Shown here: piece by piece, positions 1-64,000 of the stretch
Layout: each line of letters starts with the position of its first letter
How positions within the stretch are numbered: the first letter of the stretch is position 1
Assembly: GCA_964448605.1 (NCBI GenBank)
Contig: CAYUZV010000004.1
Coordinates: forward strand, 645-64,644
Length of the DNA: 64,000 nucleotides
DNA from: Candidatus Woesearchaeota archaeon
Lineage (GTDB): Archaea > Nanobdellota > Nanobdellia > Pacearchaeales > GW2011-AR1
Reading direction: 5' to 3'
The notes under the pieces: generated by a model
Seen by the model: the letters and a program-made list of their open reading frames with translations, nothing else
Databases searched by the model: none
What the model was told of the DNA's origin: nothing
Program-made: the position numbers and the translations under genes

Positions 1-84
1 TAATCACCAAAAACAAATACTTTATAATGTTTATTATAATAAAAATTCACAAACCCTTTTAAACCCTCTAACACTTAAAAAAAA

Positions 85-435
85 ATGACAATTCCAAAAA
101 ATCATGGATATCGTTTAACCTATATCTGCGAGGAAGAAGAATCAGCAAAATGGGAAAATCCAGGATTACTTTATTCTTCAGAACTTGAATCAGTTGCAGA
201 AAAAATTTCCAAAGAATGGACTTATGGAAACAATAAAACAGACCCAAGAGGTTATATACATGAATTTTATTTCAATGATTCAGGAAGTTTTGCATCAATC
301 ACAAAAAAGAATTCTAACTCTCCTCCAGAGATTATATCAATAACCCTAATAAATTCAAAATCACCAGGAACCTTAGAAAAAATCGCACTAAAAATAGGAC
401 TTCACTACGATGAATCAGAAGTTCAAACAGATTAA
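85..435 (+). CDS. hypothetical protein (116 aa)
   Basis: ATG ORF after an AT-rich TATA-like tract. No motif recognised. Its 3' end overlaps the stop of the convergent giant ORF by 4 nt. Confidence 0.35.
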   Translation: MTIPKNHGYRLTYICEEEESAKWENPGLLYSSELESVAEKISKEWTYGNNKTDPRGYIHEFYFNDSGSFASITKKNSNSPPEIISITLINSKSPGTLEKIALKIGLHYDESEVQTD

Positions 436-3400
436 TTCTCACTAACAAACCTCTCTCCTTCCAGCTTATAATTTTCCAAAACATCAATACCTGTCTGAAC
501 ACTAAAACTCACCTTGCCTCCAATTATCAAACCAACTGGCTTATCAGGAGCAATTTCACGATAAATCAAATAACCTCCTGACCTTTTAACAACATAATAA
601 CCAGTATAAACACCTCCAAAAAAAATCTTTCCATCAATCAACTCATAAGTTCTGTCAGAAGGAGATGGCTCAACAATAACTTCATCTTCTAAACCTTCAG
701 AACTAACCTTCTCCAAATCCTCAACATTTTCAGCTTGAGGAGCAGGTCCAACATCACCTCTCAATTCATATTCAACTAAAGCACTTGCAATCTTTTTATA
801 CAACCTGCCTAACCACAAAAATGCCTCACTGCGATAAACATTTTTAGCACCCAACTCACTAACCTGAATCAATTTATCCCGAACTTCAGAAATCCTGCTC
901 TCAATGGCATTAACAGAATCACCTGAATTAACATAAATATCTTCCTGAATTTTTTTACGAGCCCAACTAATCTCTGCTTGAGAAGTATTGCAACTCAAAA
1001 AACCATCAATATCCAAATATTCAACATTAACTTCATTCAAAATCTCACTTTCAACACCACTATCCTTAACAACATTTTGAACAGAGTCAGTGTCCAACCA
1101 ACACCTTATTGTAGGGTCATCGCAATAACCAACATCTTTCCATTTATCATAAATTGTCGCAGTTTTATCATACTCGCCACTTGATAAAACCTCCTTACCC
1201 GGATTTTCAGTTGAACAAATTCTAATGATTCCATGTTTATACAATTGAGGCTCAATAACCTCATCAGCACCACTCTGCAGATTAGGTTGCAAAGCAGAAA
1301 TCAAAGAAGGAGTTCCAGCCACACACTCTTCTTCACTTTTTATACCGGTCTTAGTTTGCTCTTCCACATAAGCATCAGAAATACTATTCAAAATATAAGA
1401 AGTTGAAACTTTTCCAAAACCACACTCTTCCTGCCCATTAACACTAATGCACAACTGCTTATAACCTGAAACAGCAGTAAAATCCCTTGCCTCATCAACC
1501 TGACTACCCTTAGCAATATAACCAGAATCAACCAAATGAGTTCCAGAAGAATAAATATAACCAGATTCAGGCAAATCTCTCAAATAAACAGAATAATAAA
1601 CACCCTGATCATTACCAGAATAAATATGATAATAAACCTTATAATGTGAAGTTGCAGGAATTGTCGCAGTTGTAAGAGTATTCTCACTAAACCATGCAGA
1701 ATACTGAACAGGACTATCTGGTTCTAATAAATTATCAAAATAATTCTCAGAATCAGGATAACGAACAGACATAAAAGAACTGCAAACATCTGAACCAATT
1801 TCATCAGTAGACCTTTCAGTAAATGCTTTCATAGAATTAACTGCATATTCATTCTTAAAATAATCAATAGCAGATTTTGTATTTTCCCAAGATGACTGAA
1901 CAGTCAAATACTCTCCACCACCTCTGACACCCTGACTAAAAAACGATTCAATCAAACGAGGAATTATAACATTCACTAAAGGTGTCGCCTGTTTCCAAAA
2001 AAACTCGCACAAATAAATACTTTTAATCTCATCACAAATGCCAATATTTCTACCACTCTCAATACTTTCTCTTAAACAAGCCTGAGTTGAATTCAAAATA
2101 CTCAAATAACCTTCAATACCTGCATGAACACCACTTAAACAAACAGGAACAAAAATTCCTTCATTAATATTAGGCAGACACAACATCAAACTTCCAATCA
2201 CTCCTGTCTGAATAACATTATCAACTCTAAACTTGCCTCCTAAATCACATCTTGAAGTAGGACAAATAACAGGGTCGCAAACATTAAATAACAAATGACA
2301 ATCCTGAGGACTCATAAAATCTGAACATCTGCCTTCTTCACCTGCAAAAGATATAGCAGAACCAAAAACATTCCTTCCAATATTTATTGTTTTCTGTCCA
2401 TACTGCCTTGAAGCTTCAGCAATCGCCTGTTGAGCACGACTAATCAACAACCTCGATTCACCAGAACTCATACCTGGAAAACTCAACTCATTAACATTCC
2501 CATTATAATACCTGCAAATATCATCAGCAGATTTTTTAAATTCAATCAAACCATTAGTTCCAACATTGCAAATATAATAATTCACAGCCCTGCCTGATTC
2601 ATCATAAGGTTTTCCAAATCCACTTAAAACATAAGTCATATGAACATACCATCCCTCATCAGGACCAAACGGCACCTCTGCAGGCAAACCCTTATAAGGA
2701 GTCCTCTCAAAATACTTAACCTTCAAACTCTCTGAATTAAGCATTTTATTCTTATAAACCTCTTCATCAGATTTCTTAAAAGAACTAACCCGATTATAAG
2801 CCAAATACTCTTTAACATCTTTAGTAATATCATCATCACCAACACCATCCAAAGAATAAGCACCATCATAAACATAATTACCAGAATTCTCATCTTTAAC
2901 AACCTTAATCAAAGCATATCTATCAGCAACTTCTGAACTTGCAGAATAATCACCAGCAGGAAGTTTAGAAGGAATAAAAACCCTAATCAAATTATCACCT
3001 GCTTCAAATCCTTTTTCAGATAACTTATCCCTTTCCTTAACAGTATATATATTTGAAATAGCAGATTTCTCACCTGCAAAGGAAGTTGCTTTCAACCCAT
3101 AATCCTTAGCCTCTTCTTCAGCTGAAATCTTCGCACCATAATACTCTTGATAATTTCTTGCTTCCAAAGTAGATTGCCCCAATGAACTGCTAACCATTTC
3201 ATCCATAACAACACTTCCAGAACCCAATGCACTATGCATTGTCATTATATCTTTTCTCTGTTCATGAGTCATTGTATCCCAAGAACAAACCTCATCAAAA
3301 GAAACAGAATCATTTCCAGGCAAACCAATACTTCCTGATTGAGCAGAACAAAACTCCTCAAACTCCTCTTCAAATTCCTCCTCAATCTTTTTAGCATCTG

Positions 3401-5984
3401 CCTGCCCTTCTAAATCAAAAACATCATCTCTATCAATCCCCACCTTGCTCTGAATCTCCTCTAACTTACTATTAGTTTCCTTAATCTTTTCTTCATACAA
3501 CTCTATATCTTCATTTATTTTATCATTGTGCCCTAAAAGACAAGATTGCACAGAAGAATAACTTTCACCAGTTATTGAAGAGGTTTTACCACTTCCAACC
3601 AAATCCTCACAAAAATCATTCCATCCTCCAGAACCTGTCATCAACATTTTACGAGCCATTGCCTCTCCAGAAAAACCCTCCACTAATGTCTTAACAGCAA
3701 GAGCCGCAGAAGTCGCATAACAAGCACCCTTCAAACCCTCAACAACCTTCCCTAATTTACTATTCGCCTCACTCCATTTTTTAATCTTATCTCCCATTTC
3801 ATTAATCATCTCTTTAGTTCTATCAGGACTCAATTTAATATCTCTCTTTTCAATTCCAATTTTAAATTTAAAATTAGACTCTGTCCGAGGTCCAAAACTC
3901 TTTGGAGTAATTGTAAACTTCGCCTGTTTCTTTAAATTAATATTCAAAAGTTTAACATTCGAATCCTCTATCAATGCCTGCTCTTTTAATTTAATCTGCA
4001 AGGTCTTAGAATCAGAACCAAAAATATTATTTCCCGACTTAGCATAACTAATCAAAACATACTCATCATTTATCTCTTTCAACTGAAAATTCAATTTATC
4101 AACAGAAACAACCTCTCCAAAACCAACTTTATATTCCTTGCCATCAATCAAAAAAACAGCATTTGCATCATCCTTGCCAGGTTTTTTAACATCAAGCAAA
4201 TCAAAAAAATAAGCCTGATTATTCATATAAACAACAACCTTGGATTGCGAAGAATCATATCTAGTCAAAAGCTCCTTATCTCTTTTAGCAGAAATAGCAA
4301 CATCGGAATTCGGATAATCTCTAATCAACTGACTAAAAAAATCATTTGCCTTTCCATTCTGACCAAATACCTTAGACAAATAAGCCGCCTCATACAATCC
4401 TTGTGCAGCATAAGCATCCTGTGCCTCATAAGATTTCTCAGAAGGATAAAGCTCAACCAAATCCTCATAATAATCAATTGCCTCATCATAATACTTCTTA
4501 GCAGAACTTTCAGAATCCCATTCCTTATCCTTCGTATTCTGAACATCCTCTAACAAAATACCATACTCCACATCATCAACTTTCAAAAATTTAATCTCCA
4601 CATCACTCTCACTTCCTGGAACTTTTTTCCTATACTGCCCCTTAACAGCATTTCTAATCTTAGATTTCAAGTCACCAATTTCCTTTAATTCAATATTTTC
4701 CTCAATAACATCATAAATCTCTTTTTCAGCAAAACCTGCCTCACTTTCAGAGTTTTCATCCTTAATCAAAATAACAAATTTATTCTTTTCAGAATCCTGC
4801 CCTGCATAAGCCAAAAATATTTTTTCCTTAACCTCATTACCAATTGAATAACTATCTGAAACACCATCAACTTCTAAATTTGCTTTTCCAGGATTCAAAC
4901 CCAATTGAAACCTTCCATTCTGAACTCTGCAACTAATATCTACATTACCTCCTCCTGAATAAGCATTTAAATCAGTCACCCAACATTTTCCATCCAAAAT
5001 TCTATCTCCTCTTGAAACCCAAATCTGCTTTGAATTAGTACTGTCACTTATCTGAATCAGAGCAGTATCAACAGGTGCTTTAATCTCATCAAGTTTTATA
5101 TTCATTCCAGCAGCACAATAAAAACCAGATAAATAAATATCCCTTGAGGTCTCACCCTCTCTCAATGTAACTGTTGCCTGTTTCGAATCCTTATCTCTAT
5201 AAACAGAAACAGTAACCTGGTCAGGATTCATATTTTCAGAAGGAACCTGTTCAATTGACTCTGCCCTCAAATATGCCTTTCCATTCCAAAAACTATACTT
5301 TTCATAATTTCTCAGCCACTCCTCATTTGAAATTTCATTAACATAAAAATTAGTTCTTCCAATTCCAAAAGCACCTTCTGCATCATAATCAATAACAGCA
5401 CTAATATTCCCCTCAACAAAATCAGGCATTTCTCCTTCAACATCATTTTTAGACAAAACAATAACAGCATAACCAAGATTATCCTTGACAGGAGAAGATT
5501 CTAATTGATTTCCACTTTGAATAGAAGCTCTTGCAGGAAAATACGAAACAGATGAAACTCCTTCAGGATATTTTCCAGTAAACCTTAATGCCCTTATTTT
5601 AGAAACATCAATTAAAGGATTAACCTGAATAGCACTAACCTTACAAAAAACAGGAACATTTTGCTCTTCTAACAAATCTGAAGTAACAACAGCAGGACTG
5701 CATCCTCCAGGAGGAATCTGCATAATAAAATCCTGTCTTTCCAGACAATCTTCTTTATCAAAATCAGGCCAATAAATTTCAGGAGATGTAAAATACGAAG
5801 AATGCAAAAAACTTGGATTATTAAATTGAGGATTTACAGAACTTCCATAAACTCTATACGAACCTCCTCCAAAAGTCGCAGGATAGCTATGAGAAAAAGT
5901 CTCTTGAGCAAAAGCTAAACTCAAAAAAATCAAAATTCCAAACAGCATCACCATAAATTTTTTCATCTTAACTAAACCAGACAT
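432..5984 (-). CDS. giant secreted Cys-rich surface protein (1850 aa; probable start at Met7, nt 5966)
   Basis: Longest ORF in the window. MKKFMVMLFGILIFLSLAFA|QE is a Sec-type signal peptide. Contains a TPR-like stretch (AKKYYDEAIDYYEDLVELYP...) and a Cys-dense block around aa 1090-1400. Antisense ORFs inside it are shadows. Confidence 0.85.
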   Translation of the reverse strand: MSGLVKMKKFMVMLFGILIFLSLAFAQETFSHSYPATFGGGSYRVYGSSVNPQFNNPSFLHSSYFTSPEIYWPDFDKEDCLERQDFIMQIPPGGCSPAVVTSDLLEEQNVPVFCKVSAIQVNPLIDVSKIRALRFTGKYPEGVSSVSYFPARASIQSGNQLESSPVKDNLGYAVIVLSKNDVEGEMPDFVEGNISAVIDYDAEGAFGIGRTNFYVNEISNEEWLRNYEKYSFWNGKAYLRAESIEQVPSENMNPDQVTVSVYRDKDSKQATVTLREGETSRDIYLSGFYCAAGMNIKLDEIKAPVDTALIQISDSTNSKQIWVSRGDRILDGKCWVTDLNAYSGGGNVDISCRVQNGRFQLGLNPGKANLEVDGVSDSYSIGNEVKEKIFLAYAGQDSEKNKFVILIKDENSESEAGFAEKEIYDVIEENIELKEIGDLKSKIRNAVKGQYRKKVPGSESDVEIKFLKVDDVEYGILLEDVQNTKDKEWDSESSAKKYYDEAIDYYEDLVELYPSEKSYEAQDAYAAQGLYEAAYLSKVFGQNGKANDFFSQLIRDYPNSDVAISAKRDKELLTRYDSSQSKVVVYMNNQAYFFDLLDVKKPGKDDANAVFLIDGKEYKVGFGEVVSVDKLNFQLKEINDEYVLISYAKSGNNIFGSDSKTLQIKLKEQALIEDSNVKLLNINLKKQAKFTITPKSFGPRTESNFKFKIGIEKRDIKLSPDRTKEMINEMGDKIKKWSEANSKLGKVVEGLKGACYATSAALAVKTLVEGFSGEAMARKMLMTGSGGWNDFCEDLVGSGKTSSITGESYSSVQSCLLGHNDKINEDIELYEEKIKETNSKLEEIQSKVGIDRDDVFDLEGQADAKKIEEEFEEEFEEFCSAQSGSIGLPGNDSVSFDEVCSWDTMTHEQRKDIMTMHSALGSGSVVMDEMVSSSLGQSTLEARNYQEYYGAKISAEEEAKDYGLKATSFAGEKSAISNIYTVKERDKLSEKGFEAGDNLIRVFIPSKLPAGDYSASSEVADRYALIKVVKDENSGNYVYDGAYSLDGVGDDDITKDVKEYLAYNRVSSFKKSDEEVYKNKMLNSESLKVKYFERTPYKGLPAEVPFGPDEGWYVHMTYVLSGFGKPYDESGRAVNYYICNVGTNGLIEFKKSADDICRYYNGNVNELSFPGMSSGESRLLISRAQQAIAEASRQYGQKTINIGRNVFGSAISFAGEEGRCSDFMSPQDCHLLFNVCDPVICPTSRCDLGGKFRVDNVIQTGVIGSLMLCLPNINEGIFVPVCLSGVHAGIEGYLSILNSTQACLRESIESGRNIGICDEIKSIYLCEFFWKQATPLVNVIIPRLIESFFSQGVRGGGEYLTVQSSWENTKSAIDYFKNEYAVNSMKAFTERSTDEIGSDVCSSFMSVRYPDSENYFDNLLEPDSPVQYSAWFSENTLTTATIPATSHYKVYYHIYSGNDQGVYYSVYLRDLPESGYIYSSGTHLVDSGYIAKGSQVDEARDFTAVSGYKQLCISVNGQEECGFGKVSTSYILNSISDAYVEEQTKTGIKSEEECVAGTPSLISALQPNLQSGADEVIEPQLYKHGIIRICSTENPGKEVLSSGEYDKTATIYDKWKDVGYCDDPTIRCWLDTDSVQNVVKDSGVESEILNEVNVEYLDIDGFLSCNTSQAEISWARKKIQEDIYVNSGDSVNAIESRISEVRDKLIQVSELGAKNVYRSEAFLWLGRLYKKIASALVEYELRGDVGPAPQAENVEDLEKVSSEGLEDEVIVEPSPSDRTYELIDGKIFFGGVYTGYYVVKRSGGYLIYREIAPDKPVGLIIGGKVSFSVQTGIDVLENYKLEGERFVSEN

Positions 5985-7848
5985 TTAATCTAGACACCTC
6001 CAAACTATTATAATTTTCCTGCAATCCTTCAACAGATGTAGGACTTCCAAATTCTTCATAATCAATATTCAAAACATCCATTTCTAAATCTGTCTCACTC
6101 ACAAAATACTCCTGACTGCCCCCTCCGGTAATTGCACTTCCAACAACCTGCTCAGGAACTTCAATATCAAAACATTTCTCCTCTGTCATTCCAAAGACAC
6201 TCCAAACTCCTCCCTTAGGAACATCAACACACTTTTCCAAATTAGAAGAAGGAAGATCAATGCTTGAATCTGAATAAACATATGCCTTAATATCATATAA
6301 ACCTTCAACCAAAGAAACACTCTCTTGTTCAGGATAAGCCACAACAACACTTTTCTCAACATCCCCACTCTCAATATCCTTTCTTGAAAAACTAACTACT
6401 GCATATTCACTTCCTTCAATACCTATATTCAAATCAATATCATATTCATTTCTTAAAATAACAATAACTTCTCCAGAATCAATAGTTGAAACTAATTGTT
6501 TTTTAGTTTCATAACCTTCTGCACTTGCAATAATATAACCATTTTTGCATTGGGGAAATTTAGCATTCAAACTGCCCTCTGATGCAGAACCAATATCACA
6601 ACTTGTATCAAAACACTTAAATGAAATATCTGCACCAACACTTTCCAAATCACTATTATAAACTAAAACATCCATTTCAGTCAATTTATGCTTACACAAT
6701 TCAGGAACAACATCAGGCAAACTCTCTCCAGTTGCACTACGAGCCTGATTTTTATCAATATAAACAACAATCGGAAACTGAAAAATTTCACTCTCAGAAT
6801 AAATCTGAATTAAAACAGGATATGCAAAATCGTAAACAAAATGATAAGGAACATAACAAAAACCTAACATTCCCAATCCTTCCTGCAAACCAACAGGGTC
6901 AGCTCTCAAAATACCATTCTCAGAAGGCCAAACATCAACTTTCACAGGCCACTTCTTCAAAAACATAAAATTAACATCATACTTAACATCATTTCCAATA
7001 TCCTGAACAAAATATTTATTCTCTTTTTCAGACAAAGAATAATAATCTCCTTTAATTTTTATAAAAGGAACATTCTCACTCAAAGCATTAATCAAATCCT
7101 CTCTAATTTCATTAACATTCCAAATCTTAGGCGAACATCCAATATCACTTCCATCCACAGGAGCATTCAACCTCAAAATATCAATACCATAATTCTCCAA
7201 GAACATAGATTCCTGATTATGCTCATAAATTTCCTTGCTCAAATCATAAAACTCTCCCAAATGAGAATCAACCTCAACATCAAAATTACCTGAAGTCCAG
7301 GTAGTATTTCCAAAACCAATACTCAAATCTTGTTCAACATCTATTTTTATTTTATTATCTTTAATCTCACTTTCAACCTCACTCAAACCATAACTAATCG
7401 CAAAACCCTGCTCTTCAAATTCAGAAAAATCACAATCCTGCAATCTACCCTCTAAAAAAACATTCAACTGCTCTTCCATTTTTTCTTTAGACGGAACCTG
7501 TTCTTTTTTCACATTATTTCCAGAAATATAAAACCAATAAGGAACACCAATTCCCAAAAAATCCAATTGATTTGAAAAAGGCATATATTCTGAACCAGGT
7601 GAAAATTCCATTTCAATATAACCTCCTCCTTGCCCCATCAAATAAGCACCATTAGAAACCTCATTCTCAATACAAGACAAATAATAAGAATAAACTGGCT
7701 CAATATTTTTAGGTATTGAAGATTCAAAAGGATTTTTCACAACAAAAAAAACAACTCCAATAACAGCAACCAACACAATTGCAATTATAATAAAAATCGC
7801 AACCTGCCCTTTCTTAGCAATCAATGCTCTATCAAACTCTCCTTTCAT
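5968..7848 (-). CDS. large prepilin-like protein (626 aa) with class III-type signal peptide and beta-sandwich-like C-terminal region
   Basis: The N-terminus ...AKKG|QVAIFIIIAIVLVAVIGVVFFVV fits [KR]G plus a hydrophobic helix. GYIIASAEGYETKKQLV resembles a carboxypeptidase-regulatory-like fold. Its stop abuts the start of the giant ORF. Confidence 0.7.
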   Translation of the reverse strand: MKGEFDRALIAKKGQVAIFIIIAIVLVAVIGVVFFVVKNPFESSIPKNIEPVYSYYLSCIENEVSNGAYLMGQGGGYIEMEFSPGSEYMPFSNQLDFLGIGVPYWFYISGNNVKKEQVPSKEKMEEQLNVFLEGRLQDCDFSEFEEQGFAISYGLSEVESEIKDNKIKIDVEQDLSIGFGNTTWTSGNFDVEVDSHLGEFYDLSKEIYEHNQESMFLENYGIDILRLNAPVDGSDIGCSPKIWNVNEIREDLINALSENVPFIKIKGDYYSLSEKENKYFVQDIGNDVKYDVNFMFLKKWPVKVDVWPSENGILRADPVGLQEGLGMLGFCYVPYHFVYDFAYPVLIQIYSESEIFQFPIVVYIDKNQARSATGESLPDVVPELCKHKLTEMDVLVYNSDLESVGADISFKCFDTSCDIGSASEGSLNAKFPQCKNGYIIASAEGYETKKQLVSTIDSGEVIVILRNEYDIDLNIGIEGSEYAVVSFSRKDIESGDVEKSVVVAYPEQESVSLVEGLYDIKAYVYSDSSIDLPSSNLEKCVDVPKGGVWSVFGMTEEKCFDIEVPEQVVGSAITGGGSQEYFVSETDLEMDVLNIDYEEFGSPTSVEGLQENYNSLEVSRLNVWFS

Positions 7849-7975
7849 TCTTCCCTCCTTTTTTAACTCTCTCTTTAATCATCTCAATAATCTCACTATT
7901 AATATCCTGTTTTATCAAATTCTTAAATCTTTCCCACATTCTTTCATCTTCTATCAAGAGCAAATACTTTTTCAT
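7832..7975 (-). CDS. small ribbon-helix-helix-like protein (47 aa, below ORF-track cutoff)
   Basis: Hand translation: MKKYLLLIEDERMWERFKNLIKQDINSEIIEMIKERVKKGGKNERRV. Strand plus two-helix pattern. TGA at 7832-7834 overlaps the start region of 5968..7848. A TATA-like TTTATATA lies about 27 nt upstream. Confidence 0.35.
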   Translation of the reverse strand: MKKYLLLIEDERMWERFKNLIKQDINSEIIEMIKERVKKGGKNERRV

Positions 7976-8020
7976 GCAATTCAAAGTAGAATCTTTCGTA
8001 TATAAACCTTTCTTATTAAA

Positions 8021-8047
8021 TTACTAAGTAAGTTAGTTACTAAGTAA
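8021..8047 (-). promoter_or_regulatory. tandem 11-bp palindromes TTACTAAGTAA-gttag-TTACTAAGTAA (candidate operator) upstream of the RHH/pilin-like/giant-protein operon
   Basis: Two identical palindromes at 8021-8031 and 8037-8047, with centres 16 bp apart. They lie just upstream of a BRE/TATA-like AGAAAGGTTTATATA (minus strand, about 7998-8013). Confidence 0.4.
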
Positions 8048-8252
8048 AGAGTATATTCTCCAGCCTACAAAATTATTTAAACAAAAAATATTCAAAATAA
8101 AATGAACAAAAAAGGGTAATGCAGACATTGTTGAAATTTTAATAAGATTAATTCAAATGTCTGCAATCATATTCGCGGAATATATAATTCTAAGAGCATT
8201 AGGAATACTCTAAAAAATCTCTTTTAAAAATCACCTAAAAAATACACTAATA

Positions 8253-8549
8253 TCACTCCTTCAAAACAAAACTCCTAATTCCATCCCCCATTCTCTCTTC
8301 ATACTCTCTTTTCAAATTAACTCCTTTTCCATAAAAATCCTCCCTCATAACACTAATAGTTTCAGTAAAAGGATTAACAATGAAAAAAGGACCCTCTAAA
8401 GAAACATCATCACCATAAACAGAAAAAGCACGTGGAAAAATAACCTCTGAAATTCCATAATCAGGAAAAATCTCCTTAGTTATCTCAATCAATCTCTTTC
8501 CTTTTTTTACAATATCATCCATAGAAAAAACATTTTCACCCTTAACCAT
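8253..8549 (-). CDS. hypothetical protein (98 aa)
   Basis: Clean ATG ORF with normal amino-acid composition. No motif recognised. Confidence 0.5.
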   Translation of the reverse strand: MVKGENVFSMDDIVKKGKRLIEITKEIFPDYGISEVIFPRAFSVYGDDVSLEGPFFIVNPFTETISVMREDFYGKGVNLKREYEERMGDGIRSFVLKE

Positions 8550-8645
8550 CTAAAACACTTATTAACTACTTTATATACTTTATCAAACTAAAGAAAATAT
8601 AATTCACATACAAAAAGTTTAAAAACTTAAATACTAAATCTTTTT

Positions 8646-8909
8646 ATGGTTAATGGAATTGAAAGACCACTTGATGCGTTGAACAATGCTAAAGGCAAAG
8701 AAGTGTTAGTTCAACTAAAGAACAACAAGCAAATGGTTGGAACACTTCTTGCATTTGACATACATCCAAATGTAGTTTTGGATAATGCAAAAGAAATCGT
8801 AGATGGCGAAGAAAAAAGAAGTGTTGGACTAACTTTTTTAAGAGGAGATACAATCATCTGGATATCTCCTGCAAGCATTGCAAAGCAAGAAGTGGTACAA
8901 GAAGAATAA
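8646..8909 (+). CDS. Sm-like (LSm) archaeal protein
   Basis: Sm1/Sm2-like motifs: LVQLKNNKQMVGTLLAFDIHPNVVLDNA ... FLRGDTIIWIS. Confidence 0.9.
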   Translation: MVNGIERPLDALNNAKGKEVLVQLKNNKQMVGTLLAFDIHPNVVLDNAKEIVDGEEKRSVGLTFLRGDTIIWISPASIAKQEVVQEE

Positions 8910-9004
8910 TTGAGCTTTGACATATTTAGATTAGCACGGTCAAATGATTCTCAAGGAGTTTGAATTAGTTGTAACTCTCTAAATCTCATTCTAAAAAAAT
9001 AATC

Positions 9005-9140
9005 CTCTACCTCCTCCTAACAAATCGTCTCAGATTTATCAGTTACCAATAAAATAAAACAAGTGCCTTGCAACCAAGTTTGCGAGAGTAAAAACAAAAA
9101 ATAACGAGCAGGCTTAGGAGAAAAAGCCAAGCACGAGTTC
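9005..9140 (+). repeat. copy A of a repeated structured intergenic element
   Basis: Shares the 20-mer TTACCAATAAAATAAAACAA, CGAGAGTAAA and AGGCTTAGGAG with copy B. Internal stem 9076-9083/9108-9115. Confidence 0.6.
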
Positions 9141-9179
9141 AAAACAAAACTATAAAAACACCAACTCCTTCCCACTAAC

Positions 9180-9470
9180 ATGAAAAAACAAGAACCAAGC
9201 AACACTACCTACATCATATTAGGATTAATCTCTCTCTTAATATTCTTCTTATTAATGACATTTCTCATCTTCTTCTATTCAGTAAAACTCTCCCCAGAAC
9301 AATATTCTCACTCAAATCAACTTTTAAAAACATCTGCAGAATTCATCTTCCCAATTTCAATTATGCTAATAGTTTTAATACTAATAACTATAATCCTATT
9401 TTATTTTAAAAATAAATCTCCCTCTAAATCTCAACTTTCAAAAAATCCTTCGCAATTTCAGTATTCTTAA
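9180..9470 (+). CDS. small membrane protein (96 aa, 2 TM)
   Basis: Two long hydrophobic segments. Its 3' end overlaps the convergent RNase Z gene. Confidence 0.45.
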   Translation: MKKQEPSNTTYIILGLISLLIFFLLMTFLIFFYSVKLSPEQYSHSNQLLKTSAEFIFPISIMLIVLILITIILFYFKNKSPSKSQLSKNPSQFQYS

Positions 9471-10329
9471 AAACACTCCGAGCTTCCTTCAATAACTTTT
9501 TTTCCTTCAATTCATTTCTTTGAGAAATATGAGTCAAAATCAATTTTTTAGCTTTTGCCTTAGAAGCAATTTTTCCAGCCATTTCAGCAGTCAAATGATT
9601 ATATTTTTTTGCAGATTCTTTCTCATCATTTGAAAAACAAGAATCAATAATAACCAAATCAGCACCCTTAGCCAATTCAACAGCATTTTTACACTCTCCA
9701 GTATCAAAAACAAATGCAATCTTTCTTCCTTTCTCCAAATAAGTATAATCTTTGCACTTCAATTTTTTACTTCCAATAACAACATCCTTACCCTCAACCA
9801 ACTCTCCCAACAACCTCTCATCACCTTTCCCAATCTTAACCTTGCTCAATTTCTTTTTATTAATTCTCAATCTATCTTTTTCCTCAAACAAATAACCCAA
9901 AGTTTGATTATGTTTCAATTTCTTAGCAACAACTCTAAAATCAACACTCTCAAAAACAACACTCCCTCTAACCTCATTAACATTCAACTTTATTTTTCCA
10001 GAAGAATTAAACAATTCAAAAATCTTTTTAATCTTATTTTCAGTTCCAACAGGTCCATAAACATTTAATTCCTTTTTATAATCATTTAATGAAAGAGTCT
10101 CAAATAATCCAGGCAAACCCAAAACATGATCTCCATGCCAATGAGTAATCAAAATATCTGTCAACTTACATAAATTAATCTTCGCCTTTCTCATCTGCCT
10201 CTGACTTCCCTCTCCACAATCCACTAAAATATTTCTATCTTTATAACCAATATGAATGCAACTATGATTGCGACTAACAGTTGGAATCGCACTTCCTGTC
10301 CCTAAAAAAGTTATTTTTATTTTTTCCAT
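9424..10329 (-). CDS. rnz: ribonuclease Z (metallo-beta-lactamase fold)
   Basis: FLGTGSAIPTVSRNHSCIHI, VDCGEGSQRQ and the ITHWHGDHVLGLPGL (HxHxDH) motif. Confidence 0.8.
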   Translation of the reverse strand: MEKIKITFLGTGSAIPTVSRNHSCIHIGYKDRNILVDCGEGSQRQMRKAKINLCKLTDILITHWHGDHVLGLPGLFETLSLNDYKKELNVYGPVGTENKIKKIFELFNSSGKIKLNVNEVRGSVVFESVDFRVVAKKLKHNQTLGYLFEEKDRLRINKKKLSKVKIGKGDERLLGELVEGKDVVIGSKKLKCKDYTYLEKGRKIAFVFDTGECKNAVELAKGADLVIIDSCFSNDEKESAKKYNHLTAEMAGKIASKAKAKKLILTHISQRNELKEKKLLKEARSVFKNTEIAKDFLKVEI

Positions 10330-10374
10330 AATATATAAAACAAAACATAGTTTAATAAGTTTTCTTGAAATAGA

Positions 10375-10641
10375 TTAAATACTTTTAACTATCCGAGGTA
10401 TGTTCCTTATATGAAAAGATGCATCAAAAAAGAATATAGAACAAACACCAAGTATTCCAAAAGAAACTATAATCAGCACACCAACACTAAAAAAATCATC
10501 CAACTTTATTTGCTTTGTCAGGATAGCTATACTCACTCCAATAAGATAAGTAAATGCTACTATAATTGAGGTTGAAGAAATAACAAGATATTTCTGAAAT
10601 TGCAAATCCAAAACATTTTTTATTTTTAACTTTTCATCCAT
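10375..10641 (-). CDS. small membrane protein (start taken at Met15 of the track ORF)
   Basis: Two TM helices. The Met15 ATG (10641) sits directly after the stop of the upstream 60-aa ORF. Confidence 0.4.
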   Translation of the reverse strand: MDEKLKIKNVLDLQFQKYLVISSTSIIVAFTYLIGVSIAILTKQIKLDDFFSVGVLIIVSFGILGVCSIFFFDASFHIRNIPRIVKSI

Positions 10642-10642
10642 T

Positions 10643-10825
10643 TTAATCAGTAAATGACCATGCAACCAAAATAACTCCTGCAATCACAGAAATAGCAGTA
10701 ATTACTAAGAAAAAATATTCTCTAATCTGCACAATTGAGAGTGAACCTATAACTCCAAAAATTATCAGTAAAACACCAATAACACCCCCAACAGTTTTAT
10801 TAGCAGAAACTTTTTTACTTACCAT
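10643..10825 (-). CDS. small membrane protein (60 aa, 2 TM)
   Basis: Hydrophobic hairpin GVIGVLLIIFGVIGSL ... VITAISVIAGVILVAW. Confidence 0.4.
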   Translation of the reverse strand: MVSKKVSANKTVGGVIGVLLIIFGVIGSLSIVQIREYFFLVITAISVIAGVILVAWSFTD

Positions 10826-10940
10826 TCAAACTCCCTCAATAGATACCTCTAACAAAACTCCACTATTTTAAAACCTTTTTATTCTCAATCATAGATTTCA
10901 AAACACCAAAATTTATAAACTTAAAAAAATATTATTAAAT

Positions 10941-11780
10941 ATGGAACAAAAAAAGGTGATGAATAAAACACTTCTCAAAAAAGAAAAATCAAACTCTCAG
11001 AAATTAAAATCCCCTAAAAAAATTAAAATCCTAAAAAATAGAGTTTCAACAGGAATTCCGGGATTTGACAAACTTATCCAGGGAGGTTTTCCACAAGGTT
11101 CATCAATCCTTGTTTCAGGAGGTCCTGGAACAGGCAAAACAATTTTCGCAATGCAATATCTTGTTCAAGGAGCATTGAAAAATGAAAAAGGACTTTATGT
11201 AACTTTTGAACAAAGAGAATCTGATTTAACAAAACAGGCAAAACAATTTAAATGGAATTTAAATTCACTAACCTCAAATGGAACTCTTAAAATAATGTCA
11301 ATTCCAGTTCACAAACTAACAAGAAAAACAATCAAAGAAATCAAAGAAATTGTAAAAAAAGAAAACATAAAAAGATTGGTTATTGATTCTCTTTCAACTC
11401 TTGTTGTCAATGCACCAATATATACAAACCCTTCAGAACTTTCAGTAGAAGATGTTGTCGGAGATAATGTAACATTTTCACCTCCAATAATAGGAGATTA
11501 CATGGTGAGAAAATTTGTTTATGGATTCATAGAAGGACTAAGAAATTTAAATTCAACAAATCTTTTAATTGGAGAAGCAAACCAAACCGGAGACACAATT
11601 ACAAGAGACGGATTATCAGAATTCGCATGTGATGGAATAATCTCAATAAGTTTTGAATCCTTAGGAGGAGAATTCTCTCGCTCATTAATAGTCAGAAAAA
11701 TGAGAAGAACAAAAAACAATGAAGATGTTCATCCAATGGAAATTGGAAAACATGGAATAAAAATACACGATGTTGAATGA
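10941..11780 (+). CDS. KaiC/RecA-superfamily ATPase (279 aa) with Lys-rich N-terminal tail
   Basis: GIPGFDKLIQGGFPQGSSILVSGGPGTGKTIFAMQYL (Walker A) and RLVIDSLSTL (Walker B). Confidence 0.8.
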   Translation: MEQKKVMNKTLLKKEKSNSQKLKSPKKIKILKNRVSTGIPGFDKLIQGGFPQGSSILVSGGPGTGKTIFAMQYLVQGALKNEKGLYVTFEQRESDLTKQAKQFKWNLNSLTSNGTLKIMSIPVHKLTRKTIKEIKEIVKKENIKRLVIDSLSTLVVNAPIYTNPSELSVEDVVGDNVTFSPPIIGDYMVRKFVYGFIEGLRNLNSTNLLIGEANQTGDTITRDGLSEFACDGIISISFESLGGEFSRSLIVRKMRRTKNNEDVHPMEIGKHGIKIHDVE

Positions 11781-11824
11781 TTTTAAAACCAAACAAATAA
11801 ATACTTCTTTTTATTATAATAAAT

Positions 11825-13024
11825 ATGATAGGAACACTAAATAAAGAGGTTTTAAAAAGTGGAGAATTTGTCTACCACAAAACAGAAAAAGGAAAAATAA
11901 AAGAATTTTTTGACCATCTTTTAGTTTATGGGGGAGCGAGTTTTGATAAAGGAATTTTAAGAATTTGGGGAGATCCTTCATTATTCACTCCTTTAGAAGG
12001 ATTTGTAATTTACTACCATTATTTGAAAAAATGCACAGGAAAATATGCAGATGAAATTTTCTACTGGCTCGGGCATTTATACGGAAAAAATTCCACTTTA
12101 ATGTTAATGAAAAAATTTGGATTTGACAAAAGAAAAGTAGCTGATTTTGTAAATGGAGCAACTCAGGATGGATTTGGTTATATGGATGTTGAAAAACTAA
12201 AATATACCAATACATCTTTTGATGGAAAAGTAGAAGGGACTAATTCAAATTTTGCAATAAGATATTCAAAAAAATACGGAATTCAGGAAACTCCTGTAGA
12301 TTTTTATATGGCAGGAATTCTTTCAGGAGGTTCAGAACCTTTATTCGGATTTCCAATTGAAGCAAAAGAAATAAAATGTATGGCACAAGGAAAAAAACAC
12401 TGCATATATGCAGTAAAAAGCACTTCAAAAACAAAAACACCTGAATTTTTTAAAAAAATAAATTTAAATGAAAAATTATTAAGAAAAAGAACAGGAATTC
12501 TTGGAAGAAAAAGAAAAATCAAATTCAGCATATTTAAAAAACCAGATATAAAATTTGGAGACGGAAGTTTCTACCTAAATAATTATCAAGGATTTAATTT
12601 AGCATCCTATGAACATGTCCTTTTAGACAAATTTTCATACCTTCTTTTAGGTGAAAAAAAATTCTTCAAATTAAAAGAAATAATTTCAAAAAAATATATA
12701 AAAGCAACATTAAATAAAAACCTGAAATCAGATTTAATAAGTAAAAAATCAATTCAAAATCTTTTAGAACACCTAAAAATTTTCGGATTTGGAGAACTTA
12801 AAATTTATTATTTCAAAGGAAAAAAAATAATAATAAAAAATTTAGAAAATCCTTATCTTTCAGATTCCTATGCTCTATTCAGAAAAATAGATTCAGAACT
12901 AGGATTAGACATGCCTGCAAAACTCCTAAAACATGCATTTAAAATATATTTTAACAAAGAATGCACTGCAGAACCTCTTAAAATAAACCCAAAAATAAGC
13001 TCTATAAAAATTACTCTTTCTTAA
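11825..13024 (+). CDS. V4R-domain protein (399 aa) with uncharacterised C-terminal half
   Basis: V4R-type C-x-x-G-x3-C signature in EIKCMAQGKKHCIYAVKS. Follows the KaiC-like gene after 44 nt. Confidence 0.55.
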   Translation: MIGTLNKEVLKSGEFVYHKTEKGKIKEFFDHLLVYGGASFDKGILRIWGDPSLFTPLEGFVIYYHYLKKCTGKYADEIFYWLGHLYGKNSTLMLMKKFGFDKRKVADFVNGATQDGFGYMDVEKLKYTNTSFDGKVEGTNSNFAIRYSKKYGIQETPVDFYMAGILSGGSEPLFGFPIEAKEIKCMAQGKKHCIYAVKSTSKTKTPEFFKKINLNEKLLRKRTGILGRKRKIKFSIFKKPDIKFGDGSFYLNNYQGFNLASYEHVLLDKFSYLLLGEKKFFKLKEIISKKYIKATLNKNLKSDLISKKSIQNLLEHLKIFGFGELKIYYFKGKKIIIKNLENPYLSDSYALFRKIDSELGLDMPAKLLKHAFKIYFNKECTAEPLKINPKISSIKITLS

Positions 13025-14276
13025 ACTTCCTTTTTACTGCTTCTCTTAACTGCAAAATCGGATAAATGCCTGCAATTTTAAATGAATCCATCACTTCAAA
13101 AATTGGAACCTTAGCCTGACTACAAGCATAAACAGGATACATATCTCCTCTAAACCTTTCCTTATGAAATGCTTGATCTTTTGAGTTATATAAAAAACTT
13201 CCATAATCAAAAGAAGTCTTATGAAGAAAAGTCATAGTTTTATTATCCACTCTGACTCTTTGACCATTTTTCTCAATATGAACTGGTTGAACCTTATGAA
13301 AAGGTGAAAATCCTAAATTAAATTCTTCATAACCTTCTTCAAAAATCTTTCTCATAGATTCAACTAAAAGCATATAACCAACTCCTGAAGGAGATTCCTT
13401 CCGAGCCCTCATAATATCTGCAAAATAACCTTTAACATTTCCTTTTGAAAAAATAGGATCTAACATTAGATAACCAATAACTCCTTTAGAATTTTCAGCA
13501 ACAAAAAGGCGAACATCATTTTCCCTATCAAAATCAACATCCAATGGACGAGTAAAAAATCTCATTTCATGAGCAGAAACCATACGAGTAGAAATCCATT
13601 CATCAGAAATCTCATGCAAAAGCTCTTTCTTCCATTCAGAAGCAGAAACCTCATAAACTCCAACACCTTCAGAAACAGCAGAATTATACTGCCTTCTCAC
13701 CAACTCCCTATCATTCCCTTTCAAATATTCCTTAACAAATTCTAAAGAAGGTTCATCAAACTTCTTCAATCTTTTTCTCCTTTTCTGAACTTTTGTTTTA
13801 ACCTTCCAAAACCTCTTACGAATTTCCTCACCTTCATCCATTCTCTCATAAAGTGCATCTTTTTCAGCAACCAAATTCCTTAACTCTTCCTCAATCTTAT
13901 CCCTCTCTTTCTGCTTAACCAAAACACTCTCAGGCCAAACATCACTTCTATAAATTCCAGTTTCAGTTCCAAAATGATTCATGCTAAAACCAAAATTATG
14001 GTGAAGAATTTCAGCAACACCTCGGGATATCTGATAAAACGAAGTCTTGGGATGTTCTTTGAATGCTAACCCAACCAACAGTTCCAAATCATTCTTATCG
14101 CAAACAGGATTTCCTAAAACAAATCTCCTGCCCCCTTGTTTAACAAAAGTCAAAAAACCGACATCCCTCAAATCAAAATAATCAACCTCTGGTTGAAGCA
14201 TAGAATAAGCCATACAAAAATCTCCAAATTCTCTAACATAATTTCTTCTCTCATCTCTTGAAAATAATTCAGGCAT
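13011..14276 (-). CDS. DUF2156 / MprF C-terminal (aminoacyl-phosphatidylglycerol synthase-like) domain protein with coiled-coil insert
   Basis: YFADIMRARKESPSGVGYMLLVESMRKIFEEGYEEFNLGFSPF matches the remembered dlMR..p..P.G.m.fL...keeGy..fnLGmaPl pattern. A Lys/Arg-rich coiled coil spans about aa 120-190. Confidence 0.55.
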   Translation of the reverse strand: MPELFSRDERRNYVREFGDFCMAYSMLQPEVDYFDLRDVGFLTFVKQGGRRFVLGNPVCDKNDLELLVGLAFKEHPKTSFYQISRGVAEILHHNFGFSMNHFGTETGIYRSDVWPESVLVKQKERDKIEEELRNLVAEKDALYERMDEGEEIRKRFWKVKTKVQKRRKRLKKFDEPSLEFVKEYLKGNDRELVRRQYNSAVSEGVGVYEVSASEWKKELLHEISDEWISTRMVSAHEMRFFTRPLDVDFDRENDVRLFVAENSKGVIGYLMLDPIFSKGNVKGYFADIMRARKESPSGVGYMLLVESMRKIFEEGYEEFNLGFSPFHKVQPVHIEKNGQRVRVDNKTMTFLHKTSFDYGSFLYNSKDQAFHKERFRGDMYPVYACSQAKVPIFEVMDSFKIAGIYPILQLREAVKRKFKKE

Positions 14277-14282
14277 CTCCCT

Positions 14283-15422
14283 TCACCCTCCAATTATCTC
14301 CTTTTTAACATAAGCATCCATCATCTCAAAAAACAGATTTTCAGTCATCTCAACTCTATCAACATCCAATGCATCAGTATTATCAGTTCTCCAATCAGGC
14401 TCTCCAAACTTAAAATAAGGATGATAAACCTTAGTAAAATTAAAAGCTCTTTTTTCAGACTTATTTTTTTTATCCAAATTATCCTTAGAAAGATTAGGTT
14501 CAAAATCAATGCCTTTAACCTTCAAAGCCCTTTCAATAGAATTTGTAGTATCTCTCATTGTCCGATTTAATGGATTAACTACATTATAAGTCTTTTTTTC
14601 ACCTCCATCTTCCTTTCTAATCGCCTCACAAACACCAACCACATCATCAAGAGTAACAATATTTTTAGTTGTAGAATCAGAACCAGGCAATCTAAATGAA
14701 ACTCTTCTAAAATCTAATTCACCATCACAATTCTCCCAATATTCTCTAAAATCATCTTTTCCATTAAATGAATTCAAAATAGAAGCATACAAAGTTAAAA
14801 GATAACCATAATACATCCTATTCTCGCCTTTTGCATCCTTAGTCTTCGAATCACCCATAATAATACTTGGACGAACAATTGTATAAGGCAAATCCCAAGA
14901 ATTTCTAACAATCTGCTCACAATGATGTTTAGATTCTTCATAAGGATTTTTATAACCAACAGTATTTACATAATCTCCTTCAGGAATCTCTCCTTTTTCC
15001 TTACCACAAACATAAGCAGTGCTCATATAAAAAAATCTATCTAATTTTTCAAATTCAGATGCAAGAGCAAGCATATTCTGAGTTCCTAATATATTTGTCC
15101 TTTCAATAGATTCTCTTTTGGATTCGTCAAAATCAGTTGAAGCAGCCATATGCCAAACCTCCTGAGCTTTTTTCCCAAGTCTTTTTCTATCCTTAAGACT
15201 GATTCCCAAATAAGGTTCAGTTATATCTCCCCTTACAAAATCTATTCTATCTAAATAATCAATAAAATTCCTTTTCAAATTTCTTTCAGAAGTATCAGAT
15301 CTAACTAAAAGATGATAATGGTTTCCACCATCTTCTTCCAAAAATCTATGAACAAGCTCTTTTCCAACAAAACCACTCGCACCTGTAACAAACACTTCCT
15401 TTCCCATAATTAATCTACTCAT
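14283..15422 (-). CDS. NAD(P)-dependent thioester/acyl reductase-like SDR (NAD_binding_4 type)
   Basis: VFVTGASGFVGKELVHRFL Rossmann motif, HLLVRS, and YEESKHHCEQIV (YxxxK). Lies 6 nt upstream of the DUF2156 gene. Confidence 0.7.
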   Translation of the reverse strand: MSRLIMGKEVFVTGASGFVGKELVHRFLEEDGGNHYHLLVRSDTSERNLKRNFIDYLDRIDFVRGDITEPYLGISLKDRKRLGKKAQEVWHMAASTDFDESKRESIERTNILGTQNMLALASEFEKLDRFFYMSTAYVCGKEKGEIPEGDYVNTVGYKNPYEESKHHCEQIVRNSWDLPYTIVRPSIIMGDSKTKDAKGENRMYYGYLLTLYASILNSFNGKDDFREYWENCDGELDFRRVSFRLPGSDSTTKNIVTLDDVVGVCEAIRKEDGGEKKTYNVVNPLNRTMRDTTNSIERALKVKGIDFEPNLSKDNLDKKNKSEKRAFNFTKVYHPYFKFGEPDWRTDNTDALDVDRVEMTENLFFEMMDAYVKKEIIGG

Positions 15423-15501
15423 GCCTATATTTAAATATTTATTTCCTTAAACATCCATTCCAAAAAACCTTATAAACATCCTTCACCTTAATATAAATAC
15501 A

Positions 15502-16065
15502 ATGGCACTATCATCCCTTTTACAAAAACTATTATTCATAAATAAATTCAACATAATAAATGGAAAAGTAGAACTTCTTGGAACAAGATATATCATGCTT
15601 GATTCATCATATCTTTTAACATTACAGGAAATAGATAAAAGCAAAACCTATGACATGGCAAAAGATGGTTCAAAGGAAAATCTTAAAAAATTAGTTACTC
15701 ATGCAGAAGTTTACAAAAACATAAAAAATCAGTCACTCCAAAAAATAGCAGAACTAAGCAAAAAAATAGGACAAACAGACGAAGGAGTTATAAAAACCCT
15801 TCAATCAATTTTTGAATTATATGGATTAGGAAAACTAACAGTTTTAAAATTAGAAAATGAATCCAAAAAAGCACTCCTCAAATTAGAAGACAGCACAATA
15901 GCAGTAGCCCAATTAAAAAAAGAAAAAACATCTCAACAAATCTGTTCATTCACAGCAGGAGTTCTTGCAGGAATATTCTCATATATATTCAAAAAAAATG
16001 TCAATTGCATTGAAAACAAATGCCTTGCAAAAGGAGATGCTTATTGTGAGTTTAAAGTTTATTAA
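15502..16065 (+). CDS. V4R-domain protein (187 aa)
   Basis: The C-terminal NCIENKCLAKGDAYCEFKVY is a classic V4R ending. Divergent from the reductase gene across an 80-bp spacer. Confidence 0.65.
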   Translation: MALSSLLQKLLFINKFNIINGKVELLGTRYIMLDSSYLLTLQEIDKSKTYDMAKDGSKENLKKLVTHAEVYKNIKNQSLQKIAELSKKIGQTDEGVIKTLQSIFELYGLGKLTVLKLENESKKALLKLEDSTIAVAQLKKEKTSQQICSFTAGVLAGIFSYIFKKNVNCIENKCLAKGDAYCEFKVY

Positions 16066-16099
16066 AAATTTCTTCGAAAAATAGCCCTATATTAAAAAA

Positions 16100-16226
16100 T
16101 CCTGCCCTTGCATATCGGATTCGTCAATTACCAATAAAATAAAACAAACACTCTGCGAGTAAGCCTACGAGAGTAAATAATTTTTAACAACAAGTAGGCT
16201 TAGGAGTTCGGAGTCGAATGCGAGCA
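16100..16226 (+). repeat. copy B of the repeated structured intergenic element
   Basis: Same conserved blocks as copy A. Perfect 9-bp stem TAAGCCTAC (16160-16168) / GTAGGCTTA (16194-16202). Confidence 0.6.
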
Positions 16227-16267
16227 AAAAACCCAAAATTTATAAACAAACAATAACTTCTATTACA

Positions 16268-17086
16268 ATGAAAAGAGGGATAATAACACTTATTACTGCA
16301 TCAATTTTAGCAACATTCTTACTTTTCTATCTCACTCATTATTCAAATTCAGGTGCTTTTTCTTCAAAACTAAGCATAGATGAACAAATAAAAATGGAGT
16401 CAGGAGTAATCCAACTCTCAGTTAAACAACTTTTAGAAGGAAGCAAATTTTCAGTAAATAAAGACGACATAGTTATGTTTAGTTTAGAAGATGAAACCTA
16501 CTCATTCATCATAAGCGAAATTAATAGCAAAGAAAAAAGAATAGGAATAATTCTCGATAAAAAAGTTTTAATAAAAATAAAAGCACTTGAAGTAGAAAAA
16601 CTTAATTTAGATGGTGACGAATACTACGAACTCTCAATCTATGTTGATTCAGTAAACCACCAATCTGCAACCATCTCCTTTAAAAAAATAAATGAAAAAA
16701 TAGGAATGATTCAGCAAATTGACTCAAGAATCGAAACCCTCATCTACGAGTTTGAAGAAAACTACAAACTTCAGTTAAATTTTATTATAATAGCAGTCAT
16801 AGCAATGTTATTTGCAATGATTGCATATTTAGTAAAAATATACTTCCTTCCTCAAATGAAACTGAAAAAAAGAACTGAAAAAGAATCTCCAAGTGAAATC
16901 TTAGATTACCTTTTAAAAAATGCAGAACAAGCAAAACTAAAAAACAACATTCCAAAAATAAAAAAACTAAATAAAAAAATAAAAAACCTATACAACTATC
17001 TTCCATCCTCAAAAAAACAAAGATTTCAAAAAAGAATAAAAAACTTAGAAAATTATTTAAGTAAATGTGAGTTTAGTAAAAGATGA
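16268..17086 (+). CDS. membrane protein (272 aa) with Lys-rich cytoplasmic tail
   Basis: N-terminal TM plus an internal TM (FIIIAVIAMLFAMIAYLV). ATGA overlap with the downstream KaiC-like gene. Confidence 0.55.
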   Translation: MKRGIITLITASILATFLLFYLTHYSNSGAFSSKLSIDEQIKMESGVIQLSVKQLLEGSKFSVNKDDIVMFSLEDETYSFIISEINSKEKRIGIILDKKVLIKIKALEVEKLNLDGDEYYELSIYVDSVNHQSATISFKKINEKIGMIQQIDSRIETLIYEFEENYKLQLNFIIIAVIAMLFAMIAYLVKIYFLPQMKLKKRTEKESPSEILDYLLKNAEQAKLKNNIPKIKKLNKKIKNLYNYLPSSKKQRFQKRIKNLENYLSKCEFSKR

Positions 17087-17823
17087 ATTTAAAAAAAGTT
17101 ATAAAAAATCCTGTAAAAAAATCTTCAACAATAAGAAACAAAAACCGAACACCCACTGGAATAGCAGGATTTGACCGATTATGTAAAGGAGGTTTTATAA
17201 AAGATAGTATAAACCTTGTTATTGGAAATGCAGGTTCTGGAAAAACAACATTTCTACTCCAATTTTTATACAATGGAGCATCTCAGTTTAATGAAAGTGG
17301 TTTATTTGTAACATTTGAACAAGAAACCCATGACTTAAAAAGAACAGGAAAAAAACAAAACATGGATTTCGGCAAATTAGAAAAAAAAGGAAAAATACAT
17401 TTCTTAAAACTTAATCCAGACATGTCACTAAAACAAATACAAAAACAACTCATAAAAAGAATCACAGAATACGACATAAAAAGAATCTGCTTTGACCCAA
17501 TTAACATATTCTCACTAGAATTTCCAAAAGAAACAAATGTTCGAAAACAACTCTACGATTTTTTAAACATCCTAAAACAATTAGATTCCTGTGTTTTAAT
17601 ATCAGGAGAATCAGATAATGAAAATGGTTCAGGACAAAAAATAAACGAAGAAATAGTTTTCTGCAGATACTTAACAGATTCAGTTATTGAACTTTTTGCA
17701 TCAGGAATCTCAGGTTCAGGTGATAGAGCAATAAGAATTGTAAAAATGAGAATGACAGATCATCTAAGAGGTCCTGTAGGAATGCAAATAACAAACAATG
17801 GAATAAAAGTCCTAAAGAATTAA
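17083..17823 (+). CDS. KaiC/RecA-superfamily ATPase (246 aa)
   Basis: GIAGFDRLCKGGFIKDSINLVIGNAGSGKTTFLLQFL (Walker A) and ICFDPINIF (Walker B-like). Confidence 0.8.
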   Translation: MNLKKVIKNPVKKSSTIRNKNRTPTGIAGFDRLCKGGFIKDSINLVIGNAGSGKTTFLLQFLYNGASQFNESGLFVTFEQETHDLKRTGKKQNMDFGKLEKKGKIHFLKLNPDMSLKQIQKQLIKRITEYDIKRICFDPINIFSLEFPKETNVRKQLYDFLNILKQLDSCVLISGESDNENGSGQKINEEIVFCRYLTDSVIELFASGISGSGDRAIRIVKMRMTDHLRGPVGMQITNNGIKVLKN

Positions 17824-17865
17824 TCCAAATATTTATAAGATATAAATCTCTTTTCTTTACATAAA

Positions 17866-18861
17866 ATGATACCCAAAAGAGATGTTTTAAGATATGCCTT
17901 AGTAGGTGCAATTTTAATTGTCCTTCTTTCAATTCTCATTGTCCTAAGAGGAGGAGTAAAAGAACTAACAACTCATGGAATCACAGGACTCACATCATTA
18001 GAAAATTCAACAATTCAAATAACAGGACAACTTGAAATAGATTTTGAAAACATAACCTCCTATTCAGGAGCAAATAAAAAAATACCAATTACAATAAAAA
18101 ACACAGGTCCAATCTTTCTAAACAACTGCATACTCACAGCAGAAGGAGAAATATCTCCCTGGATTTACTCTGAATTCTCTCAGGGAATAGCACCAGGCGA
18201 AACTTTAAATTTTATTTTCAATCTAAACATACCAGAAGAAACAAAAAATAAAGACTATTTCGGAATAATAAAAATAGAATGTGAAGAAATAACAAAATCA
18301 AAAGAAATAAAAGTAACTTTAAAAGAAAACACAAACAAAATAAAAATAAACCAAATAGAACAAGAAAAAGACAATCTAAACATAACTTACACATTCGACA
18401 ATTCAGATTTTATTGGAAATCAAATAAGCATAATGATTCAATTATTAAATGAATCGAATAGTGAAATTTTAAACCAAACAGACATTTTCCCAATAAATAA
18501 AGAACCTCCAATAAAAAGAAATATTATAATAGAAATTCCAAAAAACTTAATAGGATTTTTTGACCTTCAATTCACAATCCAGTCAGACAAACAAAATCCA
18601 ATAAAACAATCAATAATTTTAGGAAGTTCATCAACAACAGGAAATGCAATACTTGAAGCAAGTAAACAAAAAATAGCAGGATATATTGTTTTTTCAATAA
18701 TGATTACAGCAGGACTTTTCTTTTCATTAAGGGGTTCAATAAAAAAATTTCTAAATTCAAAAAAATCTCCAAAAAACCCAAAGAACAAAAAACCCTCTAA
18801 ACTCGCAGACAATAAAGAACAAAACCAATATAAAAAACTAAAAAACCATAGTTTTAAATAA
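17866..18861 (+). CDS. membrane-anchored surface protein with CARDB/NEW3-like beta-sandwich segment
   Basis: N-terminal TM, APGETLNFIFNLNIPEE...YFGIIKIECE, a C-terminal TM and a Lys-rich tail. Confidence 0.5.
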   Translation: MIPKRDVLRYALVGAILIVLLSILIVLRGGVKELTTHGITGLTSLENSTIQITGQLEIDFENITSYSGANKKIPITIKNTGPIFLNNCILTAEGEISPWIYSEFSQGIAPGETLNFIFNLNIPEETKNKDYFGIIKIECEEITKSKEIKVTLKENTNKIKINQIEQEKDNLNITYTFDNSDFIGNQISIMIQLLNESNSEILNQTDIFPINKEPPIKRNIIIEIPKNLIGFFDLQFTIQSDKQNPIKQSIILGSSSTTGNAILEASKQKIAGYIVFSIMITAGLFFSLRGSIKKFLNSKKSPKNPKNKKPSKLADNKEQNQYKKLKNHSFK

Positions 18862-18883
18862 GGAAATTATCTCACTTTTCTAT

Positions 18884-18957
18884 GCCTCTGTAGCTCAGTT
18901 GGATAGAGCGACTGCCTTCTAAGCAGTAGGTCGAAGGTTCAAGTCCTTCCAGAGGCG
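18884..18957 (+). tRNA. tRNA-Arg (anticodon TCT)
   Basis: Cloverleaf: GCCTCTG TA GCTC AGTTGGATA GAGC G ACTGC CTTCTAA GCAGT AGGTC GAAGG TTCAAGT CCTTC CAGAGGC G. Confidence 0.9.
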
Positions 18958-19150
18958 TTTTTGCATTATCTTAAATAATAAAATAATTCCTCCAATATCT
19001 TCTCGGTTTCCTAACACTCGCCTCATTATTCCCTATCTCACTTAAAATATTTTCATCTACTTTAGAATTATAATCAACAAAGTTCTTAGAATCTCTATCA
19101 ACCTTGCTAAAAGTATCTTCACTTAATATTCCTCCATCCTCTTCTTAATC

Positions 19151-20638
19151 CTATCGAACTCGCCTCCGCCTTATAATCGCCCTAATCAGTTTAGGAGTAA
19201 TTGTCTGATGCGAAAACTTCCTTTTCAAGATTTCAATATTCTTATTAGCCCACATCTTCTTCATCCTATCACTCTCAATAACATGCACCATTTCATCAAC
19301 TGACTTTTTTGTAACTTCAAATTTATCCAATGCAACAACCTTGAACTTATATCTTGCTAAATCTCTGATAAAAACAGGATAAGTATAAACAGCAGGAATC
19401 AAACCAGCAGCCAAAACCTCCAAAAGATTATTTCCAAAACCCTCAATCTCACTAAAATAAGTTGTAATACCTCCCAACTTGCCAATAATCAAAGGCATTT
19501 CCTCAAATGAAATATCTGTCTTCTTGCAATCCTCTGCAAAAATCAAAAAAAACTTATTTGTTTTATATTTCTCTGAAAGTTTTTTATTCAATTTTATCAA
19601 ATCTTTTTTATAACCTCCTTTCTCATCACCACTCGGACCAGAAACTAAAAAAACCATTGCCTTCCTTTTCTTAATCTTTCTTAATCTTGAAAGCAATTCA
19701 TAAGAATATTCCAATGCAAAATCAATTCTTTTACGAGTAACAACTCTTGTATGCTGAAGACAAAACTGCACATCATCCAACTTCAACCTCCTTTTCTTAA
19801 GCAAATCCTTTATTTTAAAATCTTCTAAAAACTTCTCAGCCCTCTGATTAAACTTCTCATTCTCCAAATCCTCAACAGTATTTATCAAAGTTGAAGCAGT
19901 ATTATAAATAACAGCATGATTCTTCAACAAACTCTCAAAAATACCTGGACTCCTTTCATCAAGCTCCTTAATATATCTCTGTGCCTGTTCAAATTGCAAC
20001 TGATTTATAAAAACAATATAATCAACATATTTTCCAGGAACACCCTCTAACAAATAATTTTTAATATCAGAAGACGGATTTGCATATCTCTCCCTTTCCA
20101 AATGAGAATCATGCCACCAAAGAATATATTTGGGAGTTTTTCTACCACTTGCAATCTCATCCCGATAATACCTCGACAAAGCAACAGAAGTTATAAAATT
20201 TACAGGATGCGAAGTATTATGTGCAATAATAACATCTATCTTTTTATCACAAACAAATTTTTTTATCTCCTCTTTTGCTTTCCAAATAGCAATCTCAATT
20301 TTCTCACTCAAAGCACCACCAAAACCCTTCTTAAAATGTTTCTCCAAAAGTTTATTTGTCCGATTCTTATGCCACAAAATATTTTTCTGCCTTATATACG
20401 GCGAAGCTTTTTTTGCTTTTCCAACTAAATAATAAATATTTGACTTCGGAACTCCCATATCCTGAATCATCACACTTTCAACCTGCCTCATAACAATCGA
20501 AACACCATCAGCAAAACCAACCTGCGAATGAATCACTCCATAATTAATTTTAGGAATATCTTTTTTCCTTATCCTCTTAGAACTCTTCTTCAATCTCCCA
20601 ACATTTTTTTTCAATAATTCCTTAACATTTTTTTTCAT
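19151..20638 (-). CDS. glycosyltransferase, GT4-like (495 aa)
   Basis: E-x7-E region SEIEGFGNNLLEVLAAGLIPAV and a two-Rossmann layout. Specificity unknown. Confidence 0.65.
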   Translation of the reverse strand: MKKNVKELLKKNVGRLKKSSKRIRKKDIPKINYGVIHSQVGFADGVSIVMRQVESVMIQDMGVPKSNIYYLVGKAKKASPYIRQKNILWHKNRTNKLLEKHFKKGFGGALSEKIEIAIWKAKEEIKKFVCDKKIDVIIAHNTSHPVNFITSVALSRYYRDEIASGRKTPKYILWWHDSHLERERYANPSSDIKNYLLEGVPGKYVDYIVFINQLQFEQAQRYIKELDERSPGIFESLLKNHAVIYNTASTLINTVEDLENEKFNQRAEKFLEDFKIKDLLKKRRLKLDDVQFCLQHTRVVTRKRIDFALEYSYELLSRLRKIKKRKAMVFLVSGPSGDEKGGYKKDLIKLNKKLSEKYKTNKFFLIFAEDCKKTDISFEEMPLIIGKLGGITTYFSEIEGFGNNLLEVLAAGLIPAVYTYPVFIRDLARYKFKVVALDKFEVTKKSVDEMVHVIESDRMKKMWANKNIEILKRKFSHQTITPKLIRAIIRRRRVR

Positions 20639-20756
20639 TTTTCAATTCCAAACTATAAAATATCTTTTTCTTTATATAATTTTTCCTTTTAACAAAACTT
20701 TCTGCTTTTAAATCCTTCGCATAACTTCAATATCCCTTGAAGTTATCTTACTACAA

Positions 20757-20850
20757 AACTCTACCTACTCAAAATAAATTAAGAAATTCATCAGTTACCA
20801 AAAAGATAAAAGCATCCTTAACAAAATCAGAATACGAGTAAAAGATAATC
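20757..20850 (+). repeat. degenerate copy C of the repeated intergenic element
   Basis: CTCTACCTACTC..., ATCAGTTACCAAAAAGATAAAAGCA and TACGAGTAAAAGA align with copies A and B. Lies just upstream of tRNA-Cys. Confidence 0.4.
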
Positions 20851-20897
20851 AACCACATTCATTAAATTTAAAAACAGCACAATCCTAAAAGTTTCAT

Positions 20898-20969
20898 GCA
20901 CGGATGGCACAGTGGTACTGCGCGGGGCTGCAGACCTCGTTTTCGGGAGTTCGATTCTCCCTCCGTGCT
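20898..20969 (+). tRNA. tRNA-Cys (anticodon GCA)
   Basis: Acceptor GCACGGA/TCCGTGC, anticodon arm CGGGG CTGCAGA CCTCG, T arm GGGAG TTCGATT CTCCC. Confidence 0.85.
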
Positions 20970-20975
20970 TTTTAT

Positions 20976-21392
20976 CTACAACAATCTAACAAAATCAAAA
21001 TCATTCTTAACTTTTTCAAAAAGTTTCTTATCAGAAGTTACAAAATCAATATCAACTAATTCAGCCAAAGCAATATAATATGAATCATAAACTGACAAGT
21101 TATATTTCACAGAAATTTCAATAGATCTATCCAAAATTTCTTTTCTTGGAGTTATAATATCCAAACTCATAAGAAATAAGGACTCTACTGCATCTCTAAT
21201 ATCAATCTCATCAAAATCAGTATTAAATCTCAGAGCATTAGAAACTTCATAAAAAGTCAAATCAGGAATTAAGATATCTATTTCCTGATTAATAAATTGC
21301 TCCCTAATATCTAAAGCCTGCTTTCTTTTATCCTCTCGAGTAAACCATTTAACTATCACAGAAGCATCTAAAACTAAAGTATATCTCTCCAT
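20976..21392 (-). CDS. vapC: PIN-domain toxin (VapC-like)
   Basis: Acidic PIN residues in context: VLDASVIVK, FYEVSNAL, SVYDSYYIALAE, FVTSDKKL. Confidence 0.85.
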   Translation of the reverse strand: MERYTLVLDASVIVKWFTREDKRKQALDIREQFINQEIDILIPDLTFYEVSNALRFNTDFDEIDIRDAVESLFLMSLDIITPRKEILDRSIEISVKYNLSVYDSYYIALAELVDIDFVTSDKKLFEKVKNDFDFVRLL

Positions 21393-21556
21393 TTTCTAAT
21401 CTCATTCTCACCAGACCAAGAACCACTTTTTTCACTTAATCTATCCTGAATTTCTACTGCCCTATTAACAGCAGACACATCTCTCAATCCTGAAGTTATA
21501 AACAAATCTATTTTATTTTTCTTCAGATTTTTATTCTTATTTAAATCAATTTTCAT
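21374..21556 (-). CDS. putative cognate antitoxin (60 aa)
   Basis: Small ORF overlapping the vapC start by 19 nt. The C-terminal WSGENEIRKWRD resembles archaeal VapB-type antitoxin tails. Confidence 0.55.
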   Translation of the reverse strand: MKIDLNKNKNLKKNKIDLFITSGLRDVSAVNRAVEIQDRLSEKSGSWSGENEIRKWRDIL

Positions 21557-21645
21557 AAAAATATCAGGATAAAAGGGTTTATAGGTTTTGTTGTTTTAAT
21601 AAAATTACTAGTAAATTTTATATAGTTAAACTAATTATTCATTAT

Positions 21646-22017
21646 ATGAAAAAAGAAGGAATGCCTGGAAAAGATTTAACTATTATTGTTTTAGTTTTGA
21701 TAATTATAGGTTTAATCTTCTTTTCCTTCTTGGATACAGAAGAACAAGAGGACACAAACTTAGAAAATATAAAATCTTCTAACCCCTCTACAATAAAAGA
21801 TTGTGTGGAGTTAGGAGAATATTCTCAAACAAAATATGAAGAATGTGTAAGGATTGGAGAAACAGAGTATAGTGAATATAGGGGAGGGATAACAATGGGA
21901 TGTTCAAATTCCGTAGGTGCCCCTACAGAGTTTTGTAAGGAATTGGTGTTGGTTTGCAGATATAACTTCCCTTCAAAACAAGAAGTTTTTGCAAATTGTT
22001 TTAGATATATACAATAA
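21646..22017 (+). CDS. membrane-anchored Cys-rich small protein (123 aa)
   Basis: N-terminal TM (LTIIVLVLIIIGLIFFSF) followed by 6 Cys in the ectodomain. Confidence 0.5.
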   Translation: MKKEGMPGKDLTIIVLVLIIIGLIFFSFLDTEEQEDTNLENIKSSNPSTIKDCVELGEYSQTKYEECVRIGETEYSEYRGGITMGCSNSVGAPTEFCKELVLVCRYNFPSKQEVFANCFRYIQ

Positions 22018-22108
22018 ATTCCTCAAGCTATTTAATTTATATATTACTATAAAGTGATAACAAAATAGAAAGATTTATAAATAAGATTTTATAATCAGAA
22101 TTAAGAAC

Positions 22109-23206
22109 ATGGAGAATAAATTTAAATGTCCGTTATGTGAATCGCCTCTTTCTGAAAGTCGCTACTATGAAATAATTGGAGTTTGGGAAGAAAAAAAGAA
22201 ATTTGAAAAAGACCTTAAAAAACAATTGATTATTGCAGAAGAAACAAAAAAGAAATTGCTTGAGGAAAAAAAAGCAATTCAACAAAATTTCATTAAGGAA
22301 AAATCTAACTTAAAAAAACAATTAGAAAAAGAAAAGTTAGAAATGGAAAAAAGATCTAAAAAAGAAATAATTAAAGCTAAAAAAGAAGGTGAAGAAGAAG
22401 GAAAAAAACATGAGAAAAAACGTTCAGAAAAACTTTCTAAAATGTTAGAAGGAAAAATGAAAGAAATTGAATCTGCTAATAAGACTATCGGAGAGTTAAA
22501 AGAACAAATTAAAAAAGGGACAACCCCCCAAATTGAAGGATTAAATCTTGAAGAAGAATTAGTTAAGGAGTTAAAAAATAGGTTTCCTGAAGATGATATA
22601 ATCCATAAAGGACATGCAGGCGATATTTTACATTATATTATGTATAAAAGAAAACAGATAGGGCTAATTGTTTATGAATGCAAAAAAACTCAAAAATTTC
22701 AAAAATCTTATATTACTCAAATAAAAAATGATGTTGTTAAGAAAACTGCTAGTTTCGGAGTTCTTGTAACAACTGCTTCTGAAAAAGACAGAGCAGGTTT
22801 TTGGATTGATAATGATATTCTAATTGTTCATCCTTATGGCACTATTTATATTGCAGAGATTATAAGAAGATGGATTGTTAGCATTTATGCTTTAAAATTA
22901 AATGAAACAGAAATGAATGAATGTGCGAAAAAACTATTAGAATATATCAAAAGTGACAGATTTAAAAATGCTGTTAGAGATACAATATATAGAGCAAAAG
23001 AACTTAATGAACTTTTGATTAAGGAAGCAAAAACTCATGAGAATATTTGGAAAAAAAGAAAGCAACATTATGACTCTATATACCGAAATTCTGATTCAAT
23101 TAAAAATGATTCCTTAGCTATTGTTAGAAATGAAGAAGAAAATTTTGAGGATACCTTAGAAAAAGGTTTAGCTGTTTCTAAGATCTCTTCCCTTCAAATC
23201 CCATAA
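22109..23206 (+). CDS. DUF2130-like protein: Zn ribbon, long coiled coil and PD-(D/E)xK-like C-terminal domain
   Basis: CPLCESPL at the N-terminus, about 130 aa of K/E heptads, then GDILHYI...IGLIVYECKKTQKF...FGVLVTT. Confidence 0.55.
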   Translation: MENKFKCPLCESPLSESRYYEIIGVWEEKKKFEKDLKKQLIIAEETKKKLLEEKKAIQQNFIKEKSNLKKQLEKEKLEMEKRSKKEIIKAKKEGEEEGKKHEKKRSEKLSKMLEGKMKEIESANKTIGELKEQIKKGTTPQIEGLNLEEELVKELKNRFPEDDIIHKGHAGDILHYIMYKRKQIGLIVYECKKTQKFQKSYITQIKNDVVKKTASFGVLVTTASEKDRAGFWIDNDILIVHPYGTIYIAEIIRRWIVSIYALKLNETEMNECAKKLLEYIKSDRFKNAVRDTIYRAKELNELLIKEAKTHENIWKKRKQHYDSIYRNSDSIKNDSLAIVRNEEENFEDTLEKGLAVSKISSLQIP

Positions 23207-23571
23207 AACCCTCTCAAAACATCACAAATAGGATTATTCTTTAATCTTTTTCTTTTGATATCCTCTAAAACATTATAAGCAAGTTCAGAAATTCCTATGA
23301 ATTTTTCTTCAAATCTTAATATTAAAGAGGCAGTAAATGGGCTAATTAAAAACTTATAATTAAGAGAATTGTTTTTAGGATAAATTAAACCCTGGGTTTT
23401 TGCAGAAGATAATATTTTTTCTAAATCTTCTGGGAAATTTAAGTTTCTTTCAGGGCAAATTTGTTCAAAGGAATCTCTAAATTCATCTAAAACAATAATA
23501 TTATGAAAACTTAAAATTCTGTATTCTGCAAAAAATTGCCTTGCAAAATCATAAATTTCTTGATTATTCAT
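23194..23571 (-). CDS. hypothetical protein (125 aa)
   Basis: Clean ORF convergent with the DUF2130-like gene (13-nt overlap). No motif recognised. Confidence 0.45.
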   Translation of the reverse strand: MNNQEIYDFARQFFAEYRILSFHNIIVLDEFRDSFEQICPERNLNFPEDLEKILSSAKTQGLIYPKNNSLNYKFLISPFTASLILRFEEKFIGISELAYNVLEDIKRKRLKNNPICDVLRGFYGI

Positions 23572-23841
23572 TTTTAAGAGAACTTTTTAAATATAATTAT
23601 TTTCCAACAACAACCCTTAAAAACCCCCTCCCATTCCCAAAACCATGAAACACCAAAAAACAATAACAATCCTAATCTTGATGAAAATAATAATCTTCTT
23701 CCTAATCATAATACTTAACTTCCAATCTAATTCTCCAATAACTGGAATAATCTAAATAACAACTTATCTAACTCCTCGCCTCAAATTCAAACTAAACAAC
23801 ACCAAAACAAAACTTATAAACTCCTTTTCAATCACTAAAAT

Positions 23842-25527
23842 ATGTTCATAACTAAAAAAAACATCAATGGAAAAGATTACTATTATCTCCAAAAATCAGA
23901 AAGACAAGGAGACAAAATAATCAGCAAATCAATTGCATATTTAGGAAAAGACAAAAAAGAAGCAGAAGAAAAAGCAGAAGAAATAAAAAACAACATACCC
24001 AAACCTTCTCCAGAAAAAATCCCTCTCAATGAAGAAGAACTTAAAAAAAGAAAAGAAAAGGCAGAAAAAGAACTAACAATAGAAGATTTAGCAAACTTTT
24101 GCAAGGAAAAAGGATTTGTATTCAGATCAAGCGACATCTACGGAGGATTTGCAGGATTCTGGGATTTTGGTCCCTTAGGAATTGAACTTTTTAATAACAT
24201 AAAACAAAACTGGTGGAACTTTTTTGTAAAATCAAGAGAAAATATCTTAGGAATGGAAGCAAGTGTAATCAGTCATCCCAAAACATGGGAAGCATCAGGA
24301 CATATTGAAAGTTTTACTGATGTTGCAGTAATCTGCAAAGAATGTAAAAAAGCAACAAAAATAGATAAATCAGAGATAGGAAAAGTAAAATGCGAATGTG
24401 GAGGAGAATTTAAGGTCCAGGGAGAATTCAGTTTAATGTATAAAACAAAAGTAGGTGCATTAGAACCCACAGATGCCTACCTAAGAGGTGAAACAGCACA
24501 AGGAATGTTCCTCGACTTCAAACTAATCCAACAAACCTCAAGAAAAAACCTCCCATTCGGAATCGCTCAAATCGGAAGATGTTTCAGAAATGAAATAGCA
24601 CCAAGAGATTTCTTATTCAGAAGCAGAGAATTCCACATAGGAGAATTTGAATTCTTCATTCATCCAGAAGAAAAAACCTGTCATCTTTTAGAAGAAATTC
24701 ACAAAGAAATAAAAATAAAATTCTTAGATGCAGAAACACAAGAAAAAAATTCCAAAGAACTTAAAGAAACAACAATTGAACAAATCCTAAAAGAAAAAAG
24801 ATTAGAAGAATGGCATGCCTACTGGTTAGCAGAACAAATTCTCTGGTTTGAATCAATTGGTTTAACAGAAATAAAAATAAGAGAACACACAAAAGAAGAA
24901 CTAAGCCATTACTCTTCAGCAACTTTTGACATAGATTATGATTATCCTTTTGGAAGCAAAGAAGTTGCAGGAAATGCAAATAGAGGACAATACGATTTAA
25001 AACAACACGAAGAATTCTCAAAACAAAAAATGGAAATATATGATGAAAAAACAAAACAAAAAGTAATTCCAAGAGTAATTGAACCAACATTTGGAATGGA
25101 AAGAGTTTTCTTAGCAATCCTTACAAAAGCATATACCTATAACTTAAACAGAGATTACATAGTTTTAAAAATTCCTCCAAAATTAGCACCAATAAAAGCA
25201 GCAATATTTCCCATAATAAAACAACCTGAATACGAAGAGATAGCAGAAAAGATAATCAAAGAACTAAAAACCGAATTCAATATAACCTACGACAAATCAG
25301 GTTCAATTGGAAGAAGATATGCAAGAAATGATGAAATCGGAACACCCTACTGCATAACAATAGATGAAAAATCCCCTAATCAAAACGATGTAACAATTAG
25401 AGACAGAGACACAACTCATCAAATAAGAGTAAAAATAGAAAACTTAAAAGAAATCTTCAAAAAATTAATATCACAGGAAATCACATTTGAACAAGCAGGA
25501 AAATCAACAGAGACGAGAAAGAAATAA
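23842..25527 (+). CDS. glyS: glycyl-tRNA synthetase (archaeal/eukaryotic alpha2 type) with a ~78-aa N-terminal extension
   Basis: KGFVFRSSDIYGGFAGFWDFGPLGIELFNNIK, RGETAQGMF, FRNEIAPR, EPTFGMERV, and an anticodon-binding C-terminus. Confidence 0.9.
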   Translation: MFITKKNINGKDYYYLQKSERQGDKIISKSIAYLGKDKKEAEEKAEEIKNNIPKPSPEKIPLNEEELKKRKEKAEKELTIEDLANFCKEKGFVFRSSDIYGGFAGFWDFGPLGIELFNNIKQNWWNFFVKSRENILGMEASVISHPKTWEASGHIESFTDVAVICKECKKATKIDKSEIGKVKCECGGEFKVQGEFSLMYKTKVGALEPTDAYLRGETAQGMFLDFKLIQQTSRKNLPFGIAQIGRCFRNEIAPRDFLFRSREFHIGEFEFFIHPEEKTCHLLEEIHKEIKIKFLDAETQEKNSKELKETTIEQILKEKRLEEWHAYWLAEQILWFESIGLTEIKIREHTKEELSHYSSATFDIDYDYPFGSKEVAGNANRGQYDLKQHEEFSKQKMEIYDEKTKQKVIPRVIEPTFGMERVFLAILTKAYTYNLNRDYIVLKIPPKLAPIKAAIFPIIKQPEYEEIAEKIIKELKTEFNITYDKSGSIGRRYARNDEIGTPYCITIDEKSPNQNDVTIRDRDTTHQIRVKIENLKEIFKKLISQEITFEQAGKSTETRKK

Positions 25528-25556
25528 ATTTTTAAACACAAATACTTTAAATCTAA

Positions 25557-25847
25557 ATGGAACTTAACAAAAAAAAGTTGTGGATTGATATTTTACTTTT
25601 CATAGATTTTCTAATATTAGCAATTTCAGGATTTATTCTAAAATTTCTTTACCTTACTGGAGAAGGAAGTGGAAAAGCAGGAGTAATTTTCCTATTTGAC
25701 AGATTCACATGGCTAAGAATCCACAACATAACTGCAATAATAATAACTCTTTTAGTAATCGTCCATATCATCCTTAACTGGAATTGGATTAAAAGTATGC
25801 TATTCAAAAAACAATCTAAATCCTTAAATACAAATAAAGATTTATAA
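25557..25847 (+). CDS. small membrane protein (96 aa, 3 TM)
   Basis: Three hydrophobic helices. Lies 3 nt upstream of the HIT gene. Confidence 0.45.
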   Translation: MELNKKKLWIDILLFIDFLILAISGFILKFLYLTGEGSGKAGVIFLFDRFTWLRIHNITAIIITLLVIVHIILNWNWIKSMLFKKQSKSLNTNKDL

Positions 25848-25850
25848 AAG

Positions 25851-26312
25851 ATGCAACAAGAAACAAATAAACAAAAAATTGAAGAACTCAAAAAAAGAAT
25901 TGAACACGACAAAGAAAAATTAGAAGAACTTGGAGATAACCCTGACGAACAACCTAAAGAAGAGAATTGCGTTTTCTGTAAAATACTAAGAGGAGAAATC
26001 CCTCCTGGAAAAGGAAAAATCTATGAAAACAAAAACTTTATTGCATTATTTGACATCGAACCTCTTGTAGATGGACATGCATTAGTTATTCCAAAAAACC
26101 ATTATGAAACAATTTTAGATTTACCAAACACACTGGGAACAGAATTTGTAGATGCAATTAAAAAAACAGCACTAACTTTAATACATCAAAAAAAAGGAGA
26201 AGCATTCAACATTCTAATTAACAATTTCAAAACCTCTGGACAGGTTGTCCCCCACCTCCACGCCCACATTTTCCCAAGAAACAAAGGAGATGATTTTAAG
26301 GTTATAAGTTAA
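25851..26312 (+). CDS. HIT-family nucleotide hydrolase/transferase
   Basis: CVFCKI..., DGHALVIPKNH and the histidine triad HLHAHIFPR. Confidence 0.8.
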   Translation: MQQETNKQKIEELKKRIEHDKEKLEELGDNPDEQPKEENCVFCKILRGEIPPGKGKIYENKNFIALFDIEPLVDGHALVIPKNHYETILDLPNTLGTEFVDAIKKTALTLIHQKKGEAFNILINNFKTSGQVVPHLHAHIFPRNKGDDFKVIS

Positions 26313-26509
26313 CTCCCATCAGAATTCTACAATCTTTACTAAAAGGCTCTAAATCTAAAACCTGAAATATTTCAAGATAAAACTCCTGAGAAACATAAGG
26401 GCTCTTCATAGGCCACTCCTCTCCAGATGAATATAATCCATCAAAAGCCCTTTCAACACTCAACCTATTAACCATAATATTATATAATCAAGAAATTATT
26501 TAAATCTTC

Positions 26510-27391
26510 TTAAACCCCTGCCCCAAACACCCACCTAACCAAATAACCAATCCCAAATGAAATCACAGCTACACCAAGGCTAATCAAAGCCATAGACCAA
26601 AACTCCTTTTTAAAATCAACATCTCTTGCAACTGAAACATAAAAAGTAAACAAAAAAATAATAATAACTGCATTTGCCATCATCCAAACCAAAGAACCAT
26701 ACAAATTACCAATCACTAAATAAGGAAATATCAAAAAACTAACAGTAATCAAATATGCAATACCTGTATAAATTGATGCTTTAACAGGATGTTTTCCTTC
26801 ATTCTCTTTAGACCCTTCCTCAGAACGAGTAGACAAATATTCAGAAGCACCCATAGATAAAGAAGCAGCAATTCCAGTAACTAAACCAGCCATGGCAATT
26901 AATTGAGAATCCTGCAATGCAAAAGTCAAACCAGCCAAAGCACCAGTCAACTCAACCAAAGCATCATTCAAACCCAAAACAATTGAACCAACATACTTTA
27001 ACTTTTCTTCATTCAACAATCTAATCAACTTTTCCTCATGTTCATTTTCCTCTCTAACAATTTCCCTTGCCTCAATAATCTCTTCTGAAATTTTCTCATA
27101 ATTAACACCTGCCCTTTCCTCACTTTTTTCCATCAACCTCAAACCAAAAGTCAATCCAAATATTTTAGAAACAACATAATAAAAAAATATATTAAAACGA
27201 CTTGGTTTAATTTCCTCTCCAGTATATTTCTTCCAAGTCTCATAATGACTTAACTCATCACCTGAAATCTCACTCAAAACTCGTTTATTATCCTCATCCC
27301 TCACAGAATTAGCAAGCATCTTATAAATAAAATGTTCAGTAATCTCACTCTTCTGTGCAATCAACAATTTCCTTTTTAATTCAGGATTCAT
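26510..27391 (-). CDS. VIT1/CCC1-family iron/manganese transporter with N-terminal ferritin/rubrerythrin-like domain
   Basis: ITEHFIYKMLAN...GDELSHYETW (ferritin-like), then GLNDALVELTGALAG and a TM-rich C-terminus. The track ORF runs to 27529; Met47 (27391, MNPELKRK) is the plausible start. Confidence 0.7.
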   Translation of the reverse strand: MNPELKRKLLIAQKSEITEHFIYKMLANSVRDEDNKRVLSEISGDELSHYETWKKYTGEEIKPSRFNIFFYYVVSKIFGLTFGLRLMEKSEERAGVNYEKISEEIIEAREIVREENEHEEKLIRLLNEEKLKYVGSIVLGLNDALVELTGALAGLTFALQDSQLIAMAGLVTGIAASLSMGASEYLSTRSEEGSKENEGKHPVKASIYTGIAYLITVSFLIFPYLVIGNLYGSLVWMMANAVIIIFLFTFYVSVARDVDFKKEFWSMALISLGVAVISFGIGYLVRWVFGAGV

Positions 27392-27620
27392 AAATGCAAC
27401 TACAAAAAAGATTATATAAAGATTTTTAAATCCAACTTCTATAAAAAAATATGAAAAAACTTCAAAGAGTATAGAGAAGTAGATGACTTTTTCACAGGAA
27501 GACACAGCACAAGAGCATATAATCACCATATATCTCTTGTAAGAGAATGTTTACCAAAAACAATTTCTGCTTATAAAATAAGAAAAACTAATCCTGAACT
27601 TATTCCAGAAGCAATTCCTG

Positions 27621-27845
27621 ATGAACATTTCCACCTTTCTGACTTCTACTGCAATTTACATAGGAATAATGCCTTTCTTTTCAAATGAAAATCTTTACGA
27701 AACAATAGCTTTAACAAGCACAGTTTTAGGTACAAAATTAGGAACTTATCTAATTACAAAAAAAGACAGAACTGAAATGAAAAGAGTAGAAGATGAAATT
27801 GTAAAACACCTAAGAGAACAAGAACAAAATGAAAAAGAAGGTTAA
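27621..27845 (+). CDS. hypothetical small protein (74 aa)
   Basis: ATG ORF with one or two hydrophobic segments. Weak support. Confidence 0.3.
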   Translation: MNISTFLTSTAIYIGIMPFFSNENLYETIALTSTVLGTKLGTYLITKKDRTEMKRVEDEIVKHLREQEQNEKEG

Positions 27846-27902
27846 GAATGGAAAAGAAGAACCGATTACGAATTTTAATATCCTAAAATTTCTCTCTTAA
27901 AT

Positions 27903-28451
27903 CTAACTCTCCAATTTCTTATAACCAAGCCAAATTAAAATAACTAAAACAACTCCTAAAATCAGAGTTCTTATCCAGTTGTTTAATTCAGACCAATATT
28001 GAGCAGTTCCAAAAAATATCAAAAAACTTCCACCAAGCATTAATCCAGAACTCACACTTGGCAAAGCTAATACAATACCAACTGAAATTGCAATCAACCC
28101 AACAATCGCACCCACAACAAACATAACTAACCTATGTTTATCCCTTGCCTGTTCATAATCCTCATTACACTTATAATAATAATCACAATAACCATTAATC
28201 CATTTACCACCCTCTTCCTCGCATTCAACTTGTCCAATACTTCCATTCCTAACATCTGGAATAACTCTTGGCACCTTCACCTCTCCACAAAAATCATTAT
28301 AATCAGGACTTGGATAAATACTCTCAACCAAATAAATCACAAAACCTGCTAAAACAATAGCAATAACTATACTCAAAATAACCGTTTTCACCTTTCGCGA
28401 AGTAGCACTATCAAATTTAAATTTATTGCCCATAACCAACATAATCCCCAA
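27903..28451 (-). CDS. membrane protein with Cys-rich extracytoplasmic loop (182 aa)
   Basis: TM1, then a loop with 5 Cys (FCGEVK...QVECEEEGGKWINGYCDYYYKC), then 3 TM helices. Confidence 0.5.
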   Translation of the reverse strand: MGIMLVMGNKFKFDSATSRKVKTVILSIVIAIVLAGFVIYLVESIYPSPDYNDFCGEVKVPRVIPDVRNGSIGQVECEEEGGKWINGYCDYYYKCNEDYEQARDKHRLVMFVVGAIVGLIAISVGIVLALPSVSSGLMLGGSFLIFFGTAQYWSELNNWIRTLILGVVLVILIWLGYKKLES

Positions 28452-28492
28452 ACTTTATAAACTTATCCAAGGCTTCAATAATTAGAGGCAAA

Positions 28493-28566
28493 TGGCTACT
28501 CCGGGAATTGAACCCGGGACCTCGGCCTCATGAGAGCCGCACTCTAACCTACTGAGCTAAGTAGCC
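28493..28566 (-). tRNA. tRNA with CAT anticodon (elongator Met, or Ile2 if C34 is modified)
   Basis: Reverse complement: GGCTACT TA GCTC AGTAGGTTA GAGT G CGGCT CTCATGA GGCCG AGGTC CCGGG TTCAATT CCCGG AGTAGCC A. Lacks the AGCGGG initiator-type start. Confidence 0.85.
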
Positions 28567-28641
28567 AAAAATACAAAAGATAATCTATTTAAAAACCTAA
28601 CGAAACCCAAAATATTAAAAACTATCATATCCTGCAATATT

Positions 28642-28917
28642 ATGGCAAACATACCTCTTTTATCACCATTAGAAACAGCAGAAACAATCTCAAATATAAC
28701 CACAACCCTTCCCCCAAATATAATTGAGGGAATTGCAGGACTCATTATGCTCCTAAAAGCAATTGGAATTTTCTTCCTAATTTACCTAACAATTTTAATA
28801 ATAACAACCATAATGAATATAAGAAGATATTACATGATAAAAAAACTTCTAAACCTTACAGAAGAAATCCATAAAAAAATCTATAAGAAAACAGAGAAAG
28901 AAAATAAAAAAGATTAA
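28642..28917 (+). CDS. small membrane protein (91 aa)
   Basis: One long TM (IAGLIMLLKAIGIFFLIYLTILIITTIM) and a Lys-rich tail. Confidence 0.4.
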   Translation: MANIPLLSPLETAETISNITTTLPPNIIEGIAGLIMLLKAIGIFFLIYLTILIITTIMNIRRYYMIKKLLNLTEEIHKKIYKKTEKENKKD

Positions 28918-29002
28918 TTCTCAAAACTGCCCAAAAAACCCTCTAAAAAATAATTTATTTATATATTCCTGTTAAAATTTCCTTAAAGATTTACCATACA
29001 AA

Positions 29003-29416
29003 TCACTCTTTCACCAATCTAATTTCAATAGCAGAAACAAAAATCCTTTTTCCTTCTTTATTTTCAAACTGTTCTGAAGTAATCTTAATTCCCTCAATCT
29101 GGATATTCTCTTCTTTTAAAAAAGTTCTTCTTGCAACTTCAACAACATCAACTGCCTTTGAAATAAACTTACCTCTTGCAGAAACCAAAACCTCATCCTG
29201 CCCTTTATTTTGAAATTGCATAACAACACCAGTAACATAATTCATAAATGGCTTAATTCCAACAAAAATTCTATTATCTTTTTCAAATTTTACACTTTTT
29301 TCTGAAGAACTATTTTCAGATTTTTCAAAATCTGATTTCCCTTTATCCTCAAAAGACTCTCCCCCTCCAAAATTATCAGAATTCTGGACTTCACCAACTT
29401 TATTCTCTTCTTCCAT
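29003..29416 (-). CDS. albA: Alba DNA/RNA-binding protein with ~45-aa acidic N-terminal extension
   Basis: NRIFVGIKPFMNYV...VSARGKFISKAVDVVEVARR...VSAIEIRL. Confidence 0.8.
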   Translation of the reverse strand: MEEENKVGEVQNSDNFGGGESFEDKGKSDFEKSENSSSEKSVKFEKDNRIFVGIKPFMNYVTGVVMQFQNKGQDEVLVSARGKFISKAVDVVEVARRTFLKEENIQIEGIKITSEQFENKEGKRIFVSAIEIRLVKE

Positions 29417-29417
29417 T

Positions 29418-29615
29418 TTAACTCTTCTTCTTTTCTATCTTTTTAATCCGAGTAATATGTCCTGCAATTTGATTTCTAACTTTTTTAAAAACCAAAACAT
29501 CTCTCAAAATTCCTTTGTTTTCATCAAAATTATCACTAAATCTATCACTTTCCTTCAAAAGATTTCTACCTGTTCTCTTAATCAATTTCGACTTTATTCG
29601 TCCCATTTTAAGCAC
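29418..29615 (-). CDS. rps17e: 30S ribosomal protein S17e
   Basis: MGRIKSKLIKRTGRNLL...FDENK...NQIAGHITR. Confidence 0.85.
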   Translation of the reverse strand: MLKMGRIKSKLIKRTGRNLLKESDRFSDNFDENKGILRDVLVFKKVRNQIAGHITRIKKIEKKKS

Positions 29616-29670
29616 TATTAAGTTGAAATCATCCTTTTTAAATATTATTGTTTACCAATAAACAAAAAAA

Positions 29671-30609
29671 TCATCCTAATTTCAATCTCTTCAAAACACT
29701 CCAATACTTTTCAAAATACTCTTCAGCTTTTTTACTCAAATCCCCCTTATAAATCAACAAAGCAGGCAAAGGAATCTTCTGTGAATCACTCAAAAGCTTT
29801 TTCAAATCAGATTCAGAAATTTTCTTCTTATCCTTTGCCTGACAAAAAAAATCAATAACACCTAATTCAGATCTTATCCTCAAAACACAATTATACTCTC
29901 TTGCCTTATGTTCTCTTTCTTCAACAATCCTAAAACCTTTTTGATTAATAAAATCAACAACACCCATAGAAAACTCTGATTTAGTTTTTTCTTTCTTAAT
30001 CTCCTTCATAACCAAAGGATTTCCAAACTCATTAGATTCTTCACTAAAATTTCCAGAAACAACTCTTTCAGAAACAGGAGAATCTCTCTCAACCTTCTTC
30101 ACCTCCTCTTCTCTTCTCTCATTCCTATCAACAACACCTTCAGAAATATTTTCATTTTTTTTAACTTCCTTCTCAAAAGAGGGCTCTAAAATCCTCCTAA
30201 CATCCTCATCACTAACTGAAAAATATTTCCAATATACCTCACCATCTTTATTAAACTCTCTTGAAAAATCCTTAATAGAACGAAGTGCAACTCTAATTGC
30301 AGGCTCTTGTTCACTCTCTTTCAAAATCTTTTTATCTCTAAGCAAAATAAATGCCTCATGCTCCTTAGGATGAAGATGATTAGAAAAACTCTCTAACCTA
30401 TCTTCCTGTCCTTTCAAATAATAAAGAGGCGAACCACCCACCTTAAGATTACTAACAACTATCTTCTTCTCACTAACCATTTCAGACAAAAAAGCACTCA
30501 CAAAAAGCGAACTCATCTCAATTGCCTTAGCTATGTGAACAGGCAAACTCGGTCCTTTTTCATTCAAAACCTGAATAATTTTATCATGGGTCTCTTTTCC
30601 AGATATCAT
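29671..30609 (-). CDS. winged-helix protein with C-terminal Mrr-like (PD-(D/E)xK) nuclease-fold domain
   Basis: N-terminal wHTH-like region (IIQVLNEKGPSLPVHIAKAI...GGSPLYYL). C-terminal GVIDFFCQAKDKKKISESDLKKL matches D-x-QAK of restriction-endonuclease-like folds. Confidence 0.45.
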   Translation of the reverse strand: MISGKETHDKIIQVLNEKGPSLPVHIAKAIEMSSLFVSAFLSEMVSEKKIVVSNLKVGGSPLYYLKGQEDRLESFSNHLHPKEHEAFILLRDKKILKESEQEPAIRVALRSIKDFSREFNKDGEVYWKYFSVSDEDVRRILEPSFEKEVKKNENISEGVVDRNERREEEVKKVERDSPVSERVVSGNFSEESNEFGNPLVMKEIKKEKTKSEFSMGVVDFINQKGFRIVEEREHKAREYNCVLRIRSELGVIDFFCQAKDKKKISESDLKKLLSDSQKIPLPALLIYKGDLSKKAEEYFEKYWSVLKRLKLG

Positions 30610-30643
30610 TAAAATCCTAAAAACACTTCATTAATAAACTTTT

Positions 30644-30830
30644 GTGAAAATCACCAAAACCTTCGGTTTTGAACCTGCACATAAATGTGCAGGTTTGTAT
30701 TGGTTTACTTGAAAATCCATGATTTTCAATGCCCCAAAAAATCTTAGATTTTTTGAGGAGTGAGTCAGAGTGAAATACAGATGCAAAACATCTGACTGCA
30801 CACTAAAGTGTGCAGTTTTATTTTACTCTG
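30644..30830 (+). other. cluster of six or seven perfect hairpins plus a 12-bp long-range stem (candidate structured RNA or operator array)
   Basis: Arms: 30655-61/65-71; 30672-81/86-95; 30709-17/21-29; 30735-43/47-55; 30778-83/89-94; 30796-803/808-815. The closing stem 30766-77/30819-30 contains one G-T pair, allowed only in plus-strand RNA. Confidence 0.6.
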
Positions 30831-31119
30831 AATAATTTTAATGTAATGTCCGGAAATTATTTCACCCTTTAGATTATAATCTATTTTACATTAGTAAGTT
30901 AAGTATAACTAAACTCACTAATGCCCGGATTAAATAGATAATTAGAAAAAAGAAAAAGTAAGGAGAAAGGGTTTCAGTCAAACAAATTTAACAAAAATAA
31001 TGCTCATTAGCAAAGGCAACTTAGACTAAAAAAGAAACAAATACCTTGCAAAACTCACTTCATTAGAAGAACAAGAAAGATTTCTCAGAGAATATTAAAA
31101 ATTTCTAGAATTCAAATAA

Positions 31120-32082
31120 TCACCCACCAAAACCAGCAAAAAACTCCACAATTACAAATAAAATATAAACAAATATCAGACTAACTCCCTCTATTTTTTC
31201 TAATTTTTCACCTGTTTTCAGAAAAGTCACAAAAATAAATCCTGATACAAACATAAAAATTCCTGAAACAAAAAACGGAACAAATGCAGTTGTAATTGGA
31301 TGAATCAAAGCAACAATACCTAAAATCAAGCAGGCATTTGTAACAACACTTCCAATTTGATCTCCAATCGCCATTTCCTTGTGATTCATATTTCCTGCTG
31401 AAAGTCCAAAAACTAATTCAGGCAAACTTGTCGCAATTGAAAGAAAAAATAAACCAATCATAATTTCAGGCAATTCCAAATCATTTGCTAATCCAACAGC
31501 ACTCTTAACAACAAAATTAGATGAAATAAACAAACCAGCCAAAGCACCTAAAAAAATCAACAACCAATAAAAACGACTAATTCTAAAACTAACTTTTTTC
31601 CTATGATTCATTTTTTTTGAATATTTTTTTCTCTTTTTAAAAACCTTGTAATTATGAACTAAAAACAAACCCAATAAAATAAAACCATCAAACCTTGACA
31701 AACCCTTATCAATAAAAAACAAAAACAAAACTAAAAACAAAACCAAAAGCATAAAATAAACATCACTTCCAACTCTTTTTGATTTAAACTTAATTTCATT
31801 AGAAGAAACAATAACAATTCCAGAAATAAGAGTAAGATTAATTATATTAGCACCAATAATATTTCCCAAAGAAAGTTCAGGATTTCCAGACAAAGCACTT
31901 GAAACACCTACAAAAAGTTCAGGAATCGAAGTTGCAAAAGCCATGATTATAAATGCAGCAGAAAATTGCGAAATCCCTAAAAAACCCGCAATACGAGTCA
32001 AAGACTTAACCAAATAAATTCCTGAAACTATCAAAACAGCACAAGATACAATAAAATAAATCAAATTTAATATCATCTTCAC
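31120..32082 (-). CDS. Ca2+/Na+ antiporter (CaCA/YrbG family)
   Basis: About 10 TM helices. Alpha-repeat motifs SIPELFVGVSSALSG...GNIIGANIINLTL and SLPELVFGLSAG...GDQIGSVVTN. Confidence 0.8.
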   Translation of the reverse strand: MKMILNLIYFIVSCAVLIVSGIYLVKSLTRIAGFLGISQFSAAFIIMAFATSIPELFVGVSSALSGNPELSLGNIIGANIINLTLISGIVIVSSNEIKFKSKRVGSDVYFMLLVLFLVLFLFFIDKGLSRFDGFILLGLFLVHNYKVFKKRKKYSKKMNHRKKVSFRISRFYWLLIFLGALAGLFISSNFVVKSAVGLANDLELPEIMIGLFFLSIATSLPELVFGLSAGNMNHKEMAIGDQIGSVVTNACLILGIVALIHPITTAFVPFFVSGIFMFVSGFIFVTFLKTGEKLEKIEGVSLIFVYILFVIVEFFAGFGG

Positions 32083-32116
32083 CTCTAATCAAATAAAGAA
32101 TAAAACTTTTTTAAAT

Positions 32117-32491
32117 CTATCCAATAACAGACATTATACCTTGAAAAATTATATAACCAAGAATAATAATAGTAACTATCTTCAAAATTTCAAGAAAATC
32201 AATTTCAGCTTTTTTCATTTTTAACCACTCAACATCTTTCTCTAAACTAATCAAACGATTATTTGTATTTAAATCTTTCTTAATGTTCCTAATATTTTCC
32301 TTATTTTTTTTAGATTCATTTCCAACATCCCTTACATAATTACTAACATAAAGAATCAAAGCTAACAACAAGGAAATAAAAATAGCATAATGCCTTTGCT
32401 CAGGAAGAAAAACAGCAACCAAAACACCATTGACAACAAAAAGACCTCCAATTAAATTAGTCACAACCTCAAGATTTCCTGATTTCATCAA
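32117..32491 (-). CDS. membrane protein (124 aa)
   Basis: Two N-terminal TM helices, a short coiled coil and a C-terminal TM. Confidence 0.45.
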   Translation of the reverse strand: MMKSGNLEVVTNLIGGLFVVNGVLVAVFLPEQRHYAIFISLLLALILYVSNYVRDVGNESKKNKENIRNIKKDLNTNNRLISLEKDVEWLKMKKAEIDFLEILKIVTIIILGYIIFQGIMSVIG

Positions 32492-32571
32492 TTACCTAAC
32501 TATTTTAATTTATAAAAATTATTATAATCAAAACCAAACATTTTTTAAACTCACTGCATTAATAAAATATT

Positions 32572-35028
32572 ATGACAAAAATCAATTTCAAACATATAGA
32601 AAAAAAATGGCAAAATAAATGGGAAGAAAACAAAATCTTTCAGACAAAAGAACAAGGAAAAAAATATTATGTTCTTGAAATGTTCCCTTATCCATCAGGT
32701 TCAGGACTTCACATGGGACATGCCTTAAACTACACAATCGGAGATATTTATGCAAGATTCAAAAGAATGAAAGAATTTAATGTTCTCTACCCAATGGGAT
32801 ATGATGCATTAGGACTTCCAGCAGAAAATGCAGCAATCAAACAAGGAATCCATCCAAAAAAATTTACAGAAAAAGCAATAGACAATTTCATAAAACAACA
32901 AAAAGAGTTAGGACTAAGTTATGACTGGACAAAACTCCTAAAAACCTGCGACTCCGAATACTACAAATGGAATCAATACTTTTTCCTAAAATTTTTAGAA
33001 AAAAATTTAGCTTATAGAAAAAAATCGCCTGTAAATTGGTGTCCAAAATGCAACACCGTCCTTGCAAATGAACAAGTTCATAATGGAAAATGCTGGAGAC
33101 ATCAAGAAACAGAAGTTGAAATAAAACATTTAGAACAATGGTTCATTAAAACAACAAAATATGCAGATGAACTTCTTGACTCAATTGATAATTTAGAATG
33201 GCCTGAAAGAATAAAAATTATGCAAAAAAACTGGATTGGAAAATCTTATGGAACAGAGATAGATTTTGAAGTTAATGGAGAAAAATGGCCTATTTTCACA
33301 ACAAGACCTGATACAATTTACGGAGTAACTTTTATGGTAATATCAGCACAACATCCACGACTAATTGAATTAGTCACAAAAGAACAAGAATCAAAAATAA
33401 AAAATTTCCTGAAAAAAACAAAATCAACAAGTCAAAAAGATTTGGATGAACTTGAAAAACAAGGAGCATTCACCGGAAGTTATGCAATAAATCCAATTAA
33501 TAATGAAAAAATACCAATCCATGTTGGAAATTTTGTCTTAGCAGACTACGGAACTGGAATGATAATGGCTGTCCCTGCTCATGACCAAAGAGACTTTGAA
33601 TTTGCAAAAAAATATGACATACCCATAAAAATCGTCATTCAACCAGATGCTTATGAAATTAATCCAGAAAAAATGTCAAGAGCTTATACAGGCGATGGAA
33701 AATTAACCAATTCAGAAGAATTCAATGCATGGAGTAATAAAGAAGCAATTGATGAAATAACAAAAACACTGACAAAAAAGAAAATAGGAAGAAAAACAAT
33801 CCAATACAAATTAAAGGATTGGTTAATATCAAGACAAAGATACTGGGGAACTCCCATTCCAATAATTTATTGCGAAAATTGCGGACCTCAACCAGTTCCT
33901 GAAAAAGAACTTCCAGTTGAACTTCCTGAAAAAGTAAAATTCGGAAAAGGAAATCCATTAGAAACTGCAGAAAACTGGATAAACACAAAATGTCCAAAAT
34001 GCAAAAAACCTGCAAAAAGAGAAACAGACACAATGGACACCTTCTTTGATTCAAGCTGGTATTTTCTAAGATATTGCGATAACAAAAACAACAAAAAACC
34101 ATTTGAAGAAAAAAAAATAAAATACTGGATGCCAGTTGACCAATACATTGGAGGAGCAGAACATGCCTGCATGCATTTAATCTATGCAAGATTTTTCACA
34201 AAAGCACTAAGAGATTTAGGACTTCTAAAAATAAACGAACCATTTAAAAAATTGTTCAACCAGGGAATGCTCCACGGAGAAGATGGATTTGTAATGAGTA
34301 AATCAAGAGGAAATGTAGTCCTTCCAGAAATCGTCTCAAAAAAATACGGAATAGACACAGCAAGATTATTTCTCATTTCAACAGCAAGCCCTGACAAAGA
34401 TATCCACTGGAATGAAAAAGGCATCCAGGGTTCCCTAAAATTAATCAAAAAAATATTTGATTATTTATCAAAATTAGAATTCAAAAAATCAACAAAAAGA
34501 ATCCAAAGTAAACTAAACAAAACAATAAAAGAAATTGAACCAGATATTGAAAACTTCAAATACAATTTAGCAATAATAAAAATAAGAAACCTATTTGAAA
34601 TTTTTCAAGAAGAATCTGTTTCAAAAGAAGACACAGAATCTTTTTTAAAAATCCTTCATCCTTTCTGCCCTCATATAACAGAAGAACTCTGGGAAAAGAT
34701 AAACAATAAACCTTTCATCACAAATCAAAAATGGCCAAAATATGATGAATCAAAAATCGATGAAGAACTCGAAAAACAAGATATCCAAATCCAAAACACT
34801 TTAGAAGACATATCAAACATAATAAAAATAATTGAATCAAAAGGAAAAAGAACAAAAAAAATATACTTATACATAATTCCAAATGAAGATTTCTACAATT
34901 CAGAAAAAATATCTAAAAAACTAAATAAAAAAATAATAATCCATAAAGTCAATGACAAAAATAAATACGACCCTGAAGAAAAATCAAAAAAAGCAAAATC
35001 AGGAAAACCTGGAATTTATATTGAATAA
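32572..35028 (+). CDS. leuS: leucyl-tRNA synthetase, bacterial-type (818 aa)
   Basis: MFPYPSGSGLHMGHALNYTIGDIYARFKRM...YPMGYDALGLPAENAAIK, and VMSKSRGN (KMSKS). Length and N-terminal block match bacterial LeuS. Confidence 0.92.
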   Translation: MTKINFKHIEKKWQNKWEENKIFQTKEQGKKYYVLEMFPYPSGSGLHMGHALNYTIGDIYARFKRMKEFNVLYPMGYDALGLPAENAAIKQGIHPKKFTEKAIDNFIKQQKELGLSYDWTKLLKTCDSEYYKWNQYFFLKFLEKNLAYRKKSPVNWCPKCNTVLANEQVHNGKCWRHQETEVEIKHLEQWFIKTTKYADELLDSIDNLEWPERIKIMQKNWIGKSYGTEIDFEVNGEKWPIFTTRPDTIYGVTFMVISAQHPRLIELVTKEQESKIKNFLKKTKSTSQKDLDELEKQGAFTGSYAINPINNEKIPIHVGNFVLADYGTGMIMAVPAHDQRDFEFAKKYDIPIKIVIQPDAYEINPEKMSRAYTGDGKLTNSEEFNAWSNKEAIDEITKTLTKKKIGRKTIQYKLKDWLISRQRYWGTPIPIIYCENCGPQPVPEKELPVELPEKVKFGKGNPLETAENWINTKCPKCKKPAKRETDTMDTFFDSSWYFLRYCDNKNNKKPFEEKKIKYWMPVDQYIGGAEHACMHLIYARFFTKALRDLGLLKINEPFKKLFNQGMLHGEDGFVMSKSRGNVVLPEIVSKKYGIDTARLFLISTASPDKDIHWNEKGIQGSLKLIKKIFDYLSKLEFKKSTKRIQSKLNKTIKEIEPDIENFKYNLAIIKIRNLFEIFQEESVSKEDTESFLKILHPFCPHITEELWEKINNKPFITNQKWPKYDESKIDEELEKQDIQIQNTLEDISNIIKIIESKGKRTKKIYLYIIPNEDFYNSEKISKKLNKKIIIHKVNDKNKYDPEEKSKKAKSGKPGIYIE

Positions 35029-35055
35029 AAAAACAAAAAACCTCTTTTAAATCCT

Positions 35056-35205
35056 TTAATGCTCGTGTTTCTTCAAAACAAATCCGCATTCAGTATTTGA
35101 ACATTTCCATTTCTCAAACACATCTTCTTCAAAAGAAAATGGCAATAAGCATCCTTTCTCACACTTAGGACACTTTGGAAATATTCCTCTGTCACTTAAT
35201 TCCAT
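35056..35205 (-). CDS. small zinc-ribbon protein (49 aa, below ORF-track cutoff)
   Basis: Hand translation: MELSDRGIFPKCPKCEKGCLLPFSFEEDVFEKWKCSNTECGFVLKKHEH. CxxC...CxxxC pattern. GGAGG lies 8 nt upstream of the ATG. Confidence 0.45.
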   Translation of the reverse strand: MELSDRGIFPKCPKCEKGCLLPFSFEEDVFEKWKCSNTECGFVLKKHEH

Positions 35206-35242
35206 TTTTCCGCCTCCATTGTATTTAATTTAGTATCCATTT

Positions 35243-36979
35243 TCACTCCAAAACTCCTTTTATCCTTCTAACTCCTGAAGATGAACTTTCTTCTTTTTTA
35301 ATCCTAAACTTTCCCAACTCTCCTGTAGAAGAAACATGAGGTCCAGCACAAATTTCTTTTGAAAAATTTCCAATAGAATAAACCTTAACCTTGCCACCAT
35401 ATTTTGACTCAAAAACCCCTTGAGCACCAACTTCCTTAGCACGAGAAACACTCATCTCCTCACACTCAACAGACAAGTCCTCTTTAATTTTTTCATTAAC
35501 CAAATTCTCAATTTTCTTTTTCTCTTCATCACTCAATTTTCTATCAAAATTAAAATCAAATCTCAATCTTTCTCCAGTAATATTAGAACCTCTTTGTTCA
35601 ATCTCCTGCCCTAAAATTCTTCTCAATGCTTCAGCCAACAAATGAGTTGCAGTATGCAATTTAGTTGTTTCCTCTGAACTATCAGCCAAACCAGATTTAA
35701 ATCTCCCTTGAGTAGCAGTCCGCGAAAGCTCCTGATGTTTCTCAAACTCTTTTTCAAAACCTTTTTCATCAACCTTAACTCCTTTTTCCTTACCTAACTC
35801 AATAGTCATCTCAATCGGAAAACCATAACTTTGATACAACAAAAAAGCATTCTTCCCGGAAATATTCCCTGAAGACAATCTATCAAAAACCCTCATACCT
35901 CTTTCAATAGTTTCCAAAAAGTTTTCTTCCTCTTTAACTAATTCATTTAAAATTTTTTCCTTATCTTTCAAAATATCATAATCCCTATAAATCTCAAAAA
36001 CAGATTTTCCAATTTCCTTAACAAAATTTTTCATTCCCAATACACGCCCATATCTTACAGCCCTTCTAATCAATCTCCTCAAAACATAACCCTGTTCAGA
36101 ATTAGAAGGAACAACACCATCTCCAATAATAAAAACACTCGCCTTAATATGGTCAGCAATAATCCTCATTTCTCTTTTATTCTCATCATATTTCTTTTCA
36201 CTCACTTTCTCTATACTCTGAATAACCTTTAAAAAACAATCAGTCAAATAGTTATCATTTAATCCATTTAAAACAGCAACTGTTCTCTCAACTCCCATTC
36301 CTGTATCAATATTCTTCTGTTTCGCCTCATTGTAAGAACCTGAATCATCCTTCTCATATTGCATTAAAACATCATTCCAAATCTCAACCCAATTTTTATC
36401 ATCAGAATTAAATTTATCAGGAACTTTTTCAGAACCACTCCAATAAAACATTTCAGTATCAGGACCACAAGGACCTGTGTTTCCAGCAGGTCCCCACCAA
36501 TTATCCTTTTTACCTAAAAAAACAATCCTCTCCTCATCCAACCCAAGTCCCTTCCATATTTCAAAACTCTCTTTATCCTTAGGTGCATCCTTATCTCCCT
36601 TAAAACAACTAACTCCTAATTTATCAACTGAAATACCTAACTCCTCAGTCAAAAACTCAAAACTCCACTCAATAGCTTCTTTTTTAAAATAATCACCCAA
36701 ACTCCAATTTCCCAACATCTCAAAAAATGTATGATGCACTTCATCACCTACTTCCTCAATATCTCCTGTCCTAATGCATCTTTGAACATTCACCAATCTT
36801 GAACCAGATGGATGCTTCTGCCCCAAAAGATAAGGAACCAAAGGATGCATACCTGCAGTGGTAAACAAAACAGTAGGATCATTTTCAGGAATAAGAGAAA
36901 AATTAGAAATCTCTTTATGTCCTTTCTCCTTAAAAAATTCAATATATTTTTTCATTAATTCCTTTCTATCCATCTCCAA
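35243..36979 (-). CDS. alaS: alanyl-tRNA synthetase, short bacterial-like form lacking the C-Ala domain (578 aa)
   Basis: FFKEKGH, DPTVLFTTAGM, QRCIRTGDIEEVGD..HHTFFEMLGNWSLGDYFK, and the editing-domain motif HTATHLL. Confidence 0.9.
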   Translation of the reverse strand: MEMDRKELMKKYIEFFKEKGHKEISNFSLIPENDPTVLFTTAGMHPLVPYLLGQKHPSGSRLVNVQRCIRTGDIEEVGDEVHHTFFEMLGNWSLGDYFKKEAIEWSFEFLTEELGISVDKLGVSCFKGDKDAPKDKESFEIWKGLGLDEERIVFLGKKDNWWGPAGNTGPCGPDTEMFYWSGSEKVPDKFNSDDKNWVEIWNDVLMQYEKDDSGSYNEAKQKNIDTGMGVERTVAVLNGLNDNYLTDCFLKVIQSIEKVSEKKYDENKREMRIIADHIKASVFIIGDGVVPSNSEQGYVLRRLIRRAVRYGRVLGMKNFVKEIGKSVFEIYRDYDILKDKEKILNELVKEEENFLETIERGMRVFDRLSSGNISGKNAFLLYQSYGFPIEMTIELGKEKGVKVDEKGFEKEFEKHQELSRTATQGRFKSGLADSSEETTKLHTATHLLAEALRRILGQEIEQRGSNITGERLRFDFNFDRKLSDEEKKKIENLVNEKIKEDLSVECEEMSVSRAKEVGAQGVFESKYGGKVKVYSIGNFSKEICAGPHVSSTGELGKFRIKKEESSSSGVRRIKGVLE

Positions 36980-37188
36980 TAAAGAAAATAAAGGTTTAAA
37001 AAATCTTTGATAATGTTAAGTACACTTCAAAAATGTACCTACTCTGCAACAGACATTCACCCGTCTGCTCTGCATAACTTATAGAGATTTGATAAATAAA
37101 CTCATTTTATCAGACATTCTCAATTAAAAAAGAAAATTTGGTTAGCGAAACTTCCAAGTTTTCAAAGAGATGTGCAGAAATCCAAACC

Positions 37189-37518
37189 TCACTTCTCCAA
37201 TTTCTCCAGTTTCTTCTTTATCTCATCCAACTCTTTATAAAAATCATCACCCTTTTCTCTTTTTACACTTTTTTCTTTCTTCTGTTCCTCATTCAAAGAT
37301 TCCTTAGGCAAACTTGACAAAAACAAACCTGATGCCCTTTTCAAAGCACTCAACTGATTTTTAAATTTCCCTTTTTCAGCAAATTCCCTTTTTCTCAAAT
37401 TCTTGTATGCTTTAAGTTTCTTTCCAATTTTCAAAAGATTCATCTCTAAATTCAAAAGTTCTTTTTTAGCATTCATTGCCTCTTCAAAATCCAATCTAAC
37501 ATGTCTTGTCTCTACCAT
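37189..37518 (-). CDS. coiled-coil protein (109 aa from Met7) with HVRLDFEE motif
   Basis: MVETRHVRLDFEEAMNAKKELLNLEMNLLKI..., K/E-rich. The ATG follows the upstream stop directly. Confidence 0.5.
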   Translation of the reverse strand: MVETRHVRLDFEEAMNAKKELLNLEMNLLKIGKKLKAYKNLRKREFAEKGKFKNQLSALKRASGLFLSSLPKESLNEEQKKEKSVKREKGDDFYKELDEIKKKLEKLEK

Positions 37519-37519
37519 T

Positions 37520-37738
37520 TTAAAAATCATAATCATCTTCAGTTTTATAAGAATCTGAATGAAAATAACTTGAAGAAATTAAAGCACCTAAGGTAGATAA
37601 TCCAAAAACAGTAGTTCCTGTATCTACTCCATAATACCTTGCAACAATTCCTCCTCCCACAGCACCTCCGCAAAAAATCATTAAAGGAACCGATTTAACA
37701 ATAAGATTCACTAATCCTGATTTATTTTTTTCTTCCAT
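37520..37738 (-). CDS. small Gly-zipper membrane protein (72 aa from Met16)
   Basis: FCGGAVGGGIVARYYG...GLSTLGALISS. The Met16 ATG lies 4 nt after the upstream stop. Confidence 0.45.
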   Translation of the reverse strand: MEEKNKSGLVNLIVKSVPLMIFCGGAVGGGIVARYYGVDTGTTVFGLSTLGALISSSYFHSDSYKTEDDYDF

Positions 37739-37742
37739 TTTA

Positions 37743-38282
37743 TCAATCCAACTTTCCAAAAACATTCCTATCAACTGCTTCAATTCTCGCTTTTATTGAA
37801 GCAATCTCACTCTCCCACTCCTGCAATTCAACCTCTTCCTGCTTTTTAATATCTTTAATTTTAACTAACAAATTCTCAATTTCATTAATTTTATTTTTAA
37901 TTTCATTAAAAGATTCAACAGTAGTTTCAAATTTATCCAACCTCACATAAATCGGCTCATTTCTTTTAACATAATTTTTTGTTTCAGGAGCTTCAATTCG
38001 AGAAGGTGTGCTGGGAGGCACAGAAACCTCTCTCTCTTCAGATTGCTCAAAATTCATAGGTTCTGCTCTTACAGGTTCAACAGGAGGATTCTGTCTAATA
38101 GTATTTTTAATTTCATTAGGATTAACCTCTCCACCAGGCAAAGCAGGTAAAGGACTCGTTTCAACATTGCCAACCTCTGGAAGATTCATATTTGATGCAC
38201 TCCCAAAAGAACCCGAACTACCTGGCAAATTAGGCAATCTCAATTCTTCTTCATTCTCATCTTCTTTTTTAAACCAACTCAT
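37743..38282 (-). CDS. protein with Pro-rich disordered N-terminal half and coiled-coil C-terminal half (179 aa), YVRLDKFE motif
   Basis: LPNLPGSSGSF...PALPGGEVNP..., then PIYVRLDKFETTVESFNEIKNKINEIENLL... Confidence 0.55.
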   Translation of the reverse strand: MSWFKKEDENEEELRLPNLPGSSGSFGSASNMNLPEVGNVETSPLPALPGGEVNPNEIKNTIRQNPPVEPVRAEPMNFEQSEEREVSVPPSTPSRIEAPETKNYVKRNEPIYVRLDKFETTVESFNEIKNKINEIENLLVKIKDIKKQEEVELQEWESEIASIKARIEAVDRNVFGKLD

Positions 38283-38300
38283 ATAACTTACAAGATTTCA

Positions 38301-38744
38301 CTACTTAAAAATCTTTTCAAACCTCTCTTCATAAAAATAAGACACCTTAAAACCCTCCCAAGAATCTCCAATTTTAATACTTAAATCAAAACTAACTCCT
38401 TCATCAGAAAACTCAACACTTTCAGAATCAACTTGCATCGCAACTTCTTTCAATTTCTCATTCAAAAATTCATCAGCAATATTATAATTTTCCAACTCCT
38501 CCTTAAATCTCAGAATAAACTCCTCCTCACCCTCAACTCCCCTAACACTCCTCTCCATTAAAAAATCAATATAAAAATTTAACTCATCCTCCTTTAAATA
38601 AACACTATCTAAAAAACTTGAATCCAAAATTTCATTCTCAACTTTTCCACTATGAGTAATAAAAACATAAATTGCAAAAAAACTCAAACCCAAAGCTAAA
38701 AAAACATAAATTCCAGTTGCAATCTGTCCTTTTTTCATTAACAT
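38301..38744 (-). CDS. prepilin-like protein (147 aa)
   Basis: MKKG|QIATGIYVFLALGLSFFAIYVFI. Its start overlaps the upstream stop (TAATG/ATGTTAA). Confidence 0.65.
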   Translation of the reverse strand: MLMKKGQIATGIYVFLALGLSFFAIYVFITHSGKVENEILDSSFLDSVYLKEDELNFYIDFLMERSVRGVEGEEEFILRFKEELENYNIADEFLNEKLKEVAMQVDSESVEFSDEGVSFDLSIKIGDSWEGFKVSYFYEERFEKIFK

Positions 38745-39343
38745 TTTTTTAATTGTTTAAATTTAATTTTAAAATTGTAACCCTTATAAAAAAAATCCAT
38801 ACTAACCTCATCACTCAATTCTCCATTCAAATTCCTAAAACTATCAGGAACAAAACCCTTTTCACTAATAACTCCTTGAGGAATCTTCAAATAAAATTTC
38901 TCACAATTAATAACTCCTGCAATTTGCCCTTCTAATATCTTCTTTTTTCTTTCCAACTCAACAATTCTATCTTTATCAAAACCTTCATTTTCAGCAATCA
39001 AAGGACTAATCTTATCCAACCCCTCAATTCCAAATTTTTCAATTAAACTCTCTCCATCAGCATAAGAAGATTTAATCTCAAAATATTCATCTAAGAAATC
39101 CAAAATAATATTTATCAATTTCTCATCATCTACTTCACTATTAAGAAATTTAACCAAATCATTTTTAACTTCTATTTTTTCAGAAATTAATTTTAAACTA
39201 TCTCTTCCTTCTCCTCCTAAAAACTCCATCTTCCCTCCGGCAATAGCAAGAGAACTGCTAACAAAAGCAACAGAAATTCCAAATATAATTATAAATGCAA
39301 CAAACTCTGTTAAAAAATCTCCAACAGAACCTTTAATGTTCAT
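38738..39343 (-). CDS. prepilin-like protein (201 aa)
   Basis: MNIKG|SVGDFLTEFVAFIIIFGISVAFV. ATGA overlap with the upstream gene. Confidence 0.65.
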   Translation of the reverse strand: MNIKGSVGDFLTEFVAFIIIFGISVAFVSSSLAIAGGKMEFLGGEGRDSLKLISEKIEVKNDLVKFLNSEVDDEKLINIILDFLDEYFEIKSSYADGESLIEKFGIEGLDKISPLIAENEGFDKDRIVELERKKKILEGQIAGVINCEKFYLKIPQGVISEKGFVPDSFRNLNGELSDEVSMDFFYKGYNFKIKFKQLKKC

Positions 39344-39762
39344 CCTAAACCTCCTGAAAAACCTTTCTGCCTAACACCCACCAAAATATCTAAATTCCCT
39401 TTTTCAACCAAGACACATTCAGGATAATTTTCAGCTTCACCAGAAAGAGAAATCAAACAATCTTTTTCAAAAGCATAATTCCCGCCCTTAAATTCCTGTG
39501 AGTCCACCCTAACCCTAAAAAATAAATTCCCTTTTTCAAAAGCACTTTTATCTAATCCACAATAAGAATAAACATCAATCTCACTTCCAGAATAATCCCT
39601 AAAACAATCAACCAATCTCTCTGCTAAAATTTCAGCATTTTCATAATCAATATTGACATCAGCATAATAAACAATAAGAACACTTCCTGCAACAGCACCT
39701 CCCACTACCAAAATTATAAAAATTCTCCATATTGTCAAAATCTTCTCACCCTTTCTATTCAT
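39340..39762 (-). CDS. prepilin-like protein (140 aa from Met8)
   Basis: MNRKG|EKILTIWRIFIILVVGGAVAG. ATGA overlap at 39759-39762. Confidence 0.6.
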   Translation of the reverse strand: MNRKGEKILTIWRIFIILVVGGAVAGSVLIVYYADVNIDYENAEILAERLVDCFRDYSGSEIDVYSYCGLDKSAFEKGNLFFRVRVDSQEFKGGNYAFEKDCLISLSGEAENYPECVLVEKGNLDILVGVRQKGFSGGLG

Positions 39763-40130
39763 TTTACAATCACACTCAACCAATTCTTATCCAGTTTCAA
39801 CTCAACATCATAACCTGAAAAATAAGGATAAGAATATCCATTATTTAATTTAACTTCAACTAAATTTTCAGCTTTATTTAAATAAAAAATATCGTCAGAA
39901 TTATCTCTTCTTGAAACAACATCACCAACCTCAATTAAAATAACTGTTTCTGGTTTTGCCTTGTTAATTATCAAAGCAATTTGTTTTGCATAGGTCATTT
40001 CATAAATTCCATCCCTCTCACCAGCACTAACCACGAAAACACCCATCATCACTATAAATGCCAAATAAAAAATTAAAAATATAGTTGTTCCCATTAACAA
40101 TCCTCTTTTGCTCATCAATCTCTTTTTCAT
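39759..40130 (-). CDS. prepilin-like protein (123 aa)
   Basis: ...SKRG|LLMGTTIFLIFYLAFIVMMGVFVV. Confidence 0.6.
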   Translation of the reverse strand: MKKRLMSKRGLLMGTTIFLIFYLAFIVMMGVFVVSAGERDGIYEMTYAKQIALIINKAKPETVILIEVGDVVSRRDNSDDIFYLNKAENLVEVKLNNGYSYPYFSGYDVELKLDKNWLSVIVK

Positions 40131-40167
40131 AAATACTTCAAGAATAACAAAGTTATAAATTTAACTT

Positions 40168-41106
40168 TTAAGCAATACTCTCAACCCTGCATTCCAAACC
40201 AGAAATCTTTCCATAATCCATAAACAAATTTACAGTAGCACTTGTATCATCTATTTCGCTAATTAAATTATCTCTTGCTTCATCACCTGCTTCTTTTCCT
40301 AAAACTCCTCCAACAAAACTTCCACCAACAAATCCAATAAAACCTCCTGCAAAACTTCCTGCAACAGGAACTATCGAACCAATTGAAGCACCAATATAAG
40401 CACCTGCAACACCTCCTGCTCCACCCCCTGCCACTCCAGAAATCCACACAGGAGCAGTTGACTTACTCAACTCCATATAAACAACTGCCTTTTCATCCAT
40501 ATCAAAAACATCATGCTTTTCATCATAACCTCTTGCATCCAAACCAGAAGTAACAAAATTCCAATAAGAAATCTCCTTTCCAGGAACTTTAGAAGTCATC
40601 ATATAATTCCCCAAACCTTTAATCTGCCCAACACTATTCTTCAAAGACTCATCAAAAGCAATTCTATAACAAATAACACACTTCCTATTTATATCACTTT
40701 GTAAATTAAAATCCTGTGAAAAAACATTCAAATCACCCTTACCCATTTTACTCCAACACTCTGCCTGTTTTCGTGAAAGAATCTCATTTATCTGAACCTT
40801 TATTTCAGCAATACTGCCACTAACTTTTTCAATTCCATAATCATCTCCTCTAAACTCCTCACACTCTCCTCCAATCCAATCATCACTAATACAAATTTTT
40901 TTTGTCTTACATTTCAATGGAATCAAATCCTTAGAATTAAAAATCTCAGGAACACTTGCTTTTTTACTAACAGATTCCTCACAAATAACATCATCAACAT
41001 CAACAGAATTCTCAAATCTCAAAAACAAAAACAAAAGAATCCCAAATGCAACTAAAATCAAAACCAATCCAATAACTACAGATGATGTCAAACCCTTCTT
41101 TTCCAT
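40168..41106 (-). CDS. prepilin-like protein (312 aa) with Cys-containing globular domain and C-terminal Gly-zipper segment
   Basis: MEKKG|LTSSVVIGLVLILVAFGILLF, and a C-terminal GVAGGGAGGVAGAYIGASIGSIVPVAGSFAGGFIGFVGG. Confidence 0.65.
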   Translation of the reverse strand: MEKKGLTSSVVIGLVLILVAFGILLFLFLRFENSVDVDDVICEESVSKKASVPEIFNSKDLIPLKCKTKKICISDDWIGGECEEFRGDDYGIEKVSGSIAEIKVQINEILSRKQAECWSKMGKGDLNVFSQDFNLQSDINRKCVICYRIAFDESLKNSVGQIKGLGNYMMTSKVPGKEISYWNFVTSGLDARGYDEKHDVFDMDEKAVVYMELSKSTAPVWISGVAGGGAGGVAGAYIGASIGSIVPVAGSFAGGFIGFVGGSFVGGVLGKEAGDEARDNLISEIDDTSATVNLFMDYGKISGLECRVESIA

Positions 41107-41107
41107 T

Positions 41108-41203
41108 TTAAAAACCCATCAACCTATTTACAATAAAATACAATCCACTAAATAAAACTACTGCTAAAACCATCCACAAAACATACTTAATCAACTTATC
41201 CAT
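41108..41203 (-). CDS. possible 31-aa single-TM peptide (below cutoff)
   Basis: Hand translation: MDKLIKYVLWMVLAVVLFSGLYFIVNRLMGF. Its stop lies 1 nt before the downstream ATG. Confidence 0.3.
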   Translation of the reverse strand: MDKLIKYVLWMVLAVVLFSGLYFIVNRLMGF

Positions 41204-41223
41204 CTGTGCTTTTTTCAAATCTT

Positions 41224-41724
41224 TCATTTTTCACGAATAATCACCTCATTATTCTTTTTAAAAATATCAAATTCCTCTACTCCATCTATTCCTAAAAAAT
41301 TCTCATTTCCTTCATCATCAATTGTAACTCCCTTAAAATTCAACCCCTTGCAAACTCCATACTTATTACACTCTCTTAATTCTCTTTCCCAAGCTAAAGA
41401 AAAACCAAACAAACCAACTGAAGGACACATGCACAAACAATAACTGCTCCTGCATTGTTGAGGTTTCTGATAAGTATTTTTATTAGGCCAAACCTCCAAC
41501 ATCCAACCAGAAGGTGACTCAATTATAATCTCTTTTTCATCTCCCTCTTCAATCTCTTCAATAAATCCATAAACACTCTCTAAACTAACCTCCGCTTGTT
41601 TAGATTTTGTATCATTAAGATAAATCATACTTAATTGATAAGCAAGTATAAAAAGAATTATCAAAACAACGATTCCTAAAAAAACCTTCACAAGCTCGCT
41701 CATCATAAATTCACCTTTGCTCAT
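41224..41724 (-). CDS. prepilin-like protein (166 aa)
   Basis: MSKG|EFMMSELVKVFLGIVVLIILFILAY, with 6 Cys in the globular part. Confidence 0.6.
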   Translation of the reverse strand: MSKGEFMMSELVKVFLGIVVLIILFILAYQLSMIYLNDTKSKQAEVSLESVYGFIEEIEEGDEKEIIIESPSGWMLEVWPNKNTYQKPQQCRSSYCLCMCPSVGLFGFSLAWERELRECNKYGVCKGLNFKGVTIDDEGNENFLGIDGVEEFDIFKKNNEVIIREK

Positions 41725-42250
41725 TTTTAATCACCTCGCATAAATCATAAACCTGTTCACCAGATTCATATTCAAATTTCTTTTCTTTATTATTTTGAAT
41801 AATATAAACCGAAGCTCCTGAAAACCAACCACCTTCTTCATTTTTTAAAACCCTTTTAATAATCTCTCTTAATCCAATTTCACAACTTTCTCCTTTTAAT
41901 CCTAAAATAAAATCCCTGTCTTTTTCATTTAACTTCTTAAAATTATCTGCATTTACTTCTCCAACACCAAACCATTTTGTCCCATCAGACCACATCCACC
42001 CCTCCTTAAATGCAAAATACAAATAAGGAGTTCCCCAAACTCCATCATCAAATTTAAAATAAGGAATTTCAGAATTTCCATCATAAATATCTAAACCTAT
42101 CTTTTCATCACTCTGAATAAAATCTGGAAAAAAATCCGGCAAATCCAAAATACCAAATCCTGCAAACAAAACAACAATAACAACAATAATCCCTATAGCA
42201 AGTGCTACTATATAACTCATACTCATCTCCCTAGCACCTCTGCGATTCAT
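41711..42250 (-). CDS. prepilin-like protein (179 aa from Met7)
   Basis: MNRRG|AREMSMSYIVALAIGIIVVIVVLFAGF. Confidence 0.55.
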   Translation of the reverse strand: MNRRGAREMSMSYIVALAIGIIVVIVVLFAGFGILDLPDFFPDFIQSDEKIGLDIYDGNSEIPYFKFDDGVWGTPYLYFAFKEGWMWSDGTKWFGVGEVNADNFKKLNEKDRDFILGLKGESCEIGLREIIKRVLKNEEGGWFSGASVYIIQNNKEKKFEYESGEQVYDLCEVIKNEQR

Positions 42251-42251
42251 C

Positions 42252-42410
42252 TTAAACTCCAAAATCAAATAAATTTTTTATAAAATTTTCAGCACCAAAA
42301 AGCTTACCACCAAGCCCCATATAAACTCCGACCACTACAATCACTAAAATACCAACTCCAATAATCCACTTCAAAAGTTCATCAATCCCTATCCTGCCTT
42401 TCTTTAACAT
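42252..42410 (-). CDS. short prepilin-like protein (52 aa, below cutoff)
   Basis: Hand translation: MLKKG|RIGIDELLKWIIGVGILVIVVVGVYMGLGGKLFGAENFIKNLFDFGV. ATGTTAA overlap with the upstream stop. Confidence 0.5.
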   Translation of the reverse strand: MLKKGRIGIDELLKWIIGVGILVIVVVGVYMGLGGKLFGAENFIKNLFDFGV

Positions 42411-42736
42411 TCTACACTCCTGCAATCCAAAAATTTAATTCTATCATTAATATAATCTTCATCCCTCAACAAATAACAACTAACAGAAAAATCCTCTCCC
42501 TTAACCTTCACCTTCCGAAGCTCACAACAATAAGAATATTCTTGTTCAGTATCAACCAAAATATTACACTCTTGAACAACTGAATCAACATTGCTATTTG
42601 AAAAATAACTTGAAATAAAATCCATAAAACCCGAACTTCCTATTAAAAAAAATGTAACTAAAAAAATCAGCACAACTAAAGCAAGAATCATCACAACAAC
42701 ATTATTCCAAACCAATTGCATACCTCTTTTATCCAT
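42404..42736 (-). CDS. prepilin-like protein (110 aa)
   Basis: MDKRG|MQLVWNNVVVMILALVVLIFLVTFFLI, with 5 Cys in the C-terminal part. Confidence 0.6.
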   Translation of the reverse strand: MDKRGMQLVWNNVVVMILALVVLIFLVTFFLIGSSGFMDFISSYFSNSNVDSVVQECNILVDTEQEYSYCCELRKVKVKGEDFSVSCYLLRDEDYINDRIKFLDCRSVEC

Positions 42737-42796
42737 AAACTAAATAAAAAACAAGACTTAATAAAAGTTCTGATTAAACACTATCAGCAATCCCTA

Positions 42797-44944
42797 CTAA
42801 CCCAACCCTCCCAGTGCCACCTCCACCATCAAACCAAGTGCAATAATACTCACAAGAGCAGTAATCAAATAAAGCAAACAACCTCTAAACAAATTCTTAG
42901 ATAATTCATTTGTCTGTTTTAATTTATCTGAACCAGAATCAATTGTAACCAAAGTTCCAGTTAAAATAAAAATTATCTGAACAATATAAATTCCAATTGC
43001 AATCTGAAGGTAATAAGGTGGAACCATATTCAAAATATTAAACAAATCAACAACACTTCCAATTGTCCCAAAACCTCCTAACCCTACATCTCCCTGCCCC
43101 ATTTCAGACAAAATATTTAACCTACCCAAAATTCCAGTAATCATTCCAGACAAACCAACAACAATTCCAGCCAAAAGAGGAGCTAAAAAAACCATATTAC
43201 TCTTCATATCACTTGAAACATCAGCAAGTAAATCCTTCAACCTCTGATTAATCTTATTCATATTTCCAACATATTCAGAAATACTTCTCAAACTATCAGC
43301 AGCAACTTTCAAACCCTTTTTAACAGATTCAATCAAAATCCTCATAGAACTTGCAATCATATCTGAAGGAAAATAAAGAATAGCTCCTCTATTCGGATTA
43401 AAAATCGCCTGTTCAAGCCCCATTCCCATTGAATGAATATTCGTGCTCACAATTCTAAAAAACTCCTCTGTTTTCTGCCCTTTTGTAGTCTGCGAAATCT
43501 TTGAAAAAGCAATTTCAGCAGGAGTCCGATTTTCTAAAATATTCGCTAAACTAAACAAACTACTATTAAACTCTCTCTCCAACTGCCGAGTATCATTTCG
43601 AGATTTAATTAATTTTTTTGTTTTCATAGAATAACTTAAAGAAAAAAACATAGCAACAGAAAAAGGAACAAACAAACTTAAAATCAAAGCACCTAAACCA
43701 AAAGGCCCTTTTCCCTCCTGAAACCCAAAAACCTCTCCCCCTAAAAACTCCAAACTATAATCAACACCAAGATAACCAAACAACAAAGGTGAAAATCCAA
43801 TTAACAAAAAAGGCAAACAAATCAAACCTGTAATAAAATAAGCCCTATTAGATTTATACTGTGAATAAAAAGGATTTCTCTCAATAAAACCACTTTCACC
43901 ATAACCTCCTGGTCTTTTTAACATAATCTGCGAAGTCATATAAAATACAAAAAAAGGAATAATCAAATTAAAAAAAACAAAAATATGAATTGATTTTATC
44001 AATCCCCCTAACAATGTTGAAGCCAAAGGCAAAAGTGCAAGTCCAAGAGTAGGAAGAATAATTCCAAGCATATAAACATTAAACAAAGGAGATTTAATTG
44101 AATGAGTATATTTCAACATCCTGTCATAAACCCCATCAAGAATAACTTTCAAAGCCCTTTCCAAAATCTGAATCCTCCGGGCATTATTAGGTTCAAACAA
44201 ACTACTCTCAATCAAATGAAAACTCTCAATAAACTCCAGATTACTATCTCTCCAAAACTCAAGATAATTATCAAGACTATCCTTAATATTTGAAAACTTC
44301 CCTGTCTCAACATCCCACAAAACCTTTCTAAAATCAAGAGAAAGTGGTGCCTCAATATTCTGACTCACAAAATTAATCGCTCTCTCTAAATTACTAGTAT
44401 GTTTCATATAAATCACAGCATAAAGAATAGCAGGAACCATCTGACTGCTTGCTTTCAGTTTCCACTTCACAGCCAACCTTGAAGGCATTGTATAAAAATA
44501 ATAAAAAACAAAAATTCCAGATACAAAAAATAAAAACAAAAAAATAAAAGGAAAACTCCCTCCAAAAAACCAAATAATCAAACTTGCCAAAATTCCAATT
44601 AAAAAAATCATTAAAGAACTAAAAACAGCCAAACCCCCCACTCCTGCAGGAGAAACATCAAGATGCGCAACCTCAATACTTTTATTCAATTTAATATTAT
44701 CCTTAGCAGAAAACTTAATCTTGATTATATTTCCAAAACTCTTAACCCATTTTTCATATCTTGAAACCTCTGGCATCATATCACTTTTAAACTGCTCATA
44801 TTCCTGAGAATCAAAATTACTCTTAACATCTGCAGATGTTTTAACCTGTTCACCAAGTTTCCGAGAGTATTTCGACAAAATTTGATTTATATCCATTTTC
44901 CTCTTTTTGAGAACTTTACTAATTTGATTTTCCAAGGACTTCAA
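42797..44944 (-). CDS. type IV pilus/archaellum platform protein, T2SS-F (PilC/TadC/ArlJ-like), 715 aa
   Basis: Polytopic, with two repeats of a cytoplasmic helical bundle plus TM block. Examples: NLERAINFVSQNIEAPLSLDFRKVLWDVETG and GMGLEQAIFNPNRGAILYFPSDMIASSMRILIESVKKG. Confidence 0.7.
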   Translation of the reverse strand: MKSLENQISKVLKKRKMDINQILSKYSRKLGEQVKTSADVKSNFDSQEYEQFKSDMMPEVSRYEKWVKSFGNIIKIKFSAKDNIKLNKSIEVAHLDVSPAGVGGLAVFSSLMIFLIGILASLIIWFFGGSFPFIFLFLFFVSGIFVFYYFYTMPSRLAVKWKLKASSQMVPAILYAVIYMKHTSNLERAINFVSQNIEAPLSLDFRKVLWDVETGKFSNIKDSLDNYLEFWRDSNLEFIESFHLIESSLFEPNNARRIQILERALKVILDGVYDRMLKYTHSIKSPLFNVYMLGIILPTLGLALLPLASTLLGGLIKSIHIFVFFNLIIPFFVFYMTSQIMLKRPGGYGESGFIERNPFYSQYKSNRAYFITGLICLPFLLIGFSPLLFGYLGVDYSLEFLGGEVFGFQEGKGPFGLGALILSLFVPFSVAMFFSLSYSMKTKKLIKSRNDTRQLEREFNSSLFSLANILENRTPAEIAFSKISQTTKGQKTEEFFRIVSTNIHSMGMGLEQAIFNPNRGAILYFPSDMIASSMRILIESVKKGLKVAADSLRSISEYVGNMNKINQRLKDLLADVSSDMKSNMVFLAPLLAGIVVGLSGMITGILGRLNILSEMGQGDVGLGGFGTIGSVVDLFNILNMVPPYYLQIAIGIYIVQIIFILTGTLVTIDSGSDKLKQTNELSKNLFRGCLLYLITALVSIIALGLMVEVALGGLG

Positions 44945-45037
44945 CCTTGTTGAAGGATCAGGAATACAATTCCTAGAGGAATTGATGCAAAGTTCTTTTC
45001 ATCTGTAATAAAAAGAAAACTCAATTAATAAAACTTC

Positions 45038-45517
45038 TTATAAAACACATTCATCTTCAACTCTCTTATAATTATTCAATTCATCAACAGAAAACCATAA
45101 TGCAATCTCTTCCTGAGCCTCTTCTAAACTTCCAGAAGCATGAATCAAATTACCTACTGATTTTTTCATTGAATCAGCACGTTCAAAAGAAATATGTGCA
45201 AAATCTCCCCTTATGGTTCCAACAGGTGCCGACTTTGGCTCTGTCCCTCCAACAATCTTCCTTACATTTTCAACAGCAGAGGAACCTTCAATAACCATAG
45301 CAACAACAGGGCTCGAAGTTATATATTTTTCAAGTGCTTCGTAAAACTCCTTATCAAGATGAACAGCATAATGTTTTTTTGAAAAATCTTCGTCAATCTG
45401 AGTTAGTTTCAATCCCACAATCTTCAAACCTCTTTGCTCAAATCTCCTTATAATCTCGCCTACAAGACCTCTTTTTACTCCATCCGGCTTTACTAAAACT
45501 AAAGTTTGTTGTATCAT
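45038..45517 (-). CDS. ndk: nucleoside diphosphate kinase
   Basis: QTLVLVKPDGVKRGLVGEII.RFE.RGLKIVGLK, TIRGDFA, NLIHASGS. Confidence 0.92.
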   Translation of the reverse strand: MIQQTLVLVKPDGVKRGLVGEIIRRFEQRGLKIVGLKLTQIDEDFSKKHYAVHLDKEFYEALEKYITSSPVVAMVIEGSSAVENVRKIVGGTEPKSAPVGTIRGDFAHISFERADSMKKSVGNLIHASGSLEEAQEEIALWFSVDELNNYKRVEDECVL

Positions 45518-46284
45518 TTTTTATCCTCTTTCTTTTTAAATTCACCTTCAGCCTCCTCAATCTCTACCCTCTCTTCAGCTTCAATCTCCTCCTCTTTCTC
45601 AACAGCTTCCTCCTGAACTTTCTTCATCTCTTCTTCTGCCTTTTTCTTTTTCTCTTCTTCAATTTCTCTCAATTGATCAATGCCCTCTAAAACATCTTCC
45701 TTTTCTTCAACCTTAATTTCAGGAATCTCATCCTTCTCCAAAGGTCTGACAATTTCCAAAATTCTTATTTCACAAAAAGACAAAGGATATGTCTTCTTCA
45801 AACTTAATGAAAGAGGTTTCTGCATTTTATTTGAAAAAACCTCTCCAAAAACCTCAGAATCCTTTTTTCCAGAAATATAATCTTCAAGCCAATTACGAGC
45901 CTTATTACGAAGAGTTTTCCGAACAGCTCTTGAAACCTTTTTCCGAGTAATCAAAAACGGCTTCACTTTCAAAAGACTCTCTTGACTTTTAGCTTCAAAA
46001 GAATCTTCAACATAACTAATATTTTTTCTCATTATCCTCCGAATAAAATAAGGCATCAACCTAAGTTTAACTGGATATGCCTTGACTTCTTCCTCTTCCT
46101 TCTCCACCTTAATAACAACCTCTGTACTCTTTCCCTTTAACTGCCGTGTCAAATCAAACTTAATCCTCCGACCATCAACCTCATCAACAGAAGAACCAAC
46201 CAATTCAACAGTTTGATTTACCAATGGAATTTCAACTGGAAAAAACTTCCTTCTTCTTGTCACAACCTTTGTCTGTTTTGCCAT
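45514..46284 (-). CDS. rps3ae: 30S ribosomal protein S3Ae (eS1) with ~70-aa Glu/Lys-rich C-terminal extension
   Basis: KFFPVEIPLVNQTVELVG...GRRIKFDLTRQLKGK...LRLMPYFIRR. ATGA overlap with ndk. Confidence 0.9.
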   Translation of the reverse strand: MAKQTKVVTRRRKFFPVEIPLVNQTVELVGSSVDEVDGRRIKFDLTRQLKGKSTEVVIKVEKEEEEVKAYPVKLRLMPYFIRRIMRKNISYVEDSFEAKSQESLLKVKPFLITRKKVSRAVRKTLRNKARNWLEDYISGKKDSEVFGEVFSNKMQKPLSLSLKKTYPLSFCEIRILEIVRPLEKDEIPEIKVEEKEDVLEGIDQLREIEEEKKKKAEEEMKKVQEEAVEKEEEIEAEERVEIEEAEGEFKKKEDKK

Positions 46285-46285
46285 T

Positions 46286-46633
46286 TTAAAATATTATTTC
46301 TCCTCTAATATCACCTTCTAAATATATTTCAGAACAAGAACTTTCTCCAAGATTACAAGGACAATAATTTAACTCGATTCCTCTTTCACTATCCTGTGCA
46401 GACAATCCTTCACTTTCTAAAAATTGATAAATTTTCATAGCTTCTTTTTCAATTTGAGGATTCATACTAAAACCTCCTCCATAAGTTAAAGTTAACATTG
46501 ATACATCACCTGAACGAGACATAATTCTTGATGAAAATAATAGTGAATTTAATTCTAATAATTTATCACTTCCTATCTTCAGCATCCTATCAGACAAATT
46601 TACCAATACTTCTATTTTTTCTCCTTCTCCCAT
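46286..46633 (-). CDS. hypothetical protein (115 aa) in the slot after L44e
   Basis: Clean ORF 1 nt after the L44e stop. One CPC...C cluster. Does not look like S27e. Confidence 0.5.
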   Translation of the reverse strand: MGEGEKIEVLVNLSDRMLKIGSDKLLELNSLLFSSRIMSRSGDVSMLTLTYGGGFSMNPQIEKEAMKIYQFLESEGLSAQDSERGIELNYCPCNLGESSCSEIYLEGDIRGEIIF

Positions 46634-46634
46634 C

Positions 46635-46961
46635 CTACTTCTCTCCCACCATCAATCTACTCACTCTAATACCTTTCTTAGACTGATGCTTTTTTTTACA
46701 TTCATTACAAGTATAAACTAAAACTTTTTTAGTAGTAGCTTTTGTTTTTCTCTTCCAGGATTTAACAGCTGGCTTACTGTATCTGCCATGGCTTCCTTTT
46801 CCACCAGCACCTGAACCCCTTAACTTAGCTCTATCCTTAGAACCTCTTCTAAGTGTAGCCCTCTTAGTTCCAGTGCTAAGCAAATCAATTTTATTCTCTG
46901 TCCTTTTCTTGCAAAACGGACAATATCTATTAATTTTCTTTGGAATTTTCATAATCATCAC
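46635..46961 (-). CDS. rpl44e: 50S ribosomal protein L44e (eL42)
   Basis: MKIPKKINRYCPFCKKRTENK...GRYSKP...YTCNECKKKH. Probable start at Met4 (46952). Confidence 0.85.
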   Translation of the reverse strand: MMIMKIPKKINRYCPFCKKRTENKIDLLSTGTKRATLRRGSKDRAKLRGSGAGGKGSHGRYSKPAVKSWKRKTKATTKKVLVYTCNECKKKHQSKKGIRVSRLMVGEK

Positions 46962-47026
46962 CCAACAACAACCTTTATAAACTTTTCTCTCATTATGGTG
47001 TCGCAGTTAAATCTCTCGCAATCAAA

Positions 47027-47308
47027 ATGAGAATAAAATTTCAAAAAAACAAACAAAAAGAATTTCTAAATAAAGTAATTCAAAAACTATCAGCACCTTC
47101 TTTAAGATCAATATTAAATTATGGAATAAACACAAATTATCAAAATCTAAAAAATTACTATACAGAAAGACGAACAATTCCCCTAAATCTCCTAAATGAA
47201 CTCCTTCACCTATCAAAAATTCCAAAATCCCATATAAAAGTAAAATATTTAAAACCTAATTGGGGACAAATTAAAGGAGGAAAAACAAAAAAATTAAAGG
47301 TCGTATAG
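47027..47308 (+). CDS. hypothetical basic protein (93 aa)
   Basis: ATG ORF whose last 10 nt overlap tRNA-Val. No motif recognised. Confidence 0.3.
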   Translation: MRIKFQKNKQKEFLNKVIQKLSAPSLRSILNYGINTNYQNLKNYYTERRTIPLNLLNELLHLSKIPKSHIKVKYLKPNWGQIKGGKTKKLKVV

Positions 47309-47369
47309 TTTAGTGGCAAAACATATCCTTGACATGGATAAGTCCCAGATTCGATTTCTGGTACGACCA
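47299..47369 (+). tRNA. tRNA-Val (anticodon GAC)
   Basis: GGTCGTA TA GTTT AGTGGCA AAAC A TATCC TTGACAT GGATA AGTC CCAGA TTCGATT TCTGG TACGACC A. Confidence 0.9.
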
Positions 47370-47520
47370 TAAGTTCGATTATCCGAAGATTCGTAAGAAT
47401 CGAGGAAACTGAAATCTTCGATTTCAGAAGAACTAAGAAGACAGAAATTTTAATTTCTGTATTCCCACGACCATGCACAACAACCCAAACATTTAAATAC
47501 GAATTTTCCTCAAAAAAATC

Positions 47521-47886
47521 ATGAAAGGACGAAAAATAACTGGAGGAAAGTATCATAAACTTAGAAAAAAGAAAAAACACTCTCTTCCTAAAGAAGAAAG
47601 AAAAATCAGGGTTGGAGAAACAAGAAAAAAAACAATTCGAACAAGAGGAGGAGCTAACAAAAAAGTTCTCCTAAGAGAAGAATTCATAAATGCAATAGAC
47701 CCTAAAACAAAAAAATCAAAAAAAGTAAAAATAAAAAATGTTTTAGAAACTCCTGCAGACAGATTCTTAGCCCGACAAAATGTTCTAATAAAAGGTGCAA
47801 AAATAGAAACAGAAATAGGAAATGTTCAAATAACAAATCGCCCTTCAAAAGAAGGAACCATTCAGGGAATTTTACTAAAAGAATAA
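47521..47886 (+). CDS. rps8e: 30S ribosomal protein S8e
   Basis: GRKITGGKYHKLRKKKK...TIRTRGGANKKVLLR...NVLIKGAKIET...VQITNRPSKEGTIQGILL. Confidence 0.9.
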   Translation: MKGRKITGGKYHKLRKKKKHSLPKEERKIRVGETRKKTIRTRGGANKKVLLREEFINAIDPKTKKSKKVKIKNVLETPADRFLARQNVLIKGAKIETEIGNVQITNRPSKEGTIQGILLKE

Positions 47887-47916
47887 TCTTATTCAAATCA
47901 AAAAATTTAAAAATAC

Positions 47917-48666
47917 TTGAGAATTAAAACATATACTTTTAAAATGCCAAAAAAAGAATCTGATAAAAAACAAATAAAATTTCTAAAAAAAATTGTAGAA
48001 GAACTGGTTGGAAAACAAGCAGTTCCAATAATAGACCTTCTTGCAGGAAAAAAAGACATAAACGAATTCACAATAGCAAACAAATTAAAACTAACAATAA
48101 ACCAAACCAGAAACATTTTATACAGATTATCAGACTACGGACTCGTATCATTCATAAGAAAAAAAGACAAAAGAAAAGGGTGGTATATCTATTTCTGGAC
48201 ACTTGATACTCACAAATCACTTTTTTTATTAGAAGAAATCCTAAAAAAAGAACTTGAAAATCTTGAAAATGAACTAAAAAGCAGAAAAGAAAAAAGATAC
48301 TATTTTTGCGATACTTGTTCAATAGAAGTAACAGAAGAAACAGCCCTATTAAATGATTTCACCTGTTCTGAATGCGAAGAAATTTATAAACTTGCAGACA
48401 ATCAGGAAAAAGTTCAAGAGCTTGAAAAAAGAATTAACAAAACAAAAAAAGAAATGGAAAAAGTTTTAGAAGAAAAAGATAAAGAAGGTGAAAAAATAGA
48501 AAAGAAAAAAACAAGAAAAATTAAAAGAGCAGAAAAAGAAAAAAAGAAAGCAAGAGAGAAAAAGAGAGCATCCACTAAAAAAACAACAAAGAAAAAAACT
48601 TTGACAAAAAAACAAGTTAAGAAAAAAACTTCATCCAAGAAAAAACCCTCCAAAAAGAAAAAATAA
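47917..48666 (+). CDS. tfe: transcription factor E (TFE alpha-like: winged helix plus Zn ribbon) with Lys-rich C-terminal tail
   Basis: INEFTIANKLKLTINQTRNILYRLSDYGLVSFIRKKDKRKGWYIYFW, and CDTC...CSEC. Possible start at Met10 (47944). Confidence 0.75.
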   Translation: MRIKTYTFKMPKKESDKKQIKFLKKIVEELVGKQAVPIIDLLAGKKDINEFTIANKLKLTINQTRNILYRLSDYGLVSFIRKKDKRKGWYIYFWTLDTHKSLFLLEEILKKELENLENELKSRKEKRYYFCDTCSIEVTEETALLNDFTCSECEEIYKLADNQEKVQELEKRINKTKKEMEKVLEEKDKEGEKIEKKKTRKIKRAEKEKKKAREKKRASTKKTTKKKTLTKKQVKKKTSSKKKPSKKKK

Positions 48667-48667
48667 A

Positions 48668-49423
48668 ATGGACAAATGGTTTAATGAAAAATTTGAAAAA
48701 AATAATATTAGAAACTATACTAAACAACACATAGATGACTCTCTACTTGAAGTTCTTTCAAAAAAAACTCGCAAATATTCAATAACAACATGGCTGATAA
48801 TTCTAAACATAGCAGTATTTATACTAACTTCAATGCTCCTAATTTTTTTCCAATCTGAAAAAGTTTATCAATATCTCGCAATTCAACCAAATGCTTTTTT
48901 TTCAGGAATTGTTTGGACACTAATAACATCCATGTTCATGCATGCAAACTTAACCCATTTATTTGTAAACATGGTTTCACTTTTTTTTATAGGAAACTTT
49001 ATTGAAAAATTAATTGGAAGAAAAAGATTTTTATGGCTTTATCTTGTATCAGGAATAATCGCAGGACTATTCTTTGTTTTCCTCGCTTATTATTTTGGAA
49101 CAACAGAACTTGGTGCAAAAATCTTCGGTTCACCTGAAATATTTGCAGTAGGTGCATCAGGAGCAATTTTCGCACTCGGCGGACTAATGGCAATTCTCAC
49201 GCCAAGATTAAAAGTTTATGTTTTTTTTATAATTCCAATGCAAATGTGGATAGCAATGATTTTTCTCTTAGTTGTTCTATGGAGTGCATCAATCACAGCA
49301 GGACTTCCATTCGGAAACACAGCCCACCTCGGAGGACTTCTAGTCGGAGTAACCTATGCACTCTATCTTAAAAAAAGATACAAAAGAAAAACCCAACTAA
49401 TCCAAAAATATTTTAATTATTAA
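48668..49423 (+). CDS. rhomboid-family intramembrane serine protease
   Basis: HANLTHLFVNM, GASGAIFALGG (GxSG), and HLGGLLVG. Confidence 0.85.
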   Translation: MDKWFNEKFEKNNIRNYTKQHIDDSLLEVLSKKTRKYSITTWLIILNIAVFILTSMLLIFFQSEKVYQYLAIQPNAFFSGIVWTLITSMFMHANLTHLFVNMVSLFFIGNFIEKLIGRKRFLWLYLVSGIIAGLFFVFLAYYFGTTELGAKIFGSPEIFAVGASGAIFALGGLMAILTPRLKVYVFFIIPMQMWIAMIFLLVVLWSASITAGLPFGNTAHLGGLLVGVTYALYLKKRYKRKTQLIQKYFNY

Positions 49424-49774
49424 ATAATAATCAAAATCCTTTCTTTATGAATAAAGAAGAAATATCAACTTTCTCAAGTGTCATAATTGCTTTCTCAACT
49501 TTTATGGGAGTAGGTTCAGCAATTGCATATTATCTAAAAAAAGTCATTGAAAAAATTTATAATTTTAATAAAAACAATATACCATATCTACTATAATCAT
49601 TTTAATATTAATAAAAAGAAATTTAAACTAAATCCTCTCAATTATATAATGAAAAAAATACATCGTAAAGGATTACCTCCTCTGAATACTTGTAGGAATA
49701 ATGTATCTAATCTTTATTTATTTAATCTTCAGACTCTAAATCAAATTTAAAAACCCTTCTTACCTAAATAAAAA

Positions 49775-50365
49775 ATGAAACAAAAAAACACCCTCTACAA
49801 CCATTTCCAAAACAGCATAAACCAAATTAAAAATCTAAAAAACTATTTAATATTCTCAACATCCCTTTTCATATTTATATCTCTTTTTGGAATCCTATTT
49901 CCAGTTTTCTTTCAAGAAGAAATAATAAAAATAATTCAGGAAATAGTAAAACAAACACAAGGATTAGGACCTTTAGAACTAATTGCATTCATAATGTTCA
50001 ACAATATGAAAAGTGCATTTTTTTCAATAATTTTAGGAATCTTCTTTGCAATAATGCCTATTACAATAACAATTGTCAATGCCTATGTTTTAGGATTTGT
50101 AATTAACAAAACAATCCTAACAGAAGGTCCTTTCATAATCTGGAAACTCCTGCCCCACGGAATATTTGAAATACCTGCAATTTTAATCAGTGTATCTTTA
50201 GGAATCCACCTCGGACTTTTTTTATTTACAAACAAAGAAAAAAATAAACTAAACACTTTCATAAAAACACTAAAACAATCCCTAATAACTTTCCTCCTAA
50301 TAATAATTCCACTTTTAGTAATCGCAGGAATCATTGAAGGAGGATTAATTTGGTTATTGAGTTAA
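49775..50365 (+). CDS. SpoIIM/DUF95-family membrane protein
   Basis: LLPHGIFEIPAILISVSLG motif and 5-6 TM helices. Confidence 0.7.
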   Translation: MKQKNTLYNHFQNSINQIKNLKNYLIFSTSLFIFISLFGILFPVFFQEEIIKIIQEIVKQTQGLGPLELIAFIMFNNMKSAFFSIILGIFFAIMPITITIVNAYVLGFVINKTILTEGPFIIWKLLPHGIFEIPAILISVSLGIHLGLFLFTNKEKNKLNTFIKTLKQSLITFLLIIIPLLVIAGIIEGGLIWLLS

Positions 50366-50512
50366 ATATTTTCTAATATCTAAAAATTTTTAAACTATGA
50401 AAAAAATTTATTAAAATGACATTAGAAGAAAAAACAGAAAAAAGAATAGTAGGAGATAGAAAAATTAGTAACAATTGTTACAACACCTCTAACTAAGGAA
50501 GAAGCAAGAGAG

Positions 50513-50728
50513 ATGTTTCCATACAGACCTCATAGCAAATATTCTGAATCAAGATTTGGCGGAAATGAGCTTACAGATGATATTGCACTTCTATTAAACG
50601 AAAATGCTACAAGATGCGAAATGTGCACTGCTCCCCCAAGAAACGAATATCTTATTCAAAAAGTCTGTCCTGATTGCGATGGTCGTTCTGAATACAATGG
50701 AACAAGTCCTCGAAACCCTAAAGAGTAA
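50513..50728 (+). CDS. small putative zinc-binding protein (71 aa)
   Basis: CEMC...CPDC pairs. End-to-end convergent with the Nre gene. Confidence 0.35.
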   Translation: MFPYRPHSKYSESRFGGNELTDDIALLLNENATRCEMCTAPPRNEYLIQKVCPDCDGRSEYNGTSPRNPKE

Positions 50729-51949
50729 CTAAAACCACTCTCCCAACTTTTTCTGCTTACCATATTCCCTTAACAAAGAAGAACTGCTCCTAAACACATT
50801 CCCCTTCAATTGCAACCTCTTATCAATTCTAACAAATGCTTCATCAATGGAACCAAACCTCTCAGGAACCGACTTAAAAGCATCTCTGCAACACTCTCTT
50901 AAAATCCCAACACCCAAGGGTGCATAATACTCTGAACCAACCTCTCTAAAAACCAAAACAACCCCTTGCCTTTTAATTCTCTCAAAATACTCACAAACAG
51001 CCAATCTACAAGCATAATAAGCACCAGCAGTCTCCTTAACATAACTCTTACGACCCCTAAAACTTTCTGAATCCTTAAACATCTTAACACTCTCTGTAGA
51101 ATTCCAAAGCCCTGAAGGAAGCTCTGCCTCAATAACTTCAAAACTAAAATTCCCAGGCAAAACCAAAATCTCATAAAAATTACCATTATACTCTGAACCA
51201 AACAACAAAATCTCACTAATCTCCTTATAATATTTTATTCTTTTCAACATCTCTTTAGAAATAGTATCATCAACAGCAGTAATTGACCAACGAGTAGGAA
51301 CAAGCCTACGATTTGATTTCAAACCCAACAAACCTGCACTCAAAATCTTATTTATATCACTAATTCTTATTCCTGAACTATACAACTCCTTGATACTATC
51401 AACAGATTTTGCATGACTATCTCCAACCAAATAATCAACCTTTGATTTAATAGGAGTATTCTCCTGTAGCCTAACAAACTCAAGTGGAGCAGGATTCGCA
51501 ATCACAGCATTATAACGATTAAACTCCAAATTTTTTTGAGGAACTTTCTTTAAAAAAAATTCAGTTGAAACAGATTTGTAAGCCATACTAACTTCCTGCA
51601 TTAATTTCAAAAACTTACTATTGCTCTGCCCTCCCTTAATCCCTGTTTTAAATTTCCCATAAACTAAATTCCCTCTGCGAGTTAAAACATCACTAATTCC
51701 AAATTTCCGAGCATACCAAACTTCTGGAAAAGCCATCTCTTCTGTATTTCCAAAAATCTCAGGACTTAAAATACCTGCATTAACATTTGGATAACCATGG
51801 CGACCAACAAAAATCTCAGGAGGACTATCTCCTGAAAAATGCTTCTTCACCTTCAACCCAAAACCCAGTTTAGAATAAACCCTGCAAGGCCCTTTACAAA
51901 AACCTCTTCCCCGACATTTCGCACAAAGCGAAGAATCAAAAAACTGCAT
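50729..51949 (-). CDS. nreA: archaeal Nre-family (NreA-like) DNA-repair-associated protein
   Basis: N-terminal CAKCRGRGFCKGPC Cys cluster and a length typical of the Nre family (from memory). Confidence 0.6.
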   Translation of the reverse strand: MQFFDSSLCAKCRGRGFCKGPCRVYSKLGFGLKVKKHFSGDSPPEIFVGRHGYPNVNAGILSPEIFGNTEEMAFPEVWYARKFGISDVLTRRGNLVYGKFKTGIKGGQSNSKFLKLMQEVSMAYKSVSTEFFLKKVPQKNLEFNRYNAVIANPAPLEFVRLQENTPIKSKVDYLVGDSHAKSVDSIKELYSSGIRISDINKILSAGLLGLKSNRRLVPTRWSITAVDDTISKEMLKRIKYYKEISEILLFGSEYNGNFYEILVLPGNFSFEVIEAELPSGLWNSTESVKMFKDSESFRGRKSYVKETAGAYYACRLAVCEYFERIKRQGVVLVFREVGSEYYAPLGVGILRECCRDAFKSVPERFGSIDEAFVRIDKRLQLKGNVFRSSSSLLREYGKQKKLGEWF

Positions 51950-52103
51950 AAAACCTCCTAAAACAAAAAAATAAAGAACTATATATTAATTATTATAATA
52001 AAGATATTTTAAAGCATAATTTTAAATATAAAAAGATTAAATTGTTCAGGCACTATTATCTATTACCTAATTCTTAAATAACTAAATCATGCTCTTTTAA
52101 AAA

Positions 52104-52343
52104 TTATACCTGAACAAACAATAACAACCACATAGTGCCATTAAAAAAAGAAACAAAAGAAGATAAATAAAGATTAAGTGTAAAAAAAGAGATTGTTAAT
52201 GCATAAAGTCCAAGAGCAGTCAAACTAGAGGCTTGCAAAGTCAAAAAACCCTTTTTCTCCTTAAATCCCTTATAAACCTGATAAACTAAAGAACATCCAA
52301 AAAGAACATTTGCTATTGCAATAACTATATCTTACCAAACCAT
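52104..52343 (-). pseudogene. 3-TM small membrane protein (PQ-loop/SemiSWEET-like?) with in-frame TAA at codon 4, or a non-ATG start
   Basis: Hand translation: MVW*DIVIAIANVLFGCSLVYQVYKGFKEKKGFLTLQASSLTALGLYALTISFFTLNLYLSSFVSFFNGTMWLLLFVQV. Confidence 0.3.
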
Positions 52344-52393
52344 TTCCAAATATAAACTAAAAACTATTTAAAAATCTTTATAAAAATAAAAAT

Positions 52394-52603
52394 TCACTCT
52401 CTTAAATCACTTATACCAAGCATTAGGAATAACAGCCCTATCATCATCACAAACCAGAAAATTCCACCCTTTAAAAAAACCCAAGCAGAATTCCAGATAT
52501 TAACAGACACTCCAAAAAGAGTCCAATTTTGCGAATAATAAGCTGCAACTATTACACCTATGACCAATACAAGCCCTAACAAAATCTCTGCCCATTTATT
52601 CAT
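52394..52603 (-). CDS. small membrane protein (69 aa, 2 TM)
   Basis: Two hydrophobic helices flanking a Trp-rich loop. Confidence 0.45.
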   Translation of the reverse strand: MNKWAEILLGLVLVIGVIVAAYYSQNWTLFGVSVNIWNSAWVFLKGGIFWFVMMIGLLFLMLGISDLRE

Positions 52604-52695
52604 TGTAAAATTACAATAAAATTTTCATTTATAAATATTTGTATAGTCACTTGAATATTCCAGAAGATTTAAATATAATCAAACACTAATAAAAA

Positions 52696-53467
52696 ATGAA
52701 AAAAAGAGAGAAAAATAAAAACCCAAAACCAAATACATGCAATCCACTCACAATATCTCTTGCAATCATATTACTTATAGTCCTTATCTTTTCACTAATG
52801 TCTATATTTAAAATACAATTAAGCCCAGATTCAGGATATGGTTCTTGCACAACTAATACAGATTGTTCAAAATGTTACAAATGTGAAAATAATGCCTGTG
52901 TTATGAAAGAAAGTGGAACATCATGTTTTCTAACTACTCTAATCCAAGGAGTTTGTTTAGATGGAAGTTGTGTTGCATGTATTGAAGATGACGATTGTTA
53001 TTTAGGAAGTCATAATCATTGTATTTAATTATTGTGTAGAATGTGATGGAGACCCTGATTGTTCAGAACCTGCTCCTTATTGCGACCCTACTTTATTCAA
53101 ATGTGTTGAATGTCAAATAGATGCTGATTGCATAGATGAAGAAATTTCTGACCCTTATGCTTCACCATCCACCTCTTACTGCATTAATGGTTTTTGCACA
53201 GAATGTCAGGAAAATCTTGATTGCCCCTCAGACGAACTCTGTTCAGACACAGGATTTTGTGTAGAATGTATAGATAATACTGATTGTCCAGGGCAATTTT
53301 GTGATGGAGATGCGTGTGTAGATTGCATAACTGATTCACATTGTGGAATCACTGAAATTTGTTCAGATGGAGTTTGCGAAGAAGTTGTTACAGGAGGATG
53401 TGAAGATAACTCAGACTGCCTCACTACTGAAGAATGCATTGACGGAATCTGCTCTCCATTAGTTTAA
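52696..53467 (+). pseudogene. secreted Cys-rich repeat protein (C-x2-C ... D-x-D-C repeats), interrupted by a +1 frameshift near 53006-53028
   Basis: Frame 1 (52696..53028) gives a signal anchor plus repeats. Frame 2 is open 53006..53467 with no ATG and continues the same repeats (NYCVECDGDPDCSEPAPYCD..., CVECQIDADC, CTECQENLDC, CVECIDNTDC, CVDCITDSHC). Confidence 0.6.
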
Positions 53468-53534
53468 CCATAACTTCAATCTACCTTGAACTCTTCAAAT
53501 AATTTAAATAATCTATTTTTTTAATAATTCCAAC

Positions 53535-55883
53535 ATGAAAGACAATAAATTTATTTTAACAAGTTTAAATGACGAAAACTCAAAAAACATAGCAGAAGTC
53601 CTAAAATCAGATAAAACAAAAAAAATTCTTGATTTTTTATCAGATGTAAAAGAAGCATCTGAAAAAGACATTGCAAAAGGACTCAATATACCTATAAACA
53701 CAATAGAATATAATCTAAAAAAATTAATAAAAACAGGACTAATAAAAACATCTAAAAACTTTTTCTGGAGTGTAAAAGGCAAAAAAATACCAATGTATAA
53801 ACTTGCAAAAAAACACATAATAATCTCACCAGATAAAAAACCAAACCTAAAAGCAATAAAAACACTCCTCCCCCTTTTTGCAATTATATCCTTAGCAATT
53901 ATTCTTTCCTTCCTATCGCAAATTCCCTTACAAGAAACAACTTACAACCAAACAGAACTAAAACAATTCACCTCTTATAATGAATTAAAAGAATTCTTAA
54001 AAGAAAATTCAGAAAATCAAAATTATTTTTCAACTCAAACAAGAACTCTTGATGAAACATTTGCAGAAGCATCTACAACAGGAACAGCACCAAAATCAGA
54101 AGCAAAAGATTATTCTACAACAAATATACAAGTTAAAGGAGTAGACGAAGCAGATATTGTAAAAAATGATGGAAAATACATTTATCTTGTATCAGACAAC
54201 AAGGTCTACATAGTAAATGCCTACCCTGCAGAAGAAATGAAAATAATCTCAGAAATAGAATTAGAAAAATATGCTCAAAACATTTACCTCAATAAAGACA
54301 AACTAATAATCTACCAAAACTCTTATAGTCCAATATTAGCACAAGCAGAATGCATTGATTGCATAAACCCCTCAAAACCTTCAACAAAAATAATAATCTA
54401 CAATATAGAAAATAAATCAAATCCTCAACTTGAAAAAAGTTACACAATAGATGGAAATTACCAAAATTCAAGAATGATTGAAAACAAAATATACACAATA
54501 ACAAACAAGTATATAAATACTCAAACACCTGACTTACCTATCTATTACATTCAAAACACAAAAGTAGAAATACCAGCACAAGAAATAAACTACTTCCCAT
54601 ATCCAGACACAAATTATGTATTCACTTTCATTTCTTCAATAGATTTAGAAAACCAAAACCTTGAATCAGAAGTCTATTTAACAGGTTCTTCAAACACAAT
54701 TTATGTTTCCAAAGAAAACATTTACCTGACTTCCCAAAAAAGAATAAACAACCAAGAATACAATCAGGAATTCGCAGAGCAAGTAGCAATGAAGCTTCTT
54801 CCTGAAAAAAAATCAGAAATCCAATCAATTTTAGAATCAAACACAGAACCTTACAAAAAAACAAATCAAATAAACAATCTAATAACAACACATTCAATGT
54901 CCTTAAAAGGAGAAGAAAAATCACAATTTGACAGAGAATTAGTCACATTAACAGAAGAATTTGAAATAAACATTCAAAAGAAAATGCAAAAAACAATAAT
55001 TCATAAAATAAACATAAAAGACAAAATAGAATATCAAACCTTTGGAGAAGTTCCAGGAATAATTCTAAACCAGTTTTCAATGGATGAATTTAATGGAAAT
55101 TTCAGAATTGCAACAACAACAGGAAACTCTTGGAATGGAAACAGTTTAAATCACCTTTATGTTTTAAACCAGAATTTAGAAATAATTGGAAAAATCGAAG
55201 ATATAGCAAAAGGAGAAAAAATCTATTCAGCAAGATTCATAGATGAAAAAGCATATCTTGTAACTTTTAAACAAATAGACCCTTTTTATGTAATTGACTT
55301 ATCAAAACCTGAAAAACCCGAGACATTAGGAGAATTAAAAATTACAGGATACTCTTCTTACCTTCACCCTTACGACAAAAACCATATAATTGGAATTGGA
55401 ATAGAAGCAAATGAACAAGGAAGAACACAAGGACTAAAAATAGCACTATTTGATGTAACAGATGTTGAAAATCCAACACTAAAATCTAAATTCCAGATAA
55501 ATGAAAAATGGAGTTATTCAGAAGCACTCTACAATCACAAAGCTTTTTTATTTGACAAGAAAAAAGAAATCTTAGTCATTCCTCTTTCTTACACAGAAAA
55601 AACAAATGAATCTTACAATCAATGGAACGGAGCATATGTATTCAACATAAATCAACAAGAAATATCCTTAAAAGGAAAAATCCTCCATAAATCAGAAAAC
55701 TCATGGAAAAACCAAATAAGAAGAAGTTTATACATGGACAACACAATTTACACAATATCTCAGGCATTATTAAAAGCAAACAATCTCAACACACTAACAG
55801 AAATAAAATCAATAAAATTCCCTTATGAAAAACCAGAGAAATCAATTAATTATAGAGAAGTAGAAACAACCTCAAAAAAATAA
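53535..55883 (+). CDS. ArsR-type HTH, TM helix and extracytoplasmic beta-propeller (Beta_propel family) protein
   Basis: HTH: ILDFLSDVKEASEKDIAKGLNIPINTIEYNLKKLIKTGLI. TM at about aa 105-125. YSTTNIQVKGVDEADIVKNDGKYIY and SARFIDEKAYLVTFKQIDPFYVIDLSKPEKPETLGELKITGYSSYLHP. Confidence 0.8.
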   Translation: MKDNKFILTSLNDENSKNIAEVLKSDKTKKILDFLSDVKEASEKDIAKGLNIPINTIEYNLKKLIKTGLIKTSKNFFWSVKGKKIPMYKLAKKHIIISPDKKPNLKAIKTLLPLFAIISLAIILSFLSQIPLQETTYNQTELKQFTSYNELKEFLKENSENQNYFSTQTRTLDETFAEASTTGTAPKSEAKDYSTTNIQVKGVDEADIVKNDGKYIYLVSDNKVYIVNAYPAEEMKIISEIELEKYAQNIYLNKDKLIIYQNSYSPILAQAECIDCINPSKPSTKIIIYNIENKSNPQLEKSYTIDGNYQNSRMIENKIYTITNKYINTQTPDLPIYYIQNTKVEIPAQEINYFPYPDTNYVFTFISSIDLENQNLESEVYLTGSSNTIYVSKENIYLTSQKRINNQEYNQEFAEQVAMKLLPEKKSEIQSILESNTEPYKKTNQINNLITTHSMSLKGEEKSQFDRELVTLTEEFEINIQKKMQKTIIHKINIKDKIEYQTFGEVPGIILNQFSMDEFNGNFRIATTTGNSWNGNSLNHLYVLNQNLEIIGKIEDIAKGEKIYSARFIDEKAYLVTFKQIDPFYVIDLSKPEKPETLGELKITGYSSYLHPYDKNHIIGIGIEANEQGRTQGLKIALFDVTDVENPTLKSKFQINEKWSYSEALYNHKAFLFDKKKEILVIPLSYTEKTNESYNQWNGAYVFNINQQEISLKGKILHKSENSWKNQIRRSLYMDNTIYTISQALLKANNLNTLTEIKSIKFPYEKPEKSINYREVETTSKK

Positions 55884-55916
55884 TTAATTATAAAAACCCT
55901 TTCTAATTTTTATTAA

Positions 55917-56996
55917 ATGCAAACTTATGAAAAAGACGAAACAATAGAAACACCAAATATAAAAAATCCTACTCAAAAAAAACACCTAACTAAATTAGAT
56001 ATTTTAAAAAAATTAAGTTCAGGAACTCCCTTAAGAGAAGGATTAAATGATATTGTAATTTCAAAAATGGGTGCCTTAGTGATAATCTATAATCCTGAAG
56101 TTTCTAAAATTTTCCAAGGAGGTTTTAGAGTAGATTGTAAATTTACATCAAAAAGACTTGCAGAACTTGCAAAAATGGATGGAGCAATAATTCTCTCTGA
56201 AGATTTCAAAAAAATATTATATGCAAACACACTCCTAACACCAGACCCATCACTAACAACAACTGAAACAGGAACAAGACACCAATCAGCACAAAGAACA
56301 GCAAAACAAACAAATGGATTAGCAATAGCTGTTTCAGAAAGAAAAGGAGAAATAACGATTTACTACAAAGATTCAAAATACACCCTTCAACAACCAGAAA
56401 ACCTTTTAAGAAGAGCAACAGAAACTCTCCAAATTTTAGAAAAACAAAGAGAAATCTTAAATGAACTCCTGACTAATTTAAATGTTTTAGAAATAACTGA
56501 ACTTGTTTCAATAGCAGATGTTTGCAAAACACTTCAACGAATAGAAATGATAAAAAAAATGTCAAGAATTGTAAATGAATATATAGTGGAACTTGGAAAA
56601 GACGGAACAATTGTCAGAATGAGAATGAAAGAAATACTTCAGGGAATAGAAAAAAAAGAATTCCTGATTCTAAAGGATTATCATCCAAGACCTTTAAGAA
56701 CAATTAATTTCTTTGAAAACTTTAATTTTGAAGAAATACTTAATTCAAAAAAAATAGCAGAACTTATTTTTAAAAAGTCATTAGAATCAGAACTCAATCC
56801 CAAGGGATATAGATTTCTTTCAAAAACCTCAATAACAAAAACAGAAACAGAAAACCTAATAAAAAATACAAAAAACATTCAGGAAATATTTAATTTAGAA
56901 AAAGAAACTCTAAAAAAATATCTAAAAGGACCTGAAGAATTTAAAAAAGAGGTCAATCACATTAAAGAACAAATAATGGTAGGTAAGAGAATATAG
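55917..56996 (+). CDS. disA: DisA-type diadenylate cyclase (DAC domain, linker and degenerate HhH)
   Basis: GALVIIYN, DGAIILSED, TGTRHQSAQRTAKQTNGLAIAVSERKGEITIYY. 359 aa, as for bacterial DisA. Confidence 0.8.
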   Translation: MQTYEKDETIETPNIKNPTQKKHLTKLDILKKLSSGTPLREGLNDIVISKMGALVIIYNPEVSKIFQGGFRVDCKFTSKRLAELAKMDGAIILSEDFKKILYANTLLTPDPSLTTTETGTRHQSAQRTAKQTNGLAIAVSERKGEITIYYKDSKYTLQQPENLLRRATETLQILEKQREILNELLTNLNVLEITELVSIADVCKTLQRIEMIKKMSRIVNEYIVELGKDGTIVRMRMKEILQGIEKKEFLILKDYHPRPLRTINFFENFNFEEILNSKKIAELIFKKSLESELNPKGYRFLSKTSITKTETENLIKNTKNIQEIFNLEKETLKKYLKGPEEFKKEVNHIKEQIMVGKRI

Positions 56997-57077
56997 TAAT
57001 TTTTATAACTTATTAGATTTAATTATTCTAATCATTCCCAGAATTAATTTTATAAATACCAACTCCTTAAAAAAATT

Positions 57078-57989
57078 ATGCCAATAAATGCACATCCCGA
57101 ATATCTTAATGCAGAAAAAAAATTTCATTCATCTCAAACAGATGAAGAAAAATTAAAAGCACTTGAAGAAATGATTAAATTTGTTCCAAAACACAAAGGA
57201 GCAGAAGCATTAAGAAAAAATATTAAAACAAGATACAAAAAACTAAAACAAGAACTAACAATAAAAAAGAAAAAATCATCCTCTAAAAAAGGAATTAAAA
57301 AAGCAAAAATGCAGGCAGTCCTTGTTGGATTAACTAATTCTGGAAAATCTTCAATATTAAAATCACTTACAAATGCAGAACCTAAAATAGCAAGTTATGG
57401 ATTTACAACAACAGAACCTGAAATCGGAACACTTTCCCACAAAGGATATTACATTCAACTAATAGAACTTCCTCCAATAAGTTCAGAAACTTTCGACAGG
57501 GGAATTGCAAACAACACTGACACTCTTCTAATAGTTGTTGAAAAAATACATGAGATTGAAGAAATCTTTAAATCAATAAACAAATCAGAAATAAAAAAAA
57601 TAATAATATTCAACAAAATAGATTTACATGATGAAAACACAAAAAGAAAAATTTCAGAAACACTCAAATCAAAAAAATATAATTTTGTTTTAACCTCAAC
57701 AATAACAAATGAAGGAATTGAAGAATTAAAAAATAAAATCACAGATTCTTTTGAAGTAATAAGAGTTTACACAAGACATCCTGGAAAAAAAGAAAAAAAT
57801 CAAGACCTTCCAGTCATCCTTTCACCAAAATCAACACTTGAAGATGTTGCAGAAAAAATCCTTCACGGATATTCAAAAAAAGTCAAATTCGCAAAAATCA
57901 CAGGTCCCTCTTGCAAATTCCCAAAACAACAAGTCGGACTAAAACACATAGTAAAAGACAAAGACATCGTAGAATTTGTTACTGAATAG
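57078..57989 (+). CDS. DRG/Obg-like GTP-binding protein with C-terminal TGS domain
   Basis: G1 GLTNSGKSS, G4 NKIDL, and TGS IRVYTRHPGKK...VGLKHIVKDKDIVEF. Confidence 0.8.
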   Translation: MPINAHPEYLNAEKKFHSSQTDEEKLKALEEMIKFVPKHKGAEALRKNIKTRYKKLKQELTIKKKKSSSKKGIKKAKMQAVLVGLTNSGKSSILKSLTNAEPKIASYGFTTTEPEIGTLSHKGYYIQLIELPPISSETFDRGIANNTDTLLIVVEKIHEIEEIFKSINKSEIKKIIIFNKIDLHDENTKRKISETLKSKKYNFVLTSTITNEGIEELKNKITDSFEVIRVYTRHPGKKEKNQDLPVILSPKSTLEDVAEKILHGYSKKVKFAKITGPSCKFPKQQVGLKHIVKDKDIVEFVTE

Positions 57990-58042
57990 ATATATTCTTT
58001 TAATAATAAAAAACAATATAAACAAAAAAACAAGTTTATTTA

Positions 58043-58321
58043 ATGAAATTTAACAAAAAAATAATTAGTTGGATTTCCTCATCAATTCTCTCGATAATTA
58101 TGGTAAATGTAGGATTATCCGTAGTAAAAGAGGAAACAATTATTGGCATTATAACAATTCTAATCGGATTTATTCTACTATATTTTTCATATTATGCATT
58201 TCAAATAAGAGAAAACGAAAAGAAAATAAAACATCTAGAAGAATGGATTCAAACAAAAGAAGAAATCTTAAATACTCTAAAGGATATAGTAATATTAAAG
58301 AAAGTAAGCAAAATAAAATGA
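58043..58321 (+). CDS. small membrane protein (92 aa, 2 TM plus helix)
   Basis: Preferred over the overlapping frame 58069..58419, which is basic and low-complexity over the shared part. Confidence 0.4.
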   Translation: MKFNKKIISWISSSILSIIMVNVGLSVVKEETIIGIITILIGFILLYFSYYAFQIRENEKKIKHLEEWIQTKEEILNTLKDIVILKKVSKIK

Positions 58322-58419
58322 AAATAACCTCTGGAGATATTTTAGAACTAATAAAAATAGGAATAATAATAATAATAGGAATTTTTTTAATAATATCATT
58401 AATAACCACTCTTTTTTAA
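58318..58419 (+). CDS. possible 33-aa single-TM peptide
   Basis: MKITSGDILELIKIGIIIIIGIFLIISLITTLF. ATGA overlap with the stop of 58043..58321. Confidence 0.3.
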   Translation: MKITSGDILELIKIGIIIIIGIFLIISLITTLF

Positions 58420-58454
58420 AACAAAACAATAAAGATATTATCAATCATATTTAA

Positions 58455-59693
58455 TCACAATCCAAAAAACTCTCCCAATCTTTTAGCAGAATTCAAATAA
58501 TCATAAAATTTCACAGCTTCTCTATTTTGTTCTACTTTTTCAACTCCAGAAGAAATTCTTTCTGAAATACCTAAGGACAAACCAATATCTCTTCTCAAAC
58601 CCTTATCTTTCAAAATTCTTCTAACTTTTTCTAATCTTTCAGGACTATCTGGACTCATTGCAAGTTCATCTTGAGAATATAAATGACTTAAATCAATTCC
58701 ATTATCTTTAAAATCAGAAGTAATATTTCTTAAATCCCTTCCAACCATTGGAATTCCGCAAAGCCAAGGTTCTAAAAAAGCATAACCAAATCCCTCAAGC
58801 ACACTTGTTGAAACAACAAAATCAGAAATTGAAAATAAATCTGAAATAGTAAACCCATGTCCGTTCCCTTGCTTTAAAATATCATACGCCTTACCTAATG
58901 AAACAGGCAAATTAAATTCTCTCACTAATCCTTCTAATTTTTTTAAATAACTATTATCAGCAGGTCGAGTAACCAAAAGATTATGAGGATTTCCTTCATC
59001 ACTCAAAAGAGCACTCAAAAGAACAGCTTCCTCAATATTCTTCCTTTCAACAATTCTAACAGGATAAGTAAAAATTGAAAGTGAAGAATCAACAACACCC
59101 TCTCTTTCCAATTTTGACCTTAACACAGCCCCTCTCTCCTCATCCCTATAAAAATCATCACAAACAATTGGATTAGGTATCACAAAAACATTCTCCAATC
59201 CTTTAGCTCTTAATCTATCTCCATCAAAACTAGTAAGAGAAAAATAAGTAATTCCAGCAGGATAAATATCTTCTAAAGTTCCATTAACTCTTAAAAACTC
59301 TTCATGAGCTTCAGGCCTATCCTCAAGCAAATCATGAACCCTATAAAAAACTCTTCCAGGATTCTCTTCAGCAAATTTCTTATAAGCCATAGTAGATTCA
59401 GGTGCAACAGTCCCCACAACAGGATTTTCAATTAAAACAACATCTAAATCCTTACAAGCATTTCTCAAATCACTATAAGCAAAATCTCCATCTAACAATC
59501 TTGCATCTCTTTTCTCAAGATATTCTGGAATATCATCAGCAAAAGAACTTCCAATAACAACATAAGAATTATCAGGATAAAGTTCAGAGAGTCCTCTAAG
59601 ATTATCTAATGCTACTCTTGTAACTGCAGTATGTTCAAAATCTGAATGCACAAATCCTATTTTCATTTTAATCCTATAAAATTCCAAAAACAA
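58455..59693 (-). CDS. glycosyltransferase, GT4-like (probable start at Met10, nt 59666)
   Basis: STSVLEGFGYAFLEPWLCGIPMVG (E-x7-E). Specificity unknown. Confidence 0.7.
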   Translation of the reverse strand: MFLEFYRIKMKIGFVHSDFEHTAVTRVALDNLRGLSELYPDNSYVVIGSSFADDIPEYLEKRDARLLDGDFAYSDLRNACKDLDVVLIENPVVGTVAPESTMAYKKFAEENPGRVFYRVHDLLEDRPEAHEEFLRVNGTLEDIYPAGITYFSLTSFDGDRLRAKGLENVFVIPNPIVCDDFYRDEERGAVLRSKLEREGVVDSSLSIFTYPVRIVERKNIEEAVLLSALLSDEGNPHNLLVTRPADNSYLKKLEGLVREFNLPVSLGKAYDILKQGNGHGFTISDLFSISDFVVSTSVLEGFGYAFLEPWLCGIPMVGRDLRNITSDFKDNGIDLSHLYSQDELAMSPDSPERLEKVRRILKDKGLRRDIGLSLGISERISSGVEKVEQNREAVKFYDYLNSAKRLGEFFGL

Positions 59694-59775
59694 AACCCTT
59701 TTTAAATCTTTTCAATTATACCACTTTAAAGTGACAACCCTAATTAACATAAAAAACACTATTCAATAAAAACCC

Positions 59776-60795
59776 TTAATACCCTTTCGCCCCCAGCTTC
59801 TCCAGTCGAGCAACATCCACTCTACTCAACAATTCAACAATTTCCCTAGCAACAGCATTCTTCAAATCTTCTGGATGCAATTTCTTACTCTTAAAATCTT
59901 TTTCAATTTCTGAATAATTACTATACTCCAAATTCCCTCCCCATTTCTCATCACGAGAAACCAAAAACTTCTCACCCTTATCTTCCTTAATAACCATAAT
60001 AACATATTTCAAAAAAGCCATAATTCCATTATCAGGATTTCCTTCAACACAATCTGCCTTCCGAATTTTTGACTCCACAATTTCAGAAGAATCAGTTAAA
60101 TCAATCTTTGTCCGAGAATCACTTGAACTCATCTTCTTTCCAACCAAACCTGGAATCATTGAATTCATAACTTCAACTCTCCTATCATATCCAATCTTAG
60201 GCAAATTCTCTCTTGCAAACATCAATATCTTTCTCTGGTCAATGCCTCCAAACTGAACATCAACATTCAAATAAACCTCATCCAAAGACTGCATAATCGG
60301 ATAAATCAAACCACCTAAATTAGGATTATCCCCCATTTTAACAACTTCAGCAGCTGCCTTTTTACAATCCTTAACTGAATTCAGACTCGCCATTTTCAAA
60401 ACATCATAACTATACTCTGGCTTTAACTGAAACTCACTTCCCTTAACAAATTCAATTTTACTCAAATCACTTCCTAATGCCTTAAAAATCTGACTAATCG
60501 CCTCTTTATAATAATCATACCTTCTCTCCAAAATTTCCCAAGGTGTCCCATCCAAAGCACCATGCAAATCAGCAAGCAAAACCTTTACTTTAAAACCAGC
60601 TTTAACAAAATCACTCAATTTTAACAAAGGAAAAAAATAAGCAACAGATGGCTTTCCAGTCACAGCAGTTCCCCAATAAACAACAGGATTCTTCTTCTTT
60701 TCCAATAAATCCCGAAGCTCATCCTCTTTAACAATCTCCTGCGTGTTTCTTTTAATCAAATCAAACATTTCCATTAAAAATCTAAAAAATAACAT
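59776..60795 (-). CDS. tyrS: tyrosyl-tRNA synthetase, archaeal type
   Basis: KPSVAYFFPLLKL..., LADLHG, GGIDQRK, and KMSSS. Probable start at Met8 or Met10 (60774/60768). Confidence 0.9.
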   Translation of the reverse strand: MLFFRFLMEMFDLIKRNTQEIVKEDELRDLLEKKKNPVVYWGTAVTGKPSVAYFFPLLKLSDFVKAGFKVKVLLADLHGALDGTPWEILERRYDYYKEAISQIFKALGSDLSKIEFVKGSEFQLKPEYSYDVLKMASLNSVKDCKKAAAEVVKMGDNPNLGGLIYPIMQSLDEVYLNVDVQFGGIDQRKILMFARENLPKIGYDRRVEVMNSMIPGLVGKKMSSSDSRTKIDLTDSSEIVESKIRKADCVEGNPDNGIMAFLKYVIMVIKEDKGEKFLVSRDEKWGGNLEYSNYSEIEKDFKSKKLHPEDLKNAVAREIVELLSRVDVARLEKLGAKGY

Positions 60796-61088
60796 TTAAT
60801 AAATGTTTCTACTGCAAAAATCACTTCTCACAATAATTAACAAACCCTACTCTCCTCATAGCATTTTCAAAACTCCGATTTTCTTCTTCTCCCTCTTCTC
60901 CTTGTAAAGTATAACTCCCTCCCTTAGCCCGCCTTTCAGCAAGAACATCTAATCTCTTATCCTGAGGCCCTGCTACATACCAAACCCATCATCATCACAA
61001 AAAAATCCAAATAATCCAACAATATCAGTTTTCATAATACTATTCTATACTAATCATTTTTAAATATTTCTATATTACTGCTATCAAA

Positions 61089-61433
61089 ATGAAACCAACA
61101 CTAAACCGAATCTCATTAACAATCACTCTCTTAGGAATCCTCATCCTCCTAACTCTTTCAACTTTTCCTCCTAAAAAAATCCCCATATCAGAAATATACA
61201 AAAAACCCCTATACCATAAAGTAAACATACAAGGAAAAATCACACATGAAAAAACCTTCAATAAACATAACTTTGAACTAATCATTCTAAAAGACAACTC
61301 AAACAGCACAATTGATATAATAATCGACAAACCTCTCAACCTAACTCTAAATCAAGAAGTCCGGATAATCGGAGAAATAATACCTTATAAAAAAACAATA
61401 CAAGTAAAAGCAGACAAAGTTATAATTAAATAA
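61089..61433 (+). CDS. membrane-anchored OB-fold-like protein (114 aa)
   Basis: N-terminal TM, then VNIQGKITHEKTFNKHNFELIILKDNSNSTIDIII...EVRIIGEIIPYKK, typical of tRNA_anti-like OB folds. Confidence 0.5.
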   Translation: MKPTLNRISLTITLLGILILLTLSTFPPKKIPISEIYKKPLYHKVNIQGKITHEKTFNKHNFELIILKDNSNSTIDIIIDKPLNLTLNQEVRIIGEIIPYKKTIQVKADKVIIK

Positions 61434-61638
61434 AATTATCTTTAATCATAAAATTAATTATAAATCTAAAACTCATCAGAATTTATGAATAATTCAAAAT
61501 ATGAGATTATTAGTATTGTATTTGCAGTAATCGCAATAATTCTATCATGGAAAAAAGAATAGACAAAATAGAAGAAAACCAAGAAAAACCAAAGATTAAT
61601 AAGAATTAAAGAATATATAAAAAATATAAGGAGGATAA

Positions 61639-61791
61639 AATGAACAAAAAAGGTTTAACAGATATAGATTTATTGGATATAATAAAAATAATAGCCTTGA
61701 TTTTCTTGATTTATATAATCCTAAGCAACTTATCACCTCTTTTATCTTAAATCTTCCACCTGCCCCTATCCTGAACCACCTTCCCATCTAA
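61639..61791 (+). CDS. possible 50-aa membrane peptide with KKG-hydrophobic start
   Basis: AAGGAGG lies 7 nt upstream. MNKKG|LTDIDLLDIIKIIALIFLIYIIL... Its 3' end overlaps the convergent aminopeptidase gene. Confidence 0.25.
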   Translation, partial: NEQKRFNRYRFIGYNKNNSLDFLDLYNPKQLITSFILNLPPAPILNHLPI

Positions 61792-62838
61792 AATAATCTT
61801 GCTTTTTCTCATATCCTTTACAATATCCCAATGAATTGCAGAATCATTTCCTCCTCCATTCTGCTTATAAGCACTTCCTAAAGCCAGATGAATTGTCCCT
61901 CCAATTTTCTCATCAAACAACAAATCATTTGTAAACTTATTAACCTTAAAATTAAACCCAATACCAAACTCTCCGACATATGAAGCATTTTCATCAGTAT
62001 TTAACATCTCTTTTAAAAAATCCTCATTCTTTGAAGCATTAGCTGAAACAACTTTTCCATTCTCAAACCTCAATTCAATATCATTAACCTCTTTACCACT
62101 TCTTATTGCAGGATACTCAAATTTAATCCAACCATTCAATGACTCTCTAACAGGAGCCATAAAAATCTCTCCACCAGGCATATTCTCCTCACCTTTATCA
62201 GCAATACTATTTTTTCCTTTAATACTAAACTTCAAATCAACACCTTCTCCCTTCAACCAAACACCAGAACCTTTTTCAAAAATCTTATTTATTTTATCCA
62301 TTCCCTTGCCAATTTTCTTCCAATCCTGCAAACAAGCACCATAAACAAAATTCTCATATTCAGTCAAAGACATTGATGCCTCCTGTGCCATTGAAACAAC
62401 AGGATAAGCAATTGTCACACGACGAATTTTCTCCCTCTTCTCATTAACCCACTCTTTAATTGGATGCATAATCTTACTCCTTTCAATCATCTTCTTAGAA
62501 TCAACATTTGTCATCTCACGAATATTCATAGCAGTATTTACTCCAATAAAACATTGAGCACTTTTAATTGTTTCAAACCACTCTTCAGGAAAAGATTTTA
62601 TCTGATTTTCATCAGCATATTTAAAAAAGAAATCATTCACATCAGGCAAACCAACTTTAACAATCGGAATTCCTTTTTGCAAAACAACTTCCTTATAAAG
62701 TTCAACTAAAAAAGGAATTGCCTCTGAACCTCCTACAATAATAACTTTCTCACCAGGCTTAACACCAACAGAATATCTAACTGCAATTTTTGCTAACTCC
62801 CTCGCTCTTAAATCAACTGGCATATCATACTCCATCAC
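61747..62838 (-). CDS. aminopeptidase, M29 (AmpS/PepS) family
   Basis: KVIIVGGSEAIPF, GGEIFMAP, YVGEFGIGFN, DEKIGGTIHLALGSAY. Confidence 0.85.
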   Translation of the reverse strand: MMEYDMPVDLRARELAKIAVRYSVGVKPGEKVIIVGGSEAIPFLVELYKEVVLQKGIPIVKVGLPDVNDFFFKYADENQIKSFPEEWFETIKSAQCFIGVNTAMNIREMTNVDSKKMIERSKIMHPIKEWVNEKREKIRRVTIAYPVVSMAQEASMSLTEYENFVYGACLQDWKKIGKGMDKINKIFEKGSGVWLKGEGVDLKFSIKGKNSIADKGEENMPGGEIFMAPVRESLNGWIKFEYPAIRSGKEVNDIELRFENGKVVSANASKNEDFLKEMLNTDENASYVGEFGIGFNFKVNKFTNDLLFDEKIGGTIHLALGSAYKQNGGGNDSAIHWDIVKDMRKSKIILDGKVVQDRGRWKI

Positions 62839-62896
62839 CCTTAATAAATCCTTAAAAATTCATTACTTTTAAATATTACTATTTCTTAAAATTAAA

Positions 62897-63862
62897 ATGA
62901 CACTCCCAATATCAATAACAATAGTCTTAATAACCTCTATAATAATTTACTATACAGGAAAACATTTTGCAGAGGCATCTTCAAATTTAGGTGACTACTT
63001 AGGACTTCCTCGTTCAGTAAAAGGAGCAACTTTTGATGCAATTGCATCCTCATTACCAGAACTTCTTGTCGCCTTGTTTTCAGTAATCTTTTTCCTAAAA
63101 TTTGAAGTAGGAATCGGAACAATTGCAGGTTCAGCACTCTTCAACCTTTTAATTATCCCCGGAATCTGTGTCCTTGTCTCTCCAAAAATCTTCCAAGTAT
63201 CAAAAAAAGTCATAACAAGAGATGCTCTTTTCTACATTATTTCAGTTTTCATTCTTTTAGTAATACTTCTTTATTTCAAAACATGGGGAATCATAATAGC
63301 ACTTCTACTTCTAATAACTTATGCATTCTACCTCAAAAAAATAGTAAAAGATTCAAGAGAATATCATGGACCAAAAAAATCAGAAATAAACCTAACAAAA
63401 GAACTATCAATTTTTACATTTGCAATAATAATAATTGGAATAACAACCTATCTCCTAACAAAACATTCAATTCAACTCTCACATCTTTTAGGAATCTCGC
63501 CAATCCTAATTGCATTTACAATAACAGCAGCCGCAACTTCTATTCCAGACACAGTCATATCTTATGTAAATGCAAAAAAAGGAGACCTTTCAGATGCAAC
63601 CTCAAATGTCTTTGGCTCAAATATATTTGACATCTGCATTGGATTAGGATTTCCTCTTTTAATTTATTCAATACTCAAAGGTCCAGTCCAAATAATCTTC
63701 AACAATTTAGAAATAATATTAGGATTATTAGGTTCAACAATTCTTGTCCTATACTTCATGGCAGATGACCACAAACTCACAAAAAAAGAAGGAATCTCTC
63801 TCTTGTTAATGTATTTTGTATTTTTAATTTATATAATCCTGCTCTCATTAAATGCTATTTAA
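62897..63862 (+). CDS. Ca2+/Na+ antiporter (CaCA/YrbG family), second copy
   Basis: SLPELLVALFS...GTIAGSALFNLLIIPG and SIPDTVISYV...SNVFGSNIFDICIGLG. Confidence 0.8.
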   Translation: MTLPISITIVLITSIIIYYTGKHFAEASSNLGDYLGLPRSVKGATFDAIASSLPELLVALFSVIFFLKFEVGIGTIAGSALFNLLIIPGICVLVSPKIFQVSKKVITRDALFYIISVFILLVILLYFKTWGIIIALLLLITYAFYLKKIVKDSREYHGPKKSEINLTKELSIFTFAIIIIGITTYLLTKHSIQLSHLLGISPILIAFTITAAATSIPDTVISYVNAKKGDLSDATSNVFGSNIFDICIGLGFPLLIYSILKGPVQIIFNNLEIILGLLGSTILVLYFMADDHKLTKKEGISLLLMYFVFLIYIILLSLNAI

Positions 63863-63863
63863 A

Positions 63864-64000
63864 ATGCAAACCTTTCTACCTTACCCAAATTTTGAAAAAT
63901 CTCTAAAAATCTTAGACAACAAAAGACTTGGAAAACAAAGAGTAGAAGCATTTCAAATCCTAAATATACTTTTAAAAAGAACTCAAACCAAAGCATGGAA
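63864..64000 (+). CDS. partial ORF (runs off window); family possibly pyrimidine-dimer DNA glycosylase-like
   Basis: Starts MQTFLPYPNFEKSLKILDNKRLGKQRVEAFQIL. The family assignment is from memory only. Confidence 0.35.
   Translation, partial: MQTFLPYPNFEKSLKILDNKRLGKQRVEAFQILNILLKRTQTKAW

What the first reader, a model, noticed from the sequence alone, without database searches (positions are those of the whole stretch)
432..7975. Operon: small RHH-like ORF, 626-aa prepilin-like protein, 1850-aa secreted Cys-rich giant protein
Three co-oriented genes have touching or overlapping boundaries. The giant ORF has a Sec signal peptide (LSLAFA|QE), a TPR-like patch, a ~300-aa block very rich in Cys, and no recognisable enzyme or adhesin repeat. 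The gene before it begins with the same KKG|Q-hydrophobic class III signal as the pilin array 30 kb away, so the two loci may be linked: a pilin-like anchor presenting, or co-assembling with, a giant surface protein. Giant surface proteins are thought to mediate host contact in episymbiotic archaea, and this one has no family I can name.
Basis: partly seen in the sequence, partly recalled or inferred. Interest (0 to 1): 0.65.

Follow-up and report, generated by a model that had tools for sequence, protein, structure and literature searches.

The report
Conserved DPANN pilin-plus-giant surface-protein operon
This is an intact three-gene operon found across Pacearchaeota/Woesearchaeota-type DPANN archaea: a small likely regulator, a pilin-like membrane protein, and a 1850-aa secreted scaffold whose variable end carries bacterial cell-wall-cutting enzymes in relatives, so it is probably their host-contact apparatus.

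Summary
Three minus-strand genes (47 aa, 626 aa, 1850 aa) overlap by 17 nt each and sit behind an archaeal BRE/TATA.

The operon is not an assembly artefact. The 626-aa gene has relatives in at least 249 GTDB species representatives. The giant gene follows it in 78 of the 80 loci kept; the other two are cut by contig ends.

Both large proteins evolve about as slowly as neighbouring housekeeping proteins, and neither matches any Pfam, NCBIfam, PHROG or PDB family. AlphaFold2 with Foldseek finds only a YbgF-like TPR and generic beta-sandwiches.

The 626-aa family has a canonical class III (prepilin) signal.

The giant is a conserved body of about 1630 aa followed by a hypervariable C-terminal tail. 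In longer relatives from the same operon, that tail carries SLT, amidase, M23, M15, phage-lysozyme or DUF1615 domains. These are probably the "large murein transglycosylase proteins" already noted in these lineages. The window's member has no enzyme domain.

A tail domain found in 36 of 165 relatives is homologous to the head of one pilin-like ORF in the window's pilin array.

A palindrome, TTACTnAGTAA, sits upstream of the TATA box and co-occurs with the small ORF, which points to an autoregulator.

The best reading is a pilin-anchored host-contact scaffold. Physical anchoring is inferred, not shown.

The parts
8021..8047 (-). Two copies of the palindrome TTACTnAGTAA (8021-8031 and 8037-8047). 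Candidate operator.
   Evidence: These are the only two exact matches in the 64-kb window. Across 80 related loci, 27 of 34 exact TACTnAGTA sites lie within 450 nt upstream of the 626-aa gene. All 25 loci that have one also have the small ORF.
7999..8014 (-). Promoter: BRE-like AAGAAAGG (8007-8014) plus TATA box TTTATATA (7999-8006), 23 nt before the ATG of the small ORF.
   Evidence: Read directly from the sequence. The motif TTAAGAAA[CG][AG]TTTATATA is conserved upstream of the small ORF in most of 40 related loci.
7832..7975 (-). Small ORF, 47 aa (MKKYLLLIEDERMWERFK...). Cytoplasmic. Likely a DNA-binding autoregulator.
   Evidence: A 45-aa homologue sits directly upstream of the 626-aa gene in about 42 of 83 loci; 38 distinct sequences were recovered. 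In the 18-sequence alignment mean column identity is 71%, with M1-L7, E9, W14, F17, K18, D24, N26, E28 and I33 invariant. It co-occurs with the palindromes. RHH profile tests were inconclusive.
5968..7848 (-). 626-aa protein with a class III (prepilin-like) signal and a large ectodomain containing 10 invariant Cys.
   Evidence: More than 1600 homologues at 50-59% identity. No Pfam or PDB match. Unrelated to the giant by hhalign.
7735..7848 (-). Class III signal: leader residues 1-14 ending in KKG, predicted cleavage before Q15, then a hydrophobic helix (residues 15-38).
   Evidence: Measured on 106 of 120 family members. Position -1 is G/A/S in 100%, -2 is K/R in 80%, -3 is K in 72%, and +1 is Q. 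Leader length ranges from 5 to 60 aa, while the mature N-terminus QVTIFIIIAI is conserved.
432..5984 (-). Giant secreted protein, 1850 aa.
   Evidence: Full-length homologues at 40-64% identity. The core matches 1053 clusters (50% identity) in a library of 1.84 billion representatives.
5907..5984 (-). Sec-type signal peptide, residues 1-26, with predicted cleavage at AFA|QE.
   Evidence: It is the only segment with Kyte-Doolittle hydropathy above 1.5 in a 19-residue window. The A|Q junction is conserved in the family consensus. No signal-peptide predictor was available.
4755..5834 (-). Conserved, beta-rich N-terminal region, residues ~51-410. It includes the invariant C80, C95, C114, C290, C334 and C352.
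   Evidence: AlphaFold2 model of the N-terminal half: pLDDT 77, pTM 0.62, strands over residues 86-408. Agreement with the window residue, averaged over 50-aa blocks, is 0.40-0.72 up to residue 400 (0.51-0.72 in 51-350) and 0.33 in the 401-450 block. Foldseek finds no specific match.
4260..4505 (-). TPR-like helical repeat, residues ~494-575, resembling YbgF/CpoB.
   Evidence: Searches give weak sequence hits. Foldseek matches 2xev with probability 1.0.
3099..3827 (-). Long-helix region, residues ~720-962. It includes a conserved block at 700-830 with C755, C792 and C815.
   Evidence: AlphaFold2 model of the C-terminal half predicts helices with pLDDT 70-90. PHROG gives only a weak tape-measure hit, E=0.077.
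1089..2867 (-). Most conserved core, residues ~1040-1632, ending at the motif C-W-x-D-T. It contains 19 of the 31 Cys.
   Evidence: Block conservation is 0.56-0.76 from residue 1101 (0.43 in the 1051-1100 block) and falls to 0.13-0.30 after residue 1650. The core is 66-77% identical to the nearest relatives. The AlphaFold2 model shows an alpha/beta domain (974-1234) and a beta-sandwich (1427-1529). Residues 1239-1419 have low confidence.
2112..2225 (-). Two adjacent hydrophobic, Gly/Cys-rich stretches, residues 1254-1291, inside the most conserved block.
   Evidence: With one weaker stretch at 1335-1350, these are the only segments in the core with 15-residue hydropathy above 1.2. AlphaFold2 confidence here is below 50.
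435..1088 (-). Hypervariable C-terminal tail, residues 1633-1850. It holds a helical hairpin (1665-1742, nt 759-992) and a small beta domain (1780-1848, nt 441-647). There is no enzyme domain.
   Evidence: The tail is only 25-36% identical to relatives whose cores are 66-77% identical, and often only about half of it aligns. Family tail lengths run from ~200 to 1909 aa. Longer tails carry peptidoglycan hydrolases. In the model the hairpin has pLDDT 75-91 and the beta domain about 90.
376..397 (-). Oligo-T runs (T5 and T6) 35-55 nt after the giant's stop codon. Candidate archaeal terminator.
   Evidence: Read directly from the sequence. Not tested further.
41711..42268 (-). Pilin-like ORF in the distant array. 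Its head (residues ~41-185) is homologous to a domain in giant-family tails.
   Evidence: blastp gives E=3e-16 against P0054 residues 1892-2034 of 2044. jackhmmer finds 36 of 165 tails with 1-4 copies. No other window ORF shares a domain with the tails.
38301..44944 (-). Context: an array of eight small ORFs with [KR]G-hydrophobic N-termini, plus a 715-aa polytopic membrane protein.
   Evidence: None has a Pfam, NCBIfam or PDB match.

Best explanation
The operon encodes a lineage-specific cell-surface host-contact apparatus of Pacearchaeota/Woesearchaeota-type DPANN archaea.

1. The 47-aa protein is a cytoplasmic DNA-binding autoregulator. It binds tandem TTACTnAGTAA palindromes just upstream of the BRE/TATA.
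2. The 626-aa protein is made with a class III signal and is cut by a prepilin peptidase before Q15. It stays in the membrane, or in a short type-IV-filament-like stub, through its conserved hydrophobic N-terminal helix.
3. The giant is exported by Sec, folds with many disulfides, and is held at the surface by the 626-aa partner. It has no membrane anchor of its own.
4. The giant's ~1630-aa body is an invariant scaffold. Its last ~200-1900 aa form an exchangeable module that meets the partner cell. In many relatives that module hydrolyses bacterial peptidoglycan. In the window it is a non-enzymatic helical hairpin plus beta domain, most likely a binding module.

Shown: operon structure, conservation, signal motifs, modular tails, domain sharing with a pilin-like ORF, and operator co-occurrence.
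Inferred: cleavage of the signal, physical anchoring, which end is distal, and the identity of the target.
For: **Operon and synteny**
- The genes overlap, and a TATA box precedes them.
- The giant follows the 626-aa gene in 78 of 80 GTDB loci. The other two are cut by contig ends.

**Evolutionary rate**
- Mean identity to the window is 49% for the 626-aa protein and 42% for the giant. NDK is 49% and S3Ae is 53%. This fits a fixed machine, not a free adhesin.

**Class III signal**
- The signature is conserved while leader length varies from 5 to 60 aa.

**Giant protein**
- It has a Sec signal and no other membrane segment.
- Conservation drops sharply after CWxDT.
- Tails carry SLT, Amidase_2/3, M23, M15_4, Phage_lysozyme2, GH3, DUF1615, LRR or Ank domains.
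- Giants that bear these domains lie in the same operon in L053, L069 and L081.

**Link to the pilin array**
- A tail domain is shared with pilin-like ORF 41711-42268.

**Regulator**
- The palindrome is enriched more than 100-fold upstream of the operon and is found there only where the small ORF is present.

**Literature**
- Large extracellular murein-transglycosylase proteins specific to these lineages are proposed to attach to bacterial walls (PMC8204110, PMC9723730).
- Class III signals on large non-filament proteins are established (bindosome), and PilY-like adhesins occur in archaeal type IV filament loci (bioRxiv 10.64898/2026.04.22.720090).
Against: - There is no direct evidence that the two large proteins interact.
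- The operon is 30 kb from the pilin array. In relatives it sits beside ribosomal-protein genes, not beside filament-machinery genes.
- No prepilin peptidase or pilus ATPase was found among the window ORFs that were scanned.
- The 626-aa protein does not hit the Pfam class III signal model.
- None of the 119 closest homologues has a peptidoglycan-hydrolase Pfam hit on record, and neither does the window's giant. The enzymatic evidence therefore comes from more distant clades.
- The pilin-context copy of the tail domain was seen only once. All 6 loci from the metagenome scan carried the domain in giant tails or in contig-cut ORFs.
- Near-universal presence and slow evolution fit a cell-envelope protein just as well.
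Confidence: 0.5

Rival explanations
1. The pair is the main cell-envelope (S-layer-like) system of these archaea. The giant would be the secreted canopy subunit and the 626-aa protein its membrane stalk, as in SlaA/SlaB of Sulfolobales. Lineage-specific C-terminal add-ons would decorate the whole cell surface.
For: - The operon is present in at least 249 species representatives, and only one copy of each gene is present in the window.
- It lies in a housekeeping neighbourhood next to L44e/S3Ae/NDK in 62 of 83 loci.
- It has a strongly conserved BRE/TATA.
- The architecture is a large Sec-secreted protein plus a smaller membrane-anchored partner in one operon.
- The domain content is rich in beta-sandwiches.
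Against: - No sequence or fold similarity to any solved S-layer protein.
- N-x-S/T sequons are depleted, not enriched. The giant family has 7.5 observed against 17.8 expected, mean z of -2.7.
- Conservation of 40-60% is unusually high for S-layer proteins (general knowledge).
- A class III signal anchor and exchangeable enzymatic tails are not S-layer features.
- No data on protein abundance are available.
Confidence: 0.2
2. The giant is a released exoprotein, a secreted lytic or binding factor. The 626-aa pseudopilin-like protein would be part of its export or maturation route, like a type II secretion piston or a dedicated extracellular chaperone, not an anchor.
For: - The giant has no anchor of its own.
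- Relatives carry lytic enzymes.
- Pseudopilin-type N-termini function in secretion pistons in bacteria (general knowledge).
- The two genes co-occur strictly.
Against: - A conserved ~1630-aa body is hard to explain for a diffusible enzyme.
- Release would be wasteful for an ultra-small symbiont.
- No secretion ATPase or platform gene travels with the operon.
Confidence: 0.12
3. The conserved Cys-rich core is a membrane-active module. After the tail breaches or binds the partner's wall, the hydrophobic Gly/Cys-rich hairpin (residues 1254-1291) inserts into the partner's membrane to form a pore or a cytoplasmic bridge.
For: - The most hydrophobic stretches outside the signal peptide lie in the most conserved block.
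- AlphaFold2 gives low-confidence helices there despite the high conservation. This can happen with conformationally switching or oligomeric segments.
- Relatives pair this core with wall-degrading tails.
- DPANN archaea are known to form cytoplasmic connections with hosts (literature).
Against: - The hydropathy is modest (1.7 over 15 residues). The segments contain invariant Cys and Pro and could simply be a buried core.
- No similarity to known pore formers or fusogens.
- The idea rests on inference alone.
Confidence: 0.1

Closest known systems
Large extracellular murein (lytic transglycosylase) proteins of Woesearchaeota/Pacearchaeota. Sources: Castelle et al. 2021, fam00969 in module 98 (PMC8204110); Vigneron et al. 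2022 (PMC9723730).
   Same: The lineage restriction, the size (about 2000-3000 aa) and the extracellular prediction all match. Members of the window's family carry SLT/GH23 and other peptidoglycan hydrolases. It is very probably the same family; this is an inference, since the family's sequences were not compared directly.
   Different: The window's protein lacks the SLT domain that drew attention to the family. Three things do not appear in the papers read here: the conserved ~1630-aa body with an exchangeable tail, the obligatory pilin-like partner, and the small regulator with its operator.
PilY1/PilC with minor pilins at the tip of bacterial type IV pili, and the PilY-like adhesin of archaeal type IV filament subsystem 4A (bioRxiv 10.64898/2026.04.22.720090).
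   Same: A large Sec-exported non-pilin protein is encoded next to a protein with a prepilin-type N-terminus, with a proposed surface contact function.
   Different: There is no PilC/PilY1 beta-propeller and no sequence or fold similarity. The operon is not inside a filament-machinery locus. The partner is a single 626-aa protein, not a set of minor pilins.
Sulfolobales S-layer pair SlaA/SlaB.
   Same: A two-gene operon encodes a protein of more than 1400 aa secreted by Sec together with a smaller membrane-anchored partner. Both systems are rich in beta-sandwiches.
   Different: There is no detectable homology. The anchor here is an N-terminal class III helix, not a C-terminal transmembrane helix. 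Sequons are depleted, and the tails are variable and enzymatic.
Polymorphic effector architectures: a conserved delivery body with a swappable C-terminal domain. Examples are polymorphic toxins and phage tape-measure or tail proteins with lysin domains.
   Same: There is a sharp boundary between the conserved body and the hypervariable C-terminus. The tails carry a repertoire of wall-lytic domains that includes Phage_lysozyme2, M23 and SLT.
   Different: There is no homology to those delivery bodies, only a weak PHROG tape-measure hit at E=0.077. The operon contains no immunity gene. The tails are hydrolases or binding modules, not nucleases or deaminases.
Bindosome-type class III signal substrate-binding proteins of Sulfolobales.
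   Same: A large globular protein carries a prepilin-type N-terminus and is encoded away from the filament machinery.
   Different: The 626-aa ectodomain has no solute-binding fold hit and no ABC transporter neighbour. It is paired with a giant secreted protein.

Membership tests
Archaeal class III signal peptide (type IV pilin-like) proteins: the 626-aa protein | A short basic leader ending in [KR] at -2 and G/A/S at -1. | tested here: met
   The window protein has KKG|Q. In 106 of 120 homologues, -1 is G/A/S in 100%, -2 is K/R in 80%, and -3 is K in 72%.
Archaeal class III signal peptide (type IV pilin-like) proteins: the 626-aa protein | A hydrophobic helix of about 20 residues directly after the cleavage site. 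| tested here: met
   Residues 15-38 score 3.56 on the Kyte-Doolittle scale. The median hydrophobic run in the family is 21 residues, and QVTIFIIIAI is conserved.
Archaeal class III signal peptide (type IV pilin-like) proteins: the 626-aa protein | A match to the curated Pfam class III signal model (Class_IIIsignal/DUF361). | tested here: not met
   No such hit at E<=1 for the window protein or for 30 homologues.
Archaeal class III signal peptide (type IV pilin-like) proteins: the 626-aa protein | Cleavage by a PibD/FlaK/EppA-type peptidase and assembly by a type IV filament ATPase and platform. | not testable with these tools
   No Peptidase_A24 or T2SSE hit among the window ORFs scanned. The rest of the genome is not available.
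Ribbon-helix-helix (CopG/Arc/MetJ) regulators: the 47-aa ORF | Sequence-profile or fold similarity to RHH proteins. | tested here: inconclusive
   The PDB profile search found no RHH. One of 18 members hits Pfam Arc at E=0.05. hhalign against a CopG sequence recalled from memory gives probability 1.4%. Size and the beta-alpha-alpha pattern are compatible.
Ribbon-helix-helix (CopG/Arc/MetJ) regulators: the 47-aa ORF | First gene of its operon, with tandem palindromic operators at the promoter. | tested here: met
   Two TTACTnAGTAA copies sit upstream of the BRE/TATA. The palindrome co-occurs with the small ORF in 25 of 40 loci that have it and 0 of 40 that lack it. Binding itself was not tested.
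Large murein-transglycosylase proteins of Pace-/Woesearchaeota (Castelle 2021, fam00969) | A very large extracellular protein restricted to these lineages. | tested here: met
   1850 aa with a signal peptide. All named homologues come from Pacearchaeota, Woesearchaeota or Nanoarchaeia bins.
Large murein-transglycosylase proteins of Pace-/Woesearchaeota (Castelle 2021, fam00969) | An SLT/GH23 lytic transglycosylase domain. | tested here: not met
   Absent from the window protein. Present in homologues: P0361 and P0286, 9 of 21 mid-length tails, and L053 and L081.
S-layer pair (SlaA/SlaB-like) | Sequence or fold similarity to known S-layer proteins. | tested here: not met
   No PDB sequence-profile or Foldseek match.
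S-layer pair (SlaA/SlaB-like) | Abundant, lattice-forming, usually N-glycosylated. | not testable with these tools
   The only proxy is sequon content, which is depleted.
PilY1/PilC-type pilus-associated adhesin | A PilC/PilY1 C-terminal beta-propeller, with the gene inside a pilus gene cluster. | tested here: not met
   No Pfam or fold hit. The operon lies beside ribosomal-protein genes in relatives and 30 kb from the pilin array in the window.
TPR repeat (YbgF/CpoB-like) domain: giant residues ~494-575 | A helical-hairpin repeat fold. | tested here: met
   Foldseek against 2xev: probability 1.0, TM-score on the target 0.52, rmsd 2.6 A. Sequence hits are below curated cut-offs.

The most novel reading that the evidence does not exclude
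The operon is the core of a previously undescribed archaeal cell-to-cell attack or bridging machine. The pilin-anchored giant would first use its exchangeable tail to bind or cut the wall of a bacterial host. It would then insert its ultra-conserved Cys/Gly-rich hydrophobic hairpin into the host membrane to open a conduit. This would make it the long-sought molecular basis of host access in Pacearchaeota and Woesearchaeota.
Probability: 0.1. Interest if true: 0.85.

Novelty: new variant of a known kind. Interest (0 to 1): 0.62.

Why it matters
Pacearchaeota and Woesearchaeota are among the most abundant uncultured archaea. Nobody knows who their hosts are or how they attach.

This operon is near-universal in the lineage and conserved like a housekeeping system. 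It combines a pilin-type anchor with a giant scaffold whose tip is swapped between lineages, often for enzymes that cut bacterial peptidoglycan.

If the reading is right, it provides three things:
- a concrete, testable candidate for the host-contact apparatus;
- a marker, the tail type, that could predict host type for each lineage (bacterial or not);
- several new protein folds, plus a small regulator with a defined operator.

Tried and rejected
**Family and structure searches that found nothing**
- Pfam, NCBIfam and PHROGs on all three proteins gave nothing above threshold.
- PDB sequence-profile searches with the family alignments found nothing.
- AlphaFold2 was run on the two halves of the giant. 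Foldseek against PDB and BFVD gave no hit at E<1e-3, only generic Ig/FnIII-like sandwiches and the TPR.
- The viral and tape-measure idea was dropped: only a PHROG hit at E=0.077.
- Homology between the 626-aa protein and the giant was rejected (hhalign probability 0.2%).

**RHH fold for the small ORF**
- Not supported by profiles.

**Pilin locus and its machinery**
- The search for pilus machinery in the window found no prepilin peptidase or ATPase among 20 ORFs.
- The 715-aa membrane protein has no Pfam, NCBIfam or PDB match.
- Pilin-array homologues are not next to the operon in 83 related loci. The only hits turned out to lie inside giant tails.

**The shared tail / pilin-head domain**
- It has no Pfam or PDB relative.
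- A homologue search with the pilin-like ORF found only itself.
- A metagenome scan found the domain only in giant tails or in contig-cut ORFs.

**Practical failures and limits**
- A 100-sequence alignment was too large for the structure tool.
- The relevant supplementary table of Castelle 2021 was not readable.

Full report
**1. What is there**

Positions 432-7984 hold three co-oriented minus-strand ORFs.
- The small ORF runs from 7832 to 7975 using the ATG start, giving 47 aa.
- The 626-aa gene is at 5968-7848.
- The 1850-aa gene is at 432-5984.
- Each junction overlaps by 17 nt.

GGAGG-type ribosome-binding sites precede the two large genes. Upstream of the small ORF, read on the minus strand, the order is:
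- two copies of the palindrome TTACTTAGTAA at 8047-8037 and 8031-8021;
- a BRE-like AAGAAAGG at 8014-8007;
- a TATA box TTTATATA at 8006-7999;
- 23 nt, and then the ATG.

Two oligo-T runs follow the giant's stop codon. The window is AT-rich (27-35% GC). Its best protein matches come from Pacearchaeota, Woesearchaeota and Nanoarchaeia bins.

**2. It is real and widespread**

- The giant has about 396 homologues in the 5.8-billion-protein search. The best 120 cover 90% or more of its length at 40-64% identity and are 1800-2400 aa long. The ORF is therefore not a fused or frameshifted artefact.
- Its core (residues 1040-1660) matches 1053 clusters at 50% identity among 1.84 billion representatives, 917 of them at E<1e-30.
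- The 626-aa protein has more than 1600 homologues at 50-59% identity.
- A scan of one genome per GTDB species found 249 relatives of the 626-aa gene.
- In the 80 loci kept, the giant gene follows on the same strand in 78. The other two are cut by contig ends. A homologue of the small ORF lies directly upstream in about 42 of 83 loci.
- In 62 of 83 loci the operon is within 8 kb of the genes for ribosomal proteins L44e and S3Ae.
- Mean identity to the window is 49% for the 626-aa protein and 42% for the giant. NDK is 49%, S3Ae 53% and L44e 57%. These extracellular proteins evolve about as slowly as housekeeping proteins.

**3. The 626-aa protein**

It has one hydrophobic segment, residues 15-38. 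Across 106 of 120 homologues the junction is K at -3 (72%), K/R at -2 (80%), G/A/S at -1 (100%) and Q at +1, followed by V-T-I-F-I-I-x-A-I. The preceding leader varies from 5 to 60 aa.

A variable leader, a small residue at -1 and a conserved mature hydrophobic N-terminus together form the signature of an archaeal class III (prepilin) signal. From general knowledge, Q at +1 is typical of the EppA/Epd type. The related filament system 1 is reported in methanogens and DPANN (bioRxiv 10.64898/2026.04.22.720090).

The ectodomain has ten invariant Cys and no Pfam, NCBIfam, PHROG or PDB relative. It is unrelated to the giant.

**4. The giant**

The N-terminus is a Sec-type signal with predicted cleavage at AFA|QE. 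No other membrane segment exists.

AlphaFold2 was run on the two halves. The N-terminal half gave pLDDT 77 and pTM 0.62. The C-terminal half gave pLDDT 67.5 and pTM 0.38. The models show, in order:

| Residues | Feature |
|---|---|
| 86-410 | beta-rich region |
| 494-575 | TPR-like repeat |
| 582-712 | more beta-sandwich |
| 720-962 | long helices |
| 974-1234 | alpha/beta domain |
| 1239-1419 | poorly modelled stretch |
| 1427-1529 | Ig-like sandwich |
| 1665-1742 | helical hairpin |
| 1780-1848 | small beta domain |

Foldseek finds only the YbgF/CpoB-type TPR (probability 1.0) and generic sandwiches in PDB, and nothing in BFVD.

Conservation is highest in residues 101-150 and 1101-1650. It collapses after about residue 1650, just past the motif C-W-x-D-T at 1628-1632.

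The protein has 31 Cys, 20 of them in residues 1139-1665 and almost all invariant.

With one weaker stretch at 1335-1350, the only moderately hydrophobic stretches in the core are at 1254-1291, inside the most conserved and least confidently modelled block.

**5. The key finding: a conserved body with an exchangeable tail**

- Tail length after CWxDT has a mode of 200-300 aa (218 aa in the window) and reaches 1909 aa.
- Against its nearest relatives, the window's core is 66-77% identical but its tail only 25-36%, and often only half the tail aligns.
- Long tails carry peptidoglycan-degrading domains:
  - Amidase_3 with DUF1615, DUF1615 with ankyrin repeats, and SLT in three very long members;
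  - Phage_lysozyme2, Glyco_hydro_3, Amidase_2, Peptidase_M15_4, Peptidase_M23, SLT and LRR among 19 others;
  - SLT in 9 and DUF1615 in 1 of 21 mid-length tails.
- Three GTDB loci (L053, L069, L081) show such giants directly downstream of the 626-aa gene. These are orthologous operon members.
[quoted passage not shown] 2021, PMC8204110; also PMC9723730). Identity with that family is my inference.
- The window's own protein has no enzymatic domain, and none of its 119 closest homologues has a peptidoglycan-hydrolase Pfam hit on record.

**6. A link to the pilin array**

The array at 38.3-42.7 kb holds eight small ORFs with [KR]G-hydrophobic N-termini. One of them has KKG|Q. A 715-aa polytopic membrane protein lies next to the array.

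The head of one array ORF (41711-42268, residues ~41-185) is homologous to a domain in giant-family tails. blastp gives E=3e-16 to the extreme C-terminus of P0054. jackhmmer finds 1-4 tandem copies in 36 of 165 tails, sometimes preceding the hydrolase domains, as in P0318 and P0370. No other window ORF shares anything with the tails. The domain has no Pfam or PDB relative.

The same module can therefore sit on a pilin-type N-terminus or on the giant's C-terminus. This ties the two loci together functionally. However, I found the pilin context only once.

**7. The small ORF**

It is highly conserved (MKKYLLLIEDEKLWEKFK..I.KDINTEII.LIK), with no signal sequence and a basic C-terminus. RHH profile tests were inconclusive.

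The palindrome TTACTnAGTAA occurs exactly twice in 64 kb, both times just upstream of the operon's BRE/TATA. Across 1.09 Mb of related loci, 27 of 34 exact TACTnAGTA sites lie within 450 nt upstream of the 626-aa gene. They occur in 25 of the 40 loci that have the small ORF and in none of the 40 that lack it. The BRE/TATA is also conserved.

This is good indirect evidence that the small protein is a DNA-binding autoregulator, whatever its fold.

**8. How it most likely works** (confidence about 0.5)

- The regulator controls a strong promoter.
- The 626-aa protein is processed like a pilin. It stays in the membrane or in a short filament stub.
- The Sec-exported giant has no anchor of its own and is held by the 626-aa protein.
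- The invariant body acts as a scaffold. The exchangeable C-terminal module contacts the partner cell: it cuts peptidoglycan in many lineages and probably binds in this one.

The shown steps are the anatomy, the conservation, the signals, the modular tails, the domain sharing and the operator co-occurrence. The inferred steps are signal cleavage, the physical pairing, the orientation and the target.

Rivals:
- An S-layer-like envelope pair (0.2). Universality, the housekeeping neighbourhood and the two-part architecture favour it. Sequon depletion, the class III anchor and the enzymatic tails count against it.
- A released exoprotein with an export helper (0.12).
- A membrane-inserting or bridging machine built around the hydrophobic conserved hairpin (0.1). 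This is the most novel reading.

**9. Novelty and verdict**

The existence of large murein-hydrolase proteins in these lineages is published. The following are not in the papers I could read:
- the invariant ~1630-aa body with polymorphic tails;
- the obligatory prepilin-type partner;
- the regulator-operator pair;
- the tail domain shared with a pilin-like protein.

I rate it a new variant of a known kind (giant DPANN host-interaction surface proteins), of clear interest to the DPANN field.

Noticed in passing
window 432-7848; families P0002-P0059 and P0122-P0179: N-x-S/T glycosylation sequons are depleted in both large proteins. The window giant has 4 against 12.7 expected. The giant family averages 7.5 against 17.8 (mean z -2.7). 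The 626-aa family averages 1.2 against 4.7. This is unusual for archaeal surface proteins.
   Followed up: partly
window 45038-46961 compared with L001/L002 and 62 of 83 related loci: In relatives the operon is divergently adjacent to L44e-S3Ae-NDK, and TFIIB-S8e-LSM-RNase Z lie downstream of the giant. In the window, L44e-S3Ae-NDK sit 38 kb away next to the pilin array, and LSM (8646-8909) and RNase Z (9424-10329) lie upstream of the small ORF. This genome has been rearranged or inverted around the operon.
   Followed up: partly
window 38301-44944: Eight pilin-like small ORFs and a 715-aa polytopic membrane protein (possibly the filament platform) have no Pfam, NCBIfam or PDB match. No pilus ATPase or prepilin peptidase was found among the window ORFs that were scanned.
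   Followed up: partly
window 85-435 (+): A 116-aa ORF converges on the giant and overlaps its stop codon by 4 nt. It also covers the candidate terminator T-runs. It has no homologue in 83 related loci and no Pfam hit, so it may not be a gene.
   Followed up: partly
L020 (JAFCCB010000019, labelled Dojkabacteria) and L061 (DATKUW010000047, labelled Bacillota): Two contigs assigned to bacterial bins carry the complete archaeal operon, including the small ORF. They are probably mis-binned DPANN contigs.
   Followed up: no
L001 1-4844: In a 1.36-Mb relative contig, large proteins (1146 aa and 963 aa) with weak or faint Disintegrin Pfam hits lie 3 kb upstream of the operon neighbourhood. They may be another set of Cys-rich surface proteins.
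   Followed up: no
window 53535-55883 (+) and 55917-56996 (+): A 782-aa protein combines an N-terminal winged-helix HTH with a full Beta_propel domain (PF09826, E=6e-159). It is followed by a DisA-type diadenylate cyclase (DAC plus DisA-linker).
   Followed up: no
window 13011-14276 (-): A 421-aa protein has a bacterial-type LPG_synthase_C domain (MprF-like, E=1e-33). It lies next to a Male-sterility/NAD_binding_4 reductase at 14283-15422.
   Followed up: no
whole window: GC skew is strongly negative on the plus strand almost throughout, from about -0.3 to -0.6 per 2 kb. Regions rich in minus-strand genes show the strongest skew, which suggests a marked G over C bias in coding strands.
   Followed up: no
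L001 7622-7933: Loci that lack the 45-aa small ORF and the palindromes can have a different small ORF upstream of the 626-aa gene. In L001 it is a 103-aa protein. This may be an alternative regulator.
   Followed up: no

Follow-up and report, generated by a model that had tools for sequence, protein, structure and literature searches.

The operon at 38301..44896 constitutes, with a probability of roughly 0.8, the platform-plus-pilin half of a type IV pilus machine of the kind carried by Pacearchaeota and Woesearchaeota among the DPANN archaea, its motor and peptidase being supplied in trans. Hundreds of DPANN archaea, which are tiny symbionts, share this machine in conserved form. Three observations underlie the assignment: the homology of the platform protein, the synteny of ATPase and peptidase genes at the loci of relatives, and a class-III-type N-terminus that recurs across ten subunit families. 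The initial proposal of a PilC/TadC-like platform gene coupled to prepilins with class III signals, in a DPANN-type genome, is supported by these data.

The operon and its platform protein

Within the window, that is, the whole 64-kb stretch of DNA that was analysed, the polytopic platform gene comes first, with ten small ORFs in tight coupling behind it (Table 1), all eleven being present on the minus strand at the coordinates originally assigned to them. The subunit ORFs are intact, with lengths typical of their families. Inspection of the junctions confirms the overlaps reported earlier: ATGA overlaps link p4/p5, p7/p8 and p8/p9, ATGTTAA overlaps link p1/p2 and p9/p10, p2/p3 and p5/p6 are separated by 1-nt spacers, and non-overlapping spacers of 60 nt and 37 nt lie 5' of p1 and p7, respectively. 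The genes of the operon are translationally coupled. On the upstream side they are flanked by the housekeeping genes Ndk and S3Ae, unrelated to a pilus, and on the downstream side by lineage-specific small genes; three genes 3' of p10 (37189..38282) have no homolog at any related locus. Two further proteins are encoded near the operon, one of 626 aa whose N-terminus is class-III-like and a secreted giant protein of 1850 aa. Two KaiC-family ATPases, paired with V4R-domain genes, lie in the window at a distance of 21-27 kb.

Table 1. Coordinates of the platform gene, its two cytoplasmic domains and the ten subunit genes within the window
Feature	Position	Strand	Length	Remarks
Platform, divergent T2SSF/PilC/TadC/ArlJ homolog	42797..44896	-	699 aa	
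First T2SSF-like cytoplasmic helical domain	44027..44428	-		residues ~157-290 of the 699-aa platform
Second, more divergent T2SSF-like cytoplasmic domain	43157..43558	-		residues ~447-580; boundaries inferred
p1, pilin-like	42404..42736	-	110 aa	leader MDKRG / MQLVW
p2, mini-pilin-like	42252..42410	-	52 aa (mature 47 aa)	ATG 42410; leader MLKKG / RIGIDELLKW
p3, pilin-like	41711..42250	-	179 aa	ATG 42250; leader MNRRG / AREMS
p4, pilin-like	41224..41724	-	166 aa	leader MSKG / EFMMSELVK
p5, mini-protein	41108..41227	-	39 aa (mature 32 aa)	leader MKDLKKA / QMDKLIKYVLW
p6	40168..41106	-	312 aa	leader MEKKG / LTSSV
p7, pilin-like	39759..40130	-	123 aa	leader MKKRLMSKRG / LLMGT
p8, pilin-like	39340..39762	-	140 aa	ATG 39762; leader MNRKG / EKILTIW
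p9, pilin-like	38738..39343	-	201 aa	leader MNIKG / SVGDFLTEF
p10, pilin-like	38301..38744	-	147 aa	leader MLMKKG / QIATG; last conserved operon gene here

The platform protein displays approximately nine TM helices and, on the cytoplasmic side, two bundles of helices. Its reading frame can be opened either at ATG 44896, giving 699 aa, or at an in-frame upstream TTG at 44944, giving 715 aa; the former is favoured because it is preceded by AGAGGAAA, because the 699-aa version is identical to a database protein (P0001), and because the alignments of homologs start there. The family to which it belongs comprises more than 2700 proteins, all unnamed and devoid of Pfam domains, which fall into 1178 clusters at 50% identity.

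The preliminary description had ascribed T2SS-F-type repeats to this protein, a claim that fails by direct HMM search and holds by way of the family. Neither Pfam nor NCBIfam gives a direct match to the window protein, PF00482 (T2SSF), proposed earlier as a check on the 715-aa version, included, and a sequence search of the PDB returns nothing; however, PF00482 is matched by 43 of 67 divergent family members (best E 1.1e-15), on the first cytoplasmic bundle. The limits of the first domain were obtained by transferring the PF00482 matches of three such members (P0222, P0259 and P0138) to the window protein by way of alignment A3. The second domain has no direct Pfam match and forms a helical bundle in the AF2 model, and comparison of the N and C halves of the family alignment by hhalign places 86 columns in register (E 2e-4). 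The AF2 model as a whole is all-helical (pLDDT 74.8); a Foldseek search with it yields nothing significant, the local match to the cytoplasmic domain of EpsF (3c1q_B) reaching a probability of 0.96 and a TM of 0.61 at an E of 2.2.

The family can also be followed beyond DPANN. A 'secretion system protein' of Haloterrigena pHTUR04 is recovered by tblastn with the platform (E 3e-10) and aligns end to end with the family profile in hhalign (563 columns, E 5e-43), and it is encoded adjacent to a T2SSE ATPase; similarly, the most distant family member examined (P0270) is encoded directly after a T2SSE gene, with 1 nt between the two. In view of the T2SSF matches in relatives, the haloarchaeal alignment and the T2SSE, pilin and A24 genes that surround the platform in relatives, the missing PF00482 match is best read as a failure of sensitivity and not as counter-evidence. 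Judged by these sequence relationships, the polytopic protein is a divergent PilC/TadC/ArlJ-type (T2SSF) platform.

Ten subunits and their proposed working

A [KR]G dipeptide directly before a hydrophobic helix had been recognised in nine of the ORFs, and this is borne out. The tenth had been described as a 31-aa ORF at 41108..41203 without the motif, a description that requires correction: ATG 41227, which overlaps the stop of p4 in ATGA, and not 41203, is the most likely start of p5, and it gives a 39-aa protein with a KKA site. With this start, all ten subunits carry a short basic leader and [KR][GA], followed by a TM helix of ~20 hydrophobic residues.

The subunits are otherwise diverse. 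p1 is matched by the HMM of its family, F1/ds11, at 2.4e-33, carries five conserved Cys and is 45% identical to its ortholog in L003, a relative against which the pilins range from 23 to 45% identity and the platform reaches 62%. Orthologs of p2 have a median length of 55 aa, and in 72 loci they follow directly on the platform gene or on p1. Family F3/ds03, represented by p3, shares its position with relatives and is the most variable of the families. p4 (62 phmmer matches, present in 68 loci) has six Cys, each kept in 81-91% of members. The orthologs of p5, 31-77 aa long, occupy the same position in 52 loci, about half of them without a leader. p7 has no Cys and a conserved YAKQIAL motif (54 orthologs in 54 loci), p8 has four conserved Cys (53 orthologs), and p9 and p10 are represented by 47 orthologs in 45 loci and 50 orthologs in 49 loci, respectively.

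The best-conserved subunit is p6 (34% identity to that of L003, E 2e-44), which consists of a Cys-rich ectodomain, a G/A-rich hydrophobic segment (~222-270) whose position is conserved among orthologs, and a short tail that includes a conserved Cys; eight of its Cys are kept in 83-100% of members, and it is probably membrane-anchored at both ends. p6 is the only subunit modelled; its AF2 model is poor (pLDDT 53), has no match in a structural search and shows no pilin fold. The second hydrophobic segment of p6, like the leaderless half of the p5 orthologs, fits poorly with a simple extractable pilin.

The early impression of Cys-rich subunits is substantiated by the conservation of Cys across orthologs in families 1, 4, 6 and 8; the number of conserved Cys is even in F4, F6 and F8, which suggests that they form extracellular disulfides. 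In HMM comparisons, F1, F2, F3 and F5 cross-match in their N-terminal helices, and eight families have an acidic residue within +1 to +7 in 74-93% of their members. No curated pilin or class-III-signal model in Pfam or NCBIfam matches any of the ten subunits, and 148 orthologs of the ten families likewise give no such match and no consistent Pfam match, so that the statement that the composition could not be predicted from known archaeal pili stands.

A mechanism can be taken over from established type IV filament systems. The ten small proteins would enter the membrane through their N-terminal hydrophobic helix, and an A24 prepilin peptidase would cut off the basic leader of 4-12 residues after [KR][GA]; the platform would then link the pulling of processed subunits out of the membrane to a hexameric T2SSE ATPase in the cytoplasm, whereupon the subunits could polymerise into a surface filament. 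The shaft would consist of a single family or of two, with F1/p1 as the strongest candidate for a major pilin since F1 is frequently present in two copies per locus in relatives, and most of the other subunits may act as minor, priming or tip subunits. With its C-terminal hydrophobic segment, p6 would more probably stay in the membrane as a base or alignment component than enter the filament as a subunit. Such a filament would likely serve in attachment to a host or surface and possibly in uptake, in line with proposals for other episymbionts.

The same machinery could instead form a short, membrane-proximal pseudopilus or an assembly scaffold that exports or positions surface proteins, or that takes up DNA or macromolecules from the host, as modelled on the T2SS pseudopilus, the Sulfolobus bindosome assembly system or the competence pilus. 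Sequence alone does not separate such a structure from a true pilus, and the large, fixed and ordered set is indeed closer to the minor pilins or pseudopilins of bacterial T2SS and competence systems than to variable adhesins; the apparent tethering of p6 at both ends and the two mini-subunits point the same way, and the 626-aa and 1850-aa neighbours are possible clients. Nevertheless, no secretin-like, ComEC-like or substrate-binding component is found in the operon or in related loci, and the frequent duplication of F1 is what would be expected of a major pilin. A scaffold of this kind is thus considered improbable.

Gene neighbourhood and leader conservation in relatives

The search for the missing motor and peptidase confirms that neither is encoded in the window: tblastn with the T2SSE and A24 proteins of relatives yields nothing at E<=1e-2, and HMMs of the two families, based on 68 and 39 members, respectively, yield nothing at E<=10. 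Among 80 related Pacearchaeota and Woesearchaeota genomes, the canonical order is T2SSE ATPase, platform, the p1 to p10 families, an extra F1 pilin and an A24 prepilin peptidase. In the 28 loci that are fully flanked (at least 9 kb on either side), the ATPase lies within 10 kb in 27 and the A24 peptidase in 23. The lack of both in cis therefore holds for this locus and fails as a trait of the system; in the same way, the ten distinct subunits are real, yet they are no idiosyncratic elaboration, as about ten families are fixed order-wide with their gene order conserved. The synteny proposed as a check is found, with ATPase, platform, the same pilins and A24 peptidase all conserved.

The absence of both genes, the unrelated flanks and the rarity of the arrangement (1 of 28 fully flanked loci) might be taken to indicate a decaying remnant, non-functional here after a rearrangement that cost it its ATPase, its peptidase and its second F1 pilin. 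This is very unlikely, as the eleven ORFs have all kept their typical lengths, conserved Cys, [KR][GA] and coupling, the platform shares 62-74% identity with relatives and still has hundreds of the invariant positions, and an identical copy has been assembled independently from a sequencing run. The platform is likewise apart from the ATPase in four other genomes (L058, L068, L021 and L009), and archaeal pilins and ATPase/TadC modules acting in trans have been documented (PMC4858521). The lack in cis is a rare local rearrangement, and other parts of the genome would have to supply the ATPase, the peptidase and a second F1 pilin in trans.

With regard to the N-termini, the [KR][GA] site is kept in 490 of 550 subunit orthologs (89%) as against 31% of control ORFs, defined as ORFs with an N-terminal TM helix. 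When only ATG-started ORFs of at least 90 aa are counted, the whole window holds ten with such an N-terminus, eight of them inside the operon. That base rate of 31%, and the failure of curated models to recognise any of the eleven proteins, could be accommodated if there were no pilus at all, the operon encoding an unrelated polytopic protein and uncleaved, signal-anchored (type II) proteins with a [KR]G dictated by the positive-inside rule. Such a view is strongly disfavoured and highly improbable, given that the site occupies the same place in 10/10 window subunits and in most orthologs, that the platform family is homologous to T2SSF, and that co-location of T2SSE and Peptidase_A24 is conserved in relatives. 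An archaellum (motility) locus, which the ArlJ/TadC-type platform and the presence of KaiC-family ATPases, the family of ArlH, might evoke, deserves hardly any credence: no archaellin, ArlF/G or ArlC/D/E/X family match is found in the operon or the 148 orthologs, the KaiC genes are distant and paired with V4R-domain genes, and the ATPase in relatives' loci has no adjoining ArlH.

Relation to known systems

DPANN type IV pilus loci with unrecognisable pilins, a 'dark matter' pilin island, were noted in 2019, and unannotated signal-peptide genes around the core were inferred to be pilins (Makarova et al., PMC6393860); two conserved loci were subsequently described in cluster 2 DPANN, including Pacearchaeota and Woesearchaeota (Hamm et al. 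2024, PMC11291902). The present system shares with these the lineages and the core genes, namely a CpaF/FlaI-type ATPase and TadC, and none of the coiled-coil proteins highlighted by Hamm et al. is identified in the operon. The composition and order of the ten families, the mini-pilins and a p6-type subunit are not defined in the accessible text of either paper, and the ten-subunit composition, with its two mini-pilins and doubly anchored 312-aa subunit, appears to be undescribed. The system is real yet fairly ordinary, and has been overlooked by standard annotation.

Euryarchaeal and haloarchaeal type IV pili employ the ATPase PilB, the platform PilC/TadC, PilA-family and minor pilins, and the peptidase PibD (Makarova, Koonin and Albers 2016, PMC4858521). 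As in those systems, a T2SSE-family ATPase adjoins a polytopic T2SSF-family platform and an A24 peptidase is present (both in relatives' loci), several pilin genes encode short predicted class III leaders with a site after [KR][GA], and the ATPase/platform module changes far more slowly than the pilins; outside DPANN, the nearest platform found is haloarchaeal. In contrast, platform and pilins here escape Pfam and NCBIfam models, ten to eleven fixed, ordered families take the place of a PilA major pilin, the arCOG02911 minor pilin and a few others, two mini-subunits and the extra C-terminal hydrophobic segment of p6 are present, and the platform is uncoupled from the ATPase in this genome, which is unusual even among relatives.

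The pseudopilus of the bacterial T2SS and the minor-pilin sets of type IVa pili (GspG-K; FimU-PilVWXE; PilC/GspF platform) are similar in that distinct prepilin-like subunits and a platform share one coupled operon, most families have an acidic residue near the mature N-terminus, and heads are Cys-stabilised. They differ from the present set, in which leader and cleavage site are of archaeal type, N_methyl (the N-methylation motif) is not detected in the ten subunits or 148 orthologs, there is no secretin or outer-membrane component, and the head domains have no detected sequence similarity to theirs.

Tad/Flp pili are built by a TadA ATPase, TadB and TadC platforms, a ~50-aa Flp pilin and a TadV peptidase. 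No Flp motif or family match is found among the 148 subunit orthologs; the archaeal-type TadC platform is phylogenetically linked to this group, and p2 and p5, with 47 and 32 mature residues, recall its very small subunits, whereas a single fused two-repeat platform here replaces TadB plus TadC, and the subunit types are many more.

Operon layout and the platform protein

The operon lies on the minus strand between positions 38301 and 44944, with a large ORF encoding the platform protein in first place, followed by ten small ORFs (p1 to p10), and is located downstream of genes for Ndk and ribosomal protein S3Ae. All eleven genes are uninterrupted, with lengths typical of their families. The ORFs and the operon stand as set out in the preliminary description, and minor corrections were required in start codons: p5 starts at ATG 41227, and for the platform ATG 44896 is more likely than TTG 44944, since it is preceded by AGAGGAAA, yields a protein identical to that of public assemblies, and is the point at which homolog alignments start.

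Coordinates and junctions of the features discussed (window positions unless another locus is named)
Feature	Position	Strand	Remarks
Platform gene	42797..44896	-	699 aa from ATG 44896; 715 codons from TTG 44944
Spacer ahead of p1		-	60 nt
p1/p2 and p9/p10 junctions		-	7-nt overlap, ATGTTAA
p2/p3 and p5/p6 junctions		-	1-nt spacer
p3/p4 junction		-	14-nt overlap
p4/p5, p7/p8 and p8/p9 junctions		-	4-nt overlap, ATGA
Spacer ahead of p7		-	37 nt
p5	41108..41227	-	start at ATG 41227
p6	40168..41106	-	312 aa
Three genes after p10	37189..38282	-	179, 87 and 115 aa; 18-nt spacer
Alanyl-tRNA-synthetase-like ORF	35243..36979	-	578 aa
1850-aa Cys-rich protein	432..5984	-	N-terminal signal peptide
626-aa protein	5968..7848	-	overlaps start of the 1850-aa gene
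First KaiC-family ATPase	10941..11780	+	Pfam KaiC 1.9e-59
V4R-domain protein	11825..13024		follows first KaiC
V4R-like protein	15502..16065		V4R-like by eye only
272-aa membrane protein	16268..17086		adjoins second KaiC
Second KaiC-family ATPase	17083..17823	+	9.1e-48
p5 ortholog, related locus L044	12972..13073
p5 ortholog, related locus L075	6664..6765
Membrane protein trio, related locus L003	4260..6082
Membrane protein trio, related locus L004	3507..5247
T2SSE ATPase, related locus L003	7289..9574		761 aa
ATPase-platform pair, Haloterrigena turkmenica pHTUR04 (L089)	NC_013747.1 16292..20060

Of the three small genes that follow p10, the first encodes a protein with a Pro-rich N-terminus and a coiled-coil C-terminus, the second a membrane protein and the third a coiled-coil protein; they were excluded as members of the system since about 83 related loci yielded no homolog of any of them. 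Type IV pilus loci of DPANN archaea have been reported to contain coiled-coil proteins (Hamm et al. 2024, PMC11291902). The ORF directly downstream of the locus resembles an alanyl-tRNA synthetase, for which it appears short by eye. The G+C content of the window is 27-35%, and plus-strand GC skew is negative throughout (-0.1 to -0.6, and about -0.5 to -0.6 across the operon); the majority of the window's genes lie on the minus strand, so that the coding strand is richer in G than in C.

The large ORF had been described as a PilC/TadC-like platform, and failure of its 715-aa product to match the T2SSF model (PF00482) had been named as a refutation of that idea. The negative scan was therefore handled with care: no T2SSF match to the platform was found at E<=1 in Pfam, nor in NCBIfam, and direct scans of all eleven operon proteins against both collections returned noise only. 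A profile of close homologs likewise retrieved no PDB chain for the platform, the single match, to bL28 (E about 0.7), being spurious.

The relatives of the protein provide the information that its own sequence does not yield to these models. The platform family comprises more than 2700 matches, of which the best 120 share 61-72% identity with the window protein; all are labelled 'hypothetical', carry no precomputed Pfam domain and, where an organism is given, stem from Pacearchaeota, Nanoarchaeota or an 'archaeon'. The family profile matched 1178 clusters in a search of a 50%-clustered library, and 67 divergent members, 22-42% identical to the window platform and each with E<=1e-73 to the profile, were scanned singly against Pfam. 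PF00482 was matched by 43 of these 67 (best E 1.1e-15), in the first cytoplasmic helical bundle, corresponding to about residues 157-290 of the window protein. In addition, tblastn with the window platform detected (E 3e-10) a 604-aa 'secretion system protein' on Haloterrigena turkmenica plasmid pHTUR04, whose gene is situated immediately 3' of a type II/IV secretion ATPase (T2SSE E 4.5e-20), and hhalign aligned the family profile with this protein over 563 columns (probability 100%, E 5e-43). The N-terminal and C-terminal halves of the family alignment also align with each other, in register, over 86 columns (E 2e-4, probability 47%).

The AF2 model of the platform (pLDDT 74.8) consists of helices throughout, about nine of them TM helices, and includes two cytoplasmic bundles interspersed with these. 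A Foldseek search with the whole model was globally not significant; it gave a local match to the cytoplasmic domain of EpsF with prob 0.96 and TM 0.61 but E 2.2, and the local EpsF matches were not relied on. At the level of sequence, the comparisons with relatives establish homology of the platform to PF00482-matching proteins despite its own lack of a match, and it is concluded that the protein is of PilC/TadC/ArlJ type and is missed by present profile models. The earlier assignment is thus supported, both by the divergent relatives and by the pHTUR04 homolog adjoining T2SSE, and a 700-aa 'hypothetical' membrane protein becomes recognisable as a platform.

The pHTUR04 pair has no adjacent pilins and is flanked by ParA, a DEAD/DEAH helicase, a DUF87 protein and an AAA ATPase; its platform, an end-to-end homolog of the DPANN family, is likewise without a Pfam T2SSF match.

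Ten pilin-like subunits

All ten small ORFs start with a basic leader of 4-12 residues that ends in [KR][GA] and is directly followed by a hydrophobic helix of ~20 residues, a class III signal call made with a home-made FlaFind-like rule and not with FlaFind itself. Nine ORFs with this motif had been listed previously, and these stand; the tenth, p5, had been read as 41108..41203 and as motif-less, but its start at ATG 41227, which forms an ATGA overlap with the preceding stop, gives MKDLKKA/QMDKLIKYVLW... with a KKA site, so that the whole set fits the pattern. Among proteins with an N-terminal TM helix, [KR][GA] directly precedes this helix in 490 of 550 orthologs of the ten families, as compared to 31% of controls (unassigned ORFs). 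Only ten ATG-started ORFs of at least 90 aa in the entire window carry such an N-terminus, and eight of these are in the operon.

Identity to the orthologs in L003, the relative used for pairwise comparisons, is 23-45% for the pilin-like proteins and 62% for the platform, as is commonly seen where quickly evolving pilins accompany a conserved core. In eight families, 74-93% of the members have an acidic residue between +1 and +7, counted from the predicted mature end, and Cys residues are conserved in 78-100% of the members of families 1, 4, 6 and 8, suggesting extracellular disulfides. The HMM of family 1 also matches p3, p2 and p5 through the N-terminal helix, as expected if the pilins are paralogous. 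Curated pilin, archaellin and class-III-signal models (e.g. PF04021, PF07790, PF01917) matched neither the ten window proteins nor any of 148 orthologs from all ten families, so that their assignment as pilins is based on the N-terminal signature, the Cys pattern and the genomic neighborhood. Judged by these features, the ten small proteins are conserved families of pilin-like character, in support of the pilin-like operon initially proposed.

Three subunits are atypical. The predicted mature forms of p2 (47 residues) and p5 (32 residues) consist of hardly more than the helix. Members of the p5 family measure 31-41 aa, and in about half of the p5 orthologs the first residue is that of the predicted mature form (MNLDSLIKYLIW...); being leaderless, they would need no peptidase. 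The third, p6, has seven conserved Cys in its ectodomain, a hydrophobic G/A-rich segment of about 45 residues (about residues 222-270), and a short C-terminal tail that bears an eighth conserved Cys. The position of the hydrophobic segment is conserved whereas its sequence is not, a G fraction of at least 0.2 being found in 36 of 55 members. This arrangement suggests that p6 is held in the membrane at both ends, and implies that the chain returns to the outside in a hairpin, with a disulfide joining the tail to the ectodomain, an uncommon layout among pilin-like proteins. Its AF2 model, built from a 9-sequence alignment, reached a pLDDT of 53 and had no meaningful Foldseek match; a test for the pilin fold (long N-terminal helix and beta-rich head), applied to p6 only and at this pLDDT, gave no structural match. 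Homolog searches with p6 returned 2 and then 8 proteins, and it is suspected that Gly-rich low-complexity words crowd out candidates.

A conserved locus, probably split in this genome

Platform homologs are encoded by at least 540 genomes among GTDB species representatives, the best match being 67% identical to the window protein, and the loci in the best 80 of these 540 genomes, titled Pacearchaeota, Woesearchaeota or Nanoarchaeota, were analysed. In two close relatives on long contigs, with platforms 63% identical to that of the window, a 761-aa T2SSE ATPase comes first and the platform second, after which 10-13 small genes and lastly a 282-aa prepilin peptidase (Peptidase_A24) are encoded. 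Assignment of genes to HMM families reveals a canonical order: three ~170-aa paralogous membrane proteins, T2SSE, the platform and an optional family 1 pilin, then families 2 to 10 in sequence, a family 1 pilin and A24; in a subgroup of loci, the platform is inverted relative to the other genes. Each of p1 to p10 has orthologs in 45-72 related loci, with order kept. The T2SSE and platform genes are adjacent in the related locus L001 and on pHTUR04, and the most distant platform-family member inspected (P0270) is encoded 1 nt downstream of a T2SSE gene. Among 28 loci that are fully flanked, with at least 9 kb on each side, T2SSE is present within 10 kb in 27, and Peptidase_A24 lies within this reach in 23, where its gene closes the locus; a single one, L058, has neither. 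The synteny comparison with DPANN relatives proposed in the preliminary description thus recovers ATPase, platform, pilin families and peptidase in conserved order. The window operon is part of an archaeal type IV pilus system.

The membrane protein trio (~165-170 aa) just upstream of T2SSE occurs in 25-37 related loci, has no Pfam match, and is a possible additional conserved component of the machine. The cognate T2SSE is unusually long; the Pfam match spans only residues about 416-586 of its 761, leaving a large uncharacterised N-terminal region.

Membership in an archaellum was rejected, as neither the window operon nor the 148 orthologs match any archaellin or Arl accessory family, and the relatives' loci hold only T2SSE, platform, pilin families and A24, with no ArlA/B, ArlF/G, ArlH, ArlC/D/E or ArlX. 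The two KaiC-family ATPases of the window were rejected as ArlH-like partners on distance and context. A regulatory role in archaeal type IV pili has been suggested for KaiC-like ATPases (PMC4858521). Of the two in the window, the first precedes a gene for a V4R-domain protein, and the second clusters with a V4R-like protein and a 272-aa membrane protein whose N-terminus is also of KRG-plus-TM type. Elsewhere in the window, the N-terminus of a 626-aa protein, MKGEFDRALIAKKG/QVAIFIIIAIVLV, is class-III-like; neither this protein nor its 1850-aa neighbor has a meaningful Pfam match, and the two could be a pilus-associated or surface adhesin pair served by the same peptidase.

In the window itself, tblastn with the relatives' proteins and family HMMs at E<=10 detect no T2SSE and no A24, confirming the earlier statement that neither ATPase nor peptidase is encoded within the 64 kb; the second family 1 pilin and the three upstream membrane proteins are also absent from the window (HMM E<=10). 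This lack had been regarded as a puzzling property of the system, a view that does not hold given that 27 and 23 of the 28 relatives, respectively, keep the two genes: it represents a local rearrangement, not new biology. The same gene arrangement was assembled independently from run SRR7048218, so that it is not a chimera, and exact-protein matches were obtained in short Logan contigs of runs SRR7048218 and SRR7048228. Platforms without a nearby ATPase also occur in the related loci L009, L021, L058 and L068. Because none of the eleven genes is disrupted or of unusual length for its family, the operon is read as a split locus, whose ATPase and peptidase would act in trans.

Proposed assembly and relation to known systems

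By reference to established type IV filament biology, the prepilins would enter the membrane, where the A24 peptidase would cut off the leader after [KR][GA]; the platform would then pass on ATPase-driven movement, lifting subunits from the bilayer into a growing helical filament that would cohere via the N-terminal helices. Family 1, which is small, often duplicated and strongly conserved at its N-terminus, is the best candidate for the major pilin; the majority of the remaining families probably supply minor, priming or tip subunits, and p6 is probably a membrane-resident component. By analogy with other episymbionts, the filament could serve host or surface attachment, perhaps together with uptake.

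A more far-reaching proposal, which we consider improbable, is that the fixed set of ten to eleven subunits forms not an ordinary adhesive pilus but a specialised host-contact organelle of Pacearchaeota and Woesearchaeota, perhaps a retractile or conduit-like type IV filament that would attach to host cells and draw DNA, lipids or metabolites from them. The components that it would draw upon are the two mini-subunits, the doubly anchored, Cys-rich 312-aa protein, and the three paralogous membrane proteins of the relatives. If true, it would constitute a separate branch within the type IV filament superfamily, with components recognised by no current model, and could explain the pili-like links between ultra-small cells and their hosts, which so far have reportedly been ascribed to CPR bacteria only.

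Pacearchaeota and Woesearchaeota are abundant archaea that await cultivation and probably depend on a host, and as a type IV pilus system the locus bears on how they make cell contact. Components other than the ATPase and the peptidase are all annotated 'hypothetical', so that automated surveys undercount this type of locus. According to a groundwater study, DPANN genomes lack type IV pilus components, and this supposed absence was the basis on which it attributed piliated ultra-small cells to CPR bacteria (bioRxiv 10.1101/2020.05.14.094862). The ordered catalogue of ten families, together with recognition of the platform, offers targets for HMM building, metaproteomics, interpretation of cryo-ET data and heterologous assembly.

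The 'novel secretion system' of arCOG01314/arCOG02884 (Makarova et al. 2015, PMC5898192) is unrelated. Many lineage-specific variants of archaeal type IV pilus systems have been catalogued (Makarova et al. 2016, PMC4858521), unannotated signal-peptide genes that neighbor the ATPase and TadC in a DPANN island have been interpreted as pilins (Makarova et al. 2019, PMC6393860), and two conserved type IV pilus loci are on record for the cluster 2 DPANN lineages, Pacearchaeota and Woesearchaeota among them (Hamm et al. 2024, PMC11291902). Both the type of system and the fact that these lineages possess it are thus already known; what appears to be undescribed is the fixed composition and order of the ten families, the mini-subunits, the p6-type component, and a platform that escapes PF00482.
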